Of a DNA stretch of 61,332 nt, positions 1 through 61,332 are shown one piece after another. A program made the translations under genes and the position numbers. This stretch comes from Burkholderiales bacterium (GTDB lineage Bacteria > Pseudomonadota > Gammaproteobacteria > Burkholderiales > SG8-39), in assembly GCA_035286595.1 (NCBI GenBank), contig DATEDA010000096.1, forward strand, positions 1 through 61,332, in the 5' to 3' direction. Positions within the stretch are counted from its first letter, which is position 1, and the number at the start of each line of letters is the position of its first letter. Below the pieces are notes generated by a model that saw only the letters and a program-made list of their open reading frames with translations, had not been told where the DNA came from and made no database searches.

Positions 1-598
1 GCTCCTTCGCCACCAGGACCTGGCCCAGCCGCGCGCCGATCCGCTCCGCCGTGACGGCCGAGCGCGGGACGAAGACCGCGAACACCTTGCCGCCGTCATA
101 GAGGTGGTAGATGAACAGGCCGTGTCGGTCCTCCATGACCGCGCGGGCCCGCCCGCCGAGGGTGGTCCCGCCGACGAACGTCACCAGGAAGTCGCGATCG
201 CCCAGCGCCCCCTCGAGCTTGAGGCCGGCGAGCGACTTGTGCGGCTTGAGGACGAGCGGCTGGCGCAGCCGCAGCGACTTGATCTCGGAGAACGGTACGA
301 CGTGGCTCGTCGCCGCGTAGTCGGCGCGGAATTCCAGCACCGTCTCCGCGAGCAGGAACCGCTCGACTTCGCCGACGATCGAGCGGCCGTCCATCAGCTC
401 GAGCAGAAAGCCGTTCGACGGCGCGCCGCTCTCGGCGCTCACGTCGAAGTGCTCCGCGAGCGGCCAGCCGAGGCGGTCGAGCTCGACGCGATGGCGCGCG
501 CGTTCGAAACGCCCCGGCAAGGAATCTGCTGGCGGAGCCGCGACCGCATGCGGACGATGACCTTGGGGTGCGGACGGGGATTGAACGGCGTGCGCCAT
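1..598 (-). CDS. N-terminal part of a probable GspE/PilB-family secretion ATPase; runs off the window edge
   Basis: Not in the ORF track. Stop-free frame from ATG at 598 (GAGGAG RBS upstream): MAHAVQSPSAP...ERIGARLGQVLVAKE. The terminal RLGxxLV resembles the start of an MshEN-type motif. The ATPase domain is outside the window. Confidence 0.5.
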   Translation of the reverse strand, partial: MAHAVQSPSAPQGHRPHAVAAPPADSLPGRFERARHRVELDRLGWPLAEHFDVSAESGAPSNGFLLELMDGRSIVGEVERFLLAETVLEFRADYAATSHVVPFSEIKSLRLRQPLVLKPHKSLAGLKLEGALGDRDFLVTFVGGTTLGGRARAVMEDRHGLFIYHLYDGGKVFAVFVPRSAVTAERIGARLGQVLVAKE

Positions 599-1309
599 TT
601 TCAACTACTCCTCTAGAGATTCGGGTCGGCTCAGTCCAACGCGAGCTGGGCCACCGGCTCGTCGGCCAGGGCCGGCAGGTCCTCGGAGGGGAGCGGGCGA
701 GGGAAATCCCTCGATGCCGCGTGCCGCCCAGAGGCGCCGAACGCCGTCGGGGCCGCGCGCGCCGTGCCGCGCGGCGTCGCCTGGCGCCAGCTCGGCGAGC
801 AGCGGCGCGATCGAATCCCAGGTCGCGGTGCCCGGACTCTTGAGGCGGACTTGGCTCATGGCGGGCCGATTCTCCGCGCGGCGACGTCAGCGACAATCGG
901 TGCCAGCCCGCGGTGGTATCAGGAGAATCCTTAGGAGCGACCTCGCCCGGTGATTTCCGTCACGGTCGGCCGGCCGCTACGCGATTCCGACGGGGCGACG
1001 ACACCCGCGGCCCGGCGCGCGTGAGTTCGCGGACTGCGAGGATCAGTTCGACGTTGCGCTGCGCTTCGGACATGGCGCCGCGGTTCTCGCTGAGCGAACC
1101 AATCCCGGCAATCGGTGCGAACACGAGCCGGCTACTCAGGGAAACCCCTAGCCGCGTCGGCGGCACCGCGCCCCTGCCCTCAGGACATCTCTCGCGCCGT
1201 CTCGGGAAGTCCCCGATCGGCGCCGCGCGCGCCCACCGCTAACGTGGCGCTACACCGCGTCCGCGATCCAGCGGACGCAGCGTGCAACGAGACTTCACGA
1301 GAGCTGAAG

Positions 1310-1474
1310 ATGAGGATTAACGACGATACGCGGATCAGAAGACACGTCACTGCAACCCTTCGCGCTGCGCTGGAGGAAGTCGGCCGTTTCGCAGCGACGC
1401 TGCCGCACGAGGACGCGATGGTCGCCGCCGCGGACCCGGCAAGACGCGGCGCGCTCCTCTCGCACTGCTCATGA
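1310..1474 (+). CDS. Small hypothetical protein (54 aa)
   Basis: ATG at 1310; its stop overlaps the next start (ATGA at 1471-1474). No recognisable motif. Confidence 0.25.
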   Translation: MRINDDTRIRRHVTATLRAALEEVGRFAATLPHEDAMVAAADPARRGALLSHCS

Positions 1475-2088
1475 TCGACACCGCGACCGTCGCCGCGCTC
1501 TTCATCTTCGCCGTCCAGGCGGCGGGTTACCCGGGCTTCTGCCGCGGAAGCGGTGCCTGCGACCGGCTGCCCGCGATCGCCGTCGCGCGCTCGGGTGAGC
1601 ACGTTGACACCCGGACTCATGGGCAGGTCTCGCCAACCCGGCCCGACCTTGTTGTGATCACCGGGGCCGCCCTCGCGCGCGGTCCGGTATGGGCGGAAAG
1701 CGTGCTCGTGCACGAGTTCGTCCACGTTCTACAGTTCCGGTCGGGGCGACACGACCACAGGACCTGCGACGGGCGGGCCGACATGGAGGCGGAGGCCTAT
1801 CGAGCGATGGATGCGTACCTTCAGAAAAAGGGGTTGGCGCTCCGTTCCAATCCCGTCGGCGCGATGCGTGAACGCTGCCGTCGGGCGCGTGAGGCCGGAC
1901 TCATCCGCGAGCCGTTGGCATCCCGAGACGTGAACGGGGAGGGCGCGCAGACGGCTGCGCGCGATGGCAACTCGCGGCAGGCGAGCGAGCCAGCAACGCA
2001 GAGCCGGCAGCGCCATCCGCATCCCGCCGCCGAGCGGGCCGCGGAACGATCAGTCGCGAGCCTCGATCTTGGACGTACTCGACGGTAA
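1471..2088 (+). CDS. Exported zincin-like metallopeptidase (DUF6647-like)
   Basis: Hydrophobic N-terminus; HEFVH (HExxH) followed by C...EAEAY as a candidate third ligand. Confidence 0.55.
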   Translation: MIDTATVAALFIFAVQAAGYPGFCRGSGACDRLPAIAVARSGEHVDTRTHGQVSPTRPDLVVITGAALARGPVWAESVLVHEFVHVLQFRSGRHDHRTCDGRADMEAEAYRAMDAYLQKKGLALRSNPVGAMRERCRRAREAGLIREPLASRDVNGEGAQTAARDGNSRQASEPATQSRQRHPHPAAERAAERSVASLDLGRTRR

Positions 2089-2341
2089 CGATGCAGCGGC
2101 CCGTGCGAGGGCGAGCCGACTGCGCGGGTCGTGGCCCCAACCGGCAGTGGCTTGGCGGCGTAGGGCGATGGGCGCAGTCGGGGCCCGCATCGACTGAGGA
2201 CCAACTCGAGCGAGGTGATCCCCGCGGGGTCCTTCAGTCCTTGCCGCGTGCCTTGGTCGGGGATTTCGCGATGGCGCCGGACAAGGTAGCTCCAGCCGTT
2301 CGCACTTTCGAATCGTCCATGTATGTCCGCACCACCGAAGT

Positions 2342-2362
2342 TTGCGGGAGTCTTGCGGGAGT
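2342..2362. repeat. Tandem direct repeat TTGCGGGAGT x2, integrase arm-type-site-like
   Basis: Exact copies at 2342-2351 and 2353-2362 (11-bp period), about 90 bp from a tRNA 3' fragment. Confidence 0.55.
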
Positions 2363-2409
2363 GAGTTGCGCACGGTCCTGCACTGAAGAAGACGCAACGG
2401 GCGTCCTCG

Positions 2410-2422
2410 CAAGTCATTGATT
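2410..2422 (-). promoter_or_regulatory. IHF binding site
   Basis: Reverse complement AATCAATGACTTG matches WATCAANNNNTTR. Confidence 0.6.
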
Positions 2423-2450
2423 AAAGGATCGCTCCTGGGCGGGCCCCGAA

Positions 2451-2482
2451 CTTGGTCCCTGGTTCGAATCCAGGCGGGCCCA
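2451..2482 (+). mobile_element. tRNA 3'-end fragment, probable attR core of an integrated element
   Basis: TGGTC variable loop, CCTGG-TTCGAAT-CCAGG T-arm, CGGGCCC acceptor strand and A discriminator. No D-arm or anticodon arm upstream. Confidence 0.8.
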
Positions 2483-2812
2483 TGCTCACTGCCCGGCGCG
2501 TGCGCGCGTTGCGGACAAACGCTCCCGGATCAGGCCAACCCCGGATACAAATCAATAACAATTCGGGCGGAAGGCGAAATTCCGGGGATACACGCAGCCG
2601 CTAACATGCCTCCCGTCCAAGCGCAGCATCGGACGCGAACGCCCTCGGCGGCCGAGGCGTTCCGGCACGGACGGAGCGCGGGAGGCGACGCTTCGGTTCT
2701 ACCGCTCGAGCGGGCACGTCTGGACGCGCGGTTTGAGCGGAGCGGTGTGATCCCGCGCCATCTGATCGAATATGCAAATGCCTGCGAGTCATTAAGGCCG
2801 TCTTGATCGCAC

Positions 2813-2821
2813 TGCTATACT
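2813..2821 (+). promoter_or_regulatory. Extended -10 promoter element for the osmC-like gene
   Basis: TGCTATACT, 36 bp upstream of the ATG at 2857. Confidence 0.4.
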
Positions 2822-2856
2822 TTTCACGTACCCTCGAACCTTCCCAGGAGGAACCC

Positions 2857-3423
2857 ATGGCGACAGCAAAGACCGACAAGCCCGTCAATAACGGCGTCAA
2901 CGTCGATGCGCTGTTCGGCGCGCAGGAAGCGCTCAAGAACGCACCGGAAGCGGCAAAGTTCAAGTGGCGCGCGACAGTCGAGTGGATCAACGGCACGCAC
3001 AGCCGCTCCACCGTCGAGGGCTTCTACGGCCTGGGCGCCGAGCAGAAGCACAAGTCAAAGTTCGCCTTCGACGCCGACCATCCCGAGGTGTTCGCAGCCG
3101 AAGACAGGGCGGCCACCCCGGTGGAGATCGTCCTGGCTGGTCTCGCAAGCTGCCTGACCGCCGGCGTCGCGGCTGTCGCCCAGGCGCGCAAGATCCAGTT
3201 GCGCTCCGTGTCGGCGACCCTCGAGGCCGGGATGGACATTCGCGGCATCCTCGGCGTCGATGAGGATGTGCGCAATGGCTTTGACGGCATAAAAGTGACC
3301 TACAAGATTGACGCCGACGCGTCGCCCGACGACATCAAGGCGATCGTCGCGCAGTCGCAGAAGCGCTCCGCGGTCTACGACATCATCACCAACCCGACCA
3401 ACGTCACGGTCGAGGTGGCGTAG
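2857..3423 (+). CDS. OsmC/Ohr-family protein
   Basis: AGGAGG RBS; FDADHPEVF and PVEIVLAGLASCLTAG motifs. Only one Cys is present. Confidence 0.9.
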   Translation: MATAKTDKPVNNGVNVDALFGAQEALKNAPEAAKFKWRATVEWINGTHSRSTVEGFYGLGAEQKHKSKFAFDADHPEVFAAEDRAATPVEIVLAGLASCLTAGVAAVAQARKIQLRSVSATLEAGMDIRGILGVDEDVRNGFDGIKVTYKIDADASPDDIKAIVAQSQKRSAVYDIITNPTNVTVEVA

Positions 3424-3456
3424 CGCCGCTTCGGCTCGCACGAGGCGCCGCGCCGC

Positions 3457-4725
3457 GTGCGCACCGCAGCCGTCGTAATCGGCGCGGGCCAGGCCGGGCT
3501 CGCCATGAGCTGGTGGCTCGCCAGGCGCTCGATCGACCACGTGGTCCTCGAGCGCGGCGAGATCGCCAACACCTGGCGCACCGAGCGCTGGGATGCGCTC
3601 ACCTTGCTCACGCCGAACTGGCAAAGCCGCCTGCCGGGCCAAGGGTACGAGGGCGACGATCCGGACGGCTTCCGGACGCTGGGCGAGACCATCGCGTTCA
3701 TCGAGCGCTACGCGAAGGCGGTGTCGGCTCCCCTGCGGACGCACTGCCCGGTCGCTTCCGTCGGGCGCACGGTCGATGGCTACGAGGTCGTCGCCGGGCA
3801 GGGCACCTGGCACTGCAAGGCGGTCGTGCTTGCCACCGGCGCGTTCAACATCGCGCATGTGCCGAAGCTCTCGGAAGCGGTGCCGCCGGGCATTACCCAG
3901 CTCACCACCGTTCAGTACCGCAACCCGGAGAGCCTCGAGGCGGGGGGCGCGCTGGTCGTCGGCGCGGCCGCCTCGGGCGCGCAGATCGCCGACGAGATCC
4001 ACCGCTCCGGACGTCCCGTGACGCTGGCCGTGGGCGAGCACGTGCGCGCTCCCCGGATGTACCGCGGCAGGGACATCTACTGGTGGGTGGACGCCACGGG
4101 CCTGAACGATGAGCGCTACGACGAGGTCGAAAACCTGAACCGCGCCCGCAGCCTGCCCTCGTTCCAGCTCGCGGGCTATGCCGACCGCCGGAACGTCGAT
4201 CTGAACGCCCTCACGTCGCTCGGGGTGAAGCTCGTGGGCCGACTGGCCGGCATTCGGGACGGCAAGGCCCAGTTCTCGGGATCGTTGCGCAATCTGTGCG
4301 AGCTGGCCGACCTCAAGCAGAATCGACTGCTGAACACGATCGACGAGTGGGCCGCGGAACACGGCCTGAGCGACGCGGTCGATCCTCCGCATCGCCCCGA
4401 GCCGACGCGCGTCGAAGCATCGCCGCCGCTCGGGCTCGATTTCGGTCGCGGCGGGATCAGGACGATCGTCTGGGCGACCGGGTTTCGCCCCGACTACTCC
4501 TGGCTGGACGTCCCGGTCCTCGACCGCAAGGGCAACATTCGCCACGATGGCGGCGTCGTGACGGAAGCGCCCGGCCTGTACGTTCTGGGCCTGCCGTTCC
4601 TGCGGCGTCGGAAATCGACCCTCATCGACGGGGTCGGCGACGATGCGCGTGATCTGAGCGCTCACCTTGCCTCCCATCTCGGCGCGCGGAGCGCCGGCGT
4701 GGGCGCGGCGGCCGCCGGCGCCTGA
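3457..4725 (+). CDS. FAD/NAD(P)-dependent oxidoreductase (flavin monooxygenase-like, CzcO/TrkA type)
   Basis: IGAGQAG FAD motif, second VVGAAASG dinucleotide motif, ATG and WATGF motifs. Confidence 0.85.
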   Translation: MRTAAVVIGAGQAGLAMSWWLARRSIDHVVLERGEIANTWRTERWDALTLLTPNWQSRLPGQGYEGDDPDGFRTLGETIAFIERYAKAVSAPLRTHCPVASVGRTVDGYEVVAGQGTWHCKAVVLATGAFNIAHVPKLSEAVPPGITQLTTVQYRNPESLEAGGALVVGAAASGAQIADEIHRSGRPVTLAVGEHVRAPRMYRGRDIYWWVDATGLNDERYDEVENLNRARSLPSFQLAGYADRRNVDLNALTSLGVKLVGRLAGIRDGKAQFSGSLRNLCELADLKQNRLLNTIDEWAAEHGLSDAVDPPHRPEPTRVEASPPLGLDFGRGGIRTIVWATGFRPDYSWLDVPVLDRKGNIRHDGGVVTEAPGLYVLGLPFLRRRKSTLIDGVGDDARDLSAHLASHLGARSAGVGAAAAGA

Positions 4726-4820
4726 TCGAAACGCAACGCAGCGCTCCGCGGCGAAACGAATCGACCTCAAACGGATAGGAAAATCAATCCCGCGCATGTC
4801 GCGTGTTCCGCGCGTCTCTC

Positions 4821-6179
4821 TCAGGCGTTCGGGTGAGAAGCCGACAGCCGCGCGACCTCGGCCGCGTCGTCGGCACGATCCAGGGCCCACACCGCGTCGA
4901 TCAGGCGATCGACGACGGCGCCCGGTGCGGCGATCGCGGCGTGCTCCCGTACCTTCCCCTCGATCTGTGCGTCGGTCATCGGGCGGCCGAGGCTGCCGAG
5001 CGCGTGCGCGACCTCGAGGGCGAGCGTGCGGCCGTCGCGGGTGCGCAGCGACACGGCGGCGGCCTCGACCGGAATCGACGGGTCCTCCTGCACCTCGACC
5101 CGATCGCCGAGCGCCTGCACGGCCGGCTCGGCCACGCGCGCATCGCTGTACTCCGCGACGCCGGCCCGCCCGTAGATGAGGCACACCGCCACCGTGTGCT
5201 GGAGGCTCACGCTCGCCTCCCGCCCCGCGCGCGGCCGCGCCCGGTCGGTACGCTGGCTAAGCAGCGGGTGTCCTCGCACCGTCACGCGCTCCACGCTCTC
5301 GGGGCGGAGATCATGGCGGGCGCGGAGCTCGAGCAGCGCATCGATGACCGGATGCAGCACGATCCCGCACGGATAGGGCTTGTACGTGTTCTTCGCGCTC
5401 TCCCAGACGGCCCCGAGATCGCGGTCGATCGCCGACAGATCCGCGTTCTGCCCCATGACCCGCGCGAAGCCGCGCTCGCCCTCGAGGGTCGTGGCGGCGG
5501 CGGTGAACCCGCGCTCCGCAAGCAGTGCCGCGACGATCCCGTTGCGCGGCGCGTTGCCGACGCTCACGCTTTTCGCCATGCTGCCGAGGCTTTCCACCAG
5601 CCCGCACGCCTGGTTCGCGCCGAGGCCGATCGCCCAGACCAGCCGTTGCGCATCGAGCGCGAGCAGCTTGCCGACCGCCACCGCGGCGCCGATCACCCCG
5701 CACGTGCTCGTGATGTGCCAGCCGTGTGCGTAGTGCCACGGCGCGACCGCGTTACCGACCCGGCACTCCGCCTCGACGCCGAGGATCAGTGCGTGCAGGA
5801 ACTGCCGGCCGCTGCAGGGCCTCCGCTCGGCCAACGCGAGGAGCGCCGGCGCGACCGGCGCCGCGGGATGGATGATGGTCGGATGATGCGTGTCGTCGAA
5901 GTCGAGCACGTTCGCGCTGACGGCGTTGACGAACGCTGCCGTGAGCGCGTCGGCGCGCTCGCTCCGGCCGATGACCGTCGCCTCCGCCGGCCCGGAGAAG
6001 GGCTGCAGGACGGCGAGCGCATGGCCGACCGCGGCGTCGCGGCAGCCGCCGAACGCGGCCCCGAGGCTATTGAGGAGCGTCCGCTTGGCTTGATGGCGAA
6101 CGCCCTCGGGCACGTCCGCCCACTGCGAATCGGCCACGAACTGCGCCAGCCGCGCCGTCACCGCCGCGTTCGGAGCCAT
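4821..6179 (-). CDS. MmgE/PrpD family protein
   Basis: LDFDDTH, IIHPAAPV, GWHITSTCG and YKPYPCGIVLH motifs. Confidence 0.9.
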   Translation of the reverse strand: MAPNAAVTARLAQFVADSQWADVPEGVRHQAKRTLLNSLGAAFGGCRDAAVGHALAVLQPFSGPAEATVIGRSERADALTAAFVNAVSANVLDFDDTHHPTIIHPAAPVAPALLALAERRPCSGRQFLHALILGVEAECRVGNAVAPWHYAHGWHITSTCGVIGAAVAVGKLLALDAQRLVWAIGLGANQACGLVESLGSMAKSVSVGNAPRNGIVAALLAERGFTAAATTLEGERGFARVMGQNADLSAIDRDLGAVWESAKNTYKPYPCGIVLHPVIDALLELRARHDLRPESVERVTVRGHPLLSQRTDRARPRAGREASVSLQHTVAVCLIYGRAGVAEYSDARVAEPAVQALGDRVEVQEDPSIPVEAAAVSLRTRDGRTLALEVAHALGSLGRPMTDAQIEGKVREHAAIAAPGAVVDRLIDAVWALDRADDAAEVARLSASHPNA

Positions 6180-6189
6180 GACGGGCGGC

Positions 6190-7158
6190 CTATGCCCTGA
6201 GCGCGGTCGGGACCGACACGACCTCGGAGATCGCCGGTCGCCACCAGCCCTCTGAGAGCTTGGCCCGCAGGATCCCGCTCAGGACGGCCTGCACCTCGCG
6301 CGCGGCGCGCGAGAGCGGGCGATCGCTCGCATGCGCCATCGAGACCGTCCGGCTGACCGTCGGCTGGACGATGCGGATCGCGGCCAGCTGCCAGTTGCGA
6401 TGTTCGCTGTGCAGCGCGGCGAGCGACAGCACGGTGAAGCAGCCGCAGCGGTTCACCATCTCGTTCATCTGCTCGGTGGCATCGAGCTCGGCGATCACGG
6501 TCAGCTGCACGCCCGTCTCGGCCGCCACGCGCTCCACGCCGCGGCGGATGTTGTAGTCGGTGCCCGGGAGCACGAGCGGCAGTCCGGCGAGCGCCCGCAT
6601 CGGAATCTCGCCCGCGGGCGTGAGCAGGTGCCGGATGAGGTGCGGGTCGCGCGTGGCGAGGAAGAGCTCTTCGACGAACACGCGCTCGATGTCGATCCCG
6701 GCCCCCGGCTCGGCGTCGTGGACGAGCCCGAAGTCCATGCGGCCGTCGAGGATCCACTGGCGCGTGTGGCCCGAGAGCCCACCCACCACCCGCAGTTGCA
6801 CGTTCGGGAGCTGCGCCCGCGCGCGCTCGACCAGCTCCACGGTCAGCAGCGAGGCGAGCGAGCCGGGGATGCCCACGACCACGTGACCGGTCGGGGTCGA
6901 CTGGAACGCCTGCAGGCTGGTCTTCGCGACGTCGACCGTCCGCAGCACGGCCCGCGCGTGCAGCAGGAACTCCTCGCCCTCGGGCGTCAGGATCACGCCG
7001 TCGCGCCGCCGCTCGAAGAGCGGCACGCCGAGCTCGTCCTCGAGCGCCTTGATCTGCACGCTGACCGACGGCTGCGAGATGTGGATCGACTGCGCCGCCT
7101 TGAGGATCGAGCGGCATTCGGCCACCGCGACGAAGTACTCGAGCTGCCTGAGGTTCAC
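6190..7158 (-). CDS. LysR-family transcriptional regulator
   Basis: GTG start after GGGGAG; NLRQLEYF...SQPSVSVQIKALEDELGVPLFER HTH; divergent from the TRAP operon. Confidence 0.92.
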   Translation of the reverse strand: MNLRQLEYFVAVAECRSILKAAQSIHISQPSVSVQIKALEDELGVPLFERRRDGVILTPEGEEFLLHARAVLRTVDVAKTSLQAFQSTPTGHVVVGIPGSLASLLTVELVERARAQLPNVQLRVVGGLSGHTRQWILDGRMDFGLVHDAEPGAGIDIERVFVEELFLATRDPHLIRHLLTPAGEIPMRALAGLPLVLPGTDYNIRRGVERVAAETGVQLTVIAELDATEQMNEMVNRCGCFTVLSLAALHSEHRNWQLAAIRIVQPTVSRTVSMAHASDRPLSRAAREVQAVLSGILRAKLSEGWWRPAISEVVSVPTALRA

Positions 7159-7348
7159 GCGCTTCTCCCCCTGTCGCGGGGATCGTTCCACAACGCGCCG
7201 GCGGAGTAAAGTCGGCCGCGCCGTGACGAGCTATAGGTTGCTGCGCCGCACGGGATCGAAAATCGCTATACGCGGGCCCATCGCTACCGCGGTTAAGCTG
7301 GCATTCGATCCGACAACAACACGGACATCACCGCAAGGAGGAGAGACC

Positions 7349-8434
7349 ATGAAGAGATTCTTGCTCGCGTGCCTGCTCGCGACCGCGGCCGCGCTGCCCG
7401 ACCCGGCGCACGCGCAGACCAAGCTGCGCATCCAGTCCGCGTTTCCCCCGAAGGGAACGTTCGCGGACAACCTGACGTTCTTCGCCGAGCGGGTAAAGGT
7501 GATGTCGGGCGGGCGGCTCGAGGTCGTGGCGCTCGCGACCGGCTCGGTCGTGCCGGCCTTCGACGTGCTCGACGCCACCCACAAGAAAGTGCTCGACGGC
7601 GCGCACTCGTCGTCGGCCTACTGGGTGGGCAAGAACCGCGCGGCGGCGCTCTTCGGGGTCACGCCCGGCGGCCCGTTCGGCATGGACGGCTTCGACTACA
7701 TGGGCTGGCTCTACGACGGCGGCGGGCTCGAGCTGTACCGCGAGTTCTTCCAGGTCGTGCTCAAGCAGAACGTGGTGCCGATTCCGATGACCTCCGCCGG
7801 GCCCCAGGCCATGGGCTGGTTCAAGCGCCCGGTGAAGAGCTGGGCCGACCTGAAGGGGCTCAAGTGCCGCCAGACCGGGATCTCCGCCGAGGTGTTCTCC
7901 AAGTCCGGCATGGCGACGGTCAACATCCCGGGCACCGAGATCCTCCCAGCCGGAGAGCGCGGGGTCATCGACTGCGCCGAATGGGTCGGCCCGAGCGACG
8001 ACATGCTGATCGGGTTCCATACGGTCTGGAAGCACTTCTACACGCAGTCGCTGCACGATCTCTCGCTGCTCGAGATCCTCATCAACGGCGACGTCTGGAA
8101 CTCGCTCGGCCCCGACCTGCAGGCGATCGTGCAGGCGGCCGCGATCGAGGCCACGCTGCGCTCCCAGAACCGGCGCAACCGGCTCGACGCGGCGGCCATG
8201 GTCGAGCTCACCACCAAGCACGGCGTGACGATCCATCGCACGCCCGACGACATCCTGCGGAAGATGCTCGAGGCCTGGGACGGCATTGCCAAGGAGGAGT
8301 CGGCGAAGAATCCCTTCTTCCGCAAGGTGTACGAGTCGCAGCGCGCCTACGCTTCGCAGGTGGTGCCGTCCCGGCGCGCCACGGCCCCGCCTTACAACTT
8401 CACCGCCGACTACTACTGGCCGGGCAAGAAGTAA
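7349..8434 (+). CDS. dctP: TRAP transporter substrate-binding protein (DctP/TakP-like)
   Basis: AGGAGG RBS, signal peptide, DLKGLKCR and IDCAEWVGP motifs. Confidence 0.92.
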   Translation: MKRFLLACLLATAAALPDPAHAQTKLRIQSAFPPKGTFADNLTFFAERVKVMSGGRLEVVALATGSVVPAFDVLDATHKKVLDGAHSSSAYWVGKNRAAALFGVTPGGPFGMDGFDYMGWLYDGGGLELYREFFQVVLKQNVVPIPMTSAGPQAMGWFKRPVKSWADLKGLKCRQTGISAEVFSKSGMATVNIPGTEILPAGERGVIDCAEWVGPSDDMLIGFHTVWKHFYTQSLHDLSLLEILINGDVWNSLGPDLQAIVQAAAIEATLRSQNRRNRLDAAAMVELTTKHGVTIHRTPDDILRKMLEAWDGIAKEESAKNPFFRKVYESQRAYASQVVPSRRATAPPYNFTADYYWPGKK

Positions 8435-8436
8435 GC

Positions 8437-8979
8437 TTGCGCAGCCTCGCCTTACGCGCGATTGAGGTGATCGATCGGTTCACCGGCTCGTTTGTTCACC
8501 TCGTCGCGCTCCTGCTCGTGCCCTTGATCCTCGCCAATGTGGCCGAGGTGATCATGCGCTACGTGCTGGGGAGCCCGACTGTCTGGGCGGCCGACGTCAC
8601 GGTGATGGCGTACGGCTCGCTCTTCATGCTCGGCTCGGCGTACGCCATGCTCAAGGGGGCGCACGTGCGCACCGACATCTTCTTCAGCGGCTTCTCCGCC
8701 CGCACCAAAGGCATCATCGACAGCATCGCCTATGTCTTCCTGTTCCTGCCCGTCATGGGCTTGATCTTCGCGATCTCCGTCGACGACCTGGCGTACGCGT
8801 ACTCGATCGACGAGCGCTCCACGCTGAGCCTGTGGCGTCCGGTCGTCTGGCCGTTCCGTGCGGTGATCCCGCTGGCGGCGGCGCTGATGTTCGCCCAGGG
8901 CGTCGCGGAGCTGCTGAAGGCCTTGTGGGCCGCGACCACGGGCAAGGAACTGGTGCGCCATGACAAGGTGCTGATCTGA
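8437..8979 (+). CDS. dctQ: TRAP small permease
   Basis: TTG start 2 nt after the dctP stop; four hydrophobic segments; EVIMRY and HVRTDIF motifs. Confidence 0.85.
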   Translation: MRSLALRAIEVIDRFTGSFVHLVALLLVPLILANVAEVIMRYVLGSPTVWAADVTVMAYGSLFMLGSAYAMLKGAHVRTDIFFSGFSARTKGIIDSIAYVFLFLPVMGLIFAISVDDLAYAYSIDERSTLSLWRPVVWPFRAVIPLAAALMFAQGVAELLKALWAATTGKELVRHDKVLI

Positions 8980-10313
8980 CCGGTCAGGAACTCCTCGGCG
9001 TGATCATGCTGGCGAGCATGATCGGGATCGTCTTCGTCGGGGTGCCGATCTCCTTCACGCTGCTGTACATCGCGCTGGTCTTCGGCTCGCTCGGCCTGGG
9101 GCTGGATGCGACCTTCAACCTCGCCTATCTCCAGATCTTCGGCGCGATGAAGGACGACGTCCTGCCGGCGGTGCCGCTGTTCATCTTCATGGGGTTCATG
9201 AGCGAGCAGGCCGGGCTGATGAACCGGCTCTTCGAGACGCTGCGACACATCCTCGCGCCGGTTCGCGGCTCCCTGTATCTGACGGTGCTGCTCACCGCGA
9301 CGCTGTTCGCGATGGCGACCGGCATCATCGGCGCCGCCGTGACCGTGCTCGGCATCATCGCCGGACCGATGATGGTCAAGGCGGGCTACGACGCGCGACT
9401 CTCGGCCGGCGCGATCGCCGCGGGCGGCAGCCTCGGCATCCTGATTCCCCCCAGCGTGATGCTGCTCGTGATGGGTCCGCTGCTCGGCGTGCCGGTCAAC
9501 TACCTCTACAGCGCCGCGCTCGGCCCCGGCCTCCTGCTCGCCGCGCTCTACATCGGCTACTGTCTCGCCCGCAGCTTCTTCAACCCGAGCCTCGGCCCGC
9601 CGGTGCCCGTCGGCGAGCGCGTCGGCGATGTCCGCAAGCTCGCCTACGAGTTCACGGCCGGCGTGGTCCCGCTCAGCGTGCTGATCGGGGCGACGCTCGG
9701 CACGATGATCGCCGGCCTCGCGACCGCGACCGAGGCGGCCTCGTGCGGCGCGCTGGGCGCGACGCTGCTCGCGCTGGCCTATCGCAAGCTCACGCCTCAG
9801 GCGCTGAGGAACGCCGCGATCTCGACCGTCGTCACCTCGAGCATGGTGCTGTTCCTCGTCGTCGGGTCCAACGTGTTCGGCGCGGTGTTCAACCAGCTCG
9901 GTGCGGCCGCGCTCATCAAGGGCGCGGTCACGGCGATCCCGCTTCCGGACATGGGCAAGCTGCTGCTGATCATGGCCATCATCTTCCTGCTGGGGTGGCC
10001 GTTCGAATGGCCGGCGATCGTGCTCGTCTTCCTGCCGATCTTCCTGCCGGTGGTCGAAACGCTCGACATCGGCTTGCCCAAGCAGGAGCTCCTGCTGTGG
10101 TTCGGCGTCGCGGTGGCGGTGAACCTTCAGACGGCCTTCCTCAGTCCGCCGGTCGCCATGTCGGCGTACTACCTGAAGAACGTGATGCCGCAATGGGGGT
10201 TGGGGATGATCTACCGCGGCATGGCGCAGTTCATGGTGATTCAGGTCGTCTGCGTGCTGCTCCTGCTCGTGTGGCCCGAGGTCGCGCTGTGGCTGCCGCG
10301 GGCCCTGAGATGA
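8976..10313 (+). CDS. dctM: TRAP large permease
   Basis: Multi-TM protein with AVPLFIFMG, GGSLGILIPPS and FLSPP motifs. Start is either CTG 8976 or GTG 9000. Confidence 0.9.
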   Translation: MTGQELLGVIMLASMIGIVFVGVPISFTLLYIALVFGSLGLGLDATFNLAYLQIFGAMKDDVLPAVPLFIFMGFMSEQAGLMNRLFETLRHILAPVRGSLYLTVLLTATLFAMATGIIGAAVTVLGIIAGPMMVKAGYDARLSAGAIAAGGSLGILIPPSVMLLVMGPLLGVPVNYLYSAALGPGLLLAALYIGYCLARSFFNPSLGPPVPVGERVGDVRKLAYEFTAGVVPLSVLIGATLGTMIAGLATATEAASCGALGATLLALAYRKLTPQALRNAAISTVVTSSMVLFLVVGSNVFGAVFNQLGAAALIKGAVTAIPLPDMGKLLLIMAIIFLLGWPFEWPAIVLVFLPIFLPVVETLDIGLPKQELLLWFGVAVAVNLQTAFLSPPVAMSAYYLKNVMPQWGLGMIYRGMAQFMVIQVVCVLLLLVWPEVALWLPRALR

Positions 10314-10320
10314 TCGCTCG

Positions 10321-11106
10321 ATGAAGTCGCTCGCCGGCAGAAGCGCTCTCATCACCGGCTCGGACGGCGGCATCGGTTTCGCCATCGCCGAGGGGCTGGC
10401 CGAGGAGGGCTGCAACATCGTGCTGAACGGTCCGGCGGAATCCGCGGCGACGGGCGGGCTCCGAGAGCGGATCGCGGCGAGGAAAGTAAGGTGCGTCTAT
10501 GTCCGCGCCGACGTGGGAAACGTGGACGAGATCGAGCGAATGTTCGCCGCGGCGGCGGCGATCGGAGACGTCGACATCCTGGTCAACAACGCCGTGGTCC
10601 GCCACTTCCATCCGATCGAGGAGTTCCCGGTCGCCGAGTGGGAGCGTGCGCTCGCGGTGAACGTGTCGGCGGTGTTTCACACGACGCGCCTCGCGGTGCC
10701 CGGGATGAGGAACCGCAACTGGGGGCGGATCGTCAACCTGGCATCGATCTACAGCACGCGCGGCTGCGAGCACCGGGTGGACTACGTGACCGCCAAGCAC
10801 GCCATCGTCGGCCTCACGCGCACCGTGGCGCTGGAGCTCGCGCGCACCGGGGTCACCTGCAATGCGGTGCAGCCGGGCTGGGTGCTCACGCCGCACAGCG
10901 AGCGGCAGATCGCCGACCGGATGAAGACCGCCGGCGGCACGCGCGAGGCGGCGATCGCGGCGCTCCTCGAGTCGCGCCAGCCGTCCGGTCGCTTCGTCAT
11001 GCCGGGCGAGGTCGCCGCGTGCGTCGTGTTCCTGTGCTCCGCGGCGGGGTCGGCGATCACCGGCGCCACGCTCTCGGTCGACGGCGGCTGGTCGGCGGCG
11101 CCGTGA
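10321..11106 (+). CDS. Short-chain dehydrogenase (3-hydroxybutyrate dehydrogenase-like)
   Basis: TGSDGGIG, NNA and catalytic YVTAK motifs. Confidence 0.9.
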   Translation: MKSLAGRSALITGSDGGIGFAIAEGLAEEGCNIVLNGPAESAATGGLRERIAARKVRCVYVRADVGNVDEIERMFAAAAAIGDVDILVNNAVVRHFHPIEEFPVAEWERALAVNVSAVFHTTRLAVPGMRNRNWGRIVNLASIYSTRGCEHRVDYVTAKHAIVGLTRTVALELARTGVTCNAVQPGWVLTPHSERQIADRMKTAGGTREAAIAALLESRQPSGRFVMPGEVAACVVFLCSAAGSAITGATLSVDGGWSAAP

Positions 11107-11116
11107 AAGGGAGATC

Positions 11117-11914
11117 ATGACCATTCCTGCCTACGAGCTGTACGCGATCAAGTACGCGCACCACGCGCGGCTGCGAAGCGCCAACTTCATCGGCGGCGAC
11201 CCGCACGACGGGCCGATGCCGATGGACTACTTCGTGTGGCTCGCGCGGAGCGCCGAGCGCACGTTCGTGATCGACACCGGGTTCAACGCGGAAGCGGCCG
11301 CGCGGCGCAAGCGCGACCACGTCCGCTGCCCCACCCAGGGCCTCGCGCTGCTGCAGGCCGACGCGGCCAAGGTGCGGGACGTGATCATCACGCACCTGCA
11401 CTACGACCACGTCGGCAACTTCGATCTCTTTCCGGCGGCGACGTTCCACATCCAGGACCGCGAGCTGCAGTTTGCGACCGGGCGGCACATGTGCGCCGAC
11501 TTCCTGCGCCACTCGTTCGACGTGGAGAACGTGGTCGGCATGGTGCGGGAGGTCTACAAGGGGCGGGTCGCGTTCTACGACGGCGACGCGGAGATCGCGT
11601 CCGGGATCTCGGTGCATCTGGTGGGCGGCCACACCATGGGTTTGCAGTTCGTCCGGGTCCACACGCGGCGCGGCTGGGTGGTCGTCGCCTCCGACGCGAG
11701 CCATTACTACGAGAACATGCTGGAGCGGCGTCCCTACCCGACGGTGTTCAGCGTCGGCGACATGATCCAGGGGTGGGGGCGGCTCTTCGCGTTCGCGGAC
11801 TCGCCCGATCACGTCGTCCCTGGTCATGACCCCGAAGTGCTGCGGCGCTATCCGCCGCCCGCCCGGGATCTGGAAGGGATCGTGGTGCGGCTCGACGTCG
11901 CGCCGGCCGCCTGA
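11117..11914 (+). CDS. Metallo-beta-lactamase-fold hydrolase, AHL-lactonase (AttM/AiiB)-like family
   Basis: THLHYDH, GHT, SDASHY and PGHD motifs. Confidence 0.9.
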   Translation: MTIPAYELYAIKYAHHARLRSANFIGGDPHDGPMPMDYFVWLARSAERTFVIDTGFNAEAAARRKRDHVRCPTQGLALLQADAAKVRDVIITHLHYDHVGNFDLFPAATFHIQDRELQFATGRHMCADFLRHSFDVENVVGMVREVYKGRVAFYDGDAEIASGISVHLVGGHTMGLQFVRVHTRRGWVVVASDASHYYENMLERRPYPTVFSVGDMIQGWGRLFAFADSPDHVVPGHDPEVLRRYPPPARDLEGIVVRLDVAPAA

Positions 11915-11952
11915 TCGCGGGACGACGGCGCTTCACGACTCTAGGAGGACTC

Positions 11953-12870
11953 GTGGCAGGCGGGAAGATCGGTTTTATCGGCCTCGGCGTGATGGGTGCG
12001 CCGATGTCGCAGCGGCTGCTCGATCGCGGCCACGCCCTCGTCGTCCACGACCTCGATCGTGATGCCGTGCGAAGGCTCACCGCGGCCGGCGCCGCCGAGG
12101 CGGCGAGCGCGCGCGAGGTCGCGGACGCCGCGCACACGGTGTTCGTGAGCCTGCCCACACCGGCGATCGTGCGCGAGGTCGCGCTCGGCGACAACGGCAT
12201 CGCCCGCGGGCGCGCGGTACGCACGTTCGTCGATCTGTCCACGACCGGTTCGGTCGTGGAGCGGGAAGTGGCCGCCGCGCTCGCCGCCCGCGGGATCGAG
12301 GCGGTCGACGCGCCGGTGTCCGGCGGCGCGGCCGGGGCGCAGAAGGGCACGCTCGCAGTCATGGCCGCGGGCCGGGCGGAGGCGGTGGCCGGCGTCCGCC
12401 CGCTCCTCGAGATCTTCGGCAAGGTATTCATCGTCGGCGATCGCGCGGGGCAGGGCCAGCTGATGAAGCTGATCAACAACCTCCTGTCCTCCACCGCGTT
12501 CGCGATCACATGCGAGGCACTGGTCGCGGGCGTCAAGGGCGGGCTCGACGCCGACGCGATGCTCGCGGTGATCAACGCCGGCAGCGGCAGGAACGGCGCC
12601 ACCGAGGACAAGTTCCCGAAATGGGTGCTCCCGCGGACGTTCGCGTTCGGCTTCCCGATCGCCAGCGTGTGCAAGGACATCGCGCTCGCGATCGAGGAAT
12701 GCCAGGCGCTCGGGGTGCCGATGTGGGTCGGCGGCGCGTCGCGCCAGCTCTGGCACTATGCCCGCGCGCAGGGCGGCGCCGCGAACGACATGACCTCGCT
12801 CGTCACTTACATCGAGGGCTGGGCGGGAGCCGAGGTCAGGGGGAAGGCGGCGGAGGCGGCGAAGCCGTGA
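11953..12870 (+). CDS. NAD(P)-dependent beta-hydroxyacid dehydrogenase (3-hydroxyisobutyrate dehydrogenase family)
   Basis: GFIGLGVMG, DAPVSGG and MKLINN motifs. Confidence 0.9.
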   Translation: MAGGKIGFIGLGVMGAPMSQRLLDRGHALVVHDLDRDAVRRLTAAGAAEAASAREVADAAHTVFVSLPTPAIVREVALGDNGIARGRAVRTFVDLSTTGSVVEREVAAALAARGIEAVDAPVSGGAAGAQKGTLAVMAAGRAEAVAGVRPLLEIFGKVFIVGDRAGQGQLMKLINNLLSSTAFAITCEALVAGVKGGLDADAMLAVINAGSGRNGATEDKFPKWVLPRTFAFGFPIASVCKDIALAIEECQALGVPMWVGGASRQLWHYARAQGGAANDMTSLVTYIEGWAGAEVRGKAAEAAKP

Positions 12871-12990
12871 GCGCACTGCGCGCCGAGCCATGGTGCACCG
12901 TGCCGGATCCCGACCATGCGGGAGAACGCAAGCGTCTGCGGAAGCCGGGCTGCCTCGGCACGGGCAAGGCCACGCAAGCGAAAGCCGACC

Positions 12991-13124
12991 CGCGTATAGT
13001 GAGTCATCGATAGAGGCGCTGGCACTTCCCACCTCTCACGCCCCCGATTAGCGACCCCGGGCCGACGACCATCCCTAGGGGCCCGCTATGCGCGTGGTCG
13101 AAAGACGCTACGTTCTCGCCGGCA
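12991..13124 (+). repeat. Diverged direct repeat, copy 1 (copy 2 at 29679-29829)
   Basis: Shared exact blocks CGCGTATAGTGAGT, AGAGGCGCTG, GCCCCCGATTAGCGACCCCGGGCC and ATGCGCGTGGTCGAAAGA. Confidence 0.9.
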
Positions 13125-13174
13125 TGATGTCCCGCCGGCTTCCAGTCATGCCTGCGCCGACCGGAACCCGGTGA
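13088..13174 (+). pseudogene. Truncated copy of the 29775 ORF
   Basis: MRVVER-RYVLAG matches MRVVERITGTAGRYALAG with an 18-nt deletion, then diverges and stops after 28 aa. Confidence 0.65.
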
Positions 13175-13272
13175 GCATTTGAGCCGTGCCACGCCGCCCG
13201 TCCGGCCGGCCATCATCGCATCCGCGCCCGCGGCGCAGTAGCCGACCACCTCATCCTGCGCACCGTGGTGGC

Positions 13273-16200
13273 GTGAAGATCAGGGGTCGCAAGGCCCGAT
13301 TGAGATCGGTGATTCTCCGCGCGTTCGGGCGCGCGTCGCAGGCCGCACCATGGGACAACGAAGAGTCCATCCGCGAGGAGCTCTTCAGCATCGAGCGTCT
13401 CGAGCAGCATGCCGAGAGCCTCGCGGCGGCACAGCCGGTCACCGCAGGCCCGGCGAGCGGGCGGTCGCTCGCCGTCCGGCTGAAGGAGAATGAATCGATC
13501 CTGCTCGACGCCTATCGCGCCATCGCACGCGCGGTCGGGGAGGGCCGAGCGATCACGCCGGCCGCCGAGTGGCTGCTCGACAACTACCACCTCGTCGAGG
13601 AGCAGATCCGCGAGATCCGCGACGATCTGCCGCCCGGCTACTACCGGCAACTGCCGAAGCTCGCCGACGGACCGTTCGCCGGCTATCCGCGGGTCTTCGG
13701 CGTCGCCTGGGCCTTCGTCGCGCATACCGACAGCCGCTTCGACCCGGAGATGCTGCGCCGGTTCGTGCGCGCCTACCAGCGCGTTCAGCCGCTGACCATC
13801 GGGGAGCTATGGGCGGTTGCGATCACGCTGCGGATCGTGCTCGTGGAGAATCTCCGGCGCGGGGCCAGGCGCATCGTGGCGGGCCGCGCGGCCCGCGAGG
13901 AAGCCGACGCCCTGGCCGACCGGCTTCTCGGCGTGGACGCGCCTCCGGCGGAGTCGATCGCCCCGAGCCTCCAACACTACGAAGAAGCTCCCCTGCCCGC
14001 GGCTTTCGCCGTCCAGCTCGTGCAACGGCTGCGGGACCAGGACCCGAAGGTCACGCCGGCGCTGCTGTGGCTCGAGGAGCGCCTGGCGGCGCAGGGCAAG
14101 ACCGCCGACGCGATCGTGCACGACGAGCACCAGCGACAGGGTGCCACGAACGTGACGGTCCGCAACGTGATCACGAGCATGCGCCTCATCTCGGACGTCG
14201 ACTGGTCGGGGCTCGTCGAGGACGTCAGTCTCATCGACGACACGCTGCGGCCCGGCAGCGACTTCGCGCGCATGGATTTTCCGACGCGGAACCTCTACCG
14301 CAGCGCGATCGAGACGCTGGCGCGCGGCTCGAGACTCTCGGAGCTGGAGATTGCGCGTGAGGCGCTGGCGGCCGCGAACGACCCGGCGCTCCAGCAGCCG
14401 GAAGAGGGCGATGATCCCGATCGCCGCAAGCGCGATCCCGGTTACCACCTGATCGCCGGCGGGCGCGGCGCGTTCGAGGCGACGATCGGGTTTCGCGCGC
14501 CGCTGCGCACTTGGCCCGGTCGCTTCAGCGCCATGATCGGCATCCGCGGCTATATCGGCGGTGTCATGACGGTCGCCGCGATCGTTGTCGCCGCGCCGCT
14601 CGCCGCACTGGCGGACGCGGGAACCAGCGCGTGGTGGCTCGGCGTCTTAGCGGCCCTCGGGCTGATCCCGTCGATCGATGCGGCGATGGCGGTCGTGAAC
14701 CGCGCCGTGACCAGAGGGTTCGGCGCGACGATCCTGCCGGGCCTGGAGCTTCGCGACGGGGTGCCTCCGAGCCTCCGCACGGTGGTCGCCGTCCCCATCC
14801 TGCTCACCACGCCGGCCGCGCTGGAAGAGCAGATCGAGCGTCTGGAGATCCACCATCTTGCGAGTCCGGAAGGCGAGCTCCACTTCGCGCTCCTCTCGGA
14901 CTGGACCGACGCCGCGACCGAGACCGTCGAAGGAGACGACGCGCTCCTCGCCGCCGCCGCCGCGGGCATCGCCCGCCTGAATCGCCGCTACGGACCGGCC
15001 GCCGGTGGGGACCGCTTCCTCCTCTTTCATCGCCGGCGGGTGTGGAACGAAGGGCAGCACCGGTGGATGGGGTGGGAACGCAAGCGCGGCAAGCTCCACG
15101 AGTTGAACCGGCTGCTCCGCGGTGCGACCGATACGACCTTCGTGGGGGTCGGCGAGCGGCTCCCGGCACCGCCCGCCGGCGTCCGCTACGTCATCACGCT
15201 CGACGCCGATACGCGGATGCCGCGCGAAACCGCGCGCCGGCTGGTCGGGAAGATGGCGCATGCGCTCAACCGGCCGCGGTTCGATGCCGTCACGCGAAGA
15301 GTGGTCGAGGGATACGGGGTGCTGCAGCCGCGCGTCACGCCTTCGCTGCCGGTCGGCCGCGAGGGGTCGCTCTTCCAGCGCATCTCCTCCAGCATGAGCG
15401 GCATCGACCCCTACTCCGCCGCCGTGTCCGACGTGTACCAGGATCTGTTCGGCGAGGGCTCCTATACCGGCAAGGGCATCTACGACGTGGATGCCTTCGA
15501 AGCCGCGCTCGACGCTCGCGTGCCCGAGAGCGCGTTGCTCAGTCACGATCTCTTCGAGGGGACCTTCGCTCGCGCCGGCCTCGCATCCGACATCGAGGTG
15601 GTCGAGGAGTTTCCGTCGCGCTACGACGTGGCGGCCGGACGTCAGCACCGCTGGGCGCGTGGCGACTGGCAGCTGCTACCGTGGATTCTCGGTCGGGGCG
15701 GTGCCTCGCCCGACGACCGGAGTACGGGTGCACTGCCGCTGATCGGCCGGTGGAAGATGCTCGACAACCTGCGGCGGTCGCTCTCGGCGCCGGCGAGTCT
15801 CGTCGCGCTGGTCGCGGGGTGGACACTGCCCCTGCAGGCTGCGGTCGTCTGGACGGGCTTCATCCTGTCGACGATCGCGCTGTCGACGCTGCTACCCGTC
15901 CTCGCCGGGATCGTGCCGCGACGCGCCCGGGTCACGACACGCAGCCACCTGCGCGCGCTCGGCGCGGACGTCCGGCTCGCGCTGTCCCAGACCGCGCTGC
16001 TCGCCGTCTTTCTCGCGCATCAGGCGTGGCTGATGCTCGATGCGATCGGACGAACGCTCTATCGCCTGTTCGTGAGCCACCGGCATCTGCTCGACTGGGT
16101 CACGGCGGCTCAGGCGCAGGTCGGTCCGCGGCTCGACCTCGCCGGGTTCTATCGGCAGATGAGCGGTGGCGTCGCCCTAGGCATCGTCGCTGCCGCCGTC

Positions 16201-19200
16201 GTCTGGTGGATGGGGAGCGACGCCTGGCCGGTGGCGGCGCCGTTCATCATCGCCTGGGTCGCGTCGCCCGCCATTGCCCGATGGACGAGCCTCTCGCCGC
16301 TCGTCGCTGGCCGCGTGGCGGTTTCGGCTGCGGACGCCGATGCCCTGCGCCTGGTTGCGCGCCGCACCTGGCGCTTCTTCGAGACCTTCGTGACGTCGAC
16401 GGATCACATGCTCCCGCCGGACAACTTCCAGGAAGACCCGAAGCCGATCGTCGCGCACCGGACCTCGCCCACCAATCTCGGCGTCTACCTCCTCTCCGCG
16501 GTCAGCGCCCGCGACTTCGGCTGGGTGGGGACGATCGAGACCGTCGACCGGCTGGAAGCGACGCTCGCGACGATGGGCGGCTTGCAGCGGTTCCGCGGGC
16601 ACTTCTACAACTGGTACGACACGCGGGATCTCCGACCGCTCGATCCGCAGTACGTCTCGTCGGTGGACAGCGGCAACCTGGCCGGGCATCTGATCGCGCT
16701 TGCGAATGCCTGCCGGGAATGGATCGGCCGTCCGGCGGCCGGCCCTGAAGTGCTTGCCGGCATCGAAGACGCCCTCCAACTGACGCGCGAATCCTTGGGG
16801 GGGCTTCCCGACGACCGGCGGACGCAGACGATCACGCGGCACCAGCTCGACGATGCGCTCGATGCGCTGGCGGCCGCGCTCCGCCGGGCGCCGATGCCGC
16901 CGGCGGACATCGGTGCGCGACTGGCGGAGGCCGCGCCGCACGCCGCGACGATGGCCGACATTGCGCGCACGCTCGCGAGCGAACGCGGCGACGAAGCCGG
17001 CACCGAGATGCTGTTCTGGGCCGAGGCGACGCTCGCGTCGATCGAGAGTCACCGTCGGGACGTTGCCCCGGCCGTCGACGCCGCCCGCGTCCTGGAACGG
17101 CGCCTTGCGGCGCTGGAGGCTGCGGCGCGGACGATGGCCGGCGCGATGGACTTCGGCTTTCTCCTCGACCCGGACCGCAGACTCCTCGCAATCGGTTACC
17201 GGGTCGCGGACGGCACGCTCGACCCGAGCTGCTACGATCTCCTCGCATCCGAAGCGCGCCTGGCGAGCTTCGTGGCGATCGCCAAGGGCGACGTCCCTTC
17301 GCGGCACTGGTTCCGGCTCGGGCGCGCCGTCACCCCGACCGGACGCGGCGCGGCACTGATCTCCTGGTCGGGATCGATGTTCGAGTACCTGATGCCGTCG
17401 CTCGTGATGCGCGCACCGGCCGGCAGCCTGCTCGAGGAGACGAGCCGCCTCGTCGTCCGCCGGCAGGTGAGCTATGGCGCCACGCTCGACGTGCCCTGGG
17501 GGATTTCCGAGTCCGCCTATAACGTCCGCGACCTGGAGCACACCTACCAGTATTCGAACTTCGGCGTCCCGGGACTGGGTCTGAAACGCGGTCTCGGCGA
17601 GAACGCCGTCGTCGCACCCTATGCGACGGCGCTCGCGGCCATGGTCGATCCGGGAGCGGCGGCGCGAAACTTCGCCCGGCTTGCCACCGCCGGCGCGCGC
17701 GGCCGCTACGGCTTCTACGAGGCCCTCGACTACACGCCCACGCGGCTGCCGGAGGGGAAGGACGTTGCGATCGTCCGCGCCTTCATGGCGCACCATCAGG
17801 GCATGACCGTGGTCGCGATCGCCAATGCTCTCCTGGACGGCGCGATGCGGGCGCGGTTCCATGCCGAGCCGATCGTGCAGGCGACGGAGCTGCTGCTGCA
17901 GGAGCGCACGCCGCGCGACGTCGCGGTGGCTCATCCCAGGGCGGAGGAAGTCGCCACCGCGGCGACGGTCCGCGAGCTGGAGCTCCCGGCGGTGCGACGG
18001 CTCCGCTCCCCGCACGACGCCACGCCGCAAGTGCACCTGCTCTCGAACGGCCGGTATGCGGTAATGCTGACGGGCGCCGGGTCCGGGTACAGCCGCTGTG
18101 GCGATCTCGGAATCACGCGCTGGCGCGAAGACGCCACCCGCGACGACTGGGGCGCCTACGTTTTCCTGCGCGACGTGCAGAGCGGCGACGTGTGGTCTGC
18201 GGGCTACCAGCCGACCGGCGTCGAGCCGGACCGCTATGACGTCACGTTCACCGAGGATCGCGCCGAGTTCGTCCGCCACGACGGACCGATCACCACGCTG
18301 CTCGAGGTCCTCGTCTCGCCGGAGGACAACGCCGAGGTTCGCCGCGTCTCCGTGGCGAATGCGGGGAGCCGGACCCGGGACATCGAGCTCACCTCGTACG
18401 CCGAGCTCGTGCTGGCGCCGCCCGCCGCCGACACGGCGCACCCGGCCTTCTCCAAGCTCTTCGTGCAAACGGAATATCTCCACAAACAGGGCGCGGTCCT
18501 CGCGACGCGACGGCGCCGATCGCCCGGCGAGCCCGAGGTCTGGGTGGCGCATCTCGCCGTCGTCGAAGGGGAGGCGGTGGGCGAGCCGGAGATCGAAACC
18601 GACCGGGCCCGGTTCCTCGGCCGCGGGCGCGAGTCCCGAGCGCCGATCGCGGTGATGGACGGCCGGCCGCTTTCGAATACCGTCGGCACGGTCCTGGATC
18701 CCGTTTTCGCGCTGCGCCGCCGCGTGCGGGTACCGCCGGGCAGGGCGGCGCGCATCGCGTTCTGGACGGTCGTCGCTTCGTCCCGTGGCGAGGCCCTGGA
18801 CCTGATCGACAAGCATCAGGACACGACCGCCTTCGACCGCGCGGCCACGTTGGCGTGGACCCAGGCGCAAGTGCAGTTGAGCTACCTCGGCATCGACGCG
18901 GAGCAGGCGGCCCTCTTTCAGCGTCTCGCCGGCTACGTGCTCTACGCCGATCCCACGCTCCGTCCGTCGTCGGACGCCATCCGCCGCGGCGGCGGCGGGC
19001 CGCCGGCGCTCTGGGCGCAGGGCATCTCCGGCGACCTCCCGATCGTCCTCGTGCGGATCGACGACATCGAGGACGTCGCCATCGTCCGCCAGTTGCTGCG
19101 GGCCCACGAGTACTGGCGGCTGAAGCAGCTCGCCGTCGATCTCGTGATCCTGAACGAGCGGGGATCGTCCTATATCCAGGATCTCCAGATCGCCCTGGAG

Positions 19201-21867
19201 ACGCAGGTCCGGACGAGCCAGTCCCGACTGCAGATCGGCGCGGACCTCGCGCGCGGCTCGGCGTTCGTCCTGCGTGCGGACCTCATTCCGGCGGCGACCC
19301 GCGCCCTGCTGCTCGCAACGGCCCGGGCGGTGCTGGTCGGACGACGGGGAACGCTCGCGGAACAGCTCGTCCGGGTACAGGAAGCGGACACCGTGGCGCC
19401 GCCCGCGCAGCGCTTGCCGTCCGCGGGCGCATCGCCTGACGTTCCGGTGGCGCCGGACCTCGAGTTCTTCAACGGGCTCGGCGGATTCGCCGCGGACGGG
19501 CGGGAGTACGTGACGATCCTCGGCGCCGGGCGGTCGATCCCCGCGCCGTGGATCAACGTCATCGCCAATCCCGCGTTCGGCTTCCAGGTCGCGGTCGAGG
19601 GCGGCGGCTACACCTGGTCGGGCGCGAGCCGCGAGAACCAGCTCACGCCCTGGTCGAACGATGCAGTCACCGACCGGCCGGGCGAGGTCCTCTATCTGCG
19701 CGACGAGGACACCGGCGAGCTGTGGGGACCGACGGCCCTGCCGATCCGCGACGAGGCCGCGCCCTACGTCGCCAGGCACGGCCAGGGATACAGCCGATTC
19801 GAGCACGCCGCACACGGTATCGCGCTCGATCTCCTCCAGTACGTGCCGCTCGACGAGCCGATCAAGATCTCGCGGCTGACGATCCGGAACACCTCGGGGC
19901 GAACCCGGCGGCTTGCGGTCACGGCCTACGTCGAGTGGGTGCTCGGCCCGTCCCGCGGCGCCTCCGCGCTCTCGGTCGTGACGGAAATCGATGCGGAGAC
20001 CGGCGCGATGTTCGCGCGCAACCCCTGGAACATCACGTTCGGTTCCCACGTCGCCTTCGCGGACCTGGGGGGACGGCAGATCGCCTGGACCGGCGACCGG
20101 CGGGAATTCCTGGGGCGGAACGGCACGCTCGACAATCCCGCCGCGCTCGCCGGGGAGACGCCCCTCTCGCGGCGGGTCGGTGCCGGCCTCGATCCCTGCG
20201 GCGCCCTTCAGGCGCCGGTCGAGCTCAAGCCGGGCGCCACGGTGGAGCTCGTCTTCCTCCTCGGCGAGGCGGCAACCGCGGCCGACGCGCAATCCCTGAT
20301 TGCTCGCTACCGGGTCGCCGATCTCGATGCGGTCCTGCGCGAAGTCGTCGCGCATTGGGACGATGTGCTCGGCACGGTGCAGGTCAAGACGCCGGACCGC
20401 TCGATGGACCTCATGCTGAACCGCTGGCTCCTCTATCAGACGCTCGCCTGTCGCGTGTGGGCGCGCTCGGCGTTCTACCAGGCGAGCGGCGCTTACGGCT
20501 TCCGCGACCAGCTCCAGGACGGAATGGCGCTCGCCCTGTCGCGACCGGCGCTGACGCGTGCGCATCTCCTGCGTGCCGCGGCCCGGCAGTTCGTCGAAGG
20601 AGATGTCCAGCACTGGTGGCTGACGCCGTCCGGCCAGGGCGTGCGGACACGCATCTCCGACGATCGGATATGGCTCGCGTACGCCGCCGCACACTATGTC
20701 GAGACGACCGGCGACATCGCGGTGCTGGACGAGCCCGTGCCGTTTCTCGAGGGTCAGCAGCTCGGGCCGGACGAGCACGACGCCTACTTCCAGCCCATGC
20801 TCGCGGAAGAGAGCGCACCGCTCTTCGAGCACTGCGCGCGCGGGCTCGACCGGAGTCTCGCGGTCGGGGAGCACGGCTTGCCGCTGATCGGCACTGGCGA
20901 CTGGAACGACGGCATGAACCGGGTCGGCGAGCTGGGCAAGGGGGAGAGCGTCTGGCTCGGCTGGTTCCTGCATGCGACGCTGGCGGCGTTCGCGCCGTTG
21001 GCGAAGGCTCGCGGCGAAGCGGCGCGGGCCGCGAAGTGGCGGTCGCACGCCGCTCGGCTCCGCGTCTCGCTCGAGCAGGACGGCTGGGACGGTGATTGGT
21101 ACCGGCGCGGCTACTTCGACGACGGAACGCCGCTCGGTTCGTCCACGAGCGACGAATGCCGGATCGATTCGATCGCGCAATCCTGGAGCGTGATCTCCGG
21201 GGCGGCGGAGCCGGCGCGTGCCGCGCGTGCCATGGCCGCCGTGGACGAGCAGCTCGTCCGTCGCAGTGACGGTCTCGCCCTGCTCTTCACCCCGCCCTTC
21301 GATCGGACGTCGCTCGATCCCGGATACATCAAGGGCTATCCGCCCGGCATCCGGGAAAACGGGGGCCAATACACCCACGCCGTCGCTTGGTCGGCGATCG
21401 CCGTCGCCGCCCTCGGCGACGGCGACAAGTCCGCCGAGCTGTTCTCGCTCATGAACCCGATCAACCGCACGAGCACGCGGGCGGACGTGCAGCGCTACAA
21501 GGTCGAGCCCTACGTCGTCGCCGCGGACGTCTATTCGGTCGCGCCGCACGTCGGGCGCGGCGGATGGACCTGGTACACGGGCTCGGCCGGGTGGCTCTAC
21601 CGGGTCGGGATCGAGTCGATCCTCGGGTTGCGCCTGGAGGGAGCGATCCTCTGCGTCGCGCCCTGCATCCCCAGGGCGTGGCCGCGCTTCGAGATCGTGT
21701 TCAAGTATCGCTCGGCGCGGTACGAGATCGCGATCGAGAACCCCAACGGAGTCTGCCGTGGAGTGGCTCACGCCGAGCTGGACGGCAGTGCGCTGCCGGC
21801 GGGCCCGACGCGAGTGCCGCTCGTGGATGATGGTCGAGTCCACAAGGTGCGCGTGATCCTCGGGTGA
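13273..21867 (+). CDS. cgs: Cyclic beta-1,2-glucan synthase (Cgs/NdvB-type; GT84, glucanase/transglycosylase-like middle domain, C-terminal GH94 phosphorylase)
   Basis: About 2860 aa. TLDADT, SHDLFEG and RQHRWARGDWQ GT motifs; TM blocks; YDLLASEAR and SWSGSMFEYLMP middle domain; two GH94 beta-sandwich repeats; DWNDG and GIRENGGQYTH. Start uncertain (GTG 13273 or TTG 13300). Confidence 0.92.
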   Translation: MKIRGRKARLRSVILRAFGRASQAAPWDNEESIREELFSIERLEQHAESLAAAQPVTAGPASGRSLAVRLKENESILLDAYRAIARAVGEGRAITPAAEWLLDNYHLVEEQIREIRDDLPPGYYRQLPKLADGPFAGYPRVFGVAWAFVAHTDSRFDPEMLRRFVRAYQRVQPLTIGELWAVAITLRIVLVENLRRGARRIVAGRAAREEADALADRLLGVDAPPAESIAPSLQHYEEAPLPAAFAVQLVQRLRDQDPKVTPALLWLEERLAAQGKTADAIVHDEHQRQGATNVTVRNVITSMRLISDVDWSGLVEDVSLIDDTLRPGSDFARMDFPTRNLYRSAIETLARGSRLSELEIAREALAAANDPALQQPEEGDDPDRRKRDPGYHLIAGGRGAFEATIGFRAPLRTWPGRFSAMIGIRGYIGGVMTVAAIVVAAPLAALADAGTSAWWLGVLAALGLIPSIDAAMAVVNRAVTRGFGATILPGLELRDGVPPSLRTVVAVPILLTTPAALEEQIERLEIHHLASPEGELHFALLSDWTDAATETVEGDDALLAAAAAGIARLNRRYGPAAGGDRFLLFHRRRVWNEGQHRWMGWERKRGKLHELNRLLRGATDTTFVGVGERLPAPPAGVRYVITLDADTRMPRETARRLVGKMAHALNRPRFDAVTRRVVEGYGVLQPRVTPSLPVGREGSLFQRISSSMSGIDPYSAAVSDVYQDLFGEGSYTGKGIYDVDAFEAALDARVPESALLSHDLFEGTFARAGLASDIEVVEEFPSRYDVAAGRQHRWARGDWQLLPWILGRGGASPDDRSTGALPLIGRWKMLDNLRRSLSAPASLVALVAGWTLPLQAAVVWTGFILSTIALSTLLPVLAGIVPRRARVTTRSHLRALGADVRLALSQTALLAVFLAHQAWLMLDAIGRTLYRLFVSHRHLLDWVTAAQAQVGPRLDLAGFYRQMSGGVALGIVAAAVVWWMGSDAWPVAAPFIIAWVASPAIARWTSLSPLVAGRVAVSAADADALRLVARRTWRFFETFVTSTDHMLPPDNFQEDPKPIVAHRTSPTNLGVYLLSAVSARDFGWVGTIETVDRLEATLATMGGLQRFRGHFYNWYDTRDLRPLDPQYVSSVDSGNLAGHLIALANACREWIGRPAAGPEVLAGIEDALQLTRESLGGLPDDRRTQTITRHQLDDALDALAAALRRAPMPPADIGARLAEAAPHAATMADIARTLASERGDEAGTEMLFWAEATLASIESHRRDVAPAVDAARVLERRLAALEAAARTMAGAMDFGFLLDPDRRLLAIGYRVADGTLDPSCYDLLASEARLASFVAIAKGDVPSRHWFRLGRAVTPTGRGAALISWSGSMFEYLMPSLVMRAPAGSLLEETSRLVVRRQVSYGATLDVPWGISESAYNVRDLEHTYQYSNFGVPGLGLKRGLGENAVVAPYATALAAMVDPGAAARNFARLATAGARGRYGFYEALDYTPTRLPEGKDVAIVRAFMAHHQGMTVVAIANALLDGAMRARFHAEPIVQATELLLQERTPRDVAVAHPRAEEVATAATVRELELPAVRRLRSPHDATPQVHLLSNGRYAVMLTGAGSGYSRCGDLGITRWREDATRDDWGAYVFLRDVQSGDVWSAGYQPTGVEPDRYDVTFTEDRAEFVRHDGPITTLLEVLVSPEDNAEVRRVSVANAGSRTRDIELTSYAELVLAPPAADTAHPAFSKLFVQTEYLHKQGAVLATRRRRSPGEPEVWVAHLAVVEGEAVGEPEIETDRARFLGRGRESRAPIAVMDGRPLSNTVGTVLDPVFALRRRVRVPPGRAARIAFWTVVASSRGEALDLIDKHQDTTAFDRAATLAWTQAQVQLSYLGIDAEQAALFQRLAGYVLYADPTLRPSSDAIRRGGGGPPALWAQGISGDLPIVLVRIDDIEDVAIVRQLLRAHEYWRLKQLAVDLVILNERGSSYIQDLQIALETQVRTSQSRLQIGADLARGSAFVLRADLIPAATRALLLATARAVLVGRRGTLAEQLVRVQEADTVAPPAQRLPSAGASPDVPVAPDLEFFNGLGGFAADGREYVTILGAGRSIPAPWINVIANPAFGFQVAVEGGGYTWSGASRENQLTPWSNDAVTDRPGEVLYLRDEDTGELWGPTALPIRDEAAPYVARHGQGYSRFEHAAHGIALDLLQYVPLDEPIKISRLTIRNTSGRTRRLAVTAYVEWVLGPSRGASALSVVTEIDAETGAMFARNPWNITFGSHVAFADLGGRQIAWTGDRREFLGRNGTLDNPAALAGETPLSRRVGAGLDPCGALQAPVELKPGATVELVFLLGEAATAADAQSLIARYRVADLDAVLREVVAHWDDVLGTVQVKTPDRSMDLMLNRWLLYQTLACRVWARSAFYQASGAYGFRDQLQDGMALALSRPALTRAHLLRAAARQFVEGDVQHWWLTPSGQGVRTRISDDRIWLAYAAAHYVETTGDIAVLDEPVPFLEGQQLGPDEHDAYFQPMLAEESAPLFEHCARGLDRSLAVGEHGLPLIGTGDWNDGMNRVGELGKGESVWLGWFLHATLAAFAPLAKARGEAARAAKWRSHAARLRVSLEQDGWDGDWYRRGYFDDGTPLGSSTSDECRIDSIAQSWSVISGAAEPARAARAMAAVDEQLVRRSDGLALLFTPPFDRTSLDPGYIKGYPPGIRENGGQYTHAVAWSAIAVAALGDGDKSAELFSLMNPINRTSTRADVQRYKVEPYVVAADVYSVAPHVGRGGWTWYTGSAGWLYRVGIESILGLRLEGAILCVAPCIPRAWPRFEIVFKYRSARYEIAIENPNGVCRGVAHAELDGSALPAGPTRVPLVDDGRVHKVRVILG

Positions 21868-21902
21868 GGCCGGCGACTGGGTCGGGCCTTCCGCCCCCGC
21901 CG

Positions 21903-22661
21903 CTATCCGCTGGCGCGCTCGATCGCAGCGTCCTGCGTGAGGGTCAGGAGCACGTCGGCGTACCAGGCGCAATTCAGGTCGAGCCGTTCGTCCTGCTCGA
22001 CGTCGCGGCTGGTGACGTCCATCCGGCCGGCGTGGACGCCGAGCAGCTTCCACGGCAGCTCCACCCGACCGGCGCGTTGGGTCGGTTCGCGCGCGACGAC
22101 CGGTGCGCCGCTCGTGCCGCGGTGCATCCGCGCGTCCGTCAGGAAGTAGCCGTTGCCCTGGAACCGGATCCCGAACGCCGAGGCGATGACCGCCTGCCGC
22201 GCGACCGGCAGGCGATGCAGCGTGTCGTGAAAGCCGAGCGGAAAACCGGCGATGAGCACCGAAGTTCCCACTTCGATCTGGTCGAGCTGCTTCACCAGGT
22301 GAGCGGGCGTGAACGCGTGATAGAGAAGCGTCTCCGGCAGGGCCGGGCGCTCGAGCTCCAGGGCCACGACGTCGATCGCGCCTGTCGAGTCGCGCCCCTC
22401 CCGCCAGACCGACTTCCGGTCCCGGTATAGCGGAATGGAGAACTGCCTCGTCATGGCCACGTTCTCCGGCGCCACGTGCAGCTCGATCTCCAGCCGGTCC
22501 GGGTGATGATCGCTCGCCTCGTCCAACACCACGTGTCGGCTCGTCACGAGGAACAGCCGGTCATCCCGCGCGAAGAAGAAGCCGGTCGCGTTGGTCAGGT
22601 GCTGCTGCCCGAGCATCGTCGTGACGCGAGTCACGGCCAGCAGCAGCGATTCGATCTTCAC
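21903..22661 (-). CDS. Trypsin-like serine peptidase, no signal peptide
   Basis: LVTSRHV (His), IDVVAL (Asp) and GTSGAPV (Ser) triad motifs. Confidence 0.88.
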   Translation of the reverse strand: MKIESLLLAVTRVTTMLGQQHLTNATGFFFARDDRLFLVTSRHVVLDEASDHHPDRLEIELHVAPENVAMTRQFSIPLYRDRKSVWREGRDSTGAIDVVALELERPALPETLLYHAFTPAHLVKQLDQIEVGTSVLIAGFPLGFHDTLHRLPVARQAVIASAFGIRFQGNGYFLTDARMHRGTSGAPVVAREPTQRAGRVELPWKLLGVHAGRMDVTSRDVEQDERLDLNCAWYADVLLTLTQDAAIERASG

Positions 22662-23287
22662 GCGAGCCTCCGCCAGACGCTCGCCAGCCAGGGCTGCCGT
22701 TCACGCGGCAAGCCGGCAGGGCGGTAATAGTGGGTAAGTTCGAGGAATCCCGCGGCCGAGACGTAGCGGCGCCAGGTTTCGAGATCGTGGTACGCGCCGT
22801 AGCGTCCGCGGTTCCAGCCTTCCTCGTTGTGACCGTGCGGGTTCGAGCTGAACAGCACCCCGCCCGGCTTCAGCGTGGCGTGCAATTCCAGCAGCACGCG
22901 CGGCAACTCCTGGCTGGGGACGTGAAACAGCGCGGCGTTGGCGAAGACGCCGTCGAACCGCTCATCCGGCAGGTCGAGCTTGAGGAAGTCCTGCTGCCAT
23001 ACCTCGCAGCCGCTGTCGGCACGCGCCATCTCGGCGAAGCGGGCGGCGCCCTCCAGGCCCACCGCGATGTGACCGAGGCCGGCAAGCACCTTGAGATCGC
23101 GCCCTGGCCCGCAACCGAGGTCGAGTATGGTGAAGGGTGGTTCGCCTTCGATATGTTGCAGCAGCGCTGCGATGTTCTGGCTGACGTCATGATCCTGTGT
23201 GCCTTGCCGGAAATCCTCGGCACGCTGGTTGTAATGCTCGAGCGTCAGGCCGGCGAGCTCGTCCAGATCTCGCGGACTCAGCTTCAT
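22658..23287 (-). CDS. Class I SAM-dependent methyltransferase
   Basis: ILDLGCGPGRD motif I; FDGVFANAALFHV; 4-bp overlap with the peptidase start. Confidence 0.92.
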   Translation of the reverse strand: MKLSPRDLDELAGLTLEHYNQRAEDFRQGTQDHDVSQNIAALLQHIEGEPPFTILDLGCGPGRDLKVLAGLGHIAVGLEGAARFAEMARADSGCEVWQQDFLKLDLPDERFDGVFANAALFHVPSQELPRVLLELHATLKPGGVLFSSNPHGHNEEGWNRGRYGAYHDLETWRRYVSAAGFLELTHYYRPAGLPRERQPWLASVWRRLA

Positions 23288-23381
23288 GTCGGATCCGTCG
23301 CCACGCGGTCGTTCCGGTGGGCCCGCTTCTGGCTGCCGTCCCAGCGCACGACGAGGGCTTTCATGGCAACGATGATACGTC

Positions 23382-23397
23382 CGTGCGCTGGCGTACG
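23382..23397. promoter_or_regulatory. CRP-like box 1
   Basis: CGTGCG-CTGG-CGTACG within the longer palindrome GTC...GAC (23379-23400). It covers the -35 position of a TAGACT -10 (23406-23411) facing the Crp gene. Confidence 0.65.
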
Positions 23398-23441
23398 GAC
23401 GGCGTTAGACTGTCTCTGCCGGTATCGAACATCGAGTGGGT

Positions 23442-24170
23442 ATGCGAGCAACGGCTGCGCCGCAAATTCCCGAGACGAACCAGCTCCTGGCAGTCCTGCC
23501 GGCGGGCGAACGCGAACGGCTGTGTCCCCACCTCGAGCCGGTCGCGATGGCGCTCGGCGAGGTTGTCTACGAATCCGGCAGCCGGCAGGACTACGTGTAC
23601 TTCCCGACGACGGCGATCGTGTCCCTGCTCTACGTCATGGCGGATGGCGCGTCCGCCGAGATCGCCGTGGTCGGCAACGAGGGAATGGTGGGAGTTGCCC
23701 TCTTCATGGGAGGTGAGACCACACCGAGCCGCGCCATCGTACAGAGCGCCGGCTCGGCGTTCCGGCTTTCGGGGCAGCTGCTGAAGCGCGAGTTCATTCG
23801 TGCCGGGCCGACGCAGCATCTGTTGCTGCGCTATACCCAGGCGTTACTGACGCAGATGGCGCAGACGGCGGTCTGCAACCGGCATCATTCGGTCGACCAG
23901 CAGCTCTGCCGCTGGCTGCTGCTCAGCCTCGATCGGTTGCCCTCGAACAGGCTCACCATGACGCAGGAGTTGATTGCCAACATGCTCGGGGTGCGCCGCG
24001 AAGGGGTCACGGAGGCCGCCGGGAAGTTGCAGGGCGCAGGCCTCATCCGCTACAGCCGTGGCCGCATCACGGTGCTGGATCGGCCGGGCCTGGAGGCCCG
24101 GGCCTGCGAGTGCTACGAGGTGGTCAAGCGGGAATGCGATCGCCTGCTCCCCACTGCCATGGCGACGTGA
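23442..24170 (+). CDS. Crp/Fnr-family regulator, paralog 1
   Basis: Cyclic-nucleotide-binding-like fold plus HTH: TQELIANMLGVRREGVTEAAGKL. Confidence 0.93.
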   Translation: MRATAAPQIPETNQLLAVLPAGERERLCPHLEPVAMALGEVVYESGSRQDYVYFPTTAIVSLLYVMADGASAEIAVVGNEGMVGVALFMGGETTPSRAIVQSAGSAFRLSGQLLKREFIRAGPTQHLLLRYTQALLTQMAQTAVCNRHHSVDQQLCRWLLLSLDRLPSNRLTMTQELIANMLGVRREGVTEAAGKLQGAGLIRYSRGRITVLDRPGLEARACECYEVVKRECDRLLPTAMAT

Positions 24171-24196
24171 TCTGAAGCGAGCACGTCACTGCCGCT

Positions 24197-24904
24197 CTAG
24201 CCGAGGATGCGGTCGTACACGTTCTGCGCGGATCGGTAACACCCGCAGGCGGCGGCCTCCAGGCCGCGCCGGGCGAGAACCGTGATGTTGCCGCGGCGGT
24301 AGCGAATCAGCTTTCGCCGCTGCAGCCCCCCCGCCGCCTTGGTCACGCCGACCCGGCGGACGCCGAGCATTTGGGCGAGCAGCTCGTGGGTCAGATGGAA
24401 CTCGTCCGCGTGCGCCCGGTCGTGGGTCATCAGCAGCCAGCGGGCGAGCCGTGCCTCCAGTAGGTGGAAGTGCGTACACGCCGCTGTTTGCGCGAGCTGC
24501 GCCATCGAGACGTAGAGGTAGCGGTTCAGCTCGCGCTGCAGGGCAGCGCTATCGGCGAGCTCGCGGAGGAACGGCGCAGCATCCATCCGCATCGCGGCGC
24601 CCGCGCCCTGGACCAATGCGCGCAAGGGTGAGACGTCGACGCCCAGCATCAGCGTGATTCCGAGCATGCCCTCGCTGCCGACGAGCCCCACCTCCAGGCT
24701 CGCGCAGCCGTCGCGCGGCGTCAACAGCGAGATGAAACCGTCGTCGGGGAAGTAGACGTGCCGGATCCGGTCCCCGGGCTCGGAGAGCACATCGGCGAAA
24801 GCGAGCTCGACCCGCTCGCAGCCCGCGAGCAGATGCTCGCGATCCTTGCGGGGCAACGCCGCGATCAGATTGTTCGTGGCGGGGACGCGCCTCGTGGATG
24901 ACAC
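24197..24904 (-). CDS. Crp/Fnr-family regulator, paralog 2
   Basis: [26 protein letters not shown]; AGGAG RBS before the GTG start. Confidence 0.93.
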
Positions 24905-24924
24905 CGGAGTCTCCTAGAGGGTCC

Positions 24925-24959
24925 AAGAAAAGACCCGGTACGGGGGTGCCGTGACCGGG
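24925..24959 (-). terminator. Intrinsic terminator directly upstream of Crp paralog 2
   Basis: CCCGGT-C-ACGG/CACCC/CCGT-ACCGGG stem followed by TCTTTTCTT. Confidence 0.7.
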
Positions 24960-25000
24960 CCAAACACTTTAGGTGTTCATCAGGGAGGAGCTAAACACCC
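24925..25000 (-). ncRNA. Candidate ~76-nt sRNA or attenuator leader with an anti-SD loop
   Basis: Hairpin 1 GGTGTTTAG-CTCCTCC-CT(GAT)GAACACC at 24999-24972; hairpin 2 with a C-rich loop and U-tract; -10-like GATGAT at 25012-25007; CRP-like box centred at -41.5. Confidence 0.55.
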
Positions 25001-25033
25001 GTTAGCATCATCCCCGCTTCCTCCAGGACGCTC

Positions 25034-25049
25034 CGTACGCTAGCGTCCA
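25034..25049. promoter_or_regulatory. CRP-like box 2
   Basis: CGTACG-CTAG-CGTCCA; GATGAT begins 29.5 bp from the dyad centre on the minus strand. Confidence 0.6.
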
Positions 25050-25218
25050 TAGCGCACACGATTCTTTCGCATGGGCCGGACGAGTGTAGCCAAGGAAAGG
25101 CCCGGAACGGGGAGAGCCGATTCCGGGCCGGGGACAACAGGTGCTCAAGGACAACAGATACTCACGAGGGAGGGAATGAGCACCCATTTCAATGATGTCC
25201 GTCTCCGCCAGGGCCGTC

Positions 25219-25234
25219 TGTTCGCTAGCGCACC
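25219..25234. promoter_or_regulatory. CRP-like box 3
   Basis: TGTTCG-CTAG-CGCACC; TACCCT (25256-25261) begins 29.5 bp downstream, facing the GlsB-family gene. Confidence 0.65.
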
Positions 25235-25341
25235 GATCCCGGTCCGACATCGGATTACCCTCCAACCGACGCCGTGAGCGATGCGGCGATGTTGCAGTCG
25301 GTAGCACTACCGGGCTTTTGACCTGGAAAGGAAGAGACGCT

Positions 25342-25587
25342 ATGGAAATTCTCTGGTTCATTCTGATCGGTCTCGCCGCCGGATGGCTGGCGGGGCAATT
25401 CATGCGAGGCGGCGGCTACGGTCCTGTCGGCGACATCTTGCTGGGCGTGGTCGGCGCGGTGGTCGGCGGGTTTCTGTTTCGTCAGCTGGGCCTGTCCGCC
25501 GGAGGCGGGTTGATCGGTGCCTTGATCGTGGCGACCATAGGCGCGGTGGTCGTGCTGTTCCTCGTGCGCGTGCTCAAGCGCGCCTAG
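25342..25587 (+). CDS. GlsB/YeaQ/YmgE family (transglycosylase-associated) stress membrane protein
   Basis: MEILWFILIGLAAGWLAG...GDILLGVVGAVVGG...IVATIGAVVVLF. Confidence 0.92.
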   Translation: MEILWFILIGLAAGWLAGQFMRGGGYGPVGDILLGVVGAVVGGFLFRQLGLSAGGGLIGALIVATIGAVVVLFLVRVLKRA

Positions 25588-25631
25588 CGGTGAGAAGGGA
25601 GGGGTTCCACCCCTTCCCTCGCGCCGATTCA

Positions 25632-25662
25632 CGACGATCTTCCGCGTCGCGGAAGATCGTCG
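25632..25662. terminator. 14-bp perfect inverted repeat between convergent genes
   Basis: CGACGATCTTCCGC-gtc-GCGGAAGATCGTCG. Confidence 0.7.
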
Positions 25663-25666
25663 CTCA

Positions 25667-25801
25667 TCAGGTTTTCCCGCCGGGCACGTCAGCGGGCGTC
25701 TTGAACGGCCCGCCGCGAAATGGCGCGGCCGGAGGGGCCGGCTTCTTCTGTTGCTTCGGTTTCTTGGCTTCGCGATTGCTTCGCTGCTGGCCCTTGGGCA
25801 T
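25667..25801 (-). CDS. Small basic protein (44 aa), absent from the ORF track
   Basis: AGGAG RBS; MPKGQQRSNREAKKPKQQKKPAPPAAPFRGGPFKTPADVPGGKT; stop abuts the hairpin. Confidence 0.7.
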   Translation of the reverse strand: MPKGQQRSNREAKKPKQQKKPAPPAAPFRGGPFKTPADVPGGKT

Positions 25802-25938
25802 GGGAGTTCTCCTGAGAGGATGCGCATCCGGACGTGGCCCGGCGATTATGCGCGTTTGTGACCGGCGTCGCCGTCAACGGGTCTCGTCGCGATGGGGCCG
25901 CAGCCCTGGCGCTCCGTGCGCCGCGATCTTTCGATGTA

Positions 25939-25954
25939 TGTACGCCAACGTACA
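25939..25954. promoter_or_regulatory. CRP-like box 4 (perfect dyad)
   Basis: TGTACG-CCAA-CGTACA; GATACT (25976-25981) begins 29.5 bp downstream. Confidence 0.75.
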
Positions 25955-26076
25955 GAGCGCGCCCGGAGGCGCGCCGATACTGCTCACGGCGATGGTCGAA
26001 TCTCGGGCGCCCGCAGCTGTTTTCGCCGGGCGGCACCGAGAGCGGGTCAGCCCCGGGCCTTCGCGAGGAGAGAGTC

Positions 26077-26628
26077 ATGTGGAGGCGAGCAGGTTCGATG
26101 ACCGTGAGTGCGGCGGTGGCCGCGATGGTGCTTGGCTGTTCCCCGCCGCCGTCGGGGCCGACAGTCGTGATTGAGGACAAGGTCTATACGGTGACGCCCA
26201 CCTCGGTGCTGGCGAAGGCCGGGATCATGACGGGCGAGGTCACGGAGATGAAGGTGACCGAGCGGGTCGAGAAGGACTCCGGCAACGTCGTCTCCATGGC
26301 GAAGCTCACCGGGAAGCTCAAGCTGACCAATAGCTCCAAGGATCAAAGCGTCCGCCTGGTCGGCGGCAAGATCCAGTTCATCGATGCCCAGGGGCAACCG
26401 ATCAAGGTCGAGGAGAAGCGGATCGAACCGACCCTCAAGTTCTCCAGCTACGGCGGAGCCGAGCGGCTGGACCCGGGGCAGGAGGCGACCCAGATGGTGG
26501 ACGTGGACTTCCCCGCCGAGGCCCTGAAGGCGAAGAAGCTGAAGGAGATCCGCCTCGAGCTCGTGTACCTCCCCTCGTCGTACAAGGAAGAGACGGCCAA
26601 CTTCACCGTGTCGATCGGCGGCCAGTAG
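26077..26628 (+). CDS. Lipoprotein of unknown function, beta-rich (Ig-like?)
   Basis: GAGGAG RBS; signal peptide with VLGC lipobox; host-like codon usage. Confidence 0.8.
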   Translation: MWRRAGSMTVSAAVAAMVLGCSPPPSGPTVVIEDKVYTVTPTSVLAKAGIMTGEVTEMKVTERVEKDSGNVVSMAKLTGKLKLTNSSKDQSVRLVGGKIQFIDAQGQPIKVEEKRIEPTLKFSSYGGAERLDPGQEATQMVDVDFPAEALKAKKLKEIRLELVYLPSSYKEETANFTVSIGGQ

Positions 26629-26642
26629 ATCTCGAGTTCGAC

Positions 26643-27185
26643 TCAGTCCCGCGGCGTCGGCGGCGCGCCGCGGCCATCCGGATACCGCACAGCCAGCGCG
26701 CTCGCGCGGGCTTCCGCGTCATCCAGGCCATGGAGGGTGACGGCGCTCGTGCCGCCCTCGACGAGCCGCAGCCGACGCAGATCTTTCACCAACACCCACG
26801 TCTCCCCGCGGCCCGGGGCTTCCATGCTCACTGCCGTGTTCGCTAGGACGGCGGTCGCCTCGATCAGGCTTCGGCGGGCGGCGGTGACATCTCCCACGGC
26901 GTAGCTGTGCCTCGCTCGCTGCAGGGCACGAACACCGAAAGCGGACCGGTGGACAGCATCTTTGCCCAGGCCCGGGCCGCTATCGTCCTGGGGCAGAACC
27001 TTGGCCTGAGGGGGGAGGGCTCGAGCATCGACCGGCACCAGGTAGACCCCGCGCTCGGCAACCGGGGTCGCGAGTGCCGCCGTAGTCGGGCGTTCCACTG
27101 GTGAAGGCGGCGGCTGCAGCGCGCAAGCGGCGACGAGGAAAGACAGGAAACCGGTCGCCGCAAGCTTGAGGGAAGTGAGTCTCAA
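26643..27185 (-). CDS. Probable lipoprotein of unknown function
   Basis: TTG start 6 nt after GGAGGAG; LVAAC lipobox; Pro-rich linker followed by a helical domain. Confidence 0.55.
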   Translation of the reverse strand: MRLTSLKLAATGFLSFLVAACALQPPPSPVERPTTAALATPVAERGVYLVPVDARALPPQAKVLPQDDSGPGLGKDAVHRSAFGVRALQRARHSYAVGDVTAARRSLIEATAVLANTAVSMEAPGRGETWVLVKDLRRLRLVEGGTSAVTLHGLDDAEARASALAVRYPDGRGAPPTPRD

Positions 27186-27230
27186 ATGGATCTCCTCCCC
27201 ATTCATTATCCGCGCCCCATCACGAAGATC

Positions 27231-27246
27231 TGTACGCCAGCGTACG
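27231..27246. promoter_or_regulatory. CRP-like box 5
   Basis: TGTACG-CCAG-CGTACG; GATAAT (27210-27205, minus strand) begins 28.5 bp from the centre. Confidence 0.72.
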
Positions 27247-27375
27247 TACGGACCTGCGACGAGCGCGGCGACATCACGACCGCGCCGGCTTGGAAGCAGC
27301 GTCTTGCGGGTGCTACCGGGGCGCGAAGGAAACCCACTACTCCCCCGGAGAACCTCGGGCGGGAGCTCACTGCAG

Positions 27376-27408
27376 CCCGTTCATGCCGCGGCGAGCGACA
27401 TGAACGGG
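27376..27408 (-). terminator. Hairpin downstream of cspA
   Basis: CCCGTTCATG...CATGAACGGG stem, extendable to 14 bp with one G.U pair on the minus strand; no clear U-tract. Confidence 0.55.
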
Positions 27409-27426
27409 GAATCGACCAGAGCTTTC

Positions 27427-27633
27427 TCAGGCCGCTTTGAGGTTGACGGCGGACGACTTGCCGTCGTTTCCCTGCTCGACGTCGTACGAGAGTTTCTGGC
27501 TCTCGCTGATGCTGCCGAGCCCGGCACGTTCCACGGCCGAGATGTGGACGAACACATCCTTCGAGCCGTCGTCAGGGCGAATGAAGCCGAAGCCTTTGGT
27601 TGCGTTGAAGAACTTGACGGTGCCAGTAGACAT
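27427..27633 (-). CDS. cspA: Cold-shock protein
   Basis: [12 protein letters not shown] (RNP1) and DVFVHISAV (RNP2); 68 aa; GGAGG RBS. Confidence 0.97.
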
Positions 27634-27837
27634 GAGTCCTCCGGATCTGGCGTTGCCTCGCGCGGGAGTGTGCGGGGCATCAAATTGCCGTTGGGAGAAG
27701 ACCCGAAGTGGCGCCCGAAGGTGATACTGCGGACAGACCCGAAGCGAATTCGATGACGCTATATGGGGGCGAAAACGCGCTTGGCAAGCGAGCAGCGACC
27801 GCTTTCTTGCTGCCCCGTAACACGCCAGGTGCCGCCG

Positions 27838-28077
27838 CTACGCCGAGACCCCGGCGTCGTCCTGCGGCAGGTCGGCTTGCACGAGAGCGATTTTCTCCTG
27901 CGCGTCATGGATGATGCGCCGGCTCGCTCGGTCCCAGTGCAGGGAGACCGCCCTATCCGAGGCGGATCGAGCGAGTGCGGCGCTGGGCGATCCCGCCATG
28001 GCGAGCGTCAACGGTGTTCTCATGCTTCTCATGATTGATGCCGCCTGACGGAACGCCCCGAATCGGAGCAATCTCAT
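27838..28077 (-). CDS. Possible small hypothetical protein
   Basis: Open frame filling the gap between Crp paralog 3 and cspA; no motif; start uncertain. Confidence 0.25.
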   Translation of the reverse strand: MRLLRFGAFRQAASIMRSMRTPLTLAMAGSPSAALARSASDRAVSLHWDRASRRIIHDAQEKIALVQADLPQDDAGVSA

Positions 28078-28133
28078 CTTACGCGCTCAATCAGCGGCGT
28101 CCTGGGGTTTATTTTTCGGCGAAGCCGGGACAA

Positions 28134-28856
28134 TCATGCTGCGGCCACGTCGGGGAGCAGCCGGTCGAATTCTCTCTTGACGACCTGGTAGCACTCGCAA
28201 ACGTGGGCCTCCAGCGCCGGCCGGTCGAGCACCGTGATGTTGCCGCGGCGGTAGCGAATCACGCCGGCGGCTTGCAGCTTGCCTGCGGCCTCGGTGACGC
28301 CTTCGCGGCGCACTCCCAGCATGTTGGCGATCAGCTCCTGCGTCATCGTGAGCTCGTTCGAGGGCAGGCGATCGAGGCTCAGCAACAGCCAGCGACAGAG
28401 CTGTTGATCCAGCGAGTGATGCCGGTTGCAGACCGCCGTCTGCGCCATCTGTGTCAGCAGCGCCTGGGTATAGCGCAGCAGCAGATGCTGCATCGCCCCG
28501 GCGCGACGGAATTCCTCCTTCAGCAGGAGCCCCGACAGCCGATAGGCAAAGCCGGCGCTCTGCACGACGGCCCGGCTCGGCGTAGTCTCGCCGCCCATGA
28601 AGAGGGCGACGCCGACCATTCCCTCGGTGCCCACCACGGCGATCTCGGCTGACGCGCCATCCGCCATGACGTAGAGCAGGGACACGATGGTGGAGGTCGC
28701 CGGGAAGTAGACGTGATCCAGCTGGCTGCCCGACTCGTAAAGGACGTCGCCGAGAGGCATCTGGGTCAGTTCCAACTGGGGGTACACGCGTTCGCGCTCG
28801 ATCCCCGGCAAGACCGCAAGAAGGCGGTTTTCTGCGGGGTTATGGACGTTGGGCAT
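28134..28856 (-). CDS. Crp/Fnr-family regulator, paralog 3
   Basis: Very similar to paralog 1; shares VCNRHHS and MTQELIANMLGVRREGVTEAAGKLQ. Confidence 0.93.
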   Translation of the reverse strand: MPNVHNPAENRLLAVLPGIERERVYPQLELTQMPLGDVLYESGSQLDHVYFPATSTIVSLLYVMADGASAEIAVVGTEGMVGVALFMGGETTPSRAVVQSAGFAYRLSGLLLKEEFRRAGAMQHLLLRYTQALLTQMAQTAVCNRHHSLDQQLCRWLLLSLDRLPSNELTMTQELIANMLGVRREGVTEAAGKLQAAGVIRYRRGNITVLDRPALEAHVCECYQVVKREFDRLLPDVAAA

Positions 28857-28926
28857 GACCTAGGGCTCGACGGTCAGAGGCGGATCAGCCATCTCCCACC
28901 AGTATAGGTCGATTCCCCTCGCGCTA

Positions 28927-28942
28927 TGTGCGCTGGCGTACC
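28927..28942. promoter_or_regulatory. CRP-like box 6, central to divergent promoters
   Basis: TGTGCG-CTGG-CGTACC; TATACT on the minus strand (28906-28901, 28.5 bp) and TACACT on the plus strand (28964-28969, 29.5 bp). Confidence 0.78.
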
Positions 28943-29072
28943 GAGGGCCGGCGGCTTCGGAACTACACTCGTACGACGGGACGAGTCGACGACCCGGCCT
29001 GCGCGCAAGCGATCAGGGAGGTGCCGACGCCAGCCCTCCCGCGCGGCGTCAACTCACTCCGGTGCCAAGACA

Positions 29073-29687
29073 ATGGATTGGACTAGAGACAGGATCGAGC
29101 GGCTGACCACTCCGGAGGTCAGACAGCTGCGCGCCAACGCCGAAGCGCTCGGCAAGGTAGCCGTCCTCGCGTCGTGCGATGAAGTGCTGTCTCGGCGGCC
29201 GAAGCGGGCTGTCGGGCGTCGCGTCGCGCGCACGCGGTCAGCCGACGATACGCACTTGGTTTCGCGACGCAAGGCGCTCGAGACCCAAGGGGTGATCCTT
29301 CGCAACCCGAGCTGGAGCTGGGGCGGCGTCCGGCGTTCTGACGGCGCGGTGATCATGACGATGTGGGCCGATGACGTCCAGACCTCCGACGGCACCTGCA
29401 GCTACCTTCTCTGGGCCCCGAATGTAAATGGCTCGCGTCCCTGGTCGGACAAACCGGGCGGCAAGGAGCGGCTCGAGCATTGCCGCCTCGCTTTGGCGCA
29501 GGGCACGGCGGAGGGCTTGCTCGTCTATGGTGACCGCCTCCAGGGCAGATTACCGGAGGACAAGGCCTCCACGGTGCGGGGAGCGGACCCGACCACTGTT
29601 CTGCGCTTTCGCGTGATCCGGCGCGGCGAGGAATTCTGGGCGGCGTGGGGGGAAAGAAGCCCGCCGCTCGTTGCCGATCGCGTATAG
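29073..29687 (+). CDS. Hypothetical protein (204 aa)
   Basis: Globular-looking sequence from MDWTRDRIERL; contains RNPSWSWGGVRRSDGAVIMTMW. Confidence 0.75.
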   Translation: MDWTRDRIERLTTPEVRQLRANAEALGKVAVLASCDEVLSRRPKRAVGRRVARTRSADDTHLVSRRKALETQGVILRNPSWSWGGVRRSDGAVIMTMWADDVQTSDGTCSYLLWAPNVNGSRPWSDKPGGKERLEHCRLALAQGTAEGLLVYGDRLQGRLPEDKASTVRGADPTTVLRFRVIRRGEEFWAAWGERSPPLVADRV

Positions 29688-29829
29688 TGAGTGGTTCACA
29701 GAGGCGCTGCAGCTCCCTCCTCTCCAGCCCCCGATTAGCGACCCCGGGCCAATGTCCCATCTCTGGGGTTCGCAATGCGCGTGGTCGAAAGAATCACCGG
29801 CACCGCCGGACGCTACGCGCTCGCCGGCA
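29679..29829 (+). repeat. Diverged direct repeat, copy 2
   Basis: Aligns to 12991-13124; includes the TATAGT -10 element, a leader and the start of the 29775 ORF. Confidence 0.9.
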
Positions 29830-30077
29830 CGGTCTCTTGCGACGAACGCGGTCGCTACGTCGCCCACGCCAAGACCTACCCGCTGACGGCGAGCCCTCTC
29901 GATCGCGCCCTGCGATCCGTCGCGAAAGCGCAGGCGAGCGGGCCCGATCTAGAGGCCACGGGCGCTACGGCCCCGGAGGCGAGGACGCGTCTTTGCGTCG
30001 AGGCGAGGGCGCAGTTGGGGGGAGTCGTGACGAGCTTCGTGTGGCGCCCGGTCCTCAGCCTGGTCGCCACCCAATGA
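29775..30077 (+). CDS. Hypothetical protein (100 aa)
   Basis: ATG conserved in both repeat copies; stop overlaps the next ATG. Confidence 0.55.
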   Translation: MRVVERITGTAGRYALAGTVSCDERGRYVAHAKTYPLTASPLDRALRSVAKAQASGPDLEATGATAPEARTRLCVEARAQLGGVVTSFVWRPVLSLVATQ

Positions 30078-30325
30078 GGTCGGGTGGATCAGGCGCGTGG
30101 GAAATGGGTTTCCGGCTTGCTTACACGTCGGGAGCGATGGTCGTGATCACCGTAGAGGGTGCACACCGGCGCGTCCCGGCAGGTGAATGCCGCATCGGGC
30201 CGCATTCCACGCCGCGACGCTCCTGTACGGTGCGCTGGCGGGAGAAGGGGATCGATCAAAGCGCGGAGGTCTCGGCGGAGGACTTGTCCGCGTACGTGCT
30301 GGGCTGCGTCGTTCAATATGCGTGA
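30074..30325 (+). CDS. Hypothetical protein (83 aa)
   Basis: ATGA overlap with the previous ORF; MRSGGSGAWEMGFRLAYTSG...VLGCVVQYA. Confidence 0.45.
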   Translation: MRSGGSGAWEMGFRLAYTSGAMVVITVEGAHRRVPAGECRIGPHSTPRRSCTVRWREKGIDQSAEVSAEDLSAYVLGCVVQYA

Positions 30326-30385
30326 TCGACTGGAGAGCGCCGGAACGCACTTCGGCGCCAACAGCTTTCCAACCGGGAGATCGTG

Positions 30386-30646
30386 ATGTCAATCGAAACG
30401 TGGATCATCGTCGGCCTCGTGGCGGGCTTCCTCGCCAGCAAGGTCATCATCAGGTCGGGCGAGGGGCTGCTCAGGGATCTCGGTCTCGGCATCGGCGGCG
30501 CGGTCCTTGCCGGCTTGCTCTTCCGTGCGCTGACGTCGCCGGAAGCGACCGGGCTCGATGTGTTCGGCCTCATCGTGACCCTGGTCGGCGCGAGCGCGGT
30601 ACTCGTCGTGTATCACACCTTCTTCCCGCACGTTCGCCAAGGCTAG
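30386..30646 (+). CDS. GlsB/YeaQ/YmgE family protein, second paralog
   Basis: WIIVGLVAGFLASK...RDLGLGIGGAVLAG...IVTLVGASAVL. Confidence 0.88.
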   Translation: MSIETWIIVGLVAGFLASKVIIRSGEGLLRDLGLGIGGAVLAGLLFRALTSPEATGLDVFGLIVTLVGASAVLVVYHTFFPHVRQG

Positions 30647-30747
30647 CCGACGCGACTCGGCATTCCGGCCGGGACACCAAGATAGGGGACCTCGCGGCCG
30701 CCGGAGCGCGCGACCCCGACTAGGCGCGCCGGGGCATCACTCCTCGA

Positions 30748-30775
30748 CGAGAACGCCCCTCACGGGGCGTTCTCG
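30748..30775. terminator. 12-bp perfect hairpin between convergent genes
   Basis: CGAGAACGCCCC-TCAC-GGGGCGTTCTCG. Confidence 0.75.
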
Positions 30776-30794
30776 CTTCTGGGGAATGCAGCGT

Positions 30795-31388
30795 TCAGCC
30801 GCGCCTCCGGCGCGTCGCCATGAATGCCGCGCCGAGGCCCAATCCGAGGAGACCGATGATCCCGGGCTCCGGGACCAGGAAGCCGCGAATCTCGCCTCCC
30901 GCACGGAAGGTGGTGTGGATGTTGAAGTAGGCCTGACCGGCGAGCAATCCGTCGATGAACGCGTCCTCGGCCCCCGCGACCGTACCGCCGTGCGCAGTAA
31001 CGAAAGCGGGATTAAACGATGAGGCCATAGTGAGGTCGAAACTCGCATCGTAGGTTCCGGCCGTCACACCAGCGGGGAACCCGGGAAAGGTCGGTGTTGT
31101 TGTGGCTACGCCCGCGGTCGGCACCGCGGCATCAGGGGCCACGCAACAGTGAATGTGCGCGACGGTAGTTGTCCCGACCAGGCCGGACCAGTCGGCGTGT
31201 ACGTCCATGGTGTGGAGGATCGTGTCGATGTCGACCGTCGCAAAGCCAATGCCCGGCGATGGGACCGCGGGGAACTCGCTCGGCCCATCCATGTGGGTCT
31301 TGAAATGGAGCACCACCGCGTGACTCGCCGGGGCGGCGACCAGCATCGTCGCGGCGAACAGCAGGAAAGCAAATGATGAACGCTTCAT
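30795..31388 (-). CDS. CHRD-domain protein with a PEP-CTERM sorting signal
   Basis: Signal peptide; AHIH and YFNIHT..GGEIRGFL CHRD motifs; VPEP, TM segment and RRRR tail. Confidence 0.92.
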   Translation of the reverse strand: MKRSSFAFLLFAATMLVAAPASHAVVLHFKTHMDGPSEFPAVPSPGIGFATVDIDTILHTMDVHADWSGLVGTTTVAHIHCCVAPDAAVPTAGVATTTPTFPGFPAGVTAGTYDASFDLTMASSFNPAFVTAHGGTVAGAEDAFIDGLLAGQAYFNIHTTFRAGGEIRGFLVPEPGIIGLLGLGLGAAFMATRRRRG

Positions 31389-31482
31389 GGCATGTCTCCG
31401 GGTCGTGTAGTTATTGAGTGAACCAGCAGCCCGGCACCCATCGCCGGAGCCTGCGCAAGCGGCGGAAACAGAAGACGGATCT

Positions 31483-31497
31483 GCAAGAAGCGTGCCG
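31483..31497 (-). promoter_or_regulatory. sigma54 (-24/-12) promoter
   Basis: CGGCACGCTTCTTGC(A): GG-N10-GC. Confidence 0.8.
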
Positions 31498-31516
31498 CGA
31501 GATGACATCGCGATAA

Positions 31517-31529
31517 AATCAAAGCATTG
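31517..31529 (+). promoter_or_regulatory. IHF site
   Basis: AATCAAAGCATTG matches WATCAANNNNTTR and lies between the promoter and the UAS. Confidence 0.75.
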
Positions 31530-31561
31530 TGATTCCCGGCCCTCGCGTGGACGGTTGAAGC

Positions 31562-31578
31562 TGTAAACGCTCTCGACA
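31562..31578. promoter_or_regulatory. Candidate upstream activator site for a sigma54 enhancer-binding protein (PrsR-like)
   Basis: TGTAAACGCTCTCGACA (TGT-N11-ACA), about 100 bp from the predicted start site. Confidence 0.55.
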
Positions 31579-31766
31579 AAAAGAGCCAACGAGCAAAATA
31601 AATGCAAACGTGCGCCTGCTCGCCCTTATTCCCATTCGCCGTTTCGCTGACCGAGCGGTGCGCGGCGGCCGAGATCACGAACTGCCCCAAAATGTGCTTA
31701 GCTTCGGTCCCCGACTGAAGCGTCGCGAGGAGGACGGGGTGTTCAAGGGCGGACGTGGAGGGTTTG

Positions 31767-32375
31767 ATGCGGCCTGATCGGTCCGGGCCCGTCGCCGGGG
31801 TCGTCCTCGCCGCGGGCTCGTCGCGCCGTATGGGTCGCAACAAGCTGCTGTTCGACCTGAGCGGGGAAACGGTCGTGCGGCGCGCCGTCCGGACCGCGCA
31901 GCGGGCCGGTCTCGATCCGCTCGTCGTCGTCCTGGGACACGAGGCCGACGCGGTACGCGCTGCGCTCGTCTCGATGCCCTGCCAGTTCGTCGTGAATCCT
32001 CGGCACGCGGAAGGGATGAGCAGCTCGGTCTGCGCTGGGGTCGAGGCGCTGCCGCCCGGCGTCGCCGCCGGCGTCGTGCTGCTCGCCGACATGCCGTTCG
32101 TGAGCGCAGAGATGATTACGACGCTCGTCGACCGCTATCGGACCGGCGATGCCTCCTTGATCCTGTCCGAATACGACGGGGTGCAAGCGCCGCCGACGCT
32201 GTTCGACCGATCGCTCTTCGCCGAGCTCGCGGGTCCCGAGGGCAAGGGCTGCGGCAAGCGCATGCGGCGGCGCCATCCGGACGCGACGCTCGTCCCGTGG
32301 CCCGCTGCCGCGCTTGCCGACCTCGACGTGCCCGAGGACTACGAGCGGGTCAAGGCGCAGCTGGCAGCAAGCTGA
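31767..32375 (+). CDS. mocA: Molybdenum cofactor cytidylyltransferase (MocA-like)
   Basis: LAAGSSRRMG, GMSSS and LADMP motifs; adjacent to an MCD-dependent CODH. Confidence 0.85.
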   Translation: MRPDRSGPVAGVVLAAGSSRRMGRNKLLFDLSGETVVRRAVRTAQRAGLDPLVVVLGHEADAVRAALVSMPCQFVVNPRHAEGMSSSVCAGVEALPPGVAAGVVLLADMPFVSAEMITTLVDRYRTGDASLILSEYDGVQAPPTLFDRSLFAELAGPEGKGCGKRMRRRHPDATLVPWPAAALADLDVPEDYERVKAQLAAS

Positions 32376-32377
32376 CC

Positions 32378-33352
32378 ATGCGACCCGAGCTGCTCGAGCT
32401 CGCTTCCCGGCTCGCCGCGCGCGGCGAGGGGTTCGCCCTCGTCACGGTCGTGCGACGCGAGCCGCCGAGCTCCGCGCGCGTTGGCGACACCGCCTTGGTG
32501 ACTCGAAGCGGCGAGGTGCACGGCTGGGTGGGCGGAGGCTGCACGCGCTCGACCCTGCTGCGCGAGTCGCTGCGCGCCATCGCCGACGGGGAGCCCCGGC
32601 TGCTCAGTCTCTCGCCCGATCCGGCGACCGAGCAGCGTCCGGGCCTGGTCGCGCTTCCGATGACCTGCAAAAGTGGAGGGACCGTGGATCTATACGTCGA
32701 GCCCGTGCTGCCCGTTCCGCGCGTGGTGGTGTTCGGCACCCCGCCCGCCGCGCGCACCCTGGTGCGCATCGCCCACGCCATGGGTTGCCGCGTCGACGTC
32801 GTCGATCCCGAGGCCGACGGCGCGGACTTCCCCGAGGCGACGCGCGTGATTCCGGAGATCTCGCCGGATGCCGTCCCGCAGGGTGCTTGCGTGCTCGTCG
32901 CGACGATGGACGAGCGGGATCTGGACGCGATCGAAGCGGTGGCTCCGCTCAACCCCGCCTATCTCGGCGTGATCGCCAGCCGGAAGCGGTTCGCAGAGCT
33001 GCGCGACGCGCTCGCCGCACGCGGCGTCCCGCGCGGCGTGCTCGACGGGATCGTTGCGCCGGCGGGACTGGACATCGGCGCGCGGACGCCCGAGGAGATC
33101 GCGCTCAGCGTCATGGCCCAGATCGTGGAGCGGCGGCGGCGCGCGGCCCGGCCTGCGGCGGAACCGAAGGAAGCGCCGGCGCAAGCACCGCGCGAGGCGA
33201 GCGACCCGGTCTGCGGGATGACGGTGGCGATCGCCAGCGCCCGTCACTCCGCGGAGGTCAAAGGCCGGATGGTCTACTTCTGCTGCGCCGGCTGCCGCAC
33301 CAAGTTCCTCGCCGATCCCGCGCGCTACCCGGCGCCGGCGCACAGCGCGTGA
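32378..33352 (+). CDS. coxF: XdhC/CoxF-family maturation factor with a C-terminal YHS domain
   Basis: GWVGGGC, MTCKSGG and PAGLDIGARTPEEIALS motifs; C-terminal DPVCGM...YFCCAGC. Confidence 0.88.
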   Translation: MRPELLELASRLAARGEGFALVTVVRREPPSSARVGDTALVTRSGEVHGWVGGGCTRSTLLRESLRAIADGEPRLLSLSPDPATEQRPGLVALPMTCKSGGTVDLYVEPVLPVPRVVVFGTPPAARTLVRIAHAMGCRVDVVDPEADGADFPEATRVIPEISPDAVPQGACVLVATMDERDLDAIEAVAPLNPAYLGVIASRKRFAELRDALAARGVPRGVLDGIVAPAGLDIGARTPEEIALSVMAQIVERRRRAARPAAEPKEAPAQAPREASDPVCGMTVAIASARHSAEVKGRMVYFCCAGCRTKFLADPARYPAPAHSA

Positions 33353-34236
33353 ACGAAGAGATCCGCGCGCTGCAGGCGGCGATGGAGCGCGACGGCTACG
33401 TCGTCGAGCCGGCGATCGCCACGGCCGTGTACCTCGCGAAGGAGATGCGAAAGCCGCTGCTCGTCGAGGGCGAGGCCGGCGTCGGCAAGACCGAGCTCGC
33501 CAAGATGATGGCGCGGGTGCTGGGGACGGAGCTCATCCGGCTGCAGTGCTACGAGGGGCTCGACGCCAATACCGCGCTCTACGAGTGGAACTACCAGCGC
33601 CAGCTCCTGCGGCTGCGGATCGCGGAGCGGGAAACCCACGATCCCAAAGCGCTCGAGGAGCTCATCTTCGGGCGCGAGTACCTGCTCGAGCGCCCGCTGC
33701 TACAGGCGATCACGCGCCGGGATGGACCGCCGGTGCTCCTGATCGACGAGGTCGACCGGGCGGACGACGGGTTCGAGGCGTTCCTGCTCGAGGTGCTGTC
33801 GGATTTCCAGGTCACCGTTCCCGAGCTCGGGACGATCAAGGCGCAGCACGCCCCGTACGTGGTGCTCACCTCGAACCGCACCCGGGAGATCGGTGACGCG
33901 CTGCGGCGGCGCTGCCTGTACCTGTACATCGAGCATCCGAGCCTGGACAAGGAGCTGCGCATCCTGCGGAGCAGGGTGCCCGGCCTGGGCGAGCACCTTG
34001 CCCTCGCCATCGCGCGATTCGTGCAGGAGCTGCGCAAGCGCGACCTGCGCAAGCTCCCGGGCGTCGCCGAGTCGATCGACTGGGCGCAGGCGCTGATGCG
34101 GTTGCGCCAGGACCGGCTCGACGAGGAAGTGGTGCGTGCGACGCTCGGTTGCCTCCTCAAGGACGAACACGATGTGAGGCTGACGGACGAGGACGCGGTC
34201 GCGGAGCTCGTGGCCCATGCATCCGGTCGGGAGTGA
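33349..34236 (+). CDS. coxD: MoxR-type AAA+ ATPase
   Basis: GEAGVGKT Walker A; LQCYEGLD; LLIDEVD Walker B; LTSNRTRE. Confidence 0.93.
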   Translation: MNEEIRALQAAMERDGYVVEPAIATAVYLAKEMRKPLLVEGEAGVGKTELAKMMARVLGTELIRLQCYEGLDANTALYEWNYQRQLLRLRIAERETHDPKALEELIFGREYLLERPLLQAITRRDGPPVLLIDEVDRADDGFEAFLLEVLSDFQVTVPELGTIKAQHAPYVVLTSNRTREIGDALRRRCLYLYIEHPSLDKELRILRSRVPGLGEHLALAIARFVQELRKRDLRKLPGVAESIDWAQALMRLRQDRLDEEVVRATLGCLLKDEHDVRLTDEDAVAELVAHASGRE

Positions 34237-35362
34237 CGCTCGCGCGGGTGCCGCGCACGGCATCGCGGAGCATCTCGCGACGTTTGCGGGCGCGCTGCGC
34301 GAGCACGGCATCCGGGCGGGGCTCGGCGACGAGATCGACGCCGCGAGCGCGCTCACGCTCGTCGACCTGCTGGACCGTGCCGAGGTGCATCGTGGGCTCC
34401 GCATCGCGTTCAAGGTCCCGCGCGCGGCCTGGGCGACCTTCGACCGCCTGTTCGACGAGCACTGGGGTGGCGCGGCGGCGCTCGACGTGCCGATCCCGCC
34501 CCCGACATACCCGCGCGAGCGTCGTGGCCCCATGCATTGGCGTTGGGACGGCGAGCGCGTGCGCCTCGAGGCGCCCGAGCCGGAGCGGCCCACGGGCGAC
34601 GAACCGGGATACAGCGCCGCGCAGCTCCTGCGCCGCAAGCCCTTCGACCGGATCTCGGAGAGCGAGCTCGCCGCCATGGAGCGGCTGCTGGCGCGCCTTG
34701 CTCTCAGGCTTGCCGCGCGGCGCAGCCGGCGCCTGGTCCCCACCCGCGGCCGAGGGATCGTGGACCTGCGCCGCAGCTTCCGGCATGCGCTTGGAACCGC
34801 CGGCGACCTCGCCCGCCTCGCGCGCCGGAGCCGCGCGCTCGAGGAGCCCCGCGTCGTGCTGCTCTACGACACGAGCGGGTCCATGGACCCCTACACCCGG
34901 TTCCACCTCGCCTTCGCATTCGCGCTGCGGCGCGTCATCCGGCGGGTGGAGATCTTCGCTTTCAACACGTTGCTCACCCGCGTGACCCGCGACGTCGCGC
35001 CGGCGAGGATCCTCCGGTCCCTCGAACGGCTCGCGGCCGACGTGCCCGACTGGTCGGGCGGGACGCGGATCGGCGCTTGCCTGACCGAGTTCGTCGCCCT
35101 CCATGCGAGCCTCGTCGGCCGCGACACGACGGTCGTGATCGTGAGCGACGGCCTGGATCTGGGCGACACGGCGCTGCTCGTCGGCGCGATGCGGGCGCTG
35201 CACGAGCGCGCGCGGACGATCGTCTGGCTGAATCCCCTCATGGGCGACGCGCGTTACGAGCCGACCGCGGCCGGCATGCGTGCTGCGCTGCCGTACGTCG
35301 ATCACTTCGAAGCGGGGCACAATCTCGAGTCGCTGGAGCGGTTGCTGCGCTTCGTGGATTGA
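34217..35362 (+). CDS. coxE: VWA-domain CoxE-like protein
   Basis: DTSGSM MIDAS, WSGGTRIG, VSDG and VWLNP motifs. Confidence 0.92.
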   Translation: MHPVGSDARAGAAHGIAEHLATFAGALREHGIRAGLGDEIDAASALTLVDLLDRAEVHRGLRIAFKVPRAAWATFDRLFDEHWGGAAALDVPIPPPTYPRERRGPMHWRWDGERVRLEAPEPERPTGDEPGYSAAQLLRRKPFDRISESELAAMERLLARLALRLAARRSRRLVPTRGRGIVDLRRSFRHALGTAGDLARLARRSRALEEPRVVLLYDTSGSMDPYTRFHLAFAFALRRVIRRVEIFAFNTLLTRVTRDVAPARILRSLERLAADVPDWSGGTRIGACLTEFVALHASLVGRDTTVVIVSDGLDLGDTALLVGAMRALHERARTIVWLNPLMGDARYEPTAAGMRAALPYVDHFEAGHNLESLERLLRFVD

Positions 35363-35398
35363 GGGTAAGGTTCTGCACCCCGTGCAAAGGAGGAACCC

Positions 35399-36271
35399 AT
35401 GATTCCTGCACCCTTCGACTACCACCGGCCGGGGACGCTCGACGAGGCAGTGGCGCTGCTCGCGCGCCACGGCGATACCGCCAAGGTGCTCTCGGGCGGC
35501 ATGAGCCTCCTGCCCGTGCTCAAGCTCCGCCTCGGCTCCGTCGCGCACCTCGTCGACATCGGGCGCATTCCGGGGCTCGAGTACGTCAAGGAAGAGGGCG
35601 GGACGCTCAAGATCGGCGGCGGCACGCGGCAGGCGACGCTCGAGCGCTCGGAGCTCATCGCCGCCAAGTACCCGATCCTTCGGGACGCTGTGGTGCTGAT
35701 CGCCGATCCGCTGGTTCGAAATCGCGCGACGGTGGGCGGAAACCTCGCGAACGGCGACCCGGGCAACGATCTGCCGGCGATCATGATCGCGCTGGGCGCC
35801 ACCCTGGTCGTGCGCGGTCCGAAGGGCGAGCGCACGATTCCCGCCAACCAGTTCTACAAGGGGATCTACAGCACTGCGCTCGCGCCGGACGAGATCCTCA
35901 CGGAGGTTCGCGTCCCGATCCCGCCGGCTCGCAGCAGCGGGGCGTATCTGAAGCTCAAGCGCAAGGTCGGCGACTTCGCGGCCGCGGCAGCGGCGGTGCA
36001 GGTCACGCTCGACGCGAAGGGCGGCATCGAGCGCGCTGCCGTCGCGCTCACCAACGCCGGCGCGACGCCGATCGAGGCTGCCGATGCCGCGAAGTATCTC
36101 GCCGGCAAGGCGCTCGACGACCAGGTGGTCGCCGAGGCGTCGCGGCTCGCCGCGGCGAAGAGCTCACCGAGCGCCGATCGGCGCGGGTCGGTCGAGTACA
36201 AGAAGGAAATGGCGCGCGTGCTGACGGGGCGCGCGCTTCGCAAAGCCGCCGAGCGCGCGGGAGGTCGCTGA
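35399..36271 (+). CDS. coxM: CO dehydrogenase medium (FAD) subunit
   Basis: LSGGMSL and [18 protein letters not shown] motifs. Confidence 0.93.
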
Positions 36272-36275
36272 TCCA

Positions 36276-36746
36276 ATGGCCAAGCACCGCATCAACATCA
36301 CCGTGAACGGCACCGCGCACGCGGCGGAGGTCGAGTCCCGCCTGCTGCTCGTGCACTTCATCCGCGAAAACCTCCGGCTGACCGGCACCCACATCGGCTG
36401 CGACACGTCGCACTGCGGCGCTTGCACTGTCCACCTCGACGGCGAGCCGGTGAAGTCGTGCACCGTGCTCGCCGTGCAGGCGGACGGCTGCAAGATCCGG
36501 ACGGTCGAGGGCCTCGAGCAGGGCGGCAAGCTCCACGCCGTCCAGGAGGGCTTCACCGAGAAGCACGGCCTGCAGTGCGGCTACTGCACGCCGGGGATGA
36601 TGATGACGAGCGTGGCGCTCCTCGAGCGGAACAAGCGCCCGAGCGAGCAGGAGATCCGCGAGGCGATCTCGGGGAATCTCTGCCGCTGCACCGGCTACGT
36701 CAACATCGTCAAGGCCGTCCAGTACGCGGCCGAGAAGCTGCGCTAG
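36276..36746 (+). CDS. coxS: CO dehydrogenase small (2Fe-2S) subunit
   Basis: [15 protein letters not shown] and NLCRCTGY motifs. Confidence 0.96.
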
Positions 36747-36756
36747 GAGCTCCGCC

Positions 36757-39126
36757 ATGACGACCCCCAAGACCGACGCCAAGATCTGCGGCATGGGCCA
36801 TTCGATGAAGCGCAAGGAAGACCCGCGCTTCATCCGCGGGCAGGGCCGCTACGTCGACGACATCCAGCTCCCCGGGATGCTGTACATGGACATCGTGCGC
36901 AGCCCGCATGCGCACGCGAAGATCAAGTCGATCAACACCGACCGCGCCATGAAGATCCCGGGCGTGCTCGCGGTGATCACGGGCGAGGTGCTCGCCAAGT
37001 ACAACCTGCACTGGATGCCCACCATCTCGTCCGACACCCAGATGGTGCTGCCCACCGACCGGGTGATGTACCAGGCGCAGGAGGTGGCGGCGGTGATCGC
37101 CACCGAGCGGTACATCGCGGCCGACGGCGCCGACGCGGTGGACGTCGAGTACGAAGCACTTCCGCCGCTGATCGATCCGTTCAAGTCGCTCGCACCCGGC
37201 GCGCCGGTGCTGCGCACCGACAAGAAGGATCAGAAGACGAACCTCGCGTTCCACTGGGAGGCGGGCAACCGCGCGGACGCCGACAAGGCGATCGCGGCGG
37301 CGGAAGTGGTGGTGAGCGAGAACATCTACCTCCCGCGCATCCACGTCGCGTCGATGGAGACCTGCGGCTGCATCGCCGACTTCGACGCCGCCCAGGGCAA
37401 GCTCACGGTCTACATGACCACGCAGGCGCCGCATGCCGTGCGCACGGTGTTCGCGCTTGTGGCGGGGCACGTCGGCCTGTCGGAGGAAAGGATCCGCATC
37501 ATCTCGCCCGACATCGGCGGGGGGTTCGGCGGCAAGGTGCCGGTGTATCCGGGCTACGTGATCGCGGTCGCTGCGTCGGTCGTGATCGGCAAGCCGATCA
37601 AGTGGATCGAGGACCGGATGGAGAACCTGCAGGCGGACTCCTTCGCGCGCGACTACCACATGAAGGTCGAGCTCGGCGCGAAGAAGGACGGCACCATGAC
37701 CGCGCTCCGGATCAAGACGGTGGCCGATCACGGCTACGCCAACGCGTCGGCCAACCCGTCGAAGTTCCCCGCGGGCCTGTTCTCGATCTGCACCGGGTCG
37801 TACGACCTGAAGCACGCATTCTGCGAGGTCGATGCGGCCTACACGAACAAGCCACCGGGCGGCGTTGCCTACCGCTGCTCGTTCCGCGTCACCGAGGCGG
37901 TGCACGCGATCGAGCGCGCGACCGACGCGCTCGCGCAGAAGCTGGGGATCGACCCCGCCGACCTGCGCATGAAGAACTTCATCAAGCCGGAGCAGTTCCC
38001 GTACAAGTCGGTGCTCGGCTGGGAGTACGACAGCGGCAACTACCACGCCGCGCTGAAGAAGGCGATGGAGATCGTCGACTACGCGGGCCTGCGCAAGGAG
38101 CAGGCGGAGAAGCGCAAGCGCGGCGAACTGATGGGCATCGGCATCTGCAGCTTCACCGAAGTGGTCGGCGCCGGCCCGTCGAAGGACTTCGACATCCTCG
38201 GCCTCAAGATGTTCGACTCGGCCGAGATCCGCGTCCATCCCACGGGCAAGGCGATCGCGCGCTTCGGCACCAAGAGCCAGGGCCAGGGGCACGAGACGAC
38301 GTACGCGCAGATCATCGCGGAGGAGCTGGGCATCCCGGCGAGCGACATCCAGGTGGAGGAGGGCGACACCGACACCGCCCCGTACGGGCTCGGCACCTAC
38401 GCGAGCCGCTCGACGCCGACCGCCGGCGCCGCGGGCGCGATGGCGGCGCGGAAGATCCGCGACAAGGCGCGGAAGCTCGCCGCGCACCTGCTCGAAGTGA
38501 GCCCGAGCGATCTCGAGTGGGAGACCGGGAAGTTCTTCGTGAAAGGCGCGCCGCAGAAGGCGAAGACCATCCAGGAGTGCGCGTTCGCGGCCTACACCAA
38601 CCACCCGCAGGGAATGGAGGCGGGGATGGAGGCGGTCCACTACTACGATCCGCCCAACCTCACCTTCCCGTTCGGCAGCTACATCTGCGTCGTGGACATC
38701 GACCGCGGGACGGGCGAGGTCAAGGTGCGGCGCTTCGTCGCGGTCGACGACTGCGGCAACATCATCAACCCGATGATCGTCGACGGGCAGATCCACGGCG
38801 GCCTCGCGCAGGGGATCGGGCCGGCGCTGTTCGAGGAGATCAGCTACGACGAGGACGGCAACATCTCCGGGGGGAGCTTCCTCGACTACTACGTGCCCAC
38901 CGCCATGGAGTGTCCGCACTGGGAGACCGACAAGACCGTGACCCCGTCGCCGCACCACCCGCTCGGCGCCAAGGGCGTGGGCGAGTCGGCGACGGTCGGC
39001 GCGCCGCCGGCGATCGCCAATGCAGTGGTCGATGCGCTACGGCATCTCGGGGTGACGCACATCGACATCCCGATCACGCCCGACAAGGTGTGGCAGCTGC
39101 TGAAGGCGAAGGGGGCGGCGGAGTAG
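36757..39126 (+). CDS. coxL: Form I aerobic CO dehydrogenase large subunit
   Basis: Active-site AYRCSFR motif; MSL gene order; QGQGHET and KGVGES motifs. Confidence 0.96.
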   Translation: MTTPKTDAKICGMGHSMKRKEDPRFIRGQGRYVDDIQLPGMLYMDIVRSPHAHAKIKSINTDRAMKIPGVLAVITGEVLAKYNLHWMPTISSDTQMVLPTDRVMYQAQEVAAVIATERYIAADGADAVDVEYEALPPLIDPFKSLAPGAPVLRTDKKDQKTNLAFHWEAGNRADADKAIAAAEVVVSENIYLPRIHVASMETCGCIADFDAAQGKLTVYMTTQAPHAVRTVFALVAGHVGLSEERIRIISPDIGGGFGGKVPVYPGYVIAVAASVVIGKPIKWIEDRMENLQADSFARDYHMKVELGAKKDGTMTALRIKTVADHGYANASANPSKFPAGLFSICTGSYDLKHAFCEVDAAYTNKPPGGVAYRCSFRVTEAVHAIERATDALAQKLGIDPADLRMKNFIKPEQFPYKSVLGWEYDSGNYHAALKKAMEIVDYAGLRKEQAEKRKRGELMGIGICSFTEVVGAGPSKDFDILGLKMFDSAEIRVHPTGKAIARFGTKSQGQGHETTYAQIIAEELGIPASDIQVEEGDTDTAPYGLGTYASRSTPTAGAAGAMAARKIRDKARKLAAHLLEVSPSDLEWETGKFFVKGAPQKAKTIQECAFAAYTNHPQGMEAGMEAVHYYDPPNLTFPFGSYICVVDIDRGTGEVKVRRFVAVDDCGNIINPMIVDGQIHGGLAQGIGPALFEEISYDEDGNISGGSFLDYYVPTAMECPHWETDKTVTPSPHHPLGAKGVGESATVGAPPAIANAVVDALRHLGVTHIDIPITPDKVWQLLKAKGAAE

Positions 39127-39139
39127 GCCACAGCGCGCG

Positions 39140-39460
39140 ATGAAAGAACCCGGGTTCTTTCTCATCGTGCGCTTCTGGGTCGCGCCGCAGGCCGAGGCGC
39201 AAGTCATCGACTGGCTGGACGACGGCCACGTCGCCGAGGTGGTGCGTCAGCCGGGCTTCCTCTGGTGCCGCCGGATCAGGCTCGCGGAGAAGGACGCGAA
39301 CGGCTGGAGCGGCTATTCGATGATCTACGGCATCGCGTCCAAAGAGGATTTCGACGGCTACTCCGCCAACAAGCTTTTGCACGAGAAGTTCGCCCGGGAA
39401 CGCGCGCCCTTCGAGAAGCAGCTGAGAATCGACCGCTTCGCCGGACCGGTCGAAGGTTGA
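39140..39460 (+). CDS. DUF4286-like small alpha/beta-barrel protein
   Basis: WLDDGHVAEVVRQPGF...YSMIY pattern. Confidence 0.7.
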   Translation: MKEPGFFLIVRFWVAPQAEAQVIDWLDDGHVAEVVRQPGFLWCRRIRLAEKDANGWSGYSMIYGIASKEDFDGYSANKLLHEKFARERAPFEKQLRIDRFAGPVEG

Positions 39461-39474
39461 CCGATCAGCGACGC

Positions 39475-41166
39475 TCAGTGGGAGTCGAAGATCTCCTGGT
39501 AGGCCGCAAGGCTATTTCGAACCGCTGCGAGCTCACCCTCGGTGGGGCGATCCGGATCTGCAGCTGGGGGCAGGCTCCCGAGGTGCATCAGGCAAGCCAT
39601 TAGCAGCAGCCGGGCCTTGGTCGCAGTGAGGTTTCGTCCACCGAGGAACAAGCCGTGCGGCGCGGTGAATCCTTCATTGTTGCCTCGCCCCACTGCCACG
39701 ACCGGCATGCCGCACAGAACGGCTTTCCGCATCAGCCCCGCGCGCGCACCTGAAGTCATCGTCCCGAACGGGGCATGACCCTCCACAACGAATCCCGCCA
39801 ACGGATCCGCGTCGAGATTCCGGGCGATCTGGGCCTGCAGGTCAGCCTCGCGCTCCGGAGATTCGCCGTCGGCAATGTAGTTTCCATCCTTGACGATCGA
39901 GACTCTCGGGATGGCACTGTCCAGCAGCTCGCCCGACGGATCCTTGAGCGGCACCTGGACGACCTGAAGGGCCGCGCCGTTTCGCGTCACGCCGACGACT
40001 TCGCGGGGCAGGCGAGTGAAGTTGACGAGCGAGTCATAGGTGTGCCGGCGCGTAGGGACGTGGGTAAGCGTTGGAGAACCTTCGTGCCCGACCGCACCCA
40101 GGATTCCGCCGTGCCCTCCGGTAGCCACGTAGCCGCCCGGCCTGGCATCCGCCTTCTGAACGTCGCGCGCGGCGAAAACACGCTGGTCCTGGATCAGCAC
40201 CACGCCGACCCGGTTGCGGCCGCGATCGTCGGCCCACACCCGTGAGGCGATGTACTCCACGGAGTCGACGAGGTTCTTGTCGCCGTCGTTGCTGATCATG
40301 CCGTGGAGGCGCTGCGAAGCGTTGCCGCAGATCGGCACGGTCGTGTCGATCAGCAGGTTGAGCCAGTAGACGGTCTCTTCGATCCGCGGGCTGCCCTGCG
40401 TCCAGATCGCGCCCGCGTAGTTCCCGGTCGCCATCACGCGCTGTACGATGTTCGTGATCCGGGCGAGCGCGGCGCGCGGCGGCGACGCCGCCAGGTGGTG
40501 GGGCCGATAGGGAAAGAAGTCCCGTCCCAACGCTTCGGGTTCGATGTCTCCTGCGCCGACGTCGGTCCGGTGGTCGGCGGGAAGCCCTTTCGTGTACCCG
40601 GAGGGAGGGACGGAACGGTAGAAGTCGACGTCCGCCCGCGCGGAGATCAGATTGCCGATGCCCTTGCCGCTGATCCCGAACCGATCGATCTCTTCAAACG
40701 CGCGCGAACCGTCGGGGTAGAAGGGCTGTCTGGCGAGGGACGCGGGCGCGCCGGGCTGTGCGCAGTCCTCTTCCCAGGGACGGCCGTCGTTCTGGCGGGC
40801 CATGTACGGCAGCGGATAGAGGCCATCCTCCGGCCGGAGGGTGATCTCGTAGACCGGCTTGTCGTCCGCAGCGCGCCGCTCCCGATGGAACGCGCCAGAC
40901 CGATCGACGTAGCCGTCCGGCGGTCCGTAGAGCTCGGCGGCATCGCGTTCGAGCGGGTGGGCGCTGAACTGCTCGACATAGATCGTGACCGACGCCGCGA
41001 GGCGTTGCGGCCGGAGCACGTCGAAGCGGGGAGGGCTCCCGTCGGCGTTGGTGAGAAGCGCAAGCCCGTACTTTTCGCGGGCCTTGTTGCTCGTGACCAG
41101 CGGCGGGATGTTCATGATCGTCGCGTTCGAGCCGGCGAAGTGGGCAATGCGAGGTTTGACGGTCAT
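39475..41166 (-). CDS. Atypical asparaginase-fold protein
   Basis: AHFAGSNATI N-terminal motif; WTQGSPRIEET in place of HGTDT; DVQK; C-terminal GGRNLTATKARLLLM. Confidence 0.75.
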   Translation of the reverse strand: MTVKPRIAHFAGSNATIMNIPPLVTSNKAREKYGLALLTNADGSPPRFDVLRPQRLAASVTIYVEQFSAHPLERDAAELYGPPDGYVDRSGAFHRERRAADDKPVYEITLRPEDGLYPLPYMARQNDGRPWEEDCAQPGAPASLARQPFYPDGSRAFEEIDRFGISGKGIGNLISARADVDFYRSVPPSGYTKGLPADHRTDVGAGDIEPEALGRDFFPYRPHHLAASPPRAALARITNIVQRVMATGNYAGAIWTQGSPRIEETVYWLNLLIDTTVPICGNASQRLHGMISNDGDKNLVDSVEYIASRVWADDRGRNRVGVVLIQDQRVFAARDVQKADARPGGYVATGGHGGILGAVGHEGSPTLTHVPTRRHTYDSLVNFTRLPREVVGVTRNGAALQVVQVPLKDPSGELLDSAIPRVSIVKDGNYIADGESPEREADLQAQIARNLDADPLAGFVVEGHAPFGTMTSGARAGLMRKAVLCGMPVVAVGRGNNEGFTAPHGLFLGGRNLTATKARLLLMACLMHLGSLPPAADPDRPTEGELAAVRNSLAAYQEIFDSH

Positions 41167-41269
41167 GGCTGCCTCGGCTTCGGTAACATCGCGCCTTCTG
41201 CGATGGTTCCGTTGGAGTATCGCTAGTTTCGCACTGGCATGCTCTGCTGCCGCAAGACAAGGAGAGGAA

Positions 41270-42226
41270 GTGCCCGAGCCGCTACCCAGAGTCGACGACA
41301 AGTTCCTGATCGACATGCACGTGCATGTCGGACCCGAGTACCTGCAGCGACGCTACAGCGCGGAGACGCTCGCCGAGGAAGGGCGGCGGGAGGGATTCGG
41401 CGCGGTGATGAAGAACCACTTCCAGCCGACCACCGGCTGGGTGAGCAAGGTTCGACGCCCTGACGACCAGGTCGCCCTGGTGGGTGCAGTGGTGCTCAAC
41501 TTCAGCGTCGGTGGCGTCGACGAGCACGGCGTGCGGGCCGCGCTTTCGGCGTGGAAGCGCGACGTCCGCGCGACCGATCCGGACCCGGGGCCCGTCGTCG
41601 TGTGGCTCCCCACGCTCTCCACGGAAGCGCACCTCACGCTGTACGGCCGGCGCGAGATGCCCGAGGCCTGGGGCGTGAGGGGCAAGTACTCGCGCTTCGT
41701 GCCGATCGGGGGCGGCTACCGTCTCGACGAGGCCGACCCGAAGGTGATGGCCGGGGTCGAGCGCATGCTGCGCATGGTGGCCGAGTCGGATCTCACGCTC
41801 GCGACCGGACACCTGAACAAGACCGAGACCGTGGCGCTCGTGCGGCGCGCGCACGCCGCCGGCATCCGGCGGATCCTGATGACGCACCCGCTGTTCCAGG
41901 CGACGAACCAGGAGGTCGACACGCTGGTGAAGCTCTGGCGCGACTACGGCGCCTACACCGAGCTCGCGTTCGTGAACATCGCGATGGACCACCTCTCCTA
42001 TGAACAGTACGTGCAGGTGATCGAGGCGGTAGGTCCGGAAGGCGTCGTCCTTACCACCGACCTCGGGCAGGCGATGAACACTACGGTATCGGACGGCTGG
42101 CGCGAGTACATCGCCGAGCTGAAGCGACGAGGCGTCAAGGATGACGCCATCGCGCAGATGGCCGTGCTCAACCCCCATCGCATCCTGTACGGTCGGGAGC
42201 TCGCCGCGCTCGCGCCGCCGGCCTGA
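41270..42226 (+). CDS. Amidohydrolase/PHP-like TIM-barrel metalloenzyme (DUF6282-like)
   Basis: GTG after AAGGAG; DMHVH, KNH, TGH, MTHP and TTDLGQ motifs. Confidence 0.82.
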   Translation: MPEPLPRVDDKFLIDMHVHVGPEYLQRRYSAETLAEEGRREGFGAVMKNHFQPTTGWVSKVRRPDDQVALVGAVVLNFSVGGVDEHGVRAALSAWKRDVRATDPDPGPVVVWLPTLSTEAHLTLYGRREMPEAWGVRGKYSRFVPIGGGYRLDEADPKVMAGVERMLRMVAESDLTLATGHLNKTETVALVRRAHAAGIRRILMTHPLFQATNQEVDTLVKLWRDYGAYTELAFVNIAMDHLSYEQYVQVIEAVGPEGVVLTTDLGQAMNTTVSDGWREYIAELKRRGVKDDAIAQMAVLNPHRILYGRELAALAPPA

Positions 42227-42227
42227 A

Positions 42228-42950
42228 TCACAGGCCCAGAAACGTCCGCCGGATCTCCGGGTGACCGAGCACCTGCCCGGCCGGCTCGACCAGGCTCACG
42301 CGCCCCAGCTCCAGCACCACGCCGACATCGCACCGCTCGAGCGCCTGGCGGGCGTTCTGCTCCACCATCACGACGGTGATGCCGTCGCGCACGAGGTCGC
42401 GGATCGTCGCGAACACCGTTTCCATCGGGCCGGGTGCAAGTCCGAGCGAGGGCTCGTCGAGCAGGAGCAGCCGCGGCCGAGCCATCAGCACCATCGCCAT
42501 CTCCAGGAGCTGCTGCTCGCCGCCGGACAGGTTCCCGGCGTCCACGCCCCAGCGCTCCCTGAGCGGGGGGAACCGCTCGGCCATGCCCTCCACCTCGGCC
42601 GTGAGCGCCGGGCCGACGAGCCGCCGCGACCAGGCGCCGAGCCGGAGGTTGTCCGCGACCGACAGCAGCGGGAAGTTGCACCGGCCCTGCGGCACGAGCC
42701 CGATCCCGCCCTGCAACCGTTCGATCGCGGAGACCCGCGACACCTCGCGCCCGTCGTAGACCACCCGCCCCTCGCGACACGGGACGATTCCCGCGATCAG
42801 CTTCAGCAGCGTGGACTTGCCGGCGCCGTTCGCCCCGATGATGGTCGTCCAGCTCCCGCGGGCGATCGTGAGGTCGACGCCGTGGAGGATTGTCATGTCC
42901 CCGTACCCACCCACCGCGCCCGCCACTTCGAGGATCGTCCGCTCAGCCAT
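42228..42950 (-). CDS. livF: Branched-chain amino acid ABC ATPase (LivF-like)
   Basis: GANGAGKS, LSGGEQQ and LLLDEPS motifs. Confidence 0.93.
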   Translation of the reverse strand: MAERTILEVAGAVGGYGDMTILHGVDLTIARGSWTTIIGANGAGKSTLLKLIAGIVPCREGRVVYDGREVSRVSAIERLQGGIGLVPQGRCNFPLLSVADNLRLGAWSRRLVGPALTAEVEGMAERFPPLRERWGVDAGNLSGGEQQLLEMAMVLMARPRLLLLDEPSLGLAPGPMETVFATIRDLVRDGITVVMVEQNARQALERCDVGVVLELGRVSLVEPAGQVLGHPEIRRTFLGL

Positions 42951-43746
42951 CCAGCAGCGCCTCTCTCCGGGCGCCGGCGCCCAGGTACGCCTCGAGGACC
43001 CTCGGGTCGTGCGCGACCTCGTCCGGCGGGCCGCTCGTCAGCAGCCGGCCGCCGTCGAGCACGAAGATCCGCTCGCAGAGGTCGAACACGAGCTTCAGGT
43101 TGTGCTCGACGATCAGAAGCGTCACGCCGCGGTCGCGCACGCGCACGAGATGTTGCTTGAGCGCCTCGATCAGCGTCGGGTTCACGCCGGCTACCGGCTC
43201 GTCGAGCAGCAGCACCTTTGGATCGGTCATGAGCGCCATGGCGAGCTCGAGGAGTTTCTTCTGTCCGTAGGAGAGGGTGCCCGCGAGCTGCTCGGCGTGC
43301 GCCGCGAGCGCGAACTCTTCGAGCATCGCGGCCGCACGTTCGCGCATCAGGCGCTCGTGGCGGCGGACCTGCGGCACGCGCAGCACCTCTTCGAACGCCG
43401 AGTACCCGGGCCCGGACTGGGCCGCAGTGAGCAGGTTGTCGCGCACGCTCAGGCCCGCGAACACCTTGAGCTGCTGGAAAGTTCTGCGCACGCCCGCCCG
43501 CGCGACGCGCACCGCGGGGAGCGACGTGAGCTCCACCGCCGTCGGCCCGCCAGGGCTGAGCCACGCCTGCCCGGCGTCGCGCCGCTGGAAGCCGCTGATG
43601 CAGTCGAAGAGCGTCGTTTTCCCCGAGCCGTTCGGGCCGATCAGCCCGGTGATCGAGCCGCCCGCGACCTCGAGCGTGACGCCGTCGAGGGCGGTGACGC
43701 CTCGGTAGGTCTTGACGATGCCTTCGATGCGCAGGATCGGGCTCAT
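42943..43746 (-). CDS. livG: Branched-chain amino acid ABC ATPase (LivG-like)
   Basis: GPNGSGKT, LSYGQKK and LLLDEP motifs; starts MSPILRIEG. Confidence 0.93.
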   Translation of the reverse strand: MSPILRIEGIVKTYRGVTALDGVTLEVAGGSITGLIGPNGSGKTTLFDCISGFQRRDAGQAWLSPGGPTAVELTSLPAVRVARAGVRRTFQQLKVFAGLSVRDNLLTAAQSGPGYSAFEEVLRVPQVRRHERLMRERAAAMLEEFALAAHAEQLAGTLSYGQKKLLELAMALMTDPKVLLLDEPVAGVNPTLIEALKQHLVRVRDRGVTLLIVEHNLKLVFDLCERIFVLDGGRLLTSGPPDEVAHDPRVLEAYLGAGARREALLDG

Positions 43747-44684
43747 GCCGGCGGCGCCGCCCCGGCCGTGCGGCGCCGGCCCAGCCAGGTCGCCAGCCCC
43801 GCCGGCCGGTAGAGCACGATGACGAGCAGGATGATCCCGTAGACGAGCGAGCGGATTTCCGGTGTCAGCCGCAGCACTTCGGGCAGGATGGTGAACACGA
43901 CCGCACCGCCGACCGGGCCCCATAGCGTGCCCGACCCGCCGAGGATCACCATGATGAGCAGCGTCTCCGAAACCGAGAAGCCGAACACGCCCGGATCGAT
44001 GTAGGTGATGAAGTGCGCGTAGAGCGCGCCGGCGAGGCCCGCGAACGCGCCGGACAGCGAGAAGGCGAACAGCCGTGTCCGGAACACGTTGATCCCCGCG
44101 GCGAGCGCGAGCTGTTCGTTCTCCCGCGTCGCCACCAGCGCGCGACCGAACCTCGAGGCGACGACGAGGTGCGTGGCGAGTACCACCGCGGCCGCCGCCA
44201 CGACCGACAGCACGTACCACTCACCCCGCTCACGCACCGCCACGCCGAGGAAGCGCGGCGGAGGGAGGTTGGTGAGCCCCAGCGAGCCGCGCGTCAGGTC
44301 CTCCCAGTTGTTCGCGACGAGCTGCAGCAGCAGCGTCGCCGACAGCGTGACGATCACGAACGAGTGCCGCGACACCCGCAGGCTCGGGAAGCCGATCGCG
44401 ATCCCGGTCGCGACCCCGGCGAGGGCGGCGAGCGCGAACGTCGCCGCGCTGTCCCAGCCGAAGCGCAGCGCGAGGATCGCCGCTACGTACGCGCCCATGC
44501 CGAAGAACGCCGGCGTCGCGAGCGAGAGCAGTCCGCCGTAGCCCAGCACTAGGTTGAGCGACTGAGCGAGGATGACGTAGAAGCCGGTCATGATGGCGAC
44601 GTGGAGCACGTACGGCGAGCCGGCGACGAGCGGCAGCGCGAGCGCCAGCAGCGCGACCATCGGGATCGCCTGCGCCCGGTTCAT
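43743..44684 (-). CDS. livM: ABC permease (LivM-like)
   Basis: SLNLVLGYGGLLSL and VILGGSGTLWGP motifs. Confidence 0.92.
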   Translation of the reverse strand: MNRAQAIPMVALLALALPLVAGSPYVLHVAIMTGFYVILAQSLNLVLGYGGLLSLATPAFFGMGAYVAAILALRFGWDSAATFALAALAGVATGIAIGFPSLRVSRHSFVIVTLSATLLLQLVANNWEDLTRGSLGLTNLPPPRFLGVAVRERGEWYVLSVVAAAAVVLATHLVVASRFGRALVATRENEQLALAAGINVFRTRLFAFSLSGAFAGLAGALYAHFITYIDPGVFGFSVSETLLIMVILGGSGTLWGPVGGAVVFTILPEVLRLTPEIRSLVYGIILLVIVLYRPAGLATWLGRRRTAGAAPPA

Positions 44685-45562
44685 ACCCGCACCGAGCGCC
44701 CGAACAGACCCTGCGGCCGCGCGAGCAGCATCGCGATCATCACGGTGAACGCGATCCCTTCGCGCAGGACCGCGCTGCCCAGCCCGCCGGCGAAGCTCTC
44801 GGCCAGCCCGAGCACGAGGCCAGCGAGCGCCGCGCCGGCGACGTTGCCCATGCCGCCGATGATCACCACGGCGAAGCTCTTGAAGACAACCTCGGTGCCC
44901 ATGTTCGGGTAGAGGTCGAAGAGCGGCGCAATCGCCACGCCCGCGAGCCCCACGAGCGCGGCGCCGAGCGCGCCCGTCCAGCGCGTCACGCTGCGCGGGT
45001 CGATGCCGACCATCACGCAGGCGTCGCGGTTCTGCGACATCGCGCGCATCGCGCGACCGATCGCGCTGAACCGGAGCAACGCCGCGAGCCCGGCGTACGC
45101 GACCACGAAGACGGCGCAGACGAGCAGCCGCTGCCCGAACAGGAGCACGCCGCCGACGTCGAACGTGACGCCCTCCAGGGGCGAGGCGATGTCGAGCGGC
45201 GTCGCGCCGAACGTAAGCCGCACCGCGTTCTGCAGGATCACCGCCACGGCGAGCGTGCCGAGGATCACCGACTCGAAGCTGCGGTCGAGGTTGGGCACGA
45301 TCACGACCTGGGCGAGCACGGCGCCGGCGCCGGCCATGAGCGCCACGGTGAGCAGGGCGGCGGCGGCGTAGGGCAGCCCGAGCTGCGCCGTCGCCCAGAA
45401 CAGCACGAACGCGGCGAGCATGTACAGCTCCCCGTGCGCGAAGTTGACCTGCCCGAGGATTCCGAAGACGAGCGCAAGTCCGATCGCCGCGAGCGCGTAG
45501 CCGAGGCCCACGGCGACGCCGTTCGCCGCGAGCTGGGCGAGAAAGACCGGGTCGGTGAGCAC
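44681..45562 (-). CDS. livH: ABC permease (LivH-like)
   Basis: GQVNFAHGE and VIIGGMGN motifs. Confidence 0.92.
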   Translation of the reverse strand: MLTDPVFLAQLAANGVAVGLGYALAAIGLALVFGILGQVNFAHGELYMLAAFVLFWATAQLGLPYAAAALLTVALMAGAGAVLAQVVIVPNLDRSFESVILGTLAVAVILQNAVRLTFGATPLDIASPLEGVTFDVGGVLLFGQRLLVCAVFVVAYAGLAALLRFSAIGRAMRAMSQNRDACVMVGIDPRSVTRWTGALGAALVGLAGVAIAPLFDLYPNMGTEVVFKSFAVVIIGGMGNVAGAALAGLVLGLAESFAGGLGSAVLREGIAFTVMIAMLLARPQGLFGRSVRV

Positions 45563-45623
45563 GATGAACCGCCGCCTCGCGGCGTGCGCGGCGACCCGGC
45601 GGTCCGAAGGTCTGGCGGGAGGA

Positions 45624-46751
45624 CTACTGCGCCGGGATCAGGTCCTTCACCACCACCGCGCCCCTGTCGATCTGGAGCAACATGAGGTTGCTCGTGGCCT
45701 GGTGGTTGGCGTCGAATCGGATCGGCCCGAGGATGCCGGCGTAGTTCGCCTTCTCGAGCGCCTCGCGGACCGCGTTCGGGTCGGTCGTGCCGGCGCGACG
45801 GATCGCGTCGGCGAGGACGTTGATCCCCTCGTAGACGCCGTAGGCCGCGTAGTGCGGCCCCTGCTTGTGGCGCTCGATGAAGGGCTTCGTGAACGCGTCG
45901 TTCTGCGGGTTCGAGTACTTGTCGTAGTAGGGGTAGACCGTCCACGAACCGTCGAACTTGCCGCTCGAGACGACCGGCGCGACCACCCCGGAGCCGAGCG
46001 GCGGCCGGCCGACGAGCGGCATCGTCATCCCGAACTGGGTGTACTGCTTCATCAGATTGAGCGCCGCCTGGTCGAGCACGTAGGTGCCGATCGCGTCGGG
46101 CTTCGAAGCGCGGATGCGCGTCAGCACCGGCAGGAAGTCGGTCTCGGTCTGCTTGAAGTAGTCCTCCGAGATGATCTTGACGTCCGCCGGCAACCGTTCC
46201 TTGAGGAGCTTGACGGCGCCGCGCCCGTAGTCGGTGTCCTCGGCGACGATGGCGAGGGTTTTCACCCCCTTGAGCTGCTTCGCCACGACGGCCGCGATCA
46301 TCGCGTCGTGCGGCACCGTACGGAACACCCATTTGTTCCCGCCAGAGCCCGACCGCAGGGTGATGTCGGGGTGCGTCGAGACCGTCACGATCAGCGGCCG
46401 CTGCGCCTTCTCGAGCACGGGCATGAGCGCGATCGTCGCCCCGCTGCACACGTCGCCGAGCATCGCGTCGACCTTGTCCTGGTTGAGCAACCGCTCCGCT
46501 GCGGCAACCGCATCGGCGGGCCGACACGCGCTGTCCTGCATCAGGAACACGAGCTTGCGCCCGAGGACGCCGCCTTTCTGGTTGATTTCGTCGGTCGCGA
46601 GCTCCCCGGCCCACTTCATGTGCTGCCCGAGAAACGCGAGCGGCCCCGTCACCGGACCCGCGAGCCCGATCTTGATCTCCTGCGCCGCGGCCTGCAGACC
46701 GAGCGACGCGATGAACAGCCCGGCGAGAAGCCGCTGAATCGGCACGCGCAT
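45624..46751 (-). CDS. ABC substrate-binding protein (LivJ/K-like)
   Basis: Signal peptide; IKIGLAGPVTG, INQKGGVLG and EDTDYG motifs. Confidence 0.92.
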   Translation of the reverse strand: MRVPIQRLLAGLFIASLGLQAAAQEIKIGLAGPVTGPLAFLGQHMKWAGELATDEINQKGGVLGRKLVFLMQDSACRPADAVAAAERLLNQDKVDAMLGDVCSGATIALMPVLEKAQRPLIVTVSTHPDITLRSGSGGNKWVFRTVPHDAMIAAVVAKQLKGVKTLAIVAEDTDYGRGAVKLLKERLPADVKIISEDYFKQTETDFLPVLTRIRASKPDAIGTYVLDQAALNLMKQYTQFGMTMPLVGRPPLGSGVVAPVVSSGKFDGSWTVYPYYDKYSNPQNDAFTKPFIERHKQGPHYAAYGVYEGINVLADAIRRAGTTDPNAVREALEKANYAGILGPIRFDANHQATSNLMLLQIDRGAVVVKDLIPAQ

Positions 46752-46897
46752 GTTGCTCTCCTCTGGATACTGCGGATTTGTCGTTTGTCCGGCCATCCTA
46801 ATATGCCGCGCCGCGCCGGATCAAGCCGAGACGCACCGGGCTTTCGGCGGCGCGGCGAGTCGAGGAATGGCGTTGCGCGCCGTGCGTCGGCGTCAGG

Positions 46898-47317
46898 TTA
46901 CTTCGCCTTCGCGCGCAGCCGCCGCCCCGCCCTGGCGAGGTCATTGGGCTTGACCCAGAGGATCGCGCCCCAGCGGCCCTTGCCGGCCGACAGGCCGTCG
47001 ACGGCGGTGACGTTGATGCCTTTCTCGGCGAGCCGCCTGAGATGGTCGGCGAGCGCCCCGGGGCGGTCGTCGCCCTGGATCAGGAAGCCGGTCTTCTTCG
47101 GATTGAACCGGAGTTTGGCTTTCCTCGCGGCCACGTTGAACTTGCGCGTGTCGTCCGGCACCACGTCGATCTGGGCGCGGCGGCCGCGCGGAAATCCGGT
47201 GCAGGCGAGCAGGTTGATTCCCGCGCTCACCAGCGTGGCGAGCACCTTGAAAGTCTGCCCGGGCGTGTTGGAAACCGAGAGCGAGAAGTAGTCCACCTTG
47301 CGCACCGTGTCAGCCAT
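46898..47317 (-). CDS. Stand-alone tandem ACT-domain protein
   Basis: Two repeats: NTPGQTF...GINL and DRPGALA...GINV. Confidence 0.8.
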   Translation of the reverse strand: MADTVRKVDYFSLSVSNTPGQTFKVLATLVSAGINLLACTGFPRGRRAQIDVVPDDTRKFNVAARKAKLRFNPKKTGFLIQGDDRPGALADHLRRLAEKGINVTAVDGLSAGKGRWGAILWVKPNDLARAGRRLRAKAK

Positions 47318-47326
47318 CGCGCCCTC

Positions 47327-48643
47327 CTAAAGAGTGAACTTCAGCGCCCGCAACAATGCCCCCGGCAGCCGCGCACTGGCGGTCGAGCGCTGGCCGTAGG
47401 TCGACGGGTCGAGCAGCAGCTCGCGGCTCCGCGTCAGGTCCACCAGATTGTCGCCGAGCATGCGGTAGAGCGTATCGTCGAACCGCATCGGACTGACCGG
47501 GGCCACGATCCGCCCGCCCTCCACCCAGAACGTCGCGAAGCGCGTCATCCCGGTGATGCGTCCGGCCGGTCGGTCCGAGAAGTTCAGATACCACAGATTG
47601 CCGATCCGGAGGCCGGTGTCGAGTGCCGCCAGCGCTTCGGAAGGCTCGAGGTCGCCGGCCGCCATGTCGAGCGATTCGGGGCTCTCGCGCGCGTTCGCGG
47701 CGTTGGTCTGGAGGCCGTATTCCTTCGCCGAGCGCGGCGATACCAGCGGGTCCCCGAGCCTGCCGTTGTCGATCAGGGTGACGGACGGCGGCTTCACGAA
47801 CCCGTCGTTCTGGAAGCGCGGCGCCACGCCTTCGGCGGTGTTCTCGATCAGCGTGAGCTTCGGCGACAGCGTCGCGCCATGCGCCATGCGGAGGAGCGGG
47901 CTCTGCTTGGTCGCACGCGCCCGCGCCGAGAACCCGCCCCAGCCGACGAGGCCGACGAGCTCGTCGAGCGCGCGCGGACCGAGGTACGCGCGGTACTCTC
48001 CCGGCTCGAGGGTCCGCGGCGGGAGCGCGAGGAGCGCGAGCTCGCCCGCCGCCGCCCCGAGCTTCGCCTGGAAGGCCGCGGCCTCCCAATCGATCCCCGC
48101 GTAGCCGGTCTTCACCGCCTTGTCGCCGGAAAGGAAGAGGCTCCATTCCAGGTTGAAGCCGTCGACCTCGTGCCAGTTGCGCTGGCCGAACGAGTTGGCG
48201 AAGCCGCGGTAGATCGTCCCCGAGGCGAGAAAGCCGACGAGGTCGCGCCCTGCTGCGCCGGCGACGACCTGTTGCACGAGCTCCTCCGGGGCGGCGAGGC
48301 GGCCGCGGCGAACCGTTTCGGTCGAGACGGGATCTTCGGCGATGAGCAGCCACGGATCCTCGGGAAGCTGCGCGAGCTCGCCGCGCAGCCGGGCGAACAC
48401 CCCGCGCGCGAGCTCCAGATCCTCGCCGTCGCCGGCGATCGCGACCGTCGCCGCCGCCTGCCGCCGCTCGCGCACGAGGCGCACCGAGAGAAATCGCTGC
48501 TGGACGCTCCCCGCCTGGCGGACCCGGCCGCGGTTGAAGCGAACGAAATCCGACCGCTCGGCATCGAGCGAGCAGAGCAGCGTCTCGCCCGCGCGCAGCT
48601 CCCCGTTGAGCCGGTCAGCCAGACCGAGGAAGTGGTCCTTCAC
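47327..48643 (-). CDS. TldE/PmbA-family protein
   Basis: GTGA overlap with tldD; FVRFNRGRVRQ, TGMTRFATFWVEGG motifs. Confidence 0.88.
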   Translation of the reverse strand: MKDHFLGLADRLNGELRAGETLLCSLDAERSDFVRFNRGRVRQAGSVQQRFLSVRLVRERRQAAATVAIAGDGEDLELARGVFARLRGELAQLPEDPWLLIAEDPVSTETVRRGRLAAPEELVQQVVAGAAGRDLVGFLASGTIYRGFANSFGQRNWHEVDGFNLEWSLFLSGDKAVKTGYAGIDWEAAAFQAKLGAAAGELALLALPPRTLEPGEYRAYLGPRALDELVGLVGWGGFSARARATKQSPLLRMAHGATLSPKLTLIENTAEGVAPRFQNDGFVKPPSVTLIDNGRLGDPLVSPRSAKEYGLQTNAANARESPESLDMAAGDLEPSEALAALDTGLRIGNLWYLNFSDRPAGRITGMTRFATFWVEGGRIVAPVSPMRFDDTLYRMLGDNLVDLTRSRELLLDPSTYGQRSTASARLPGALLRALKFTL

Positions 48644-50064
48644 TGGCCTTCGCCGCCGAACACGTCGACGCCCGAGAACAGGCACGCAGGCGTGGCGTGG
48701 CCCACGTTGATCGCCTGGTTGGGCTCGCCCTTGCCGCAGTAGAGCGTGCCGTGGACCTCGAATGTGGTTGCGTCGCCGACCGCCTTGAGGCTGCGCCAGA
48801 AGGTCGCGGAGATCCCGCGGTAGTTCGGATTCTTCACCACGCCCTTGATCCGCCCGTTCTCGATGAGCTCGCCCCACTCGCAGCCGAACTGGAACTTGTT
48901 GCGCGAGTCGTCGATCGACCAGGAGACGTTGGTGCGCATCAGCACGCCCCGTTCGATCGCGGCGATCATGTCCGCGAGGCTGCTCGTGCCGGGCTCGACG
49001 TTGAGGTTCGCCATGCGATCGATCGGCGGACGGTTCCAGCCCGACGCGCGCGCGGCCGCCGCCCCGAGCACGCCGGCGCGCAGCTGCGACAGCTGGCCGC
49101 CGAGCGGCCGCTCCAGGATGCCGTTGCGGATCAGCCAGACCTTCTCGGCCGGCAGGCCCTCGTCGTCGAAGGCGAAGCTCGCGAGCTCCTCCGGAATCGA
49201 CGGGTCGTAGGTGACGTTGAGGAGCGGCGAGCCATAGGCGTAGCGGCCGAGCATGTCGAGCGTCACGAAGCTCGTGCCCGCGTAGTTGCGCTCGTCGCCG
49301 AGGATGCGGTCGAGCTCCAGGGGATGCCCGACCGACTCGTGAACCTGCAGCATCATCTGATCGGGCATGAGGAGGAGATCCATCTTGCCCGACGGGCAAT
49401 TCGGCGCGGCGAGCAGCTGCAGGGCCTCGTCCGCGAGGCGCGCGCCGACCCCCGCGAAGCCGGAGCGCGCGAGCTCGAAGCCGCCCTGCTGCGCGTGGAG
49501 GAAGCTGCGGGTCTGGGTCTCGGCGCCCTGGTTCGCGGTCACGTGCGCGTGCGGGATCGCGTACCGGAACTGCTGCCGGACCTCGCCGCCGGTGTTCGTC
49601 AAATAGCACTGCTCGAGCTCGCAGAGCTCGACCCCGGCATAGCGCTCGACGATCCGATCGTCGGTCTTCGCGCGGCGGCATTCCTCGGCGAGCAGCTCGG
49701 CGAGCTCGCGGCGCGAGCGGGTGGGCGCGTCGCCGGGCACCGCGCGCCGCTCGCCCTTCGGCGCGAGCATCCGCCGCGGATCGTAGCGATGGACGCTCGC
49801 CGAGCGCGTCGCCTCCGCCCACGCCGTCGCGCGATCGAGCGCCGCCTGCAGCCCGGCGCGGGAGAGATCGCTCGTCGCGCAGTAGCCGTGGCCGCCCTCG
49901 GTGACCGCCGTCAGCATCGCGCCGCGGTCGATCGCGAGGCCCGGCGGCTCGAGCGTGTCCTGGCGGACGGCGAGCGACTCGCGGGTCTCCTCGAGGTAGC
50001 GCAGCGACCAGAAGGGCGCCGCCGAGCGCAGCGCGAGGAATCGATTGCGGAGCGAGTCCGGCAT
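48640..50064 (-). CDS. tldD: TldD-family metalloprotease
   Basis: HESVGH (HExxxH), FDDEG, RMAN and terminal CGKG motifs. Confidence 0.9.
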   Translation of the reverse strand: MPDSLRNRFLALRSAAPFWSLRYLEETRESLAVRQDTLEPPGLAIDRGAMLTAVTEGGHGYCATSDLSRAGLQAALDRATAWAEATRSASVHRYDPRRMLAPKGERRAVPGDAPTRSRRELAELLAEECRRAKTDDRIVERYAGVELCELEQCYLTNTGGEVRQQFRYAIPHAHVTANQGAETQTRSFLHAQQGGFELARSGFAGVGARLADEALQLLAAPNCPSGKMDLLLMPDQMMLQVHESVGHPLELDRILGDERNYAGTSFVTLDMLGRYAYGSPLLNVTYDPSIPEELASFAFDDEGLPAEKVWLIRNGILERPLGGQLSQLRAGVLGAAAARASGWNRPPIDRMANLNVEPGTSSLADMIAAIERGVLMRTNVSWSIDDSRNKFQFGCEWGELIENGRIKGVVKNPNYRGISATFWRSLKAVGDATTFEVHGTLYCGKGEPNQAINVGHATPACLFSGVDVFGGEGQ

Positions 50065-50156
50065 GGAGGGATCGCAAGGCTGGGACGGATGCCGATTGAA
50101 TGGCATCTCGCCGGTCGAATGCAAGTCCCCGGGGCGCCCCCCGAGGGGCGCCCGCG

Positions 50157-51113
50157 CTAGTCCGCCTTCCGGAGCGCGTCGACCTTCGGCTTGAGGTCCT
50201 GCGCCGCGGCGAAGAACGCCTCGGGCGAGGCGCCGGGCACGAGCCGCACGGCCGGGCTCTTGATCTCTTTCAGGAACGCCATCCGGCTGAGCTGGTCCTT
50301 CTGGCTCGCGTGGTCGGCGAGCGACAGCACGCTGAAGACCCCGACGACGATCAGGAACGCGGCGACCGCGAGCGTCCGGCGCGGCTGGCGGCTCACGAGC
50401 GTCAGGTGCCGGTACAGCGTCCAGGCGAGCACCGCGGCGATCGGCACGATCGTTCCCTCGTCGACCGCGGACGACGAGAAGGCGAACGCGGCGTATCCGC
50501 CCAGGGTCGCGACGACGAGCAGGAGCACGGGCGCCGCCATGGCGATGCTCGCGTGAGCGACGAAGTTCCCGCGCGCGGCGAGCGCCTTCCCGGCGAACGC
50601 CCAGGTGCTCGCCCACACGCACAGGCCGAGCGTCGCCCAGACGGCGGGCATGGCGAGCTTGAGCGGCTCGATCCGCTCGGTGGTCGAGGCGAAGCCGTAC
50701 AGCAGGACGCAGGCGAGGGCAGCGGCGTAGAGGCCCGCGAGCGCGGCCGGCTTGCGGTGCCAGGGGGTGCGTGCCACGTCGTCGCGCTCGGCCGGGACGG
50801 CATAGCTCCGCGGCCTGATCCTGAGCTGCGTATGGCCGACGCGAAACCGCGCGTCGGGGCGCGCCGTCGCCCGGGCGACACGAGCGGTCGGGTCGAGCGC
50901 GAAGAGCCCGTTGCGGCTGTCGAGATCGACCAGCACGAGCTCGCCCGACTCGCCCCGCTCCAGGCGCAGGTGATGCGGTGCGGCGTACGGATCGTCGAGG
51001 ATCACGTCATTGTCGTAGGCCCGGCCGATCGTCGCCGGCAGGCGCGCGACCGCGTGGCGCTGGACGACGTCGCCGGCGCGGCCGAGGACTTCGACGAAGA
51101 TCACTTCGTCCAC
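50157..51113 (-). CDS. FHA-domain membrane protein
   Basis: IGRAYDNDVILDDP...HH...DLDSRNG FHA motifs followed by about five TM segments. Confidence 0.85.
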   Translation of the reverse strand: MDEVIFVEVLGRAGDVVQRHAVARLPATIGRAYDNDVILDDPYAAPHHLRLERGESGELVLVDLDSRNGLFALDPTARVARATARPDARFRVGHTQLRIRPRSYAVPAERDDVARTPWHRKPAALAGLYAAALACVLLYGFASTTERIEPLKLAMPAVWATLGLCVWASTWAFAGKALAARGNFVAHASIAMAAPVLLLVVATLGGYAAFAFSSSAVDEGTIVPIAAVLAWTLYRHLTLVSRQPRRTLAVAAFLIVVGVFSVLSLADHASQKDQLSRMAFLKEIKSPAVRLVPGASPEAFFAAAQDLKPKVDALRKAD

Positions 51114-52393
51114 GTGATCCGCTCCAGGTACCGGCGGGTGAAGTCGAGCCCGCTCTCGTAGCCGACGCCGTTGAGCGCGAGCGTGCTCACCAGCGCCTCG
51201 GAAGAATGGTCGAGCGTGAGCACCTTGAGGCGCATGTCGTAGAGCCCCTCGAACCGCTTGTAGCCGCGGACGCACAGCACCGCGCGGACCGCGCCGAGCT
51301 CGCGGGTCACGAAGTCATCGCGGCAGCGATAGCCGGTGAGGTCCTTCCGGTTAGCGTAGTCGAAGCCGTCCGCGCCGAACCGTTCCTCGAGGAGACTGGC
51401 GAAGCGCAGCGCCCCGAGGCTGCGGCTCCGCAGGACAGTGTGGCTGAACCGCAAGTCGCCGGTCTGCAGCTCGTCGCTCACGAAGAGGCGAAACTCGGGT
51501 ATGCAGATCTTCGCGTCGATCTCGTAGGGCCTCGTCGCCTCGTTGTCGGCGCGTCCCCAGCACCGCACGAAGGGGCCGGGGCTGTCCGGCGCCTCGTAGC
51601 GACCGAAGCGCGCGACCGGGAGGGGCGTGGAGAGGAGGCGCTGCATGAGGGTCGCCTGGTGTCCGACGAGCTGCTCGCGCACCTCGTCCTGGAACCGCTC
51701 CGGCGGGCCCCCCGCAGCCGCCGCGTCGAGGAGCTTCGCCGCAAACTCCCCCGGAACGAGGAAGCTCACGAGCTGGCTGCCCACGAGCCGCGCGACGTTG
51801 ACGCCGAACACCCGGCCGTCCTGCGCGACCGCGGGCCCGCCGCTCATCCCGGCGTTGATCGCGCCGGTGAAGTGGATCTGCGGGTACAACGCGTGCTCGA
51901 CGTAGCCGTTGTACGTCCCTTCGACGATCGTCAGCCCGAGGTCGTGCGGGTTGCCCATCGCGTACCCGCGGTCGCCCTTGCGGAGCCGCCCGTCGCGCAG
52001 CTTCAGGAACGGCAGCCCGCGCGCGTCGATCCGGAGCACCGCGAGATCGTGAACGACGTCGACGGCGAGGAGCGCGAGCGGACCCCGCGTCCCGTCGCCC
52101 CGGACGAACTCCATCGCGTAGAGCTCCGGCTCCAGCGCGACCTTGGCGACCACGTGATAGTTCGACACCACCAGGCCGTCGGCGCTCGCCACGAACCCGG
52201 AGCCGATCGCCGCCTGCGACCCGGTGGCGTTGTGGATGGCGCGCAGCTGCAGCAGCTTGTCCTTCGAGCGCTCGAACACCGGCCGGGCCGCGCTCGAGAC
52301 CGGCGCGGCCGCGTCGGCGCCGGCCGCGGTCGTGGCGGCGAGCAGGAGCGACGCCGCGAGCGCGGCGCGCAGTCGTGCACTGGGTCCCGGCAT
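51101..52393 (-). CDS. Exported trypsin-like (S1C) serine protease with a C-terminal extension
   Basis: Signal peptide; SNYHVV, HDLAVL and GMSGGP motifs; no PDZ domain seen. Confidence 0.9.
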   Translation of the reverse strand: MPGPSARLRAALAASLLLAATTAAGADAAAPVSSAARPVFERSKDKLLQLRAIHNATGSQAAIGSGFVASADGLVVSNYHVVAKVALEPELYAMEFVRGDGTRGPLALLAVDVVHDLAVLRIDARGLPFLKLRDGRLRKGDRGYAMGNPHDLGLTIVEGTYNGYVEHALYPQIHFTGAINAGMSGGPAVAQDGRVFGVNVARLVGSQLVSFLVPGEFAAKLLDAAAAGGPPERFQDEVREQLVGHQATLMQRLLSTPLPVARFGRYEAPDSPGPFVRCWGRADNEATRPYEIDAKICIPEFRLFVSDELQTGDLRFSHTVLRSRSLGALRFASLLEERFGADGFDYANRKDLTGYRCRDDFVTRELGAVRAVLCVRGYKRFEGLYDMRLKVLTLDHSSEALVSTLALNGVGYESGLDFTRRYLERITWTK

Positions 52394-52574
52394 GGCGTCG
52401 ATCCTACCGGTGCGTCCCGGCGGCCGGGAAAGCACAATGGCACGGACCGGTCCGACGGCCGCCGCGCGCGAGGCATACGCCACGCGGGCGACGCGTAGTT
52501 CGAACAGCCGATCGCCCGGCGGTCGCGGTTGCGTTACAACGGGGCCCCTGATCAGGCCTGGACAAGGAGGAACG

Positions 52575-53558
52575 ATGGGAACCAGCTCGGGCGGCGCGGG
52601 AACCCCCGCGGCCTTCAACCTCGCGGCGAGCATCGATGCCGCGATCGTCGACAAGCAGTTCCGGGGCACCGACCGGTACCTGGACCTCGTCACCTGGAAC
52701 ATCCGCTGGTTCAACAGCCGCGATCCCCGGCGGGTCGACAACATGGTGACGGTGCTCTCGGCGCTCAACGCCGACATCATCGTGCTGCAGGAGATCGAGT
52801 CCGGCTCGCTCGACGAGCTCGCGCTCGAGCTCTCCGACACCGGGGTCGGCCTCTACAAGGTCGCCTACGGGACCTCGGGCGGCGATCAGCGCATCGCGAT
52901 GCTCTACGACACCGAATGGGTGCGCGCGAAGGACGACATCCGCGAGATCGTCGCCAAGCGCGAGGTCGTGACGCGCGCGGGCAAGGATGCGTTCCCCCGC
53001 CTTCCCCTCTGGGGCTACTTCACGGGCCTGCCGGTCAACGTCCGGAACGAATCGTTCGACTTCCAGCTCGTGGGGGTGCACCTCAAGTCCCAGCTGGGCG
53101 ACGGCGTGACCGACAAGGAGCAGCGGCAGAAGGCGGCCGCGTGGCTTGCCCGCTGGCTCGAAGGCGACGCGCAGGACGTCGACTCCGACGTCCTGATCGT
53201 CGGCGACTGGAACGAGCCGCCGAGCGCCGACACCTGGCAGCCGTTCGCCGATCTGGAAGCCGACGGAAAGGTGTTCTTCCGCAAGGTGAACGACGACGAC
53301 GCGATCAGCCACCTGATGTACAGGCGCAAGGACGACATCGGGTCGCGCCTCGACATCAAGGTCGCCTCGGCCAGCGCCGGCGGCTTCAGGAAGGCCGATC
53401 CGAAGGTGGTCCGGTGGACGACGCTCGCGAAGCTGCTGGCCGGCAACCCCTCCGCCGCGGAGATCAAGCGGTTCATCCGCGAGGTGAGCCGGGAACTCTC
53501 CGATCACATGCCGGTCGTGTCGCGGTTCTACTTCACGCCCCGGCGGCGTCGCGACTAG
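52575..53558 (+). CDS. Endonuclease/exonuclease/phosphatase (DNase I-like) family protein
   Basis: AAGGAGG RBS; TWNI, LQEI, HLKS, GDWN and SDHMP motifs. Confidence 0.92.
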   Translation: MGTSSGGAGTPAAFNLAASIDAAIVDKQFRGTDRYLDLVTWNIRWFNSRDPRRVDNMVTVLSALNADIIVLQEIESGSLDELALELSDTGVGLYKVAYGTSGGDQRIAMLYDTEWVRAKDDIREIVAKREVVTRAGKDAFPRLPLWGYFTGLPVNVRNESFDFQLVGVHLKSQLGDGVTDKEQRQKAAAWLARWLEGDAQDVDSDVLIVGDWNEPPSADTWQPFADLEADGKVFFRKVNDDDAISHLMYRRKDDIGSRLDIKVASASAGGFRKADPKVVRWTTLAKLLAGNPSAAEIKRFIREVSRELSDHMPVVSRFYFTPRRRRD

Positions 53559-53586
53559 AATTCGCACTTCGCAACAGGACCGCGCC

Positions 53587-53928
53587 GTGACGATCGACCT
53601 GGACACCCTTGTCGTGCTCGAGGACCTCACGATCGGAGCCGACGAGGTGTCGCTCCTCGGCGAGCTCTTCCCCGAGAGCTTCTACGTCGTCGGCACCGAG
53701 GGGAACAACCTCACGACGATGAACAACCTGGACATCTTCCACCGCATAGTGGAGATGATCGGCCGGGACACCGACCTCGACGATCGCGAGCTCCGGGAGG
53801 AGGTCGCGGCGATGCTCCAGGACGCGGACGGGCTGTCCCAGGAGGAGTACGACGAGGCGGCCGAGCGCGAGGGCGGCGACCGCGACGAAGATTTCGAGGA
53901 CGAGGGCGAGGACGACCCGGATCGGTGA
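53587..53928 (+). CDS. Highly acidic small protein
   Basis: 113 aa, about one third Asp/Glu, no Lys; AGGA RBS. Confidence 0.75.
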   Translation: MTIDLDTLVVLEDLTIGADEVSLLGELFPESFYVVGTEGNNLTTMNNLDIFHRIVEMIGRDTDLDDRELREEVAAMLQDADGLSQEEYDEAAEREGGDRDEDFEDEGEDDPDR

Positions 53929-53938
53929 GCCGTCCGGC

Positions 53939-54376
53939 TCACCGCGACGGCTCGATCAGCTTGCGCGCCCAGTCGAGCGCCGCCTGCACGCGCGGCACGA
54001 GGAGCCGGCGCGCCTCGTCGAAGCCGAGCCAGCGGAACTCCTCGTGCTCGGCGCGGCCGAGTTCCGGGCTCACCGGCAGCCGCACCGACCCGCGCGCCGA
54101 CTCGGCGACGTAGTAGCGCGCCACCTTGCCGCTCGAGTAGGGTGCGGTCTCGTGGAACGATTCGCCCCACCGGAACGCGAGGTCGGCGAGCTCCGTCTCC
54201 TCCTCGACCTCGCGAATCGCGGCGGCGAGCGGCGCCTCGCCCGCCTCGACGATGCCTTTCGGGAAATCCCAATAGCGGAACGACCGGAGCAGCAGGTAGC
54301 GCCAGCCGTCCGGATGTCGCCGCACGACGACAGCGCCGGCCGAACGGCGCGGCGTGGAAACGTGATCTTTTGTCAC
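53939..54376 (-). CDS. Nudix hydrolase (asymmetrical Ap4A hydrolase-like)
   Basis: WDFPKG...REVEEET Nudix box; SAGAVV and EHEEFRW motifs. Confidence 0.9.
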   Translation of the reverse strand: MTKDHVSTPRRSAGAVVVRRHPDGWRYLLLRSFRYWDFPKGIVEAGEAPLAAAIREVEEETELADLAFRWGESFHETAPYSSGKVARYYVAESARGSVRLPVSPELGRAEHEEFRWLGFDEARRLLVPRVQAALDWARKLIEPSR

Positions 54377-54444
54377 AGCGGCGGTCCAGCGTACGCCCTA
54401 TGGTAACCTCGGCCGCGCTTGGCACCCGACCCGTTGCAAGAAGA

Positions 54445-55602
54445 ATGAAGCCCGATTACGAGGGCGGCAGCATCGTCAACCTGATGGCGTCGATCGAGAC
54501 GGCGTTCGGCGGGCGAGCGCGCTACCCGCGGCTCCGCGACCTCGCGCCCGACGAGATCGCCGGTGCCCGCAACCTGTGTCTCCTCGTCATCGACGGTCTG
54601 GGCTGGCGCTACCTCGCACGGACGCTCGGCGGCGGCGCCCTCCGGCGCCACGCGCGCGCGGCGATCACCTCGACGTTCCCCACCACGACCGCGACCGCGA
54701 TCACGACGTTCATGACCGGCCTCGCGCCCCAGCAGCACGGGCTCACCGGCTGGCACATGTACTTCCGCGAGCTCGGCACGGTGCTGGCGGTGCTGCCGTT
54801 CCGGCCGCGTCACGGCGGGCCGCCGATCGCCGTCGACGGCGGCGTCACGCCGGAGGCGCTGCTCGGCACCCCGCCGTTCGCCGACCGGCTCGACGCGGAG
54901 GCCTTCGTCGTCTCGCCGTTCGCGATCGTCGACTCGGTCTTCAACGTCGCGCATTCCGGCCGCGCGCAGCGCGTGGGGCACGGCGGCGTGGACGAGATCT
55001 TCACCGCGGTGCGCGACATCGTCCGCGGCGCCCGCGAGCGCAGCTACGTCTATGCGTACTACTCCGAGATCGACTCGCTCGCCCACGCTCACGGCATCGG
55101 CTCGAGCGAGGTGCACGCCGAGCTCGCGCGGGTCGACGCGGCGTTCGGCCGGCTGCTCGAGGAGATCGCCGGTACCGACACGCTGGTGGTTGCGACGGCC
55201 GATCACGGCTTCATCGACACCCGCCCCGAGACGGTGGTCGACCTCGATGATCATCCCGCGCTGGCCGAAACGCTGCTCGTGCCCCTGTGCGGCGAACCGC
55301 GGGTCGCCTACTGCTACGTGAAGCCGGGCGCGCAGCGCGCGTTCGAGCACTACGTCGAGACCCGGCTCTCGCACTGCGCCAGCCTCGCGCCGAGCGCGGA
55401 CCTCCTCGCGCAGGGCTGGTTCGGCCCCGGCGCTCCCCACCCGCGCCTCGCCGACCGCATCGGCGACTACGCGCTCGTCATGAAGGACGGGTACGCGATC
55501 CGGGACCACGTTCCCGGCGAGCGCCGCCACCTGCAGATCGGCGTGCACGGCGGGACGAGCGAGGACGAGATGCTCGTGCCGCTGGTCGTCGCGCGCGTGT
55601 AG
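54445..55602 (+). CDS. Alkaline-phosphatase superfamily nucleotide pyrophosphatase/phosphodiesterase
   Basis: IDGLG, TFPTTT, DSLAH, TADHG and HGG motifs. Confidence 0.9.
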   Translation: MKPDYEGGSIVNLMASIETAFGGRARYPRLRDLAPDEIAGARNLCLLVIDGLGWRYLARTLGGGALRRHARAAITSTFPTTTATAITTFMTGLAPQQHGLTGWHMYFRELGTVLAVLPFRPRHGGPPIAVDGGVTPEALLGTPPFADRLDAEAFVVSPFAIVDSVFNVAHSGRAQRVGHGGVDEIFTAVRDIVRGARERSYVYAYYSEIDSLAHAHGIGSSEVHAELARVDAAFGRLLEEIAGTDTLVVATADHGFIDTRPETVVDLDDHPALAETLLVPLCGEPRVAYCYVKPGAQRAFEHYVETRLSHCASLAPSADLLAQGWFGPGAPHPRLADRIGDYALVMKDGYAIRDHVPGERRHLQIGVHGGTSEDEMLVPLVVARV

Positions 55603-55692
55603 CGACCCGCGGCCCGCCGGGCGGCGGCGCGTCGCGGGAGGCTGCTAGACTAGCTGCCTCCCGCCAGCCAGGAACACGCCGCTGGGGAGGCC

Positions 55693-58600
55693 ATGGCCGC
55701 ACGCACCGACAAGGCGCACGCCGAACGGCTGGACCAGATCCTCGCCCTCGTCCGCGAGAAGCTCCCGGCGGAAGCCAGAGGCCCGGTCGAGGCGTTCGTC
55801 CGAGCGTACTACCGGCAGGTCGACCCCGAGGACCTCGCCGAGCGCTCGCCCGCCGACCTCTACGGCGCGGCGCTCTCGCACTGGAACTTCGCGCGACGGC
55901 GCGCGCCCGGGCAGGCGCGGGTCCGCGTGTTCAACCCGAACGTGCAGGAGCATGGCTGGGAGTCGACCCACACGATCGTCGAGATCGTGAACGACGACAT
56001 GCCGTTCCTGGTGAGCTCGGTGACCATGGAGGTCAACCGGCACGGGCTGACGCTGCACCTCATCGTGCACCCCACAATGCGGGTGAACCGGCAGGGCGCC
56101 GAGCACACGCTCACGGGGGTCCTGCCGGACGACTCGCCCGCCGGGCTGCGCGAGTCGTTCATGCACATCGAGGTCGACCGGATCACCGAGCCGCCGTTGA
56201 TGGAGACGCTCGCGGTCGATCTCGAGCGCGTCCTCGCCGAGGTCCGCACCGGGGTCGAGGACTGGAAGAAGATGATCGCCAAGGTGCGCGAGCTCGTCGC
56301 CGATCTCGAGCGCCGGCCGCCGCCGATCGGGCAGCTGGACCTCGCCGAGGCGCGGGCGTTCCTCGCGTGGCTCGCCGACAACCACTTCACGTTCCTCGGC
56401 TACCGCTGTCACGACCTGGTCGTGAAGGACGGCGACGACGCGCTCGCGGTCGTCCCGGGATCGGGCCTCGGCATCTTGCGCGAGCAGCCGGGCGACGAGA
56501 TCGCGACCAGCTTCTCGCAGCTTCCCCCGCAGGTGCGGGCGTACGCGCGGGTGAAGGACCTCCTCGTCCTCACCAAGTCGAACTCGCGCTCGACCGTCCA
56601 CCGGCCGGGGTACCTCGATTACATCGGCGTCAAGCGCTACGACGATCGGGGCGAGGTGTGCGGCGAGCACCGCTTCCTCGGGCTCTACACCCACGTTGCG
56701 TACCACGCGCGCCCGGCCGACATTCCGCTGCTGCGCCGGAAGGTGACGAACGTCCAGGCGCGCGCGGGATTCGTGCCCGGCGGGCACGCCTGGAAGACGC
56801 TCGAGAGCATCCTCGACACCTACCCGCGCGACGAGCTGTTCCAGATCTCCGAGGACGAGCTGTTCGACGTCGCGCTCGGCATCCTGCACCTCGGCGAGCG
56901 GCAGCGCTCCCGCCTCTTCGTGCGTCGCGATCCGTTCGAGCGCTTCCTCACCTGCCTCATCTACGCGCCGCGCGAGAACTACACGACCGACCTGCGCAGG
57001 AAGTGGCAGGCGATCCTGATGAAGGCGTTCAACGGCACCTCGTCCGACTTCAACGCGTTCCTTTCGGAGTCGGTGCTCGCGCGGATCATGATCACCGTCC
57101 GCACCACGCCGGGCCAGATCCCGGCGTACGACGTGCGCTCGCTCGAGGGCCAGCTCGTTGCCGCCGCGCGGCGCTGGGAGGACGAGCTGCGCGAGGCGCT
57201 CGTCGAAGCGGCTGGCGAAGCGCGCGGCAACGAGCTCTACCGCCGGTTCGGCGCGGCGTTTCCGGCCGCGTACCGCGAGGACATCCCGGCGCGGAGCGCC
57301 GTCCCCGACTGCGAGATGCTGGCGAAGACCGCCGGCGGCGGCGGCCTGGGGATGAACCTGTACAAGCCGCTCGAGGCGGCACCGGGTCGCCTGCGATTCA
57401 AGCTCTTCCACAAGGGCGGTCCGGTGTCGCTCTCCGACAGCCTGCCGATGCTCGAGCGCATGGGGCTGCGCGCGCTCGAGGAGCGGCCGTACCGCGTGAC
57501 GCCCGAAGAGGGTGATGCGATCTGGATCCACGATTTTGGGTTGGTGGCCGGGGACGCGGAGATCGACATCGACGCGGTGGGCGCGATTTTCGAGGAGGCC
57601 TTCGGGCGCGTCTTCACCGGCGAGCTCGAGAGCGACGATTTCAACCGGCTCGTCCTCGCGTCGCGTCTGAGCGCCGACGAGATCGTGGTGCTGCGGGCCT
57701 ACGCGAAGTACCTCCGCCAGACCGGGTTCCCGCTCTCGCAGGGCTTCATCGAGCAGACGATGGCCGCGAACCCGGTGATCGCGCGCATGCTGGTGAATCT
57801 CTTCAAGCTGCGCCTCGATCCGGAGAAATCAGACGACGCCGGCGCCGCGGCGCAGGTCAGCGCGATCGAGCAGGCGCTCGACCGGGTCGCCAACCTCAAC
57901 GAGGACCGGGTGCTCCGTCAGTACCTTGCGGTGATCCTGGCGACGACCCGCACTGACTACTGGCGGCGCGACGCGGACGGCCGGCGGCGAACGTTCCTCT
58001 CGTTCAAGTTCGACCCGTCGCAGGTCCCCGGGCTGCCCGAGCCGAAGCCGATGTTCGAGATCTGCGTGTACTCGACGCGCTTCGAGGGCGTGCACCTGCG
58101 TGGCGGCAAGGTCGCGCGCGGCGGCCTGCGCTGGTCGGATCGGCCGGAGGACTTCCGCACCGAGGTCCTCGGGCTGGTGAAGGCCCAGATGGTCAAGAAC
58201 ACCGTCATCGTGCCGGTCGGCTCGAAAGGCGGGTTCGTGCTCAAGCGCGCGCCGCCCGCGGCCGACCGCGAGGCGTACCTGAAAGAGGGCGTCGCCTGCT
58301 ACAAGGACTACCTCCGGGGGCTGCTCGACCTGACCGACAACCTCGTCGGCGGGAAGGTCGCGCCGCCGCCGCAGGTGCGCCGGCTCGACGCCGACGATCC
58401 GTACCTCGTCGTCGCCGCGGACAAGGGCACCGCGACCTTCTCCGACCACGCGAACGAGGTGTCGAAGGAGTACGGGTTCTGGCTCGGCGACGCGTTCGCG
58501 TCGGGCGGGTCCGCCGGCTACGACCACAAGGCGATGGGCATCACGGCGCGCGGCGCCTGGGAGTCGGTGAAGCGGCACTTCCGCGAGCTGGGGATCGACA

Positions 58601-60504
58601 CCCAGACGACCGACTTCACCGTCGTCGGCATCGGCGACATGTCCGGCGACGTGTTCGGCAACGGCATGCTGCTGTCGAAGCACATCCGGCTGGTCGCCGC
58701 GTTCGACCACCGCCACGTGTTCGTCGACCCGGATCCGGACGCCGCTTCGAGCTGGGCCGAGCGCAAGCGCCTGTTCGGGCTGCCGCGCTCGTCGTGGGGC
58801 GACTACAACGCGATGCTGATCTCGCAAGGCGGCGGCGTCTGGCCACGGGCCGCGAAGTCGATCTCGATCTCGCCCGAGGCGCGGCGCGCGCTCGGGATCG
58901 AGACCGAGAGCCTCGCGCCCAGCGAGCTCATCAACGCGATCCTCAAGGCGCCCGTGGACCTGCTGTACAACGGCGGCATCGGCACCTACGTGAAGAGCGC
59001 GAAGGAGAGCCACGCCGAGGTCGGCGACCGCGCGAACGACGCGATCCGGGTGAACGGCATGGAGCTCCGCTGCAAGGTCGTCGCCGAGGGCGGCAACCTG
59101 GGGTGCACGCAGCTCGGCCGCATCGAGTACGCGCTCAAGGGCGGGCGCATCTTCACCGACGCGATCGACAACTCCGCCGGCGTGGACACTTCCGACCACG
59201 AGGTCAACATCAAGATCCTGCTCGGGCTCGTGATCGCCGACGGCGAGCTCACCGAGAAGCAGCGGAACACGCTCCTCTCCCAGATGACCGACCAGGTCGC
59301 CGCGCTGGTGCTCCGCGACAACTACTTCCAGACCCAGTCGCTGTCGATCGGCGGCCGGATCGCGCCCCAGCTCCTCGACCAGCAGCAACGCTTCATGCAG
59401 TTCCTCGAGAAGAGCGGGCGGCTCAACCGCGCGCTCGAGTTCCTGCCGCCCGACGAGGAGATTGCCGAGCGCCGGACGAAGAAGATCGGCCTGACGGCGC
59501 CGGAGCGGGCGGTGCTGCTCGCGTACTCGAAGATGTGGCTCAAGGACGAGTTCCTCGCCGCCGTTCTTCCCGAGGACGAGTGGATTGCCACCGCGCTCGG
59601 CCGCTACTTCCCGCAGGCGCTGCGCGAGGCATACGCGGGCGTCATGCCGCGGCATCCGCTGCGGCGCGAGATCATCGCCACGCACGTTGTGAACAGCATG
59701 GTGAACCGCGTCGGCTCGACGTTCGTTCACCGGGCGATGGAGACGACCGGGGCGAAGCCCGACGAGATCGTCCGCGCCTATCTCCTCACCCGCGAGGTGT
59801 TCGGCTACGTGCCGCTGTGGCAGTCGATCGAGGCGCTCGACAACAAGGTCGCCGACTCGATCCAGGCGGACATGCTGATCGAGGCGGGACGCCTCATCGT
59901 GCGGGCGAGCGCGTGGTTCCTGCGGTCGCGGCGGCTCGCCGAGCCGATGGAGCAGACGATGGAGCGGTTCCAGCCGGGCGTCGAAGCGCTGCACGCGTAC
60001 CTGCTGCAGCTCCTCGACGCACCGGCGCGGTCCCAGCTCGACATCGCAGTGGTCCGCTGGACGCAGGCCGGGGTGCCGCAGGAGATCGCGCTCCGCGTCG
60101 CCGCGCTCGACACGCTGTACGCAGCGCTCGACATCGTGGAGATCGCGGAAAGCTCGCACCGTCCGGTCGAGACCGTCGCGGGCGTCTATTTCCAGCTGTC
60201 GTCGAAGCTCGGGCTGGCGTGGCTCCGCGACCGGATCAGCAAGCTGCCCGGCGACAGCCACTGGCAGACGCTCGCCAAGGGCTCGATGCGCGACGATCTC
60301 GCCGGGCTCCAGCGCACGCTCGCCGGCAACGTCCTGGCGAACGGGCCGGACAACGATCCCCGCGCGCTCGTCGCGGCGTGGGAGGCGCGGAGCCGCGAGA
60401 CGATGGAGCGCGCCTCGCGGCTGCTCGGCGAGCTGCGCGCCGCGCCGGCGCCGGATCTCGCCATGCTGTCGGTGGGCTTGCGCGAGCTGCGGAACCTGGC
60501 ATAG
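55693..60504 (+). CDS. gdhB: Large NAD-specific glutamate dehydrogenase
   Basis: 1603 aa; RGGLRWSDR, LVVAADKGTATFSD, GIGDMSGDVFGNG and NGGIGTY motifs. Confidence 0.97.
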   Translation: MAARTDKAHAERLDQILALVREKLPAEARGPVEAFVRAYYRQVDPEDLAERSPADLYGAALSHWNFARRRAPGQARVRVFNPNVQEHGWESTHTIVEIVNDDMPFLVSSVTMEVNRHGLTLHLIVHPTMRVNRQGAEHTLTGVLPDDSPAGLRESFMHIEVDRITEPPLMETLAVDLERVLAEVRTGVEDWKKMIAKVRELVADLERRPPPIGQLDLAEARAFLAWLADNHFTFLGYRCHDLVVKDGDDALAVVPGSGLGILREQPGDEIATSFSQLPPQVRAYARVKDLLVLTKSNSRSTVHRPGYLDYIGVKRYDDRGEVCGEHRFLGLYTHVAYHARPADIPLLRRKVTNVQARAGFVPGGHAWKTLESILDTYPRDELFQISEDELFDVALGILHLGERQRSRLFVRRDPFERFLTCLIYAPRENYTTDLRRKWQAILMKAFNGTSSDFNAFLSESVLARIMITVRTTPGQIPAYDVRSLEGQLVAAARRWEDELREALVEAAGEARGNELYRRFGAAFPAAYREDIPARSAVPDCEMLAKTAGGGGLGMNLYKPLEAAPGRLRFKLFHKGGPVSLSDSLPMLERMGLRALEERPYRVTPEEGDAIWIHDFGLVAGDAEIDIDAVGAIFEEAFGRVFTGELESDDFNRLVLASRLSADEIVVLRAYAKYLRQTGFPLSQGFIEQTMAANPVIARMLVNLFKLRLDPEKSDDAGAAAQVSAIEQALDRVANLNEDRVLRQYLAVILATTRTDYWRRDADGRRRTFLSFKFDPSQVPGLPEPKPMFEICVYSTRFEGVHLRGGKVARGGLRWSDRPEDFRTEVLGLVKAQMVKNTVIVPVGSKGGFVLKRAPPAADREAYLKEGVACYKDYLRGLLDLTDNLVGGKVAPPPQVRRLDADDPYLVVAADKGTATFSDHANEVSKEYGFWLGDAFASGGSAGYDHKAMGITARGAWESVKRHFRELGIDTQTTDFTVVGIGDMSGDVFGNGMLLSKHIRLVAAFDHRHVFVDPDPDAASSWAERKRLFGLPRSSWGDYNAMLISQGGGVWPRAAKSISISPEARRALGIETESLAPSELINAILKAPVDLLYNGGIGTYVKSAKESHAEVGDRANDAIRVNGMELRCKVVAEGGNLGCTQLGRIEYALKGGRIFTDAIDNSAGVDTSDHEVNIKILLGLVIADGELTEKQRNTLLSQMTDQVAALVLRDNYFQTQSLSIGGRIAPQLLDQQQRFMQFLEKSGRLNRALEFLPPDEEIAERRTKKIGLTAPERAVLLAYSKMWLKDEFLAAVLPEDEWIATALGRYFPQALREAYAGVMPRHPLRREIIATHVVNSMVNRVGSTFVHRAMETTGAKPDEIVRAYLLTREVFGYVPLWQSIEALDNKVADSIQADMLIEAGRLIVRASAWFLRSRRLAEPMEQTMERFQPGVEALHAYLLQLLDAPARSQLDIAVVRWTQAGVPQEIALRVAALDTLYAALDIVEIAESSHRPVETVAGVYFQLSSKLGLAWLRDRISKLPGDSHWQTLAKGSMRDDLAGLQRTLAGNVLANGPDNDPRALVAAWEARSRETMERASRLLGELRAAPAPDLAMLSVGLRELRNLA

Positions 60505-60719
60505 GGACGCACCTCGTCCGCTAGACTTCCCGGGGTTGACCGGCGCCGCACCGCAAGCACTTCCGGTCGCGCGGCCCGAGCGGCGAGCCGCACGACCAGC
60601 AGCGGCGGAGCCAGGCGGCGAGATACGACCCGAAACAAGTCATCCGAGCCATCCTAACCCCGTTCGCGCGACGCGCGCGTTAGATGCGGCGTTCCATTGC
60701 CAACTCGAAAGGAATCGCC

Positions 60720-61332
60720 ATGAACTACCGGTCCTTCCTCGCGCTCGCCGCGGGCCTCTTCGCGTGCGCGGCGTTCGCCCAGCCCCAACCCCAGCCGGAG
60801 CCGGCGCGCTTCAACCAGGTCGATCTCCAGGCCGAGGTCTCGCGCGAGATCCAGAACGATCTCATGCTCGCCTCCGTGCATGCCGAGGCGAGCGACGCGT
60901 CCGCCGCCAAAGTGGCCGATCAGCTCAACCGCCTCACTGCCGACGCGCTGAAGACGGCCGGCGACTTCAAGACCGTGAAGGCGCGCTCCGGCTTCAACCA
61001 GACTTTCCCGGTCTACGACCGCAACAGCAAGTTGACCGGCTGGCGGGGACGCGCCGAGGTTCGCCTCGAATCGAAGGACTTCGCGGCGATGGCGGGCCTG
61101 ATCGGCAAGCTGCAGTCGTCGCTGCAGCTCGGGGGCGTCACGTTCACGGTCTCGCCGGAGCTCCGCCGGCAAACCGAGAACGACCTCATCACCGAGGCCG
61201 TCGCGGCGTTCCGCAGCCGCGCGGACATCGCGACCAAAGCGATCGGCGGCAAGAGCTACAGGATCCGGCGCATCGGAATCAACACCGGCGGCATGTTCCC
61301 CCCACCGCGGCCGATGGCGGCGCAGGCGCGGG
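60720..61332 (+). CDS. SIMPL (DUF541) domain periplasmic protein; runs off the window edge
   Basis: AAGGA RBS; signal peptide; AEVSREIQND...GWRGRAEVRLES...TFTVSPE; absent from the ORF track. Confidence 0.88.
   Translation, partial: MNYRSFLALAAGLFACAAFAQPQPQPEPARFNQVDLQAEVSREIQNDLMLASVHAEASDASAAKVADQLNRLTADALKTAGDFKTVKARSGFNQTFPVYDRNSKLTGWRGRAEVRLESKDFAAMAGLIGKLQSSLQLGGVTFTVSPELRRQTENDLITEAVAAFRSRADIATKAIGGKSYRIRRIGINTGGMFPPPRPMAAQAR

Follow-up and report, generated by a model that had tools for sequence, protein, structure and literature searches.

What controls the genes of a 5.6-kb island in which six palindromes lie among three Crp/Fnr-type regulator genes, and could these regulators act on the palindromes themselves? 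The island lies in a window of 61,332 nucleotides, the whole stretch of DNA analysed here (contig DATEDA010000096.1 from a Burkholderiales bacterium of lineage SG8-39). Judging from sequence in this and other genomes, the six palindromes are very probably operators of the island's own Crp/Fnr regulators, with class II activation at boxes 2 to 6.

Six palindromic boxes confined to one island

The six 16-mers of the original prediction, which start at 23382, 25034, 25219, 25939, 27231 and 28927, were all found at these coordinates, and all six are intergenic as claimed, each lying between definable genes. The consensus proposed for them, YGTDCG-N4-CGYACV, fits five; box 2 (CGTACG-CTAG-CGTCCA) deviates by one base, so a search with the IUPAC pattern recovers only 5 of the 6. 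That search also matched coding DNA at 20678 and 46307, and these matches, neither of which reached 12 bits with the matrix, look like chance. The palindrome is real and extends beyond the 16 bp first claimed to 20 bp: a T two bases 5′ of the 16-mer and an A two bases 3′ of it are present in all six boxes, giving the consensus T-n-Y-G-T-R-C-G-C-Y-R-G-C-G-Y-A-C-R-n-A. The boxes, which carry no strand of their own, and their −10-like hexamers are the following.

23380..23399, box 1, TCCGTGCGCTGGCGTACGGA, between two divergent −10s: TAGACT at 23406-23411 (+), 16.5 bp from the dyad, and TATCAT at 23377-23372 (−), 12.5 bp from the dyad
25032..25051, box 2, TCCGTACGCTAGCGTCCATA, −10 GATGAT at 25012-25007 (−), 29.5 bp, predicted target small RNA B
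25217..25236, box 3, TCTGTTCGCTAGCGCACCGA, bidirectional, −10s each 29.5 bp from the dyad: TACCCT at 25256-25261 (+), predicted target glsB, and CATCAT at 25197-25192 (−), predicted target small RNA A
25937..25956, box 4, TATGTACGCCAACGTACAGA, −10 GATACT at 25976-25981 (+), 29.5 bp, predicted target the lipoprotein gene at 26077-26628
27229..27248, box 5, TCTGTACGCCAGCGTACGTA, −10 GATAAT at 27210-27205 (−), 28.5 bp, predicted target the lipoprotein gene at 27185-26643
28925..28944, box 6, TATGTGCGCTGGCGTACCGA, bidirectional, −10s 28.5-29.5 bp from the dyad: TATACT at 28906-28901 (−), predicted target paralogue 3, and TACACT at 28964-28969 (+), predicted target the 204-aa gene at 29073

The degenerate pattern gave 12 strand-hits against 1.09 expected, and GTRCGCYRGCGYAC has three copies in the 4.11-Mb genome, all inside the island. 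When the whole genome was scanned with a matrix made only from boxes of other genomes, the six boxes scored 22.6-29.5 bits and the next best genomic site 16.4; in a shuffled genome, the kind of control that the original prediction had called for, the best site scored 17.6. A chance origin of the six boxes is excluded. Across the genome the boxes are restricted to the island and not dispersed.

Promoter geometry

Each of the six hexamers named originally (GATGAT, TACCCT, GATACT, GATAAT, TATACT and TACACT) lies 28.5-29.5 bp from a dyad, and a seventh, CATCAT, which box 3 has on its minus side, had been omitted; together they place −10-like hexamers at this distance on seven sides of boxes 2-6. 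TACCCT, CATCAT and GATGAT are weak. The layout corresponds to that of a predicted class II site, centred near −41.5, overlapping the −35 and with about 29.5 bp between dyad and −10. The class II geometry that had been proposed is borne out in other genomes, where 52 of 276 sides have TANNNT at exactly 29.5 bp from the dyad, compared with about 2 at other offsets, and where GAC, the core of a −35, lies in the promoter-proximal flank with 17-bp spacing, asymmetrically (p = 2e-8 and 2e-5). Among glsB promoters compared across six genomes, little except the box and TAnnnT is invariant.

Box 1 had been placed over the −35 of the paralogue 1 promoter, and it does cover that −35 as well as the spacer, an arrangement kept in four related loci (L001, L002, L003 and L005), each with TAGACT at the same 16.5 bp. 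We predict this location to be a repressor-type position, in agreement with the earlier proposal that paralogue 1 would be repressed. Together with a minor second peak that the −10 hexamers of other genomes form at 15.5-16.5 bp from the dyad, box 1 indicates that the family uses repressor-type positions, and the same regulators might then act mainly as repressors or anti-activators everywhere, at −10 promoters that are self-sufficient (the partial −35, GAC, in the proximal flank could act alone) until a signal lifts the repression. We consider this unlikely, since the canonical class II activator position is kept within one bp on the 52 sides, and since −35 matches of 3/6 and −10s that usually match TATAAT at 3-5 of 6 positions are typical of activator-dependent promoters. 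Class II activation at boxes 2-6 is the reading that we prefer for these sites.

The Crp/Fnr paralogues

23442..24170 (+), Crp/Fnr paralogue 1, recognition helix GVRREGVTEAAGK
24197..24904 (−), Crp/Fnr paralogue 2, 45-46% identity to paralogues 1 and 3
28134..28856 (−), Crp/Fnr paralogue 3, about 81% identity to paralogue 1

Paralogue 3 is an inverted DNA duplicate of paralogue 1, and these two share R-R-E-G-V-T-E in the recognition helix where paralogue 2 has R-R-V-G-V-T-K. All three match the Pfam domain PF13545 (HTH_Crp_2) at 53-59 bits, with a cut-off of 27, and the cNMP-binding domain PF00027 passes in paralogue 1 (32.8 against 27.5), falls below the cut-off in paralogue 3 (26.3) and has no match in paralogue 2. 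No NCBIfam CRP model matches the paralogues, and their identity to CRP structures is 14-20%. An AlphaFold2 model of paralogue 3 (pLDDT 94.4) has the Crp/FNR fold with an additional C-terminal helix, and Foldseek aligns it to M. tuberculosis CRP, GlxR and FNR at TM 0.73-0.75. By their winged HTH domain and by the modelled fold, N-terminal beta-roll and long dimerisation helix included, the paralogues belong to the Crp/Fnr superfamily.

Paralogue 1 has a hinge helix with C-x3-H and a tail C-E-C-Y. The conserved residues Cys143, His147, Cys220 and Cys222 suggest, purely as a hypothesis, a metal or redox site, and the N-terminal 60 residues of paralogues 1-3 contain no cysteine other than the non-conserved Cys27 (paralogue 1) and Cys26 (paralogue 2).

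Small RNAs and other island genes

24922..25000 (−), small RNA B, predicted start 25000, predicted control by box 2
25072..25185 (−), small RNA A, tandem paralogue of small RNA B, predicted box 3 minus-side promoter
25342..25587 (+), glsB/yeaQ-type small membrane stress protein, Pfam Transgly_assoc
26077..26628 (+), lipoprotein with lipobox VLGC, no Pfam family
26643..27185 (−), lipoprotein with lipobox VAAC, TTG start after GGAGGAG, no Pfam family
29073..29687 (+), 204-aa protein without known family, predicted target of box 6 on its plus side
21903..23364 (−), operon divergent from paralogue 1 (26-codon ORF, SAM methyltransferase, trypsin-like peptidase), with TATCAT beside box 1 as its −10

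The box-linked small RNA that had been proposed stands, and a second copy at box 3, small RNA A, had been overlooked. In small RNA B, the loop of hairpin 1, CCUCCCU, is invariant, while hairpin 2 forms a terminator whose last bases are UCUUUUCUU. Wherever upstream DNA is available for a homologue of the small RNA, that DNA contains the box, with a −10 at an identical distance. Rfam has no match at gathering threshold anywhere in the window, the top match at 24925-25002 being anti-hemB (17.4 bits against a threshold of 49.5, E = 1.7). The promoters assigned earlier to paralogues 1 and 3 do have boxes; paralogue 2 is without a box promoter of its own here, and its ribosome-binding site lies about 20 nt 3′ of the small RNA B terminator.

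Boxes, regulators and covariation in other genomes

Searching 79 foreign loci with orthologous regulators yielded 128 boxes, compared with 0 for a complement-control matrix. Boxes and regulator orthologues occur together in 52 of the 79 loci, and the 27 loci with no box of at least 17 bits are explained in part by Ser/Pro/Ala-type regulators having a variant operator. In 29 loci a box lies at most 300 bp upstream of a crp gene, and of the 52 strict boxes in the relatives' whole genomes, 33 fall within 10 kb of a gene of the subfamily (0.7 expected, p~1e-48). The genes 3′ of the boxes encode Crp paralogues or are small stress genes, namely those for GlsB/YeaQ, CsbD, DUF3096, DUF3309 and a desaturase. 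The regulator-plus-box pair is also present in many other bacteria, from Betaproteobacteria to Spirochaetota, and on plasmids, with two to five Crp paralogues per island; we found no published description of it.

The fourth box position varies with the regulator. Where the residue corresponding to CRP Glu181 is Glu, position 4 is G in 58 of 110 half-sites, and where it is Ser, Pro or Ala in 5 of 82 (p = 1e-12), counts that are phylogenetically non-independent because the Ser/Pro/Ala-type loci were drawn mostly from Burkholderiaceae. Within the window, 8 of 12 half-sites have A at this position though paralogues 1 and 3 are Glu-type, so the Glu-G rule is a tendency and not a code. Position-4 composition is alike in loci with and without a Val-type paralogue.

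The earlier choice of the local Crp paralogues as candidate binders is strengthened by this co-occurrence, linkage and position-4 covariation. The islands also encode sensor kinases and, in some genomes, MarR- or XRE-type genes, and with Crp binding predicted here, the boxes might belong to another DNA-binding protein of the same islands while the Crp paralogues bind elsewhere. This seems very improbable, given that the Crp subfamily gene is the only consistent neighbour of the boxes across that whole range of hosts and plasmids, that the TGT-N10-ACA register fits the Crp family, and that the base at position 4 changes along with the Crp recognition helix. Hardly credible is the view that the boxes arose by duplication of a promoter cassette or repeat element and lack a regulator of their own, for while the minus-strand units (box, −10 and small RNA) of boxes 2 and 3 are tandem duplicates and paralogues 1 and 3 an inverted duplication, box flanks are otherwise unrelated, box and −10 are almost alone invariant across genomes where the remainder has diverged, and a repeat element would not follow a regulator residue.

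Comparison with known systems

The paralogues share with E. coli CRP a common fold (TM 0.6-0.75), the Arg-Glu counterparts of R180-E181 and the TGT-N10-ACA register, and the island sites are likewise centred about 41.5 bp from the predicted start, as at CRP class II promoters such as galP1. Glu181 of CRP contacts G:C7, and the relation of Glu to G at the fourth base of the island boxes parallels this contact. Unlike CRP, the paralogues (identity at most 20%) have Glu in place of R185, a weak or absent cNMP-binding domain match and an additional C-terminal helix in which C-x-C-Y is conserved; in the inner half-site, R-C-G-C stands where CRP sites have G-A-N-N, and the regulon is local, with several paralogues in each island. 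At the divergent malX-malI promoters of E. coli a single CRP site serves both starts, at −41.5 from each, and boxes 3 and 6 are similarly flanked on both sides by −10s at 28.5-29.5 bp, with starts that are predicted here; regulator and operator differ.

NtcA of cyanobacteria (GTA-N8-TAC at −41.5, −10 TAN3T) has the same promoter layout, boxes 4 and 5 fit its GTA-N8-TAC, and it has Val where paralogue 2 has Val. It is also the best NCBIfam match of the paralogues, a weak one at 16-19 bits (TIGR03697) that is far from the cut-off of 244.95, and NtcA identity was rejected on this score. The hosts lie outside the cyanobacteria, conservation of the C-G-C-Y-R-G-C-G core is seen in the boxes and not in NtcA sites, and the island genes relate to stress and envelope, not nitrogen. 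FNR/ANR, with its Fe-S sensor and class II operator TTGAT-N4-ATCAA, belongs to the same family and promoter class, and the conserved paralogue cysteines may also serve as a sensor. FNR/ANR identity was rejected for lack of an N-terminal Cys cluster, the ligand of the [4Fe-4S] centre in FNR/ANR, the conserved Cys being at 143, 220 and 222 instead; the operator also differs, and the paralogues have Arg at the CRP-R180 position. Sigma-driven general stress regulons (RpoS, and PhyR-EcfG of Alphaproteobacteria) contain similar genes, namely YeaQ/GlsB, CsbD, BON/OsmY-like, DUF1328, cfa and cold-shock genes, whereas the island module is small, clustered and mobile and would be controlled by an activator that binds an operator at sigma-70-type promoters instead of by an alternative sigma factor. 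In B. cenocepacia the low-oxygen lxa motif is TGA-N6-TCA (PMC3721108), which differs from the island box.

A proposed circuit

We infer the following circuit, including binding, start sites, the sign of regulation and how the three paralogues share the work. Paralogues 1 and 3, and possibly paralogue 2, would bind the operators. Regulator dimers on boxes 2-6 would be placed about 41.5 bp 5′ of seven start sites, overlap the weak −35 (caGAC) and recruit RNA polymerase in the manner of CRP/FNR at class II promoters, activating paralogue 3, glsB, the two lipoprotein genes, the 29073 gene and the two tandem small RNAs, which bear a putative anti-Shine-Dalgarno loop. Paralogue 2 may be expressed by transcription that runs past the small RNA B terminator. 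A dimer on box 1 would cover the paralogue 1 −35 and spacer and adjoin the −10 of the divergent methyltransferase operon, and it should therefore repress. Such a circuit would be self-contained, with paralogue 3 supplying the positive and paralogue 1 the negative feedback.

A wider interpretation, which we offer only tentatively, is that of a portable stress module independent of an alternative sigma factor. In it, a Crp/Fnr branch of very large size (~4,000 clusters at 50% identity) may sense redox state or metal through the Cys3-His site at the hinge and induce the envelope and membrane stress proteins of its own island, whose translation the anti-Shine-Dalgarno small RNA would tune, with a Glu-type paralogue as activator paired with a Val-type paralogue as modulator. 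Because regulator and operators travel together, such a module could function after transfer between phyla and on plasmids, pKLC102 for example.

A candidate operator confined to one island

Six copies of a 20-bp palindrome (boxes 1 to 6) lie in a 5.6-kb island of the window, with dyads within 23379-28969, among three genes for Crp/Fnr-type regulators (paralogues 1 to 3). The boxes are, on well-supported sequence comparisons, a candidate operator with a local regulon of a very large unnamed branch of the Crp/Fnr family. The assembly holding the contig comprises 4.11 Mb in 257 contigs at 69.8% G+C, and its closest named record is a Betaproteobacteria genome bin (L005, the sister genome), in which the paralogue 1 orthologue is 99% identical.

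Genes of the island and its immediate flank
21903-22661, minus strand, trypsin-like peptidase
22658-23287, minus strand, SAM methyltransferase
23364-23284, minus strand, 26-codon ORF (MKALVVRWDGSQKRAHRNDRVATDPT)
23442-24170, plus strand, Crp/Fnr paralogue 1
24197-24904, minus strand, Crp/Fnr paralogue 2
25342-25587, plus strand, glsB/yeaQ-type gene
25801-25667, minus strand, small very basic ORF, 44 aa (MPKGQQRSNREAKKPKQQKK...)
26077-26628, plus strand, lipoprotein
26643-27185, minus strand, lipoprotein
27427-27633, minus strand, cold-shock protein
28134-28856, minus strand, Crp/Fnr paralogue 3
29073-29687, plus strand, 204-aa protein, no known family

All six 16-mers of the original prediction were found where it had placed them, and its IUPAC consensus fits five of the boxes, missing box 2 by one base and also catching two sites in coding DNA that both score below 12 bits in a matrix scan. 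The palindrome it described is real but too short; a T two bases before the 16-mer and an A two bases after it are present in 6/6 boxes, and the true unit is 20 bp. Its invariant positions, counted from the dyad, include G at -6.5/+6.5 and C-G at -3.5/-2.5. The sequence GTRCGCYRGCGYAC occurs three times in the 4.11-Mb genome, every time inside the island. With a matrix trained only on boxes of other genomes (the foreign-derived matrix), the six boxes stand clear of shuffled sequence, scoring 22.6-29.5 bits against a best of 17.6 in the shuffled genome, and the best non-island site in the genome reaches 16.4 bits. A dispersed genome-wide regulon was rejected, as no site outside the island exceeds the shuffle level with either the window-derived or the foreign-derived matrix. 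The boxes are unique to the island, and the regulon in this organism is therefore the island itself.

Several neighboring genes lack a box. None precedes the giant gene at 13186-21867 (plus strand), which encodes a 2,893-aa GH94/glucoamylase-type protein (cyclic glucan synthase-like), in scans with either matrix. A second Transgly_assoc (GlsB/YeaQ) paralogue just beyond the box cluster (30383-30646, plus strand) has no box upstream, nor does the cold-shock gene (27427-27633); together with its long leader (27373-27806, minus strand) the latter gives a weak match to the Rfam cspA thermoregulator (23.5 bits versus a gathering threshold of 78, E=0.005).

Promoter geometry in the window

At class II promoters the activator site is centered at about -41.5, which places the -10 hexamer some 29.5 bp from the dyad. 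The six -10-like hexamers listed in the original prediction do start 28.5-29.5 bp from the dyad, and the window holds seven box sides of this kind; the seventh, box 3 minus, was absent from that list and is predicted to drive the second copy of a small RNA.

Box sides with a -10-like hexamer 28.5-29.5 bp from the dyad
Box 2, minus side, GATGAT
Box 3, plus side, TACCCT
Box 3, minus side, CATCAT
Box 4, plus side, GATACT
Box 5, minus side, GATAAT
Box 6, minus side, TATACT
Box 6, plus side, TACACT

From the position of these sites we infer that boxes 2 to 6 would serve activation. Box 1 is arranged differently, with TAGACT 16.5 bp from the dyad on the paralogue 1 side, in agreement with its earlier placement over the -35 of that promoter, and TATCAT 12.5 bp from the dyad on the side of the methyltransferase operon, so that it covers -35 and spacer. 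The operon divergent from paralogue 1 is missing in the related loci of the paralogue 1 promoter alignment. Its 26-codon ORF (23284-23364, minus strand) begins with an ATG 7 nt past the TATCAT hexamer, and its transcript may lack a leader; at the other end, the stop codon shares bases with the start codon of the methyltransferase gene (ATGA).

Boxes and promoters in other genomes

A search with the three paralogues yielded 80 loci (L001-L080) with orthologues 71-99% identical. Their sources are Beta- and Gammaproteobacteria, along with genome bins that bear the label Spirochaetota or Terriglobales. Cultured bacteria that carry the system include Methylomonas methanica NCIMB 11130 (L072), with about seven boxes, as well as Variovorax paradoxus, Propionivibrio limicola, and Noviherbaspirillum denitrificans. 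With the sister genome left out, the remaining 79 loci (864 kb) contain 128 boxes of at least 17 bits, versus 0 for a complement-control matrix; at least one box is present in 52/79 loci, and in 29 a box lies within 300 bp upstream of the regulator gene.

The fixed 29.5-bp spacing is the strongest result of the analysis. Across all 80 loci (138 boxes, or 276 sides), 52 sides have a TANNNT whose first base lies exactly 29.5 bp from the dyad, compared with about two at other offsets, with a small secondary peak at 15.5-16.5 bp. When 49 unidirectional promoters from these loci were oriented by their -10, G-A-C at +8.5 to +10.5 of the promoter-proximal flank proved far commoner than in the distal mirror (p=2e-8 and 2e-5). 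This trinucleotide matches the GAC core expected of a -35 hexamer spaced 17 bp from the -10, which points to genuine sigma-70-type promoters whose weak -35 is overlapped by the box. Among glsB promoters from six genomes, little apart from the box and TAnnnT is invariant, and the spacing between box and TAGACT is kept in paralogue 1 promoters of four related loci. Among the 49 oriented promoters GTG is favored in the half-site far from the promoter (33/49) and GTA in the one close to it (23/49; p about 0.01), an asymmetry that could reflect promoter constraints or an oriented heterodimer.

Linkage and covariation with the regulator

Strict boxes in the whole genomes of 30 relatives are grouped into islands. 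Of the 52 strict boxes in the 15 genomes having the subfamily, 33 have a subfamily gene no more than 10 kb away, versus 0.7 expected. Covariation between the sites and the predicted recognition helix is a stronger argument than this linkage. CRP Glu181 reads a G:C pair at the equivalent base of TGTGA. Counted with a search pattern blind to box position 4, that position is G in 58/110 half-sites where the regulator has Glu at the CRP Glu181 position (G-V-R-R-E-G), compared with 5/82 (p=1e-12; A 54, C 19) in the 15 loci whose regulator has Ser, Pro, or Ala at that residue. With identical boxes removed, the latter become A 45, C 16, G 5, and T 4. Given the CRP contact, helix change and operator change match at the predicted point of contact. 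The Ser/Pro/Ala-type loci come from Burkholderia, Paraburkholderia, Cupriavidus, Caballeronia, Pandoraea, Bordetella, Ralstonia, and Rhodanobacter; they belong mostly to one family, and the counts are thus not independent events, though several genera agree. Burkholderiaceae loci often lack a match to the window-derived matrix because of this operator variant.

A further rule, in which the Val-type paralogue 2 reads GTA or GTT and the Glu-type regulators GTG, is unsupported, not refuted. Position-4 composition is the same in loci with and without a Val-type gene in the fetched DNA, outside which such a gene may lie, and homotypic half-site pairs show no excess, a test weakened by the same circumstance.

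The regulator family

The genome has no further member of the subfamily to which paralogues 1 to 3 belong. Identity between paralogues 1 and 3 is about 81%, and paralogue 2, which has Val in the recognition helix where they have Glu, is 45-46% identical to both. Among relatives G001-G025, 14 of 16 genes of the paralogue 2 type (38-48% identical to paralogue 3) have one of the paralogue 1/3 type as immediate neighbor, and the two types therefore form a conserved pair.

Clustered at 50% identity and limited to E values of at most 1e-30, the branch counts 4,049 representatives, and a word-index search gave at least 8,000 significant candidates. It spans Beta- and Gammaproteobacteria and bins labelled Spirochaetota and Terriglobales; in Pseudomonas, Burkholderia, and Ralstonia it is found on plasmids or islands. 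Where source records name it they say only Crp/Fnr or CRP-like. In members as distant as 49% identity, three residues (His147, Cys220, and Tyr223) never vary, and two more (Cys143 and Cys222) hardly do. In a predicted model (pLDDT 94) the protein adopts the Crp/FNR fold, with an extra C-terminal helix starting at a C-x-C-Y motif; no solved structure is more than 20% identical to it in sequence. A plausible guess is that the hinge holds a metal or redox site. CRP, FNR, and NtcA work at class II promoters by the same mechanism as proposed here, but by the tests applied the paralogues appear to be none of these, NtcA membership having been rejected in a profile comparison.

Two predicted small RNAs behind boxes 2 and 3

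The minus-strand units behind boxes 3 and 2, each consisting of box, -10, and RNA, are tandem duplicates. Small RNA A (25072-25185, minus strand) is the longer copy, with an insertion in the first hairpin; small RNA B (24922-25000, minus strand) lies behind box 2. Both fold into a first hairpin with the loop CCUCCCU, of anti-Shine-Dalgarno type, followed by a terminator hairpin. Homologs were found only in the window's bacterial family (loci L002, L003, and L005; genomes G001, G004, G005, G070, and G122), and every one with upstream DNA is preceded by a box and, at an unchanged distance from it, by GATGAT, GATCAT, or GATGCT. The CCUCCCU loop is invariant, compensatory changes occur at three stem pairs, and no Rfam identity was found. 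An anti-Shine-Dalgarno sequence as a general trait of box-driven transcripts was rejected, with CCTCC on 9% of transcribed versus 9% of non-promoter sides.

About 20 nt separate the small RNA B terminator from the ribosome-binding site of paralogue 2 downstream of it, both in the window (24905-24925) and in G004, and the sister genome carries at that point a 270-bp insert (L005, 3715-4000) with its own box and -10. Expression of paralogue 2 in the window probably needs read-through of this terminator. The 44-aa basic ORF (25667-25801, minus strand) is kept in G004 (L087, about 1650-1720), where it adjoins a terminator resembling that of small RNA A.

Predicted targets and implications

ORFs downstream of box sides with a -10 in other genomes were called heuristically and 70 were scanned against Pfam. 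They include 18 Crp paralogues, 5 GlsB/YeaQ, 4 CsbD, 4 histidine kinases, 3 GGDEF/PAS proteins, 3 DUF3096, 3 fatty-acid desaturases, and 2 DUF3309, with one each of cyclopropane-fatty-acid synthase, BON, DUF1328, and cold-shock protein. The module also occurs on mobile DNA. Three elements have the regulator alongside genes of these kinds, namely P. aeruginosa pKLC102, a B. multivorans plasmid, and R. solanacearum pRsT78; on the first two the giant GH94 glucan-synthase-like gene adjoins the regulator, as in the window.

A full-text literature search found no description of the motif, or of such a gene set under a Crp-type regulator. The low-oxygen lxa motif of B. cenocepacia is TGA-N6-TCA (PMC3721108), and an identification of the boxes with it was rejected for that reason. 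Since the proposed mechanism is a classical one, what is gained concerns annotation and physiology, not a new principle. The analysis yields a testable operator, a rule of specificity that pairs Glu with G at box position 4, a layout for the circuit, and predicted targets comprising small stress proteins of unknown function (GlsB/YeaQ, CsbD, DUF3096, and DUF3309), a desaturase, and a small RNA. With all of these, a single series of experiments would be able to assign roles to thousands of unannotated regulators, as well as to several protein families whose function is unknown.

What the first reader, a model, noticed from the sequence alone, without database searches (positions are those of the whole stretch)
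24925..25049. Unannotated ~76-nt RNA with an anti-Shine-Dalgarno loop, driven from a CRP-like box at -41.5
Seen on the minus strand: box 2, then GATGAT, then a predicted +1 at 25000. Hairpin 1 starts at +2 and exposes CUCCUCC(C), complementary to GGAGGAG. Hairpin 2 has a CACCC loop and ends in UCUUUUCUU. The RBS and start of Crp paralog 2 follow within about 20 nt. Established: alphaproteobacterial cuckoo/CcsR and AbcR sRNAs present CCUCC-type anti-SD loops. Inference: a trans-acting sRNA arm of the Crp regulon, or a terminator-containing leader that limits paralog 2 to read-through. A local perfect target, GGAGGAG, is the RBS at 27198-27192.
Basis: partly seen in the sequence, partly recalled or inferred. 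Interest (0 to 1): 0.8.

Follow-up and report, generated by a model that had tools for sequence, protein, structure and literature searches.

The report
Crp-driven tandem anti-Shine-Dalgarno small RNAs
The flagged spot is one of two neighbouring genes for a conserved but undescribed ~76-nt regulatory RNA of soil Betaproteobacteria that displays a ribosome-binding-site mimic and appears to be switched on by a Crp-type regulator encoded beside it; this is a new family of a well-known kind of regulator.

Summary
On the minus strand there are two tandem paralogous sRNA genes: unit 2 (25000-24925, the finding) and unit 1 (25185-25092). Each has a 5' hairpin with a CCUCCC-type loop, a short linker and an intrinsic terminator. 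A covariance model finds the family in 41 of 151 genomes (15 of 34 genera) of the host family, and sporadically elsewhere in GTDB Burkholderiales, including Sideroxydans. Covariation is strong: 97% of cells paired and 11 pairs with double changes. In 31 of 33 copies a palindrome TGTGCG-N4-CGCACA is centred exactly at -41.5, followed by a GATGAT-like -10. No Rfam family reaches its threshold, and a genuine RF02278 tsRNA lies elsewhere in the genome. The host is a betaproteobacterium, not an alphaproteobacterium. The sRNA co-occurs with an uncharacterised Crp subfamily (odds ratio 15.6) and lies near its genes in variable orientation, so it is an independent gene and not a conserved leader. In this genome and one relative, a ~280-nt deletion removed CrpP2's own promoter and left the gene 20 nt behind the terminator, so read-through control is a local by-product. 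The proposed GGAGGAG target is not conserved. No expression data could be obtained, and the targets remain unknown.

The parts
24925..25000 (-). sRNA unit 2 (76 nt; the finding). Hairpin 1 is 25000-24971 with loop GCUCCUCCCUGA (CUCCUCCC = 24990-24983); linker 24970-24962; terminator hairpin 24961-24932 (CACCC loop); U-tract 24931-24925.
   Evidence: Sequence; fold; covariance model R1 92.3 bits; covariation.
25092..25185 (-). sRNA unit 1 (94 nt), a tandem sibling. Hairpin 1 is 25185-25139 with CCCUCCCUC (25174-25166) in the loop; terminator 25129-25099; tail to 25092. It carries an 18-19-nt imperfect internal duplication (UGAGUAUCUGUUGUCC / UGAGCACCUGUUGUCC) that is absent from the G005 orthologue.
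   Evidence: alignment; 86 bits; alternative stem -33.4 versus -36.7 kcal/mol.
25032..25051 (.). CRP-type box of unit 2 (TATGGACGCTAGCGTACGGA on the minus strand), centred at -41.5 from G25000; PWM score 24.3 bits.
25007..25012 (-). -10 element GATGAT of unit 2 (-12 to -7). A at position 2 and T at position 6 are kept in most of the 33 family promoters.
25217..25236 (.). CRP-type box of unit 1 (TCGGTGCGCTAGCGAACAGA on the minus strand), centred at -41.5 from G25185; 26.9 bits. The -10 is CATCAT at 25197-25192.
24197..24904 (-). Crp paralog 2 (235 aa; recognition helix RRVGVTKAA). Its RBS AGGAG and GTG start lie 20 nt after the unit 2 terminator. Its own box and promoter, present in G005, G001 and G008, are deleted here and in G004.
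23436..24170 (+). Crp paralog 1 (244 aa; RREGVTEAA), preceded by a box at 23380-23399 (23.7 bits). The predicted +1 lies about 5 nt before the GTG.
28134..28856 (-). Crp paralog 3 (240 aa), preceded by a box at 28925-28944 (24.5 bits) and by TATACT at 28906-28901, correctly spaced for a +1 at about 28893.
25937..25956 (.). Box (28.1 bits) in the divergent spacer between the 44-aa Lys-rich ORF (25801-25667, minus) and the lipoprotein-like gene (26077/26098-26628, plus).
27192..27248 (-). Promoter and 5' end of hyp187: box at 27229-27248 (26.9 bits), GGATAAT as -10, predicted +1 at about 27197-27200. The mRNA would begin GGGGAGGAGAUCCAU-UUG. GGGAGGAG (27199-27192) forms 9 contiguous pairs (8 Watson-Crick plus one G-U) with the unit 2 loop (-18.4 kcal/mol).
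   Evidence: Not conserved in the only orthologue.

Best explanation
The region holds two tandem, independently transcribed sibling sRNA genes of a conserved betaproteobacterial family that is not described in Rfam. Each is transcribed from a class II promoter. A dimer of one of the neighbouring Crp/Fnr-family paralogs binds TGTGCG-N4-CGCACA centred at -41.5 and recruits RNA polymerase to a GATGAT-type -10 that has no -35. Transcription starts at the G of GGGUG and stops at the intrinsic terminator, giving RNAs of about 76 and 94 nt. The 5' hairpin presents CCUCCC(U) in its loop. The RNA is proposed to pair with G-rich Shine-Dalgarno regions of target mRNAs, probably with Hfq bound to the U-tail, and so to block translation initiation. 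The sRNAs would then be the post-transcriptional, trans-acting output of a small self-contained Crp island. Shown here: conserved structure with covariation, an invariant loop motif, conserved promoter geometry, a terminator, and linkage and co-occurrence with the Crp subfamily. Inferred: that the RNA is made, that the box activates and does not repress, which paralog binds and what signal it senses, Hfq dependence, and the targets. In this genome and in G004, a deletion placed CrpP2 directly behind the unit 2 terminator, so CrpP2 is probably expressed only by read-through.
For: Structure: RNAalifold gives two helices. On 33 sequences 97% of cells are paired versus 32-56% for slid partners, with 11 pairs changed on both sides and 0 of 500 shuffles reaching the observed values. 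Indels of 1, 2 and 17-20 nt exclude a coding reading. Loop: CCUCCC or CCUCCUC is present in nearly all copies. Promoter: the box is centred at -41.5 in 31 of 33 copies, and G2, G6, A14 and C15 of the box are invariant or nearly so. The box is not part of the RNA model, yet it also validates distant hits in other families, including Sideroxydans. Distribution: 41 of 151 genomes and 15 of 34 genera, 1-4 copies per genome. Independence from the downstream gene: the gap to CrpP2 ranges from 20 nt to about 1.5 kb within the genus, and the orientation relative to Crp genes varies across genera. Regulon: the only six PWM hits of at least 16 bits in the 4.1-Mb genome all lie at 23380-28945. The sRNA co-occurs with the Crp subfamily (37/4/41/69, odds ratio 15.6, p = 3e-9). 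Anti-SD behaviour: the unit 2 loop gives 335 predicted duplexes at or below -18 kcal/mol with translation-initiation regions, versus 64-82 for shuffled loops. Hfq is encoded in the genome.
Against: No conserved target was identified: the top predicted targets show no functional theme, and my gene calls are crude (7001 ORFs). The one local candidate, hyp187, is not conserved. An anti-SD loop matches many RBSs by construction, so complementarity alone is weak evidence. A box at -41.5 fits activation but does not prove it. CrpP2 sits 20 nt downstream in this genome, so some cis role here cannot be excluded.
Confidence: 0.7

Rival explanations
1. The element is primarily a cis-acting leader or attenuator of Crp paralog 2. 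Its terminator limits CrpP2 to read-through, and the released short RNA has no function of its own.
For: In the window and in G004 the terminator ends 20 nt before the CrpP2 start, and CrpP2 has no promoter of its own. In the predicted read-through transcript the U-tract plus GGA pairs with UCUAGGAGA and buries the CrpP2 SD (unpaired probability 0.08).
Against: In G005, G001 and G008 CrpP2 has its own box and promoter 280-340 nt downstream of the sRNA. In G002 and G007 the gap is about 1.4-1.5 kb. In other genera the sRNA is convergent with, divergent from, or downstream of Crp genes, or no Crp gene lies within 1.5 kb. Unit 1 has no downstream gene other than unit 2. The loop motif and hairpin 1 are conserved regardless of what lies downstream.
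Confidence: 0.1
2. The RNA is a general anti-SD competitor paired with an SD-independent regulon. The Crp paralogs switch on leaderless or SD-poor mRNAs that escape an abundant anti-SD RNA, while translation of SD-led mRNAs is damped.
For: Several box-driven genes have their start codon at the predicted +1 with a well-placed -10, including Crp paralogs in L039 and L030, the hyp187 orthologue in G002, and CrpP1 here. ATG starts at -1 to +3 number 6 versus 2.15 +/- 1.84 per 5-nt bin, and 0-19-nt leaders are about twice the expected number.
Against: The enrichment is only about 2 standard deviations, rests on heuristic ORF calls, and includes wrong-direction noise. Other box-driven genes have ordinary SDs: the Lys-rich ORF has AGGAGA, CrpP2 has AGGAG, and hyp187 here has GGAGGAG. 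Global competition would need very high sRNA levels. The genome already carries another anti-SD sRNA, the tsRNA.
Confidence: 0.08
3. The RNA is real but works by a different mechanism, such as sequestering a protein, sponging another RNA, or using the C-rich terminator loop or the linker as its seed in place of the hairpin 1 loop.
For: The terminator loop is also C-rich and conserved (CACCC, CUCCCC, CAACCCC), and the linker CCUGNAG is conserved. No conserved mRNA target was found.
Against: The most strongly conserved unpaired element is CCUCCC in hairpin 1. That type of seed has been tested functionally in Burkholderia ncS27, Bordetella S17S and Neisseria NmsRs (PMC5688073, PMC11722255, PMC5362039). 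The RNA has no GGA motifs of the kind bound by CsrA/RsmA.
Confidence: 0.07
4. There is no functional RNA. The region is only a Crp operator followed by a chance hairpin and a stray terminator.
For: Unit 2 taken alone folds only modestly better than shuffles (z = -2.45). No expression data are available.
Against: Compensatory changes occur in 7 of 9 pairs of hairpin 1. The element is conserved across 15 genera and several families, and the box-to-5'-end distance is fixed in 31 of 33 copies.
Confidence: 0.03

Closest known systems
Betaproteobacteria toxic sRNA / 'double-hairpin RNAs' (Rfam RF02278; B. cenocepacia ncS03, ncS05, ncS27, ncS62 = bdhR; Bordetella S17S)
   Same: Betaproteobacterial RNAs of about 60-90 nt with two hairpins, the second a terminator, and CU-rich unpaired anti-RBS sequences. 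Several copies per genome. Repression of many transporter and metabolic mRNAs has been reported (PMC5688073, PMC11722255).
   Different: cmscan scores are 13.9 bits here and at most 25 bits in relatives, against a cut-off of 50. A genuine RF02278 gene (67.3 bits) sits elsewhere in the same genome. The tsRNA has a single-stranded 5' UGUCUCCUCC seed in addition to its loop, whereas this family starts directly with the GGGUG stem. The promoters differ: S17 uses a sigma-A promoter and is then processed. No Crp box is reported for that family.
Neisseria NmsRA/NmsRB (also called RcoF1/2) sibling sRNAs
   Same: Betaproteobacterial, encoded in tandem in one intergenic region, with anti-SD motifs in unpaired regions that repress translation of metabolic genes (PMC5362039).
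   Different: There is no sequence or model similarity. NmsRs have sigma-70-type -35/-10 promoters and are under RelA (stringent) control, not a Crp-type class II box, and each RNA carries two anti-SD motifs.
FnrS (RF01796, enterobacteria), CyaR and Neisseria AniS: sRNAs activated by FNR or CRP
   Same: The logic is the same: a Crp/Fnr-family factor directly activates an Hfq-type sRNA that extends its regulon to negative post-transcriptional control. This comparison rests on my own knowledge of these systems; I consulted no paper on them here.
   Different: The RNA families are unrelated, with no Rfam hit at E <= 10 on the spacer. The box is different (TGTGCG-N4-CGCACA versus TTGAT-N4-ATCAA or TGTGA-N6-TCACA). 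The regulator is an uncharacterised Crp subfamily with an unknown signal, and here regulators and sRNAs sit together in one island.
   Same: CUCCUCCC-type anti-SD loops. ar14 is the best Rfam hit by bit score (18.5 bits here, up to 34.2 in relatives). Tandem copies are common in these families.
   Different: All scores are below the ar14 cut-off of 58.8. ar14 has three hairpins, whereas this family usually has two, with rare variants carrying two anti-SD hairpins plus the terminator (L174 and L176). The host is a betaproteobacterium. No cuckoo or AbcR hit was found at all.
anti-hemB (RF02837; Burkholderia ncS04)
   Same: The architecture is very similar: hairpin 1 with the loop CUCCUCCCUG, a linker, then a terminator. 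It gives the lowest E-value of the permissive Rfam scan (0.15).
   Different: It scores 17.4 bits here and at most 24.1 in relatives, against a cut-off of 49.5. The family is named for lying opposite hemB; here the neighbours are Crp genes and glsB.

Membership tests
RF02278 Betaproteobacteria toxic sRNA (tsRNA/bdhR/S17S) | Infernal score at or above the Rfam gathering threshold (50 bits) | tested here: not met
   13.9 bits for unit 2; the best relative scores 25.0 bits (L085).
RF02278 Betaproteobacteria toxic sRNA (tsRNA/bdhR/S17S) | It is the genome's orthologue of the highly conserved 5' UGUCUCCUCC... region | tested here: not met
   A separate genuine copy lies at G000:C200:24980-25042 (67.3 bits) and begins UGUCUCCUCCACCCUCCUCC. 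The window RNAs begin GGGUG and are paired from the first base.
RF02837 anti-hemB | Infernal score at or above the gathering threshold (49.5 bits) | tested here: not met
   17.4 bits; 24.1 bits for L085.
RF02344 ar14 (alphaproteobacterial) | Infernal score at or above 58.8 bits and a three-hairpin architecture | tested here: not met
   18.5 bits here and at most 34.2 bits in relatives. The consensus structure has two hairpins.
cuckoo/CcsR and AbcR (alphaproteobacterial) | Any Rfam model match | tested here: not met
   No hit at gathering thresholds on the whole window and none at E <= 10 on 24850-25400. The host is a betaproteobacterium.
Class II CRP/FNR-dependent promoter | A palindromic site for a Crp/Fnr dimer centred near -41.5, a -10 element, and no good -35 | tested here: met
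   The box is at -41.5 in 31 of 33 copies. A GATGAT-like hexamer lies at -12 to -7. The sigma-70 consensus scan finds no -35/-10 pair in 24000-26000. The +1 is inferred from the model's 5' end and has not been mapped.
Class II CRP/FNR-dependent promoter | Binding of, and activation by, a Crp/Fnr-family protein | not testable with these tools
   Only indirect evidence is available: linkage, co-occurrence, and boxes upstream of the Crp genes themselves.
Hfq-dependent trans-acting sRNA | An independent transcript ending at an intrinsic terminator with a U-tail, and an unpaired conserved seed | tested here: inconclusive
   The terminator, U-tail and conserved unpaired CCUCCC are present, and Hfq is encoded. 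No transcript data could be obtained, and no conserved target was found.

The most novel reading that the evidence does not exclude
The Crp-paralog islands run a two-part translational programme. On an unknown signal, the paralogs activate anti-SD sRNAs that damp translation of SD-led mRNAs. At the same time they activate a set of leaderless or very short-leader mRNAs, including their own, which do not depend on SD pairing and so escape. The sRNAs would be the island's main trans-acting output. In this genome no other site outside the 5.6-kb island carries the box.
Probability: 0.12. Interest if true: 0.8.

Novelty: new member of a known kind. Interest (0 to 1): 0.55.

Why it matters
It adds a well-supported sRNA family, absent from Rfam, to a poorly studied group of mostly uncultured soil and freshwater Burkholderiales. 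The family has a covariation-backed structure and a defined seed, and it comes with its probable transcription factor and operator already identified. That pairing gives an uncharacterised, multi-paralog Crp/Fnr subfamily a predicted DNA site (TGTGCG-N4-CGCACA), a defined regulon (compact islands of 2-6 or more box promoters) and a post-transcriptional arm. All of these can be tested with simple reporters in E. coli. The locus also shows how a small deletion can turn an independent sRNA gene into the de facto leader of a regulator gene. The kind of regulator, a TF-activated anti-SD sRNA, is well known, so the advance is incremental and not conceptual.

Tried and rejected
(1) Rfam at gathering thresholds on the whole window gave no hits. 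Permissive scans gave only sub-threshold matches.
(2) BLAST of the locus against the window's own genome found no further copies, and the covariance model likewise found only the two tandem units.
Re-scoring with the model rescued only the Burkholderiales, Sideroxydans and Betaproteobacteria records. Hits in Pseudoxanthomonas, Albimonas and Rhodospirillaceae lack the box and follow ORF ends, so I rejected them as unrelated terminators.
(4) Counting plain matches to the box consensus in the genome was uninformative at 70% GC, with observed counts below expectation. I replaced it with a PWM scan.
(5) hyp187 as the conserved target was rejected: it has one orthologue, and that orthologue has no SD.
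(6) Genome-wide duplex prediction showed generic anti-SD behaviour for unit 2 but gave no coherent target set, and it was uninformative for the long unit 1 loop.
(8) NCBIfam gave no name for the Crp paralogs, the Lys-rich ORF or the two lipoprotein-like genes.

Full report
**1. What is in the sequence**

- A palindrome, TGGACGCTAGCGTACG, is centred between 25042 and 25041.
- GATGAT lies at 25012-25007.
- A G at 25000 opens a 9-bp stem (GGGUGUUUA/UGAACACC) whose 12-nt loop holds CUCCUCCC (24990-24983).
- A 9-nt linker follows, then a 12-bp interrupted GC-rich hairpin with a CACCC loop, then UUUUCUU ending at 24925.
- The AGGAG and GTG (24904) of a Crp-family gene come 20 nt later.

ViennaRNA returns this two-hairpin fold (-31.5 kcal/mol, z = -2.45).

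It has the same plan and folds better (z = -4.19). The two units align over their whole length, promoters included: CGCTAGCG 41.5 bp upstream of GGGUG, an AT(G/C)AT -10, the GGGUG stem, CCUCCCU in the loop, GGCCCGG...CCGGG, and a U-tract. Unit 1 carries an 18-19-nt imperfect internal duplication that its G005 orthologue lacks. Either copy of the duplicated segment can close hairpin 1.

**2. It is a conserved RNA family**

BLAST found the locus in six of eight genomes of the same genus. I built a covariance model from nine genus-level copies. It finds the RNA in 41 of 151 genomes and 15 of 34 genera of the host family, with 1-4 copies per genome, and in eight further families of the order.

On 33 aligned copies:
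- 97% of cells form standard pairs, against 32-56% when partners are slid by 1-3 columns.
- 11 of 20 pairs show changes on both sides, including 7 of the 9 pairs of hairpin 1.
- None of 500 shuffles reaches the observed values.
- CCUCCC, or a CCUCCUC variant, sits in the hairpin 1 loop of almost every copy.
- Indels of 1, 2 and 17-20 nt rule out a coding reading.

A few members carry two anti-SD hairpins before the terminator (L174 and L176).

**3. The promoter**

The 75 nt upstream of all 33 copies share TGTGCG-N4-CGCACA. This is a CRP-type palindrome (compare E. coli TGTGA-N6-TCACA). It is centred exactly 41.5 bp from the model's 5' end in 31 of 33 cases, and it is followed by a GATGAT-like hexamer at -12 to -7. 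No sigma-70-type -35/-10 pair is found in the region.

The box is not part of the RNA model, so it serves as an independent check. It is present at -40.5 to -42.5 upstream of distant hits, including a Sideroxydans MAG. It is absent from hits in Pseudoxanthomonas, Albimonas and a Rhodospirillaceae MAG, which I therefore discard. This is the geometry of a class II Crp/Fnr-activated promoter, and it also fixes the probable +1.

**4. Who the host is, and which known families this is not**

The best-scoring named records are Burkholderiales and Betaproteobacteria MAGs and Sideroxydans. The genome also has a genuine RF02278 'toxic sRNA' on another contig (67.3 bits).

| Rfam family | Best score (window / relatives) | Gathering threshold |
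|---|---|---|
| ar14 (RF02344) | 18.5 / 34.2 bits | 58.8 |
| anti-hemB (RF02837) | 17.4 / 24.1 bits | 49.5 |
| tsRNA (RF02278) | 13.9 / 25.0 bits | 50 |

No family reaches its threshold on the window.

The published betaproteobacterial analogues are the Burkholderia double-hairpin RNAs (PMC5688073), Bordetella S17S (PMC11722255) and the tandem Neisseria NmsRs (PMC5362039). All use CU-rich unpaired sequences against RBSs. All have different sequences and different promoters: sigma-70-type promoters with processing, or RelA control. Three full-text searches found no paper describing a Crp-box-driven sRNA of this type.

**5. Independent gene or leader?**

Within the genus the sRNA is always syntenic with the CrpP2 orthologue, but the gap varies:
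- 20 nt in the window and G004.
- About 280-340 nt in G005, G001 and G008.
- About 1.4-1.5 kb in G002 and G007.

In G005, G001 and G008 the gap contains CrpP2's own box about 90 nt upstream of its start codon. The window and G004 lack this ~280-nt stretch, so the terminator now abuts the conserved RBS.

In other genera a Crp paralog of the same subfamily lies within 1.5 kb in at least 14 of 23 loci. It may be convergent, divergent, upstream or downstream. The family is therefore an independent gene linked to its probable regulator.

The arrangement seen in this window, where CrpP2 is limited to read-through, is a recent by-product of the deletion. In the predicted read-through RNA, the U-tract plus GGA pairs with UCUAGGAGA and buries the CrpP2 SD. 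That is a prediction only.

**6. The regulon**

I built a symmetrised 20-bp PWM from the sRNA boxes. It finds six sites of at least 16 bits in the 4.11-Mb genome (scores 23.7-28.1), and all six lie between 23380 and 28945 of this window. The next best site scores 15.1 bits, and a reversed-genome control gives one site of at least 16 bits.

The six sites precede:
- CrpP1
- sRNA unit 2, and with it CrpP2
- sRNA unit 1
- the divergent pair formed by a 44-aa Lys-rich ORF and a lipoprotein-like gene
- the lipoprotein-like hyp187
- Crp3

.

Relatives have 2-6 strong boxes per 3-kb locus. Better-assembled genomes show a clear excess of box matches over control, clustered in ~40-kb islands that also hold the sRNAs and the Crp genes.

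Across 151 genomes the sRNA and the Crp subfamily co-occur: 37 genomes have both, 4 have only the sRNA, 41 have only the Crp subfamily, and 69 have neither (odds ratio 15.6, p = 3e-9).

The paralogs match no curated NCBIfam equivalog. Only CrpP1 passes the Pfam cNMP-binding model. The sensed signal is unknown.

**7. Mechanism and targets**

The unit 2 loop forms 4-5 times more strong predicted duplexes with translation-initiation regions than shuffled versions of itself: 335 at or below -18 kcal/mol, against 64-82. That is what an anti-SD seed should do, and it is all the test shows.

About 25 plausible genes carry the perfect 8-mer GGGAGGAG at RBS distance. They include three sequences that by eye look like Bug/TctC-type binding proteins and one that looks like a TonB-dependent receptor; none was run through a family search.

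The hyp187 mRNA would start with GGGGAGGAG and forms 9 contiguous pairs (8 Watson-Crick plus one G-U) with unit 2, at -18.4 kcal/mol. But hyp187 has a single orthologue, and that orthologue keeps the box and -10 while having a leaderless-type ATG and no SD. It cannot be the conserved target. Hfq is encoded in the genome.

I therefore commit to translational repression by pairing of the loop with SD regions. The targets are not identified.

**8. A less ordinary possibility**

Several box-driven genes have their start codon at the predicted +1. ATG starts at -1 to +3 number 6, against 2.15 +/- 1.84 per bin. My test gives only weak support, about 2 standard deviations with heuristic ORF calls, and several island genes have normal SDs.

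**9. Limits**

The +1, activation by a Crp paralog, Hfq dependence and the targets are all inferences. The genome is a 257-contig assembly, so boxes could be missing from it.

**Verdict**

This is a new family of a known kind of regulator, of moderate interest.

Noticed in passing
window 24905-24924, compared with L010:1840-2122, L013 and L012: A ~280-nt deletion shared by this genome and G004 removed CrpP2's own box and promoter and joined the sRNA terminator to the conserved CrpP2 RBS. In the predicted read-through RNA the U-tract pairs with the CrpP2 SD.
   Followed up: yes
L011 (G004:C406) about 1740-1960: In G004 a second deletion removed glsB and the 5' part of sRNA unit 1. The 44-aa Lys-rich ORF now ends right at the remaining half of unit 1's terminator. 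That ORF keeps its own box (GTGCGCCAGCGCAC) upstream.
   Followed up: partly
G000 contig C200:24980-25042 (outside the window): A genuine RF02278 'toxic' or double-hairpin sRNA (67.3 bits), starting UGUCUCCUCCACCCUCCUCC. The genome therefore has a second, unrelated anti-SD sRNA.
   Followed up: partly
window 25139-25176: Unit 1 contains an imperfect 18-19-nt internal duplication (UGAGUAUCUGUUGUCC followed by UGAGCACCUGUUGUCC) that enlarges the hairpin 1 loop to 29 nt. The G005 orthologue lacks it. Either copy can close the stem.
   Followed up: partly
window 25237-25262 (minus-strand ATCCGATGTCGGACC), just upstream of the unit 1 box: A near-palindrome (ATCCGA-TG-TCGGAC) is conserved in the genus, with changes that keep the symmetry (GTCCGATGTCGGAC in G007; CCAATGTCGGATTGG in G002). 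It could be a second operator or part of the divergent glsB promoter or leader.
   Followed up: no
window 26077-26628 (+) and 26643-27185 (-): Both box-flanked hypothetical genes look like lipoproteins: MTVSAAVAAMVLGC and MRLTSLKLAATGFLSFLVAAC each have a lipobox. Neither matches any Pfam or NCBIfam model. hyp187 most likely starts at TTG 27185, not at ATG 27206, which lies upstream of the predicted +1.
   Followed up: partly
L039:758, L030:1665, L031:367, L041:2111, L015:623; window 23431-23436: Several box-driven genes, Crp paralogs among them, have their start codon at or within a few nt of the predicted +1, which suggests leaderless mRNAs.
   Followed up: partly
L174:1501-1660 and L176:1420-1582: In two other families of the order the transcript carries two successive anti-SD hairpins before the terminator. 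This three-hairpin variant is reminiscent of ar14 and the NmsRs.
   Followed up: no
window 53795-53802 (+): A second GGGAGGAG lies on the plus strand of the window. I did not check whether it sits at an RBS.
   Followed up: no
G012:C2:63-107 kb; G173:C2:453-494 kb: Better-assembled relatives have much larger box islands, with 10-14 close matches in about 40 kb plus secondary clusters. The six-box island here looks like a reduced version.
   Followed up: partly
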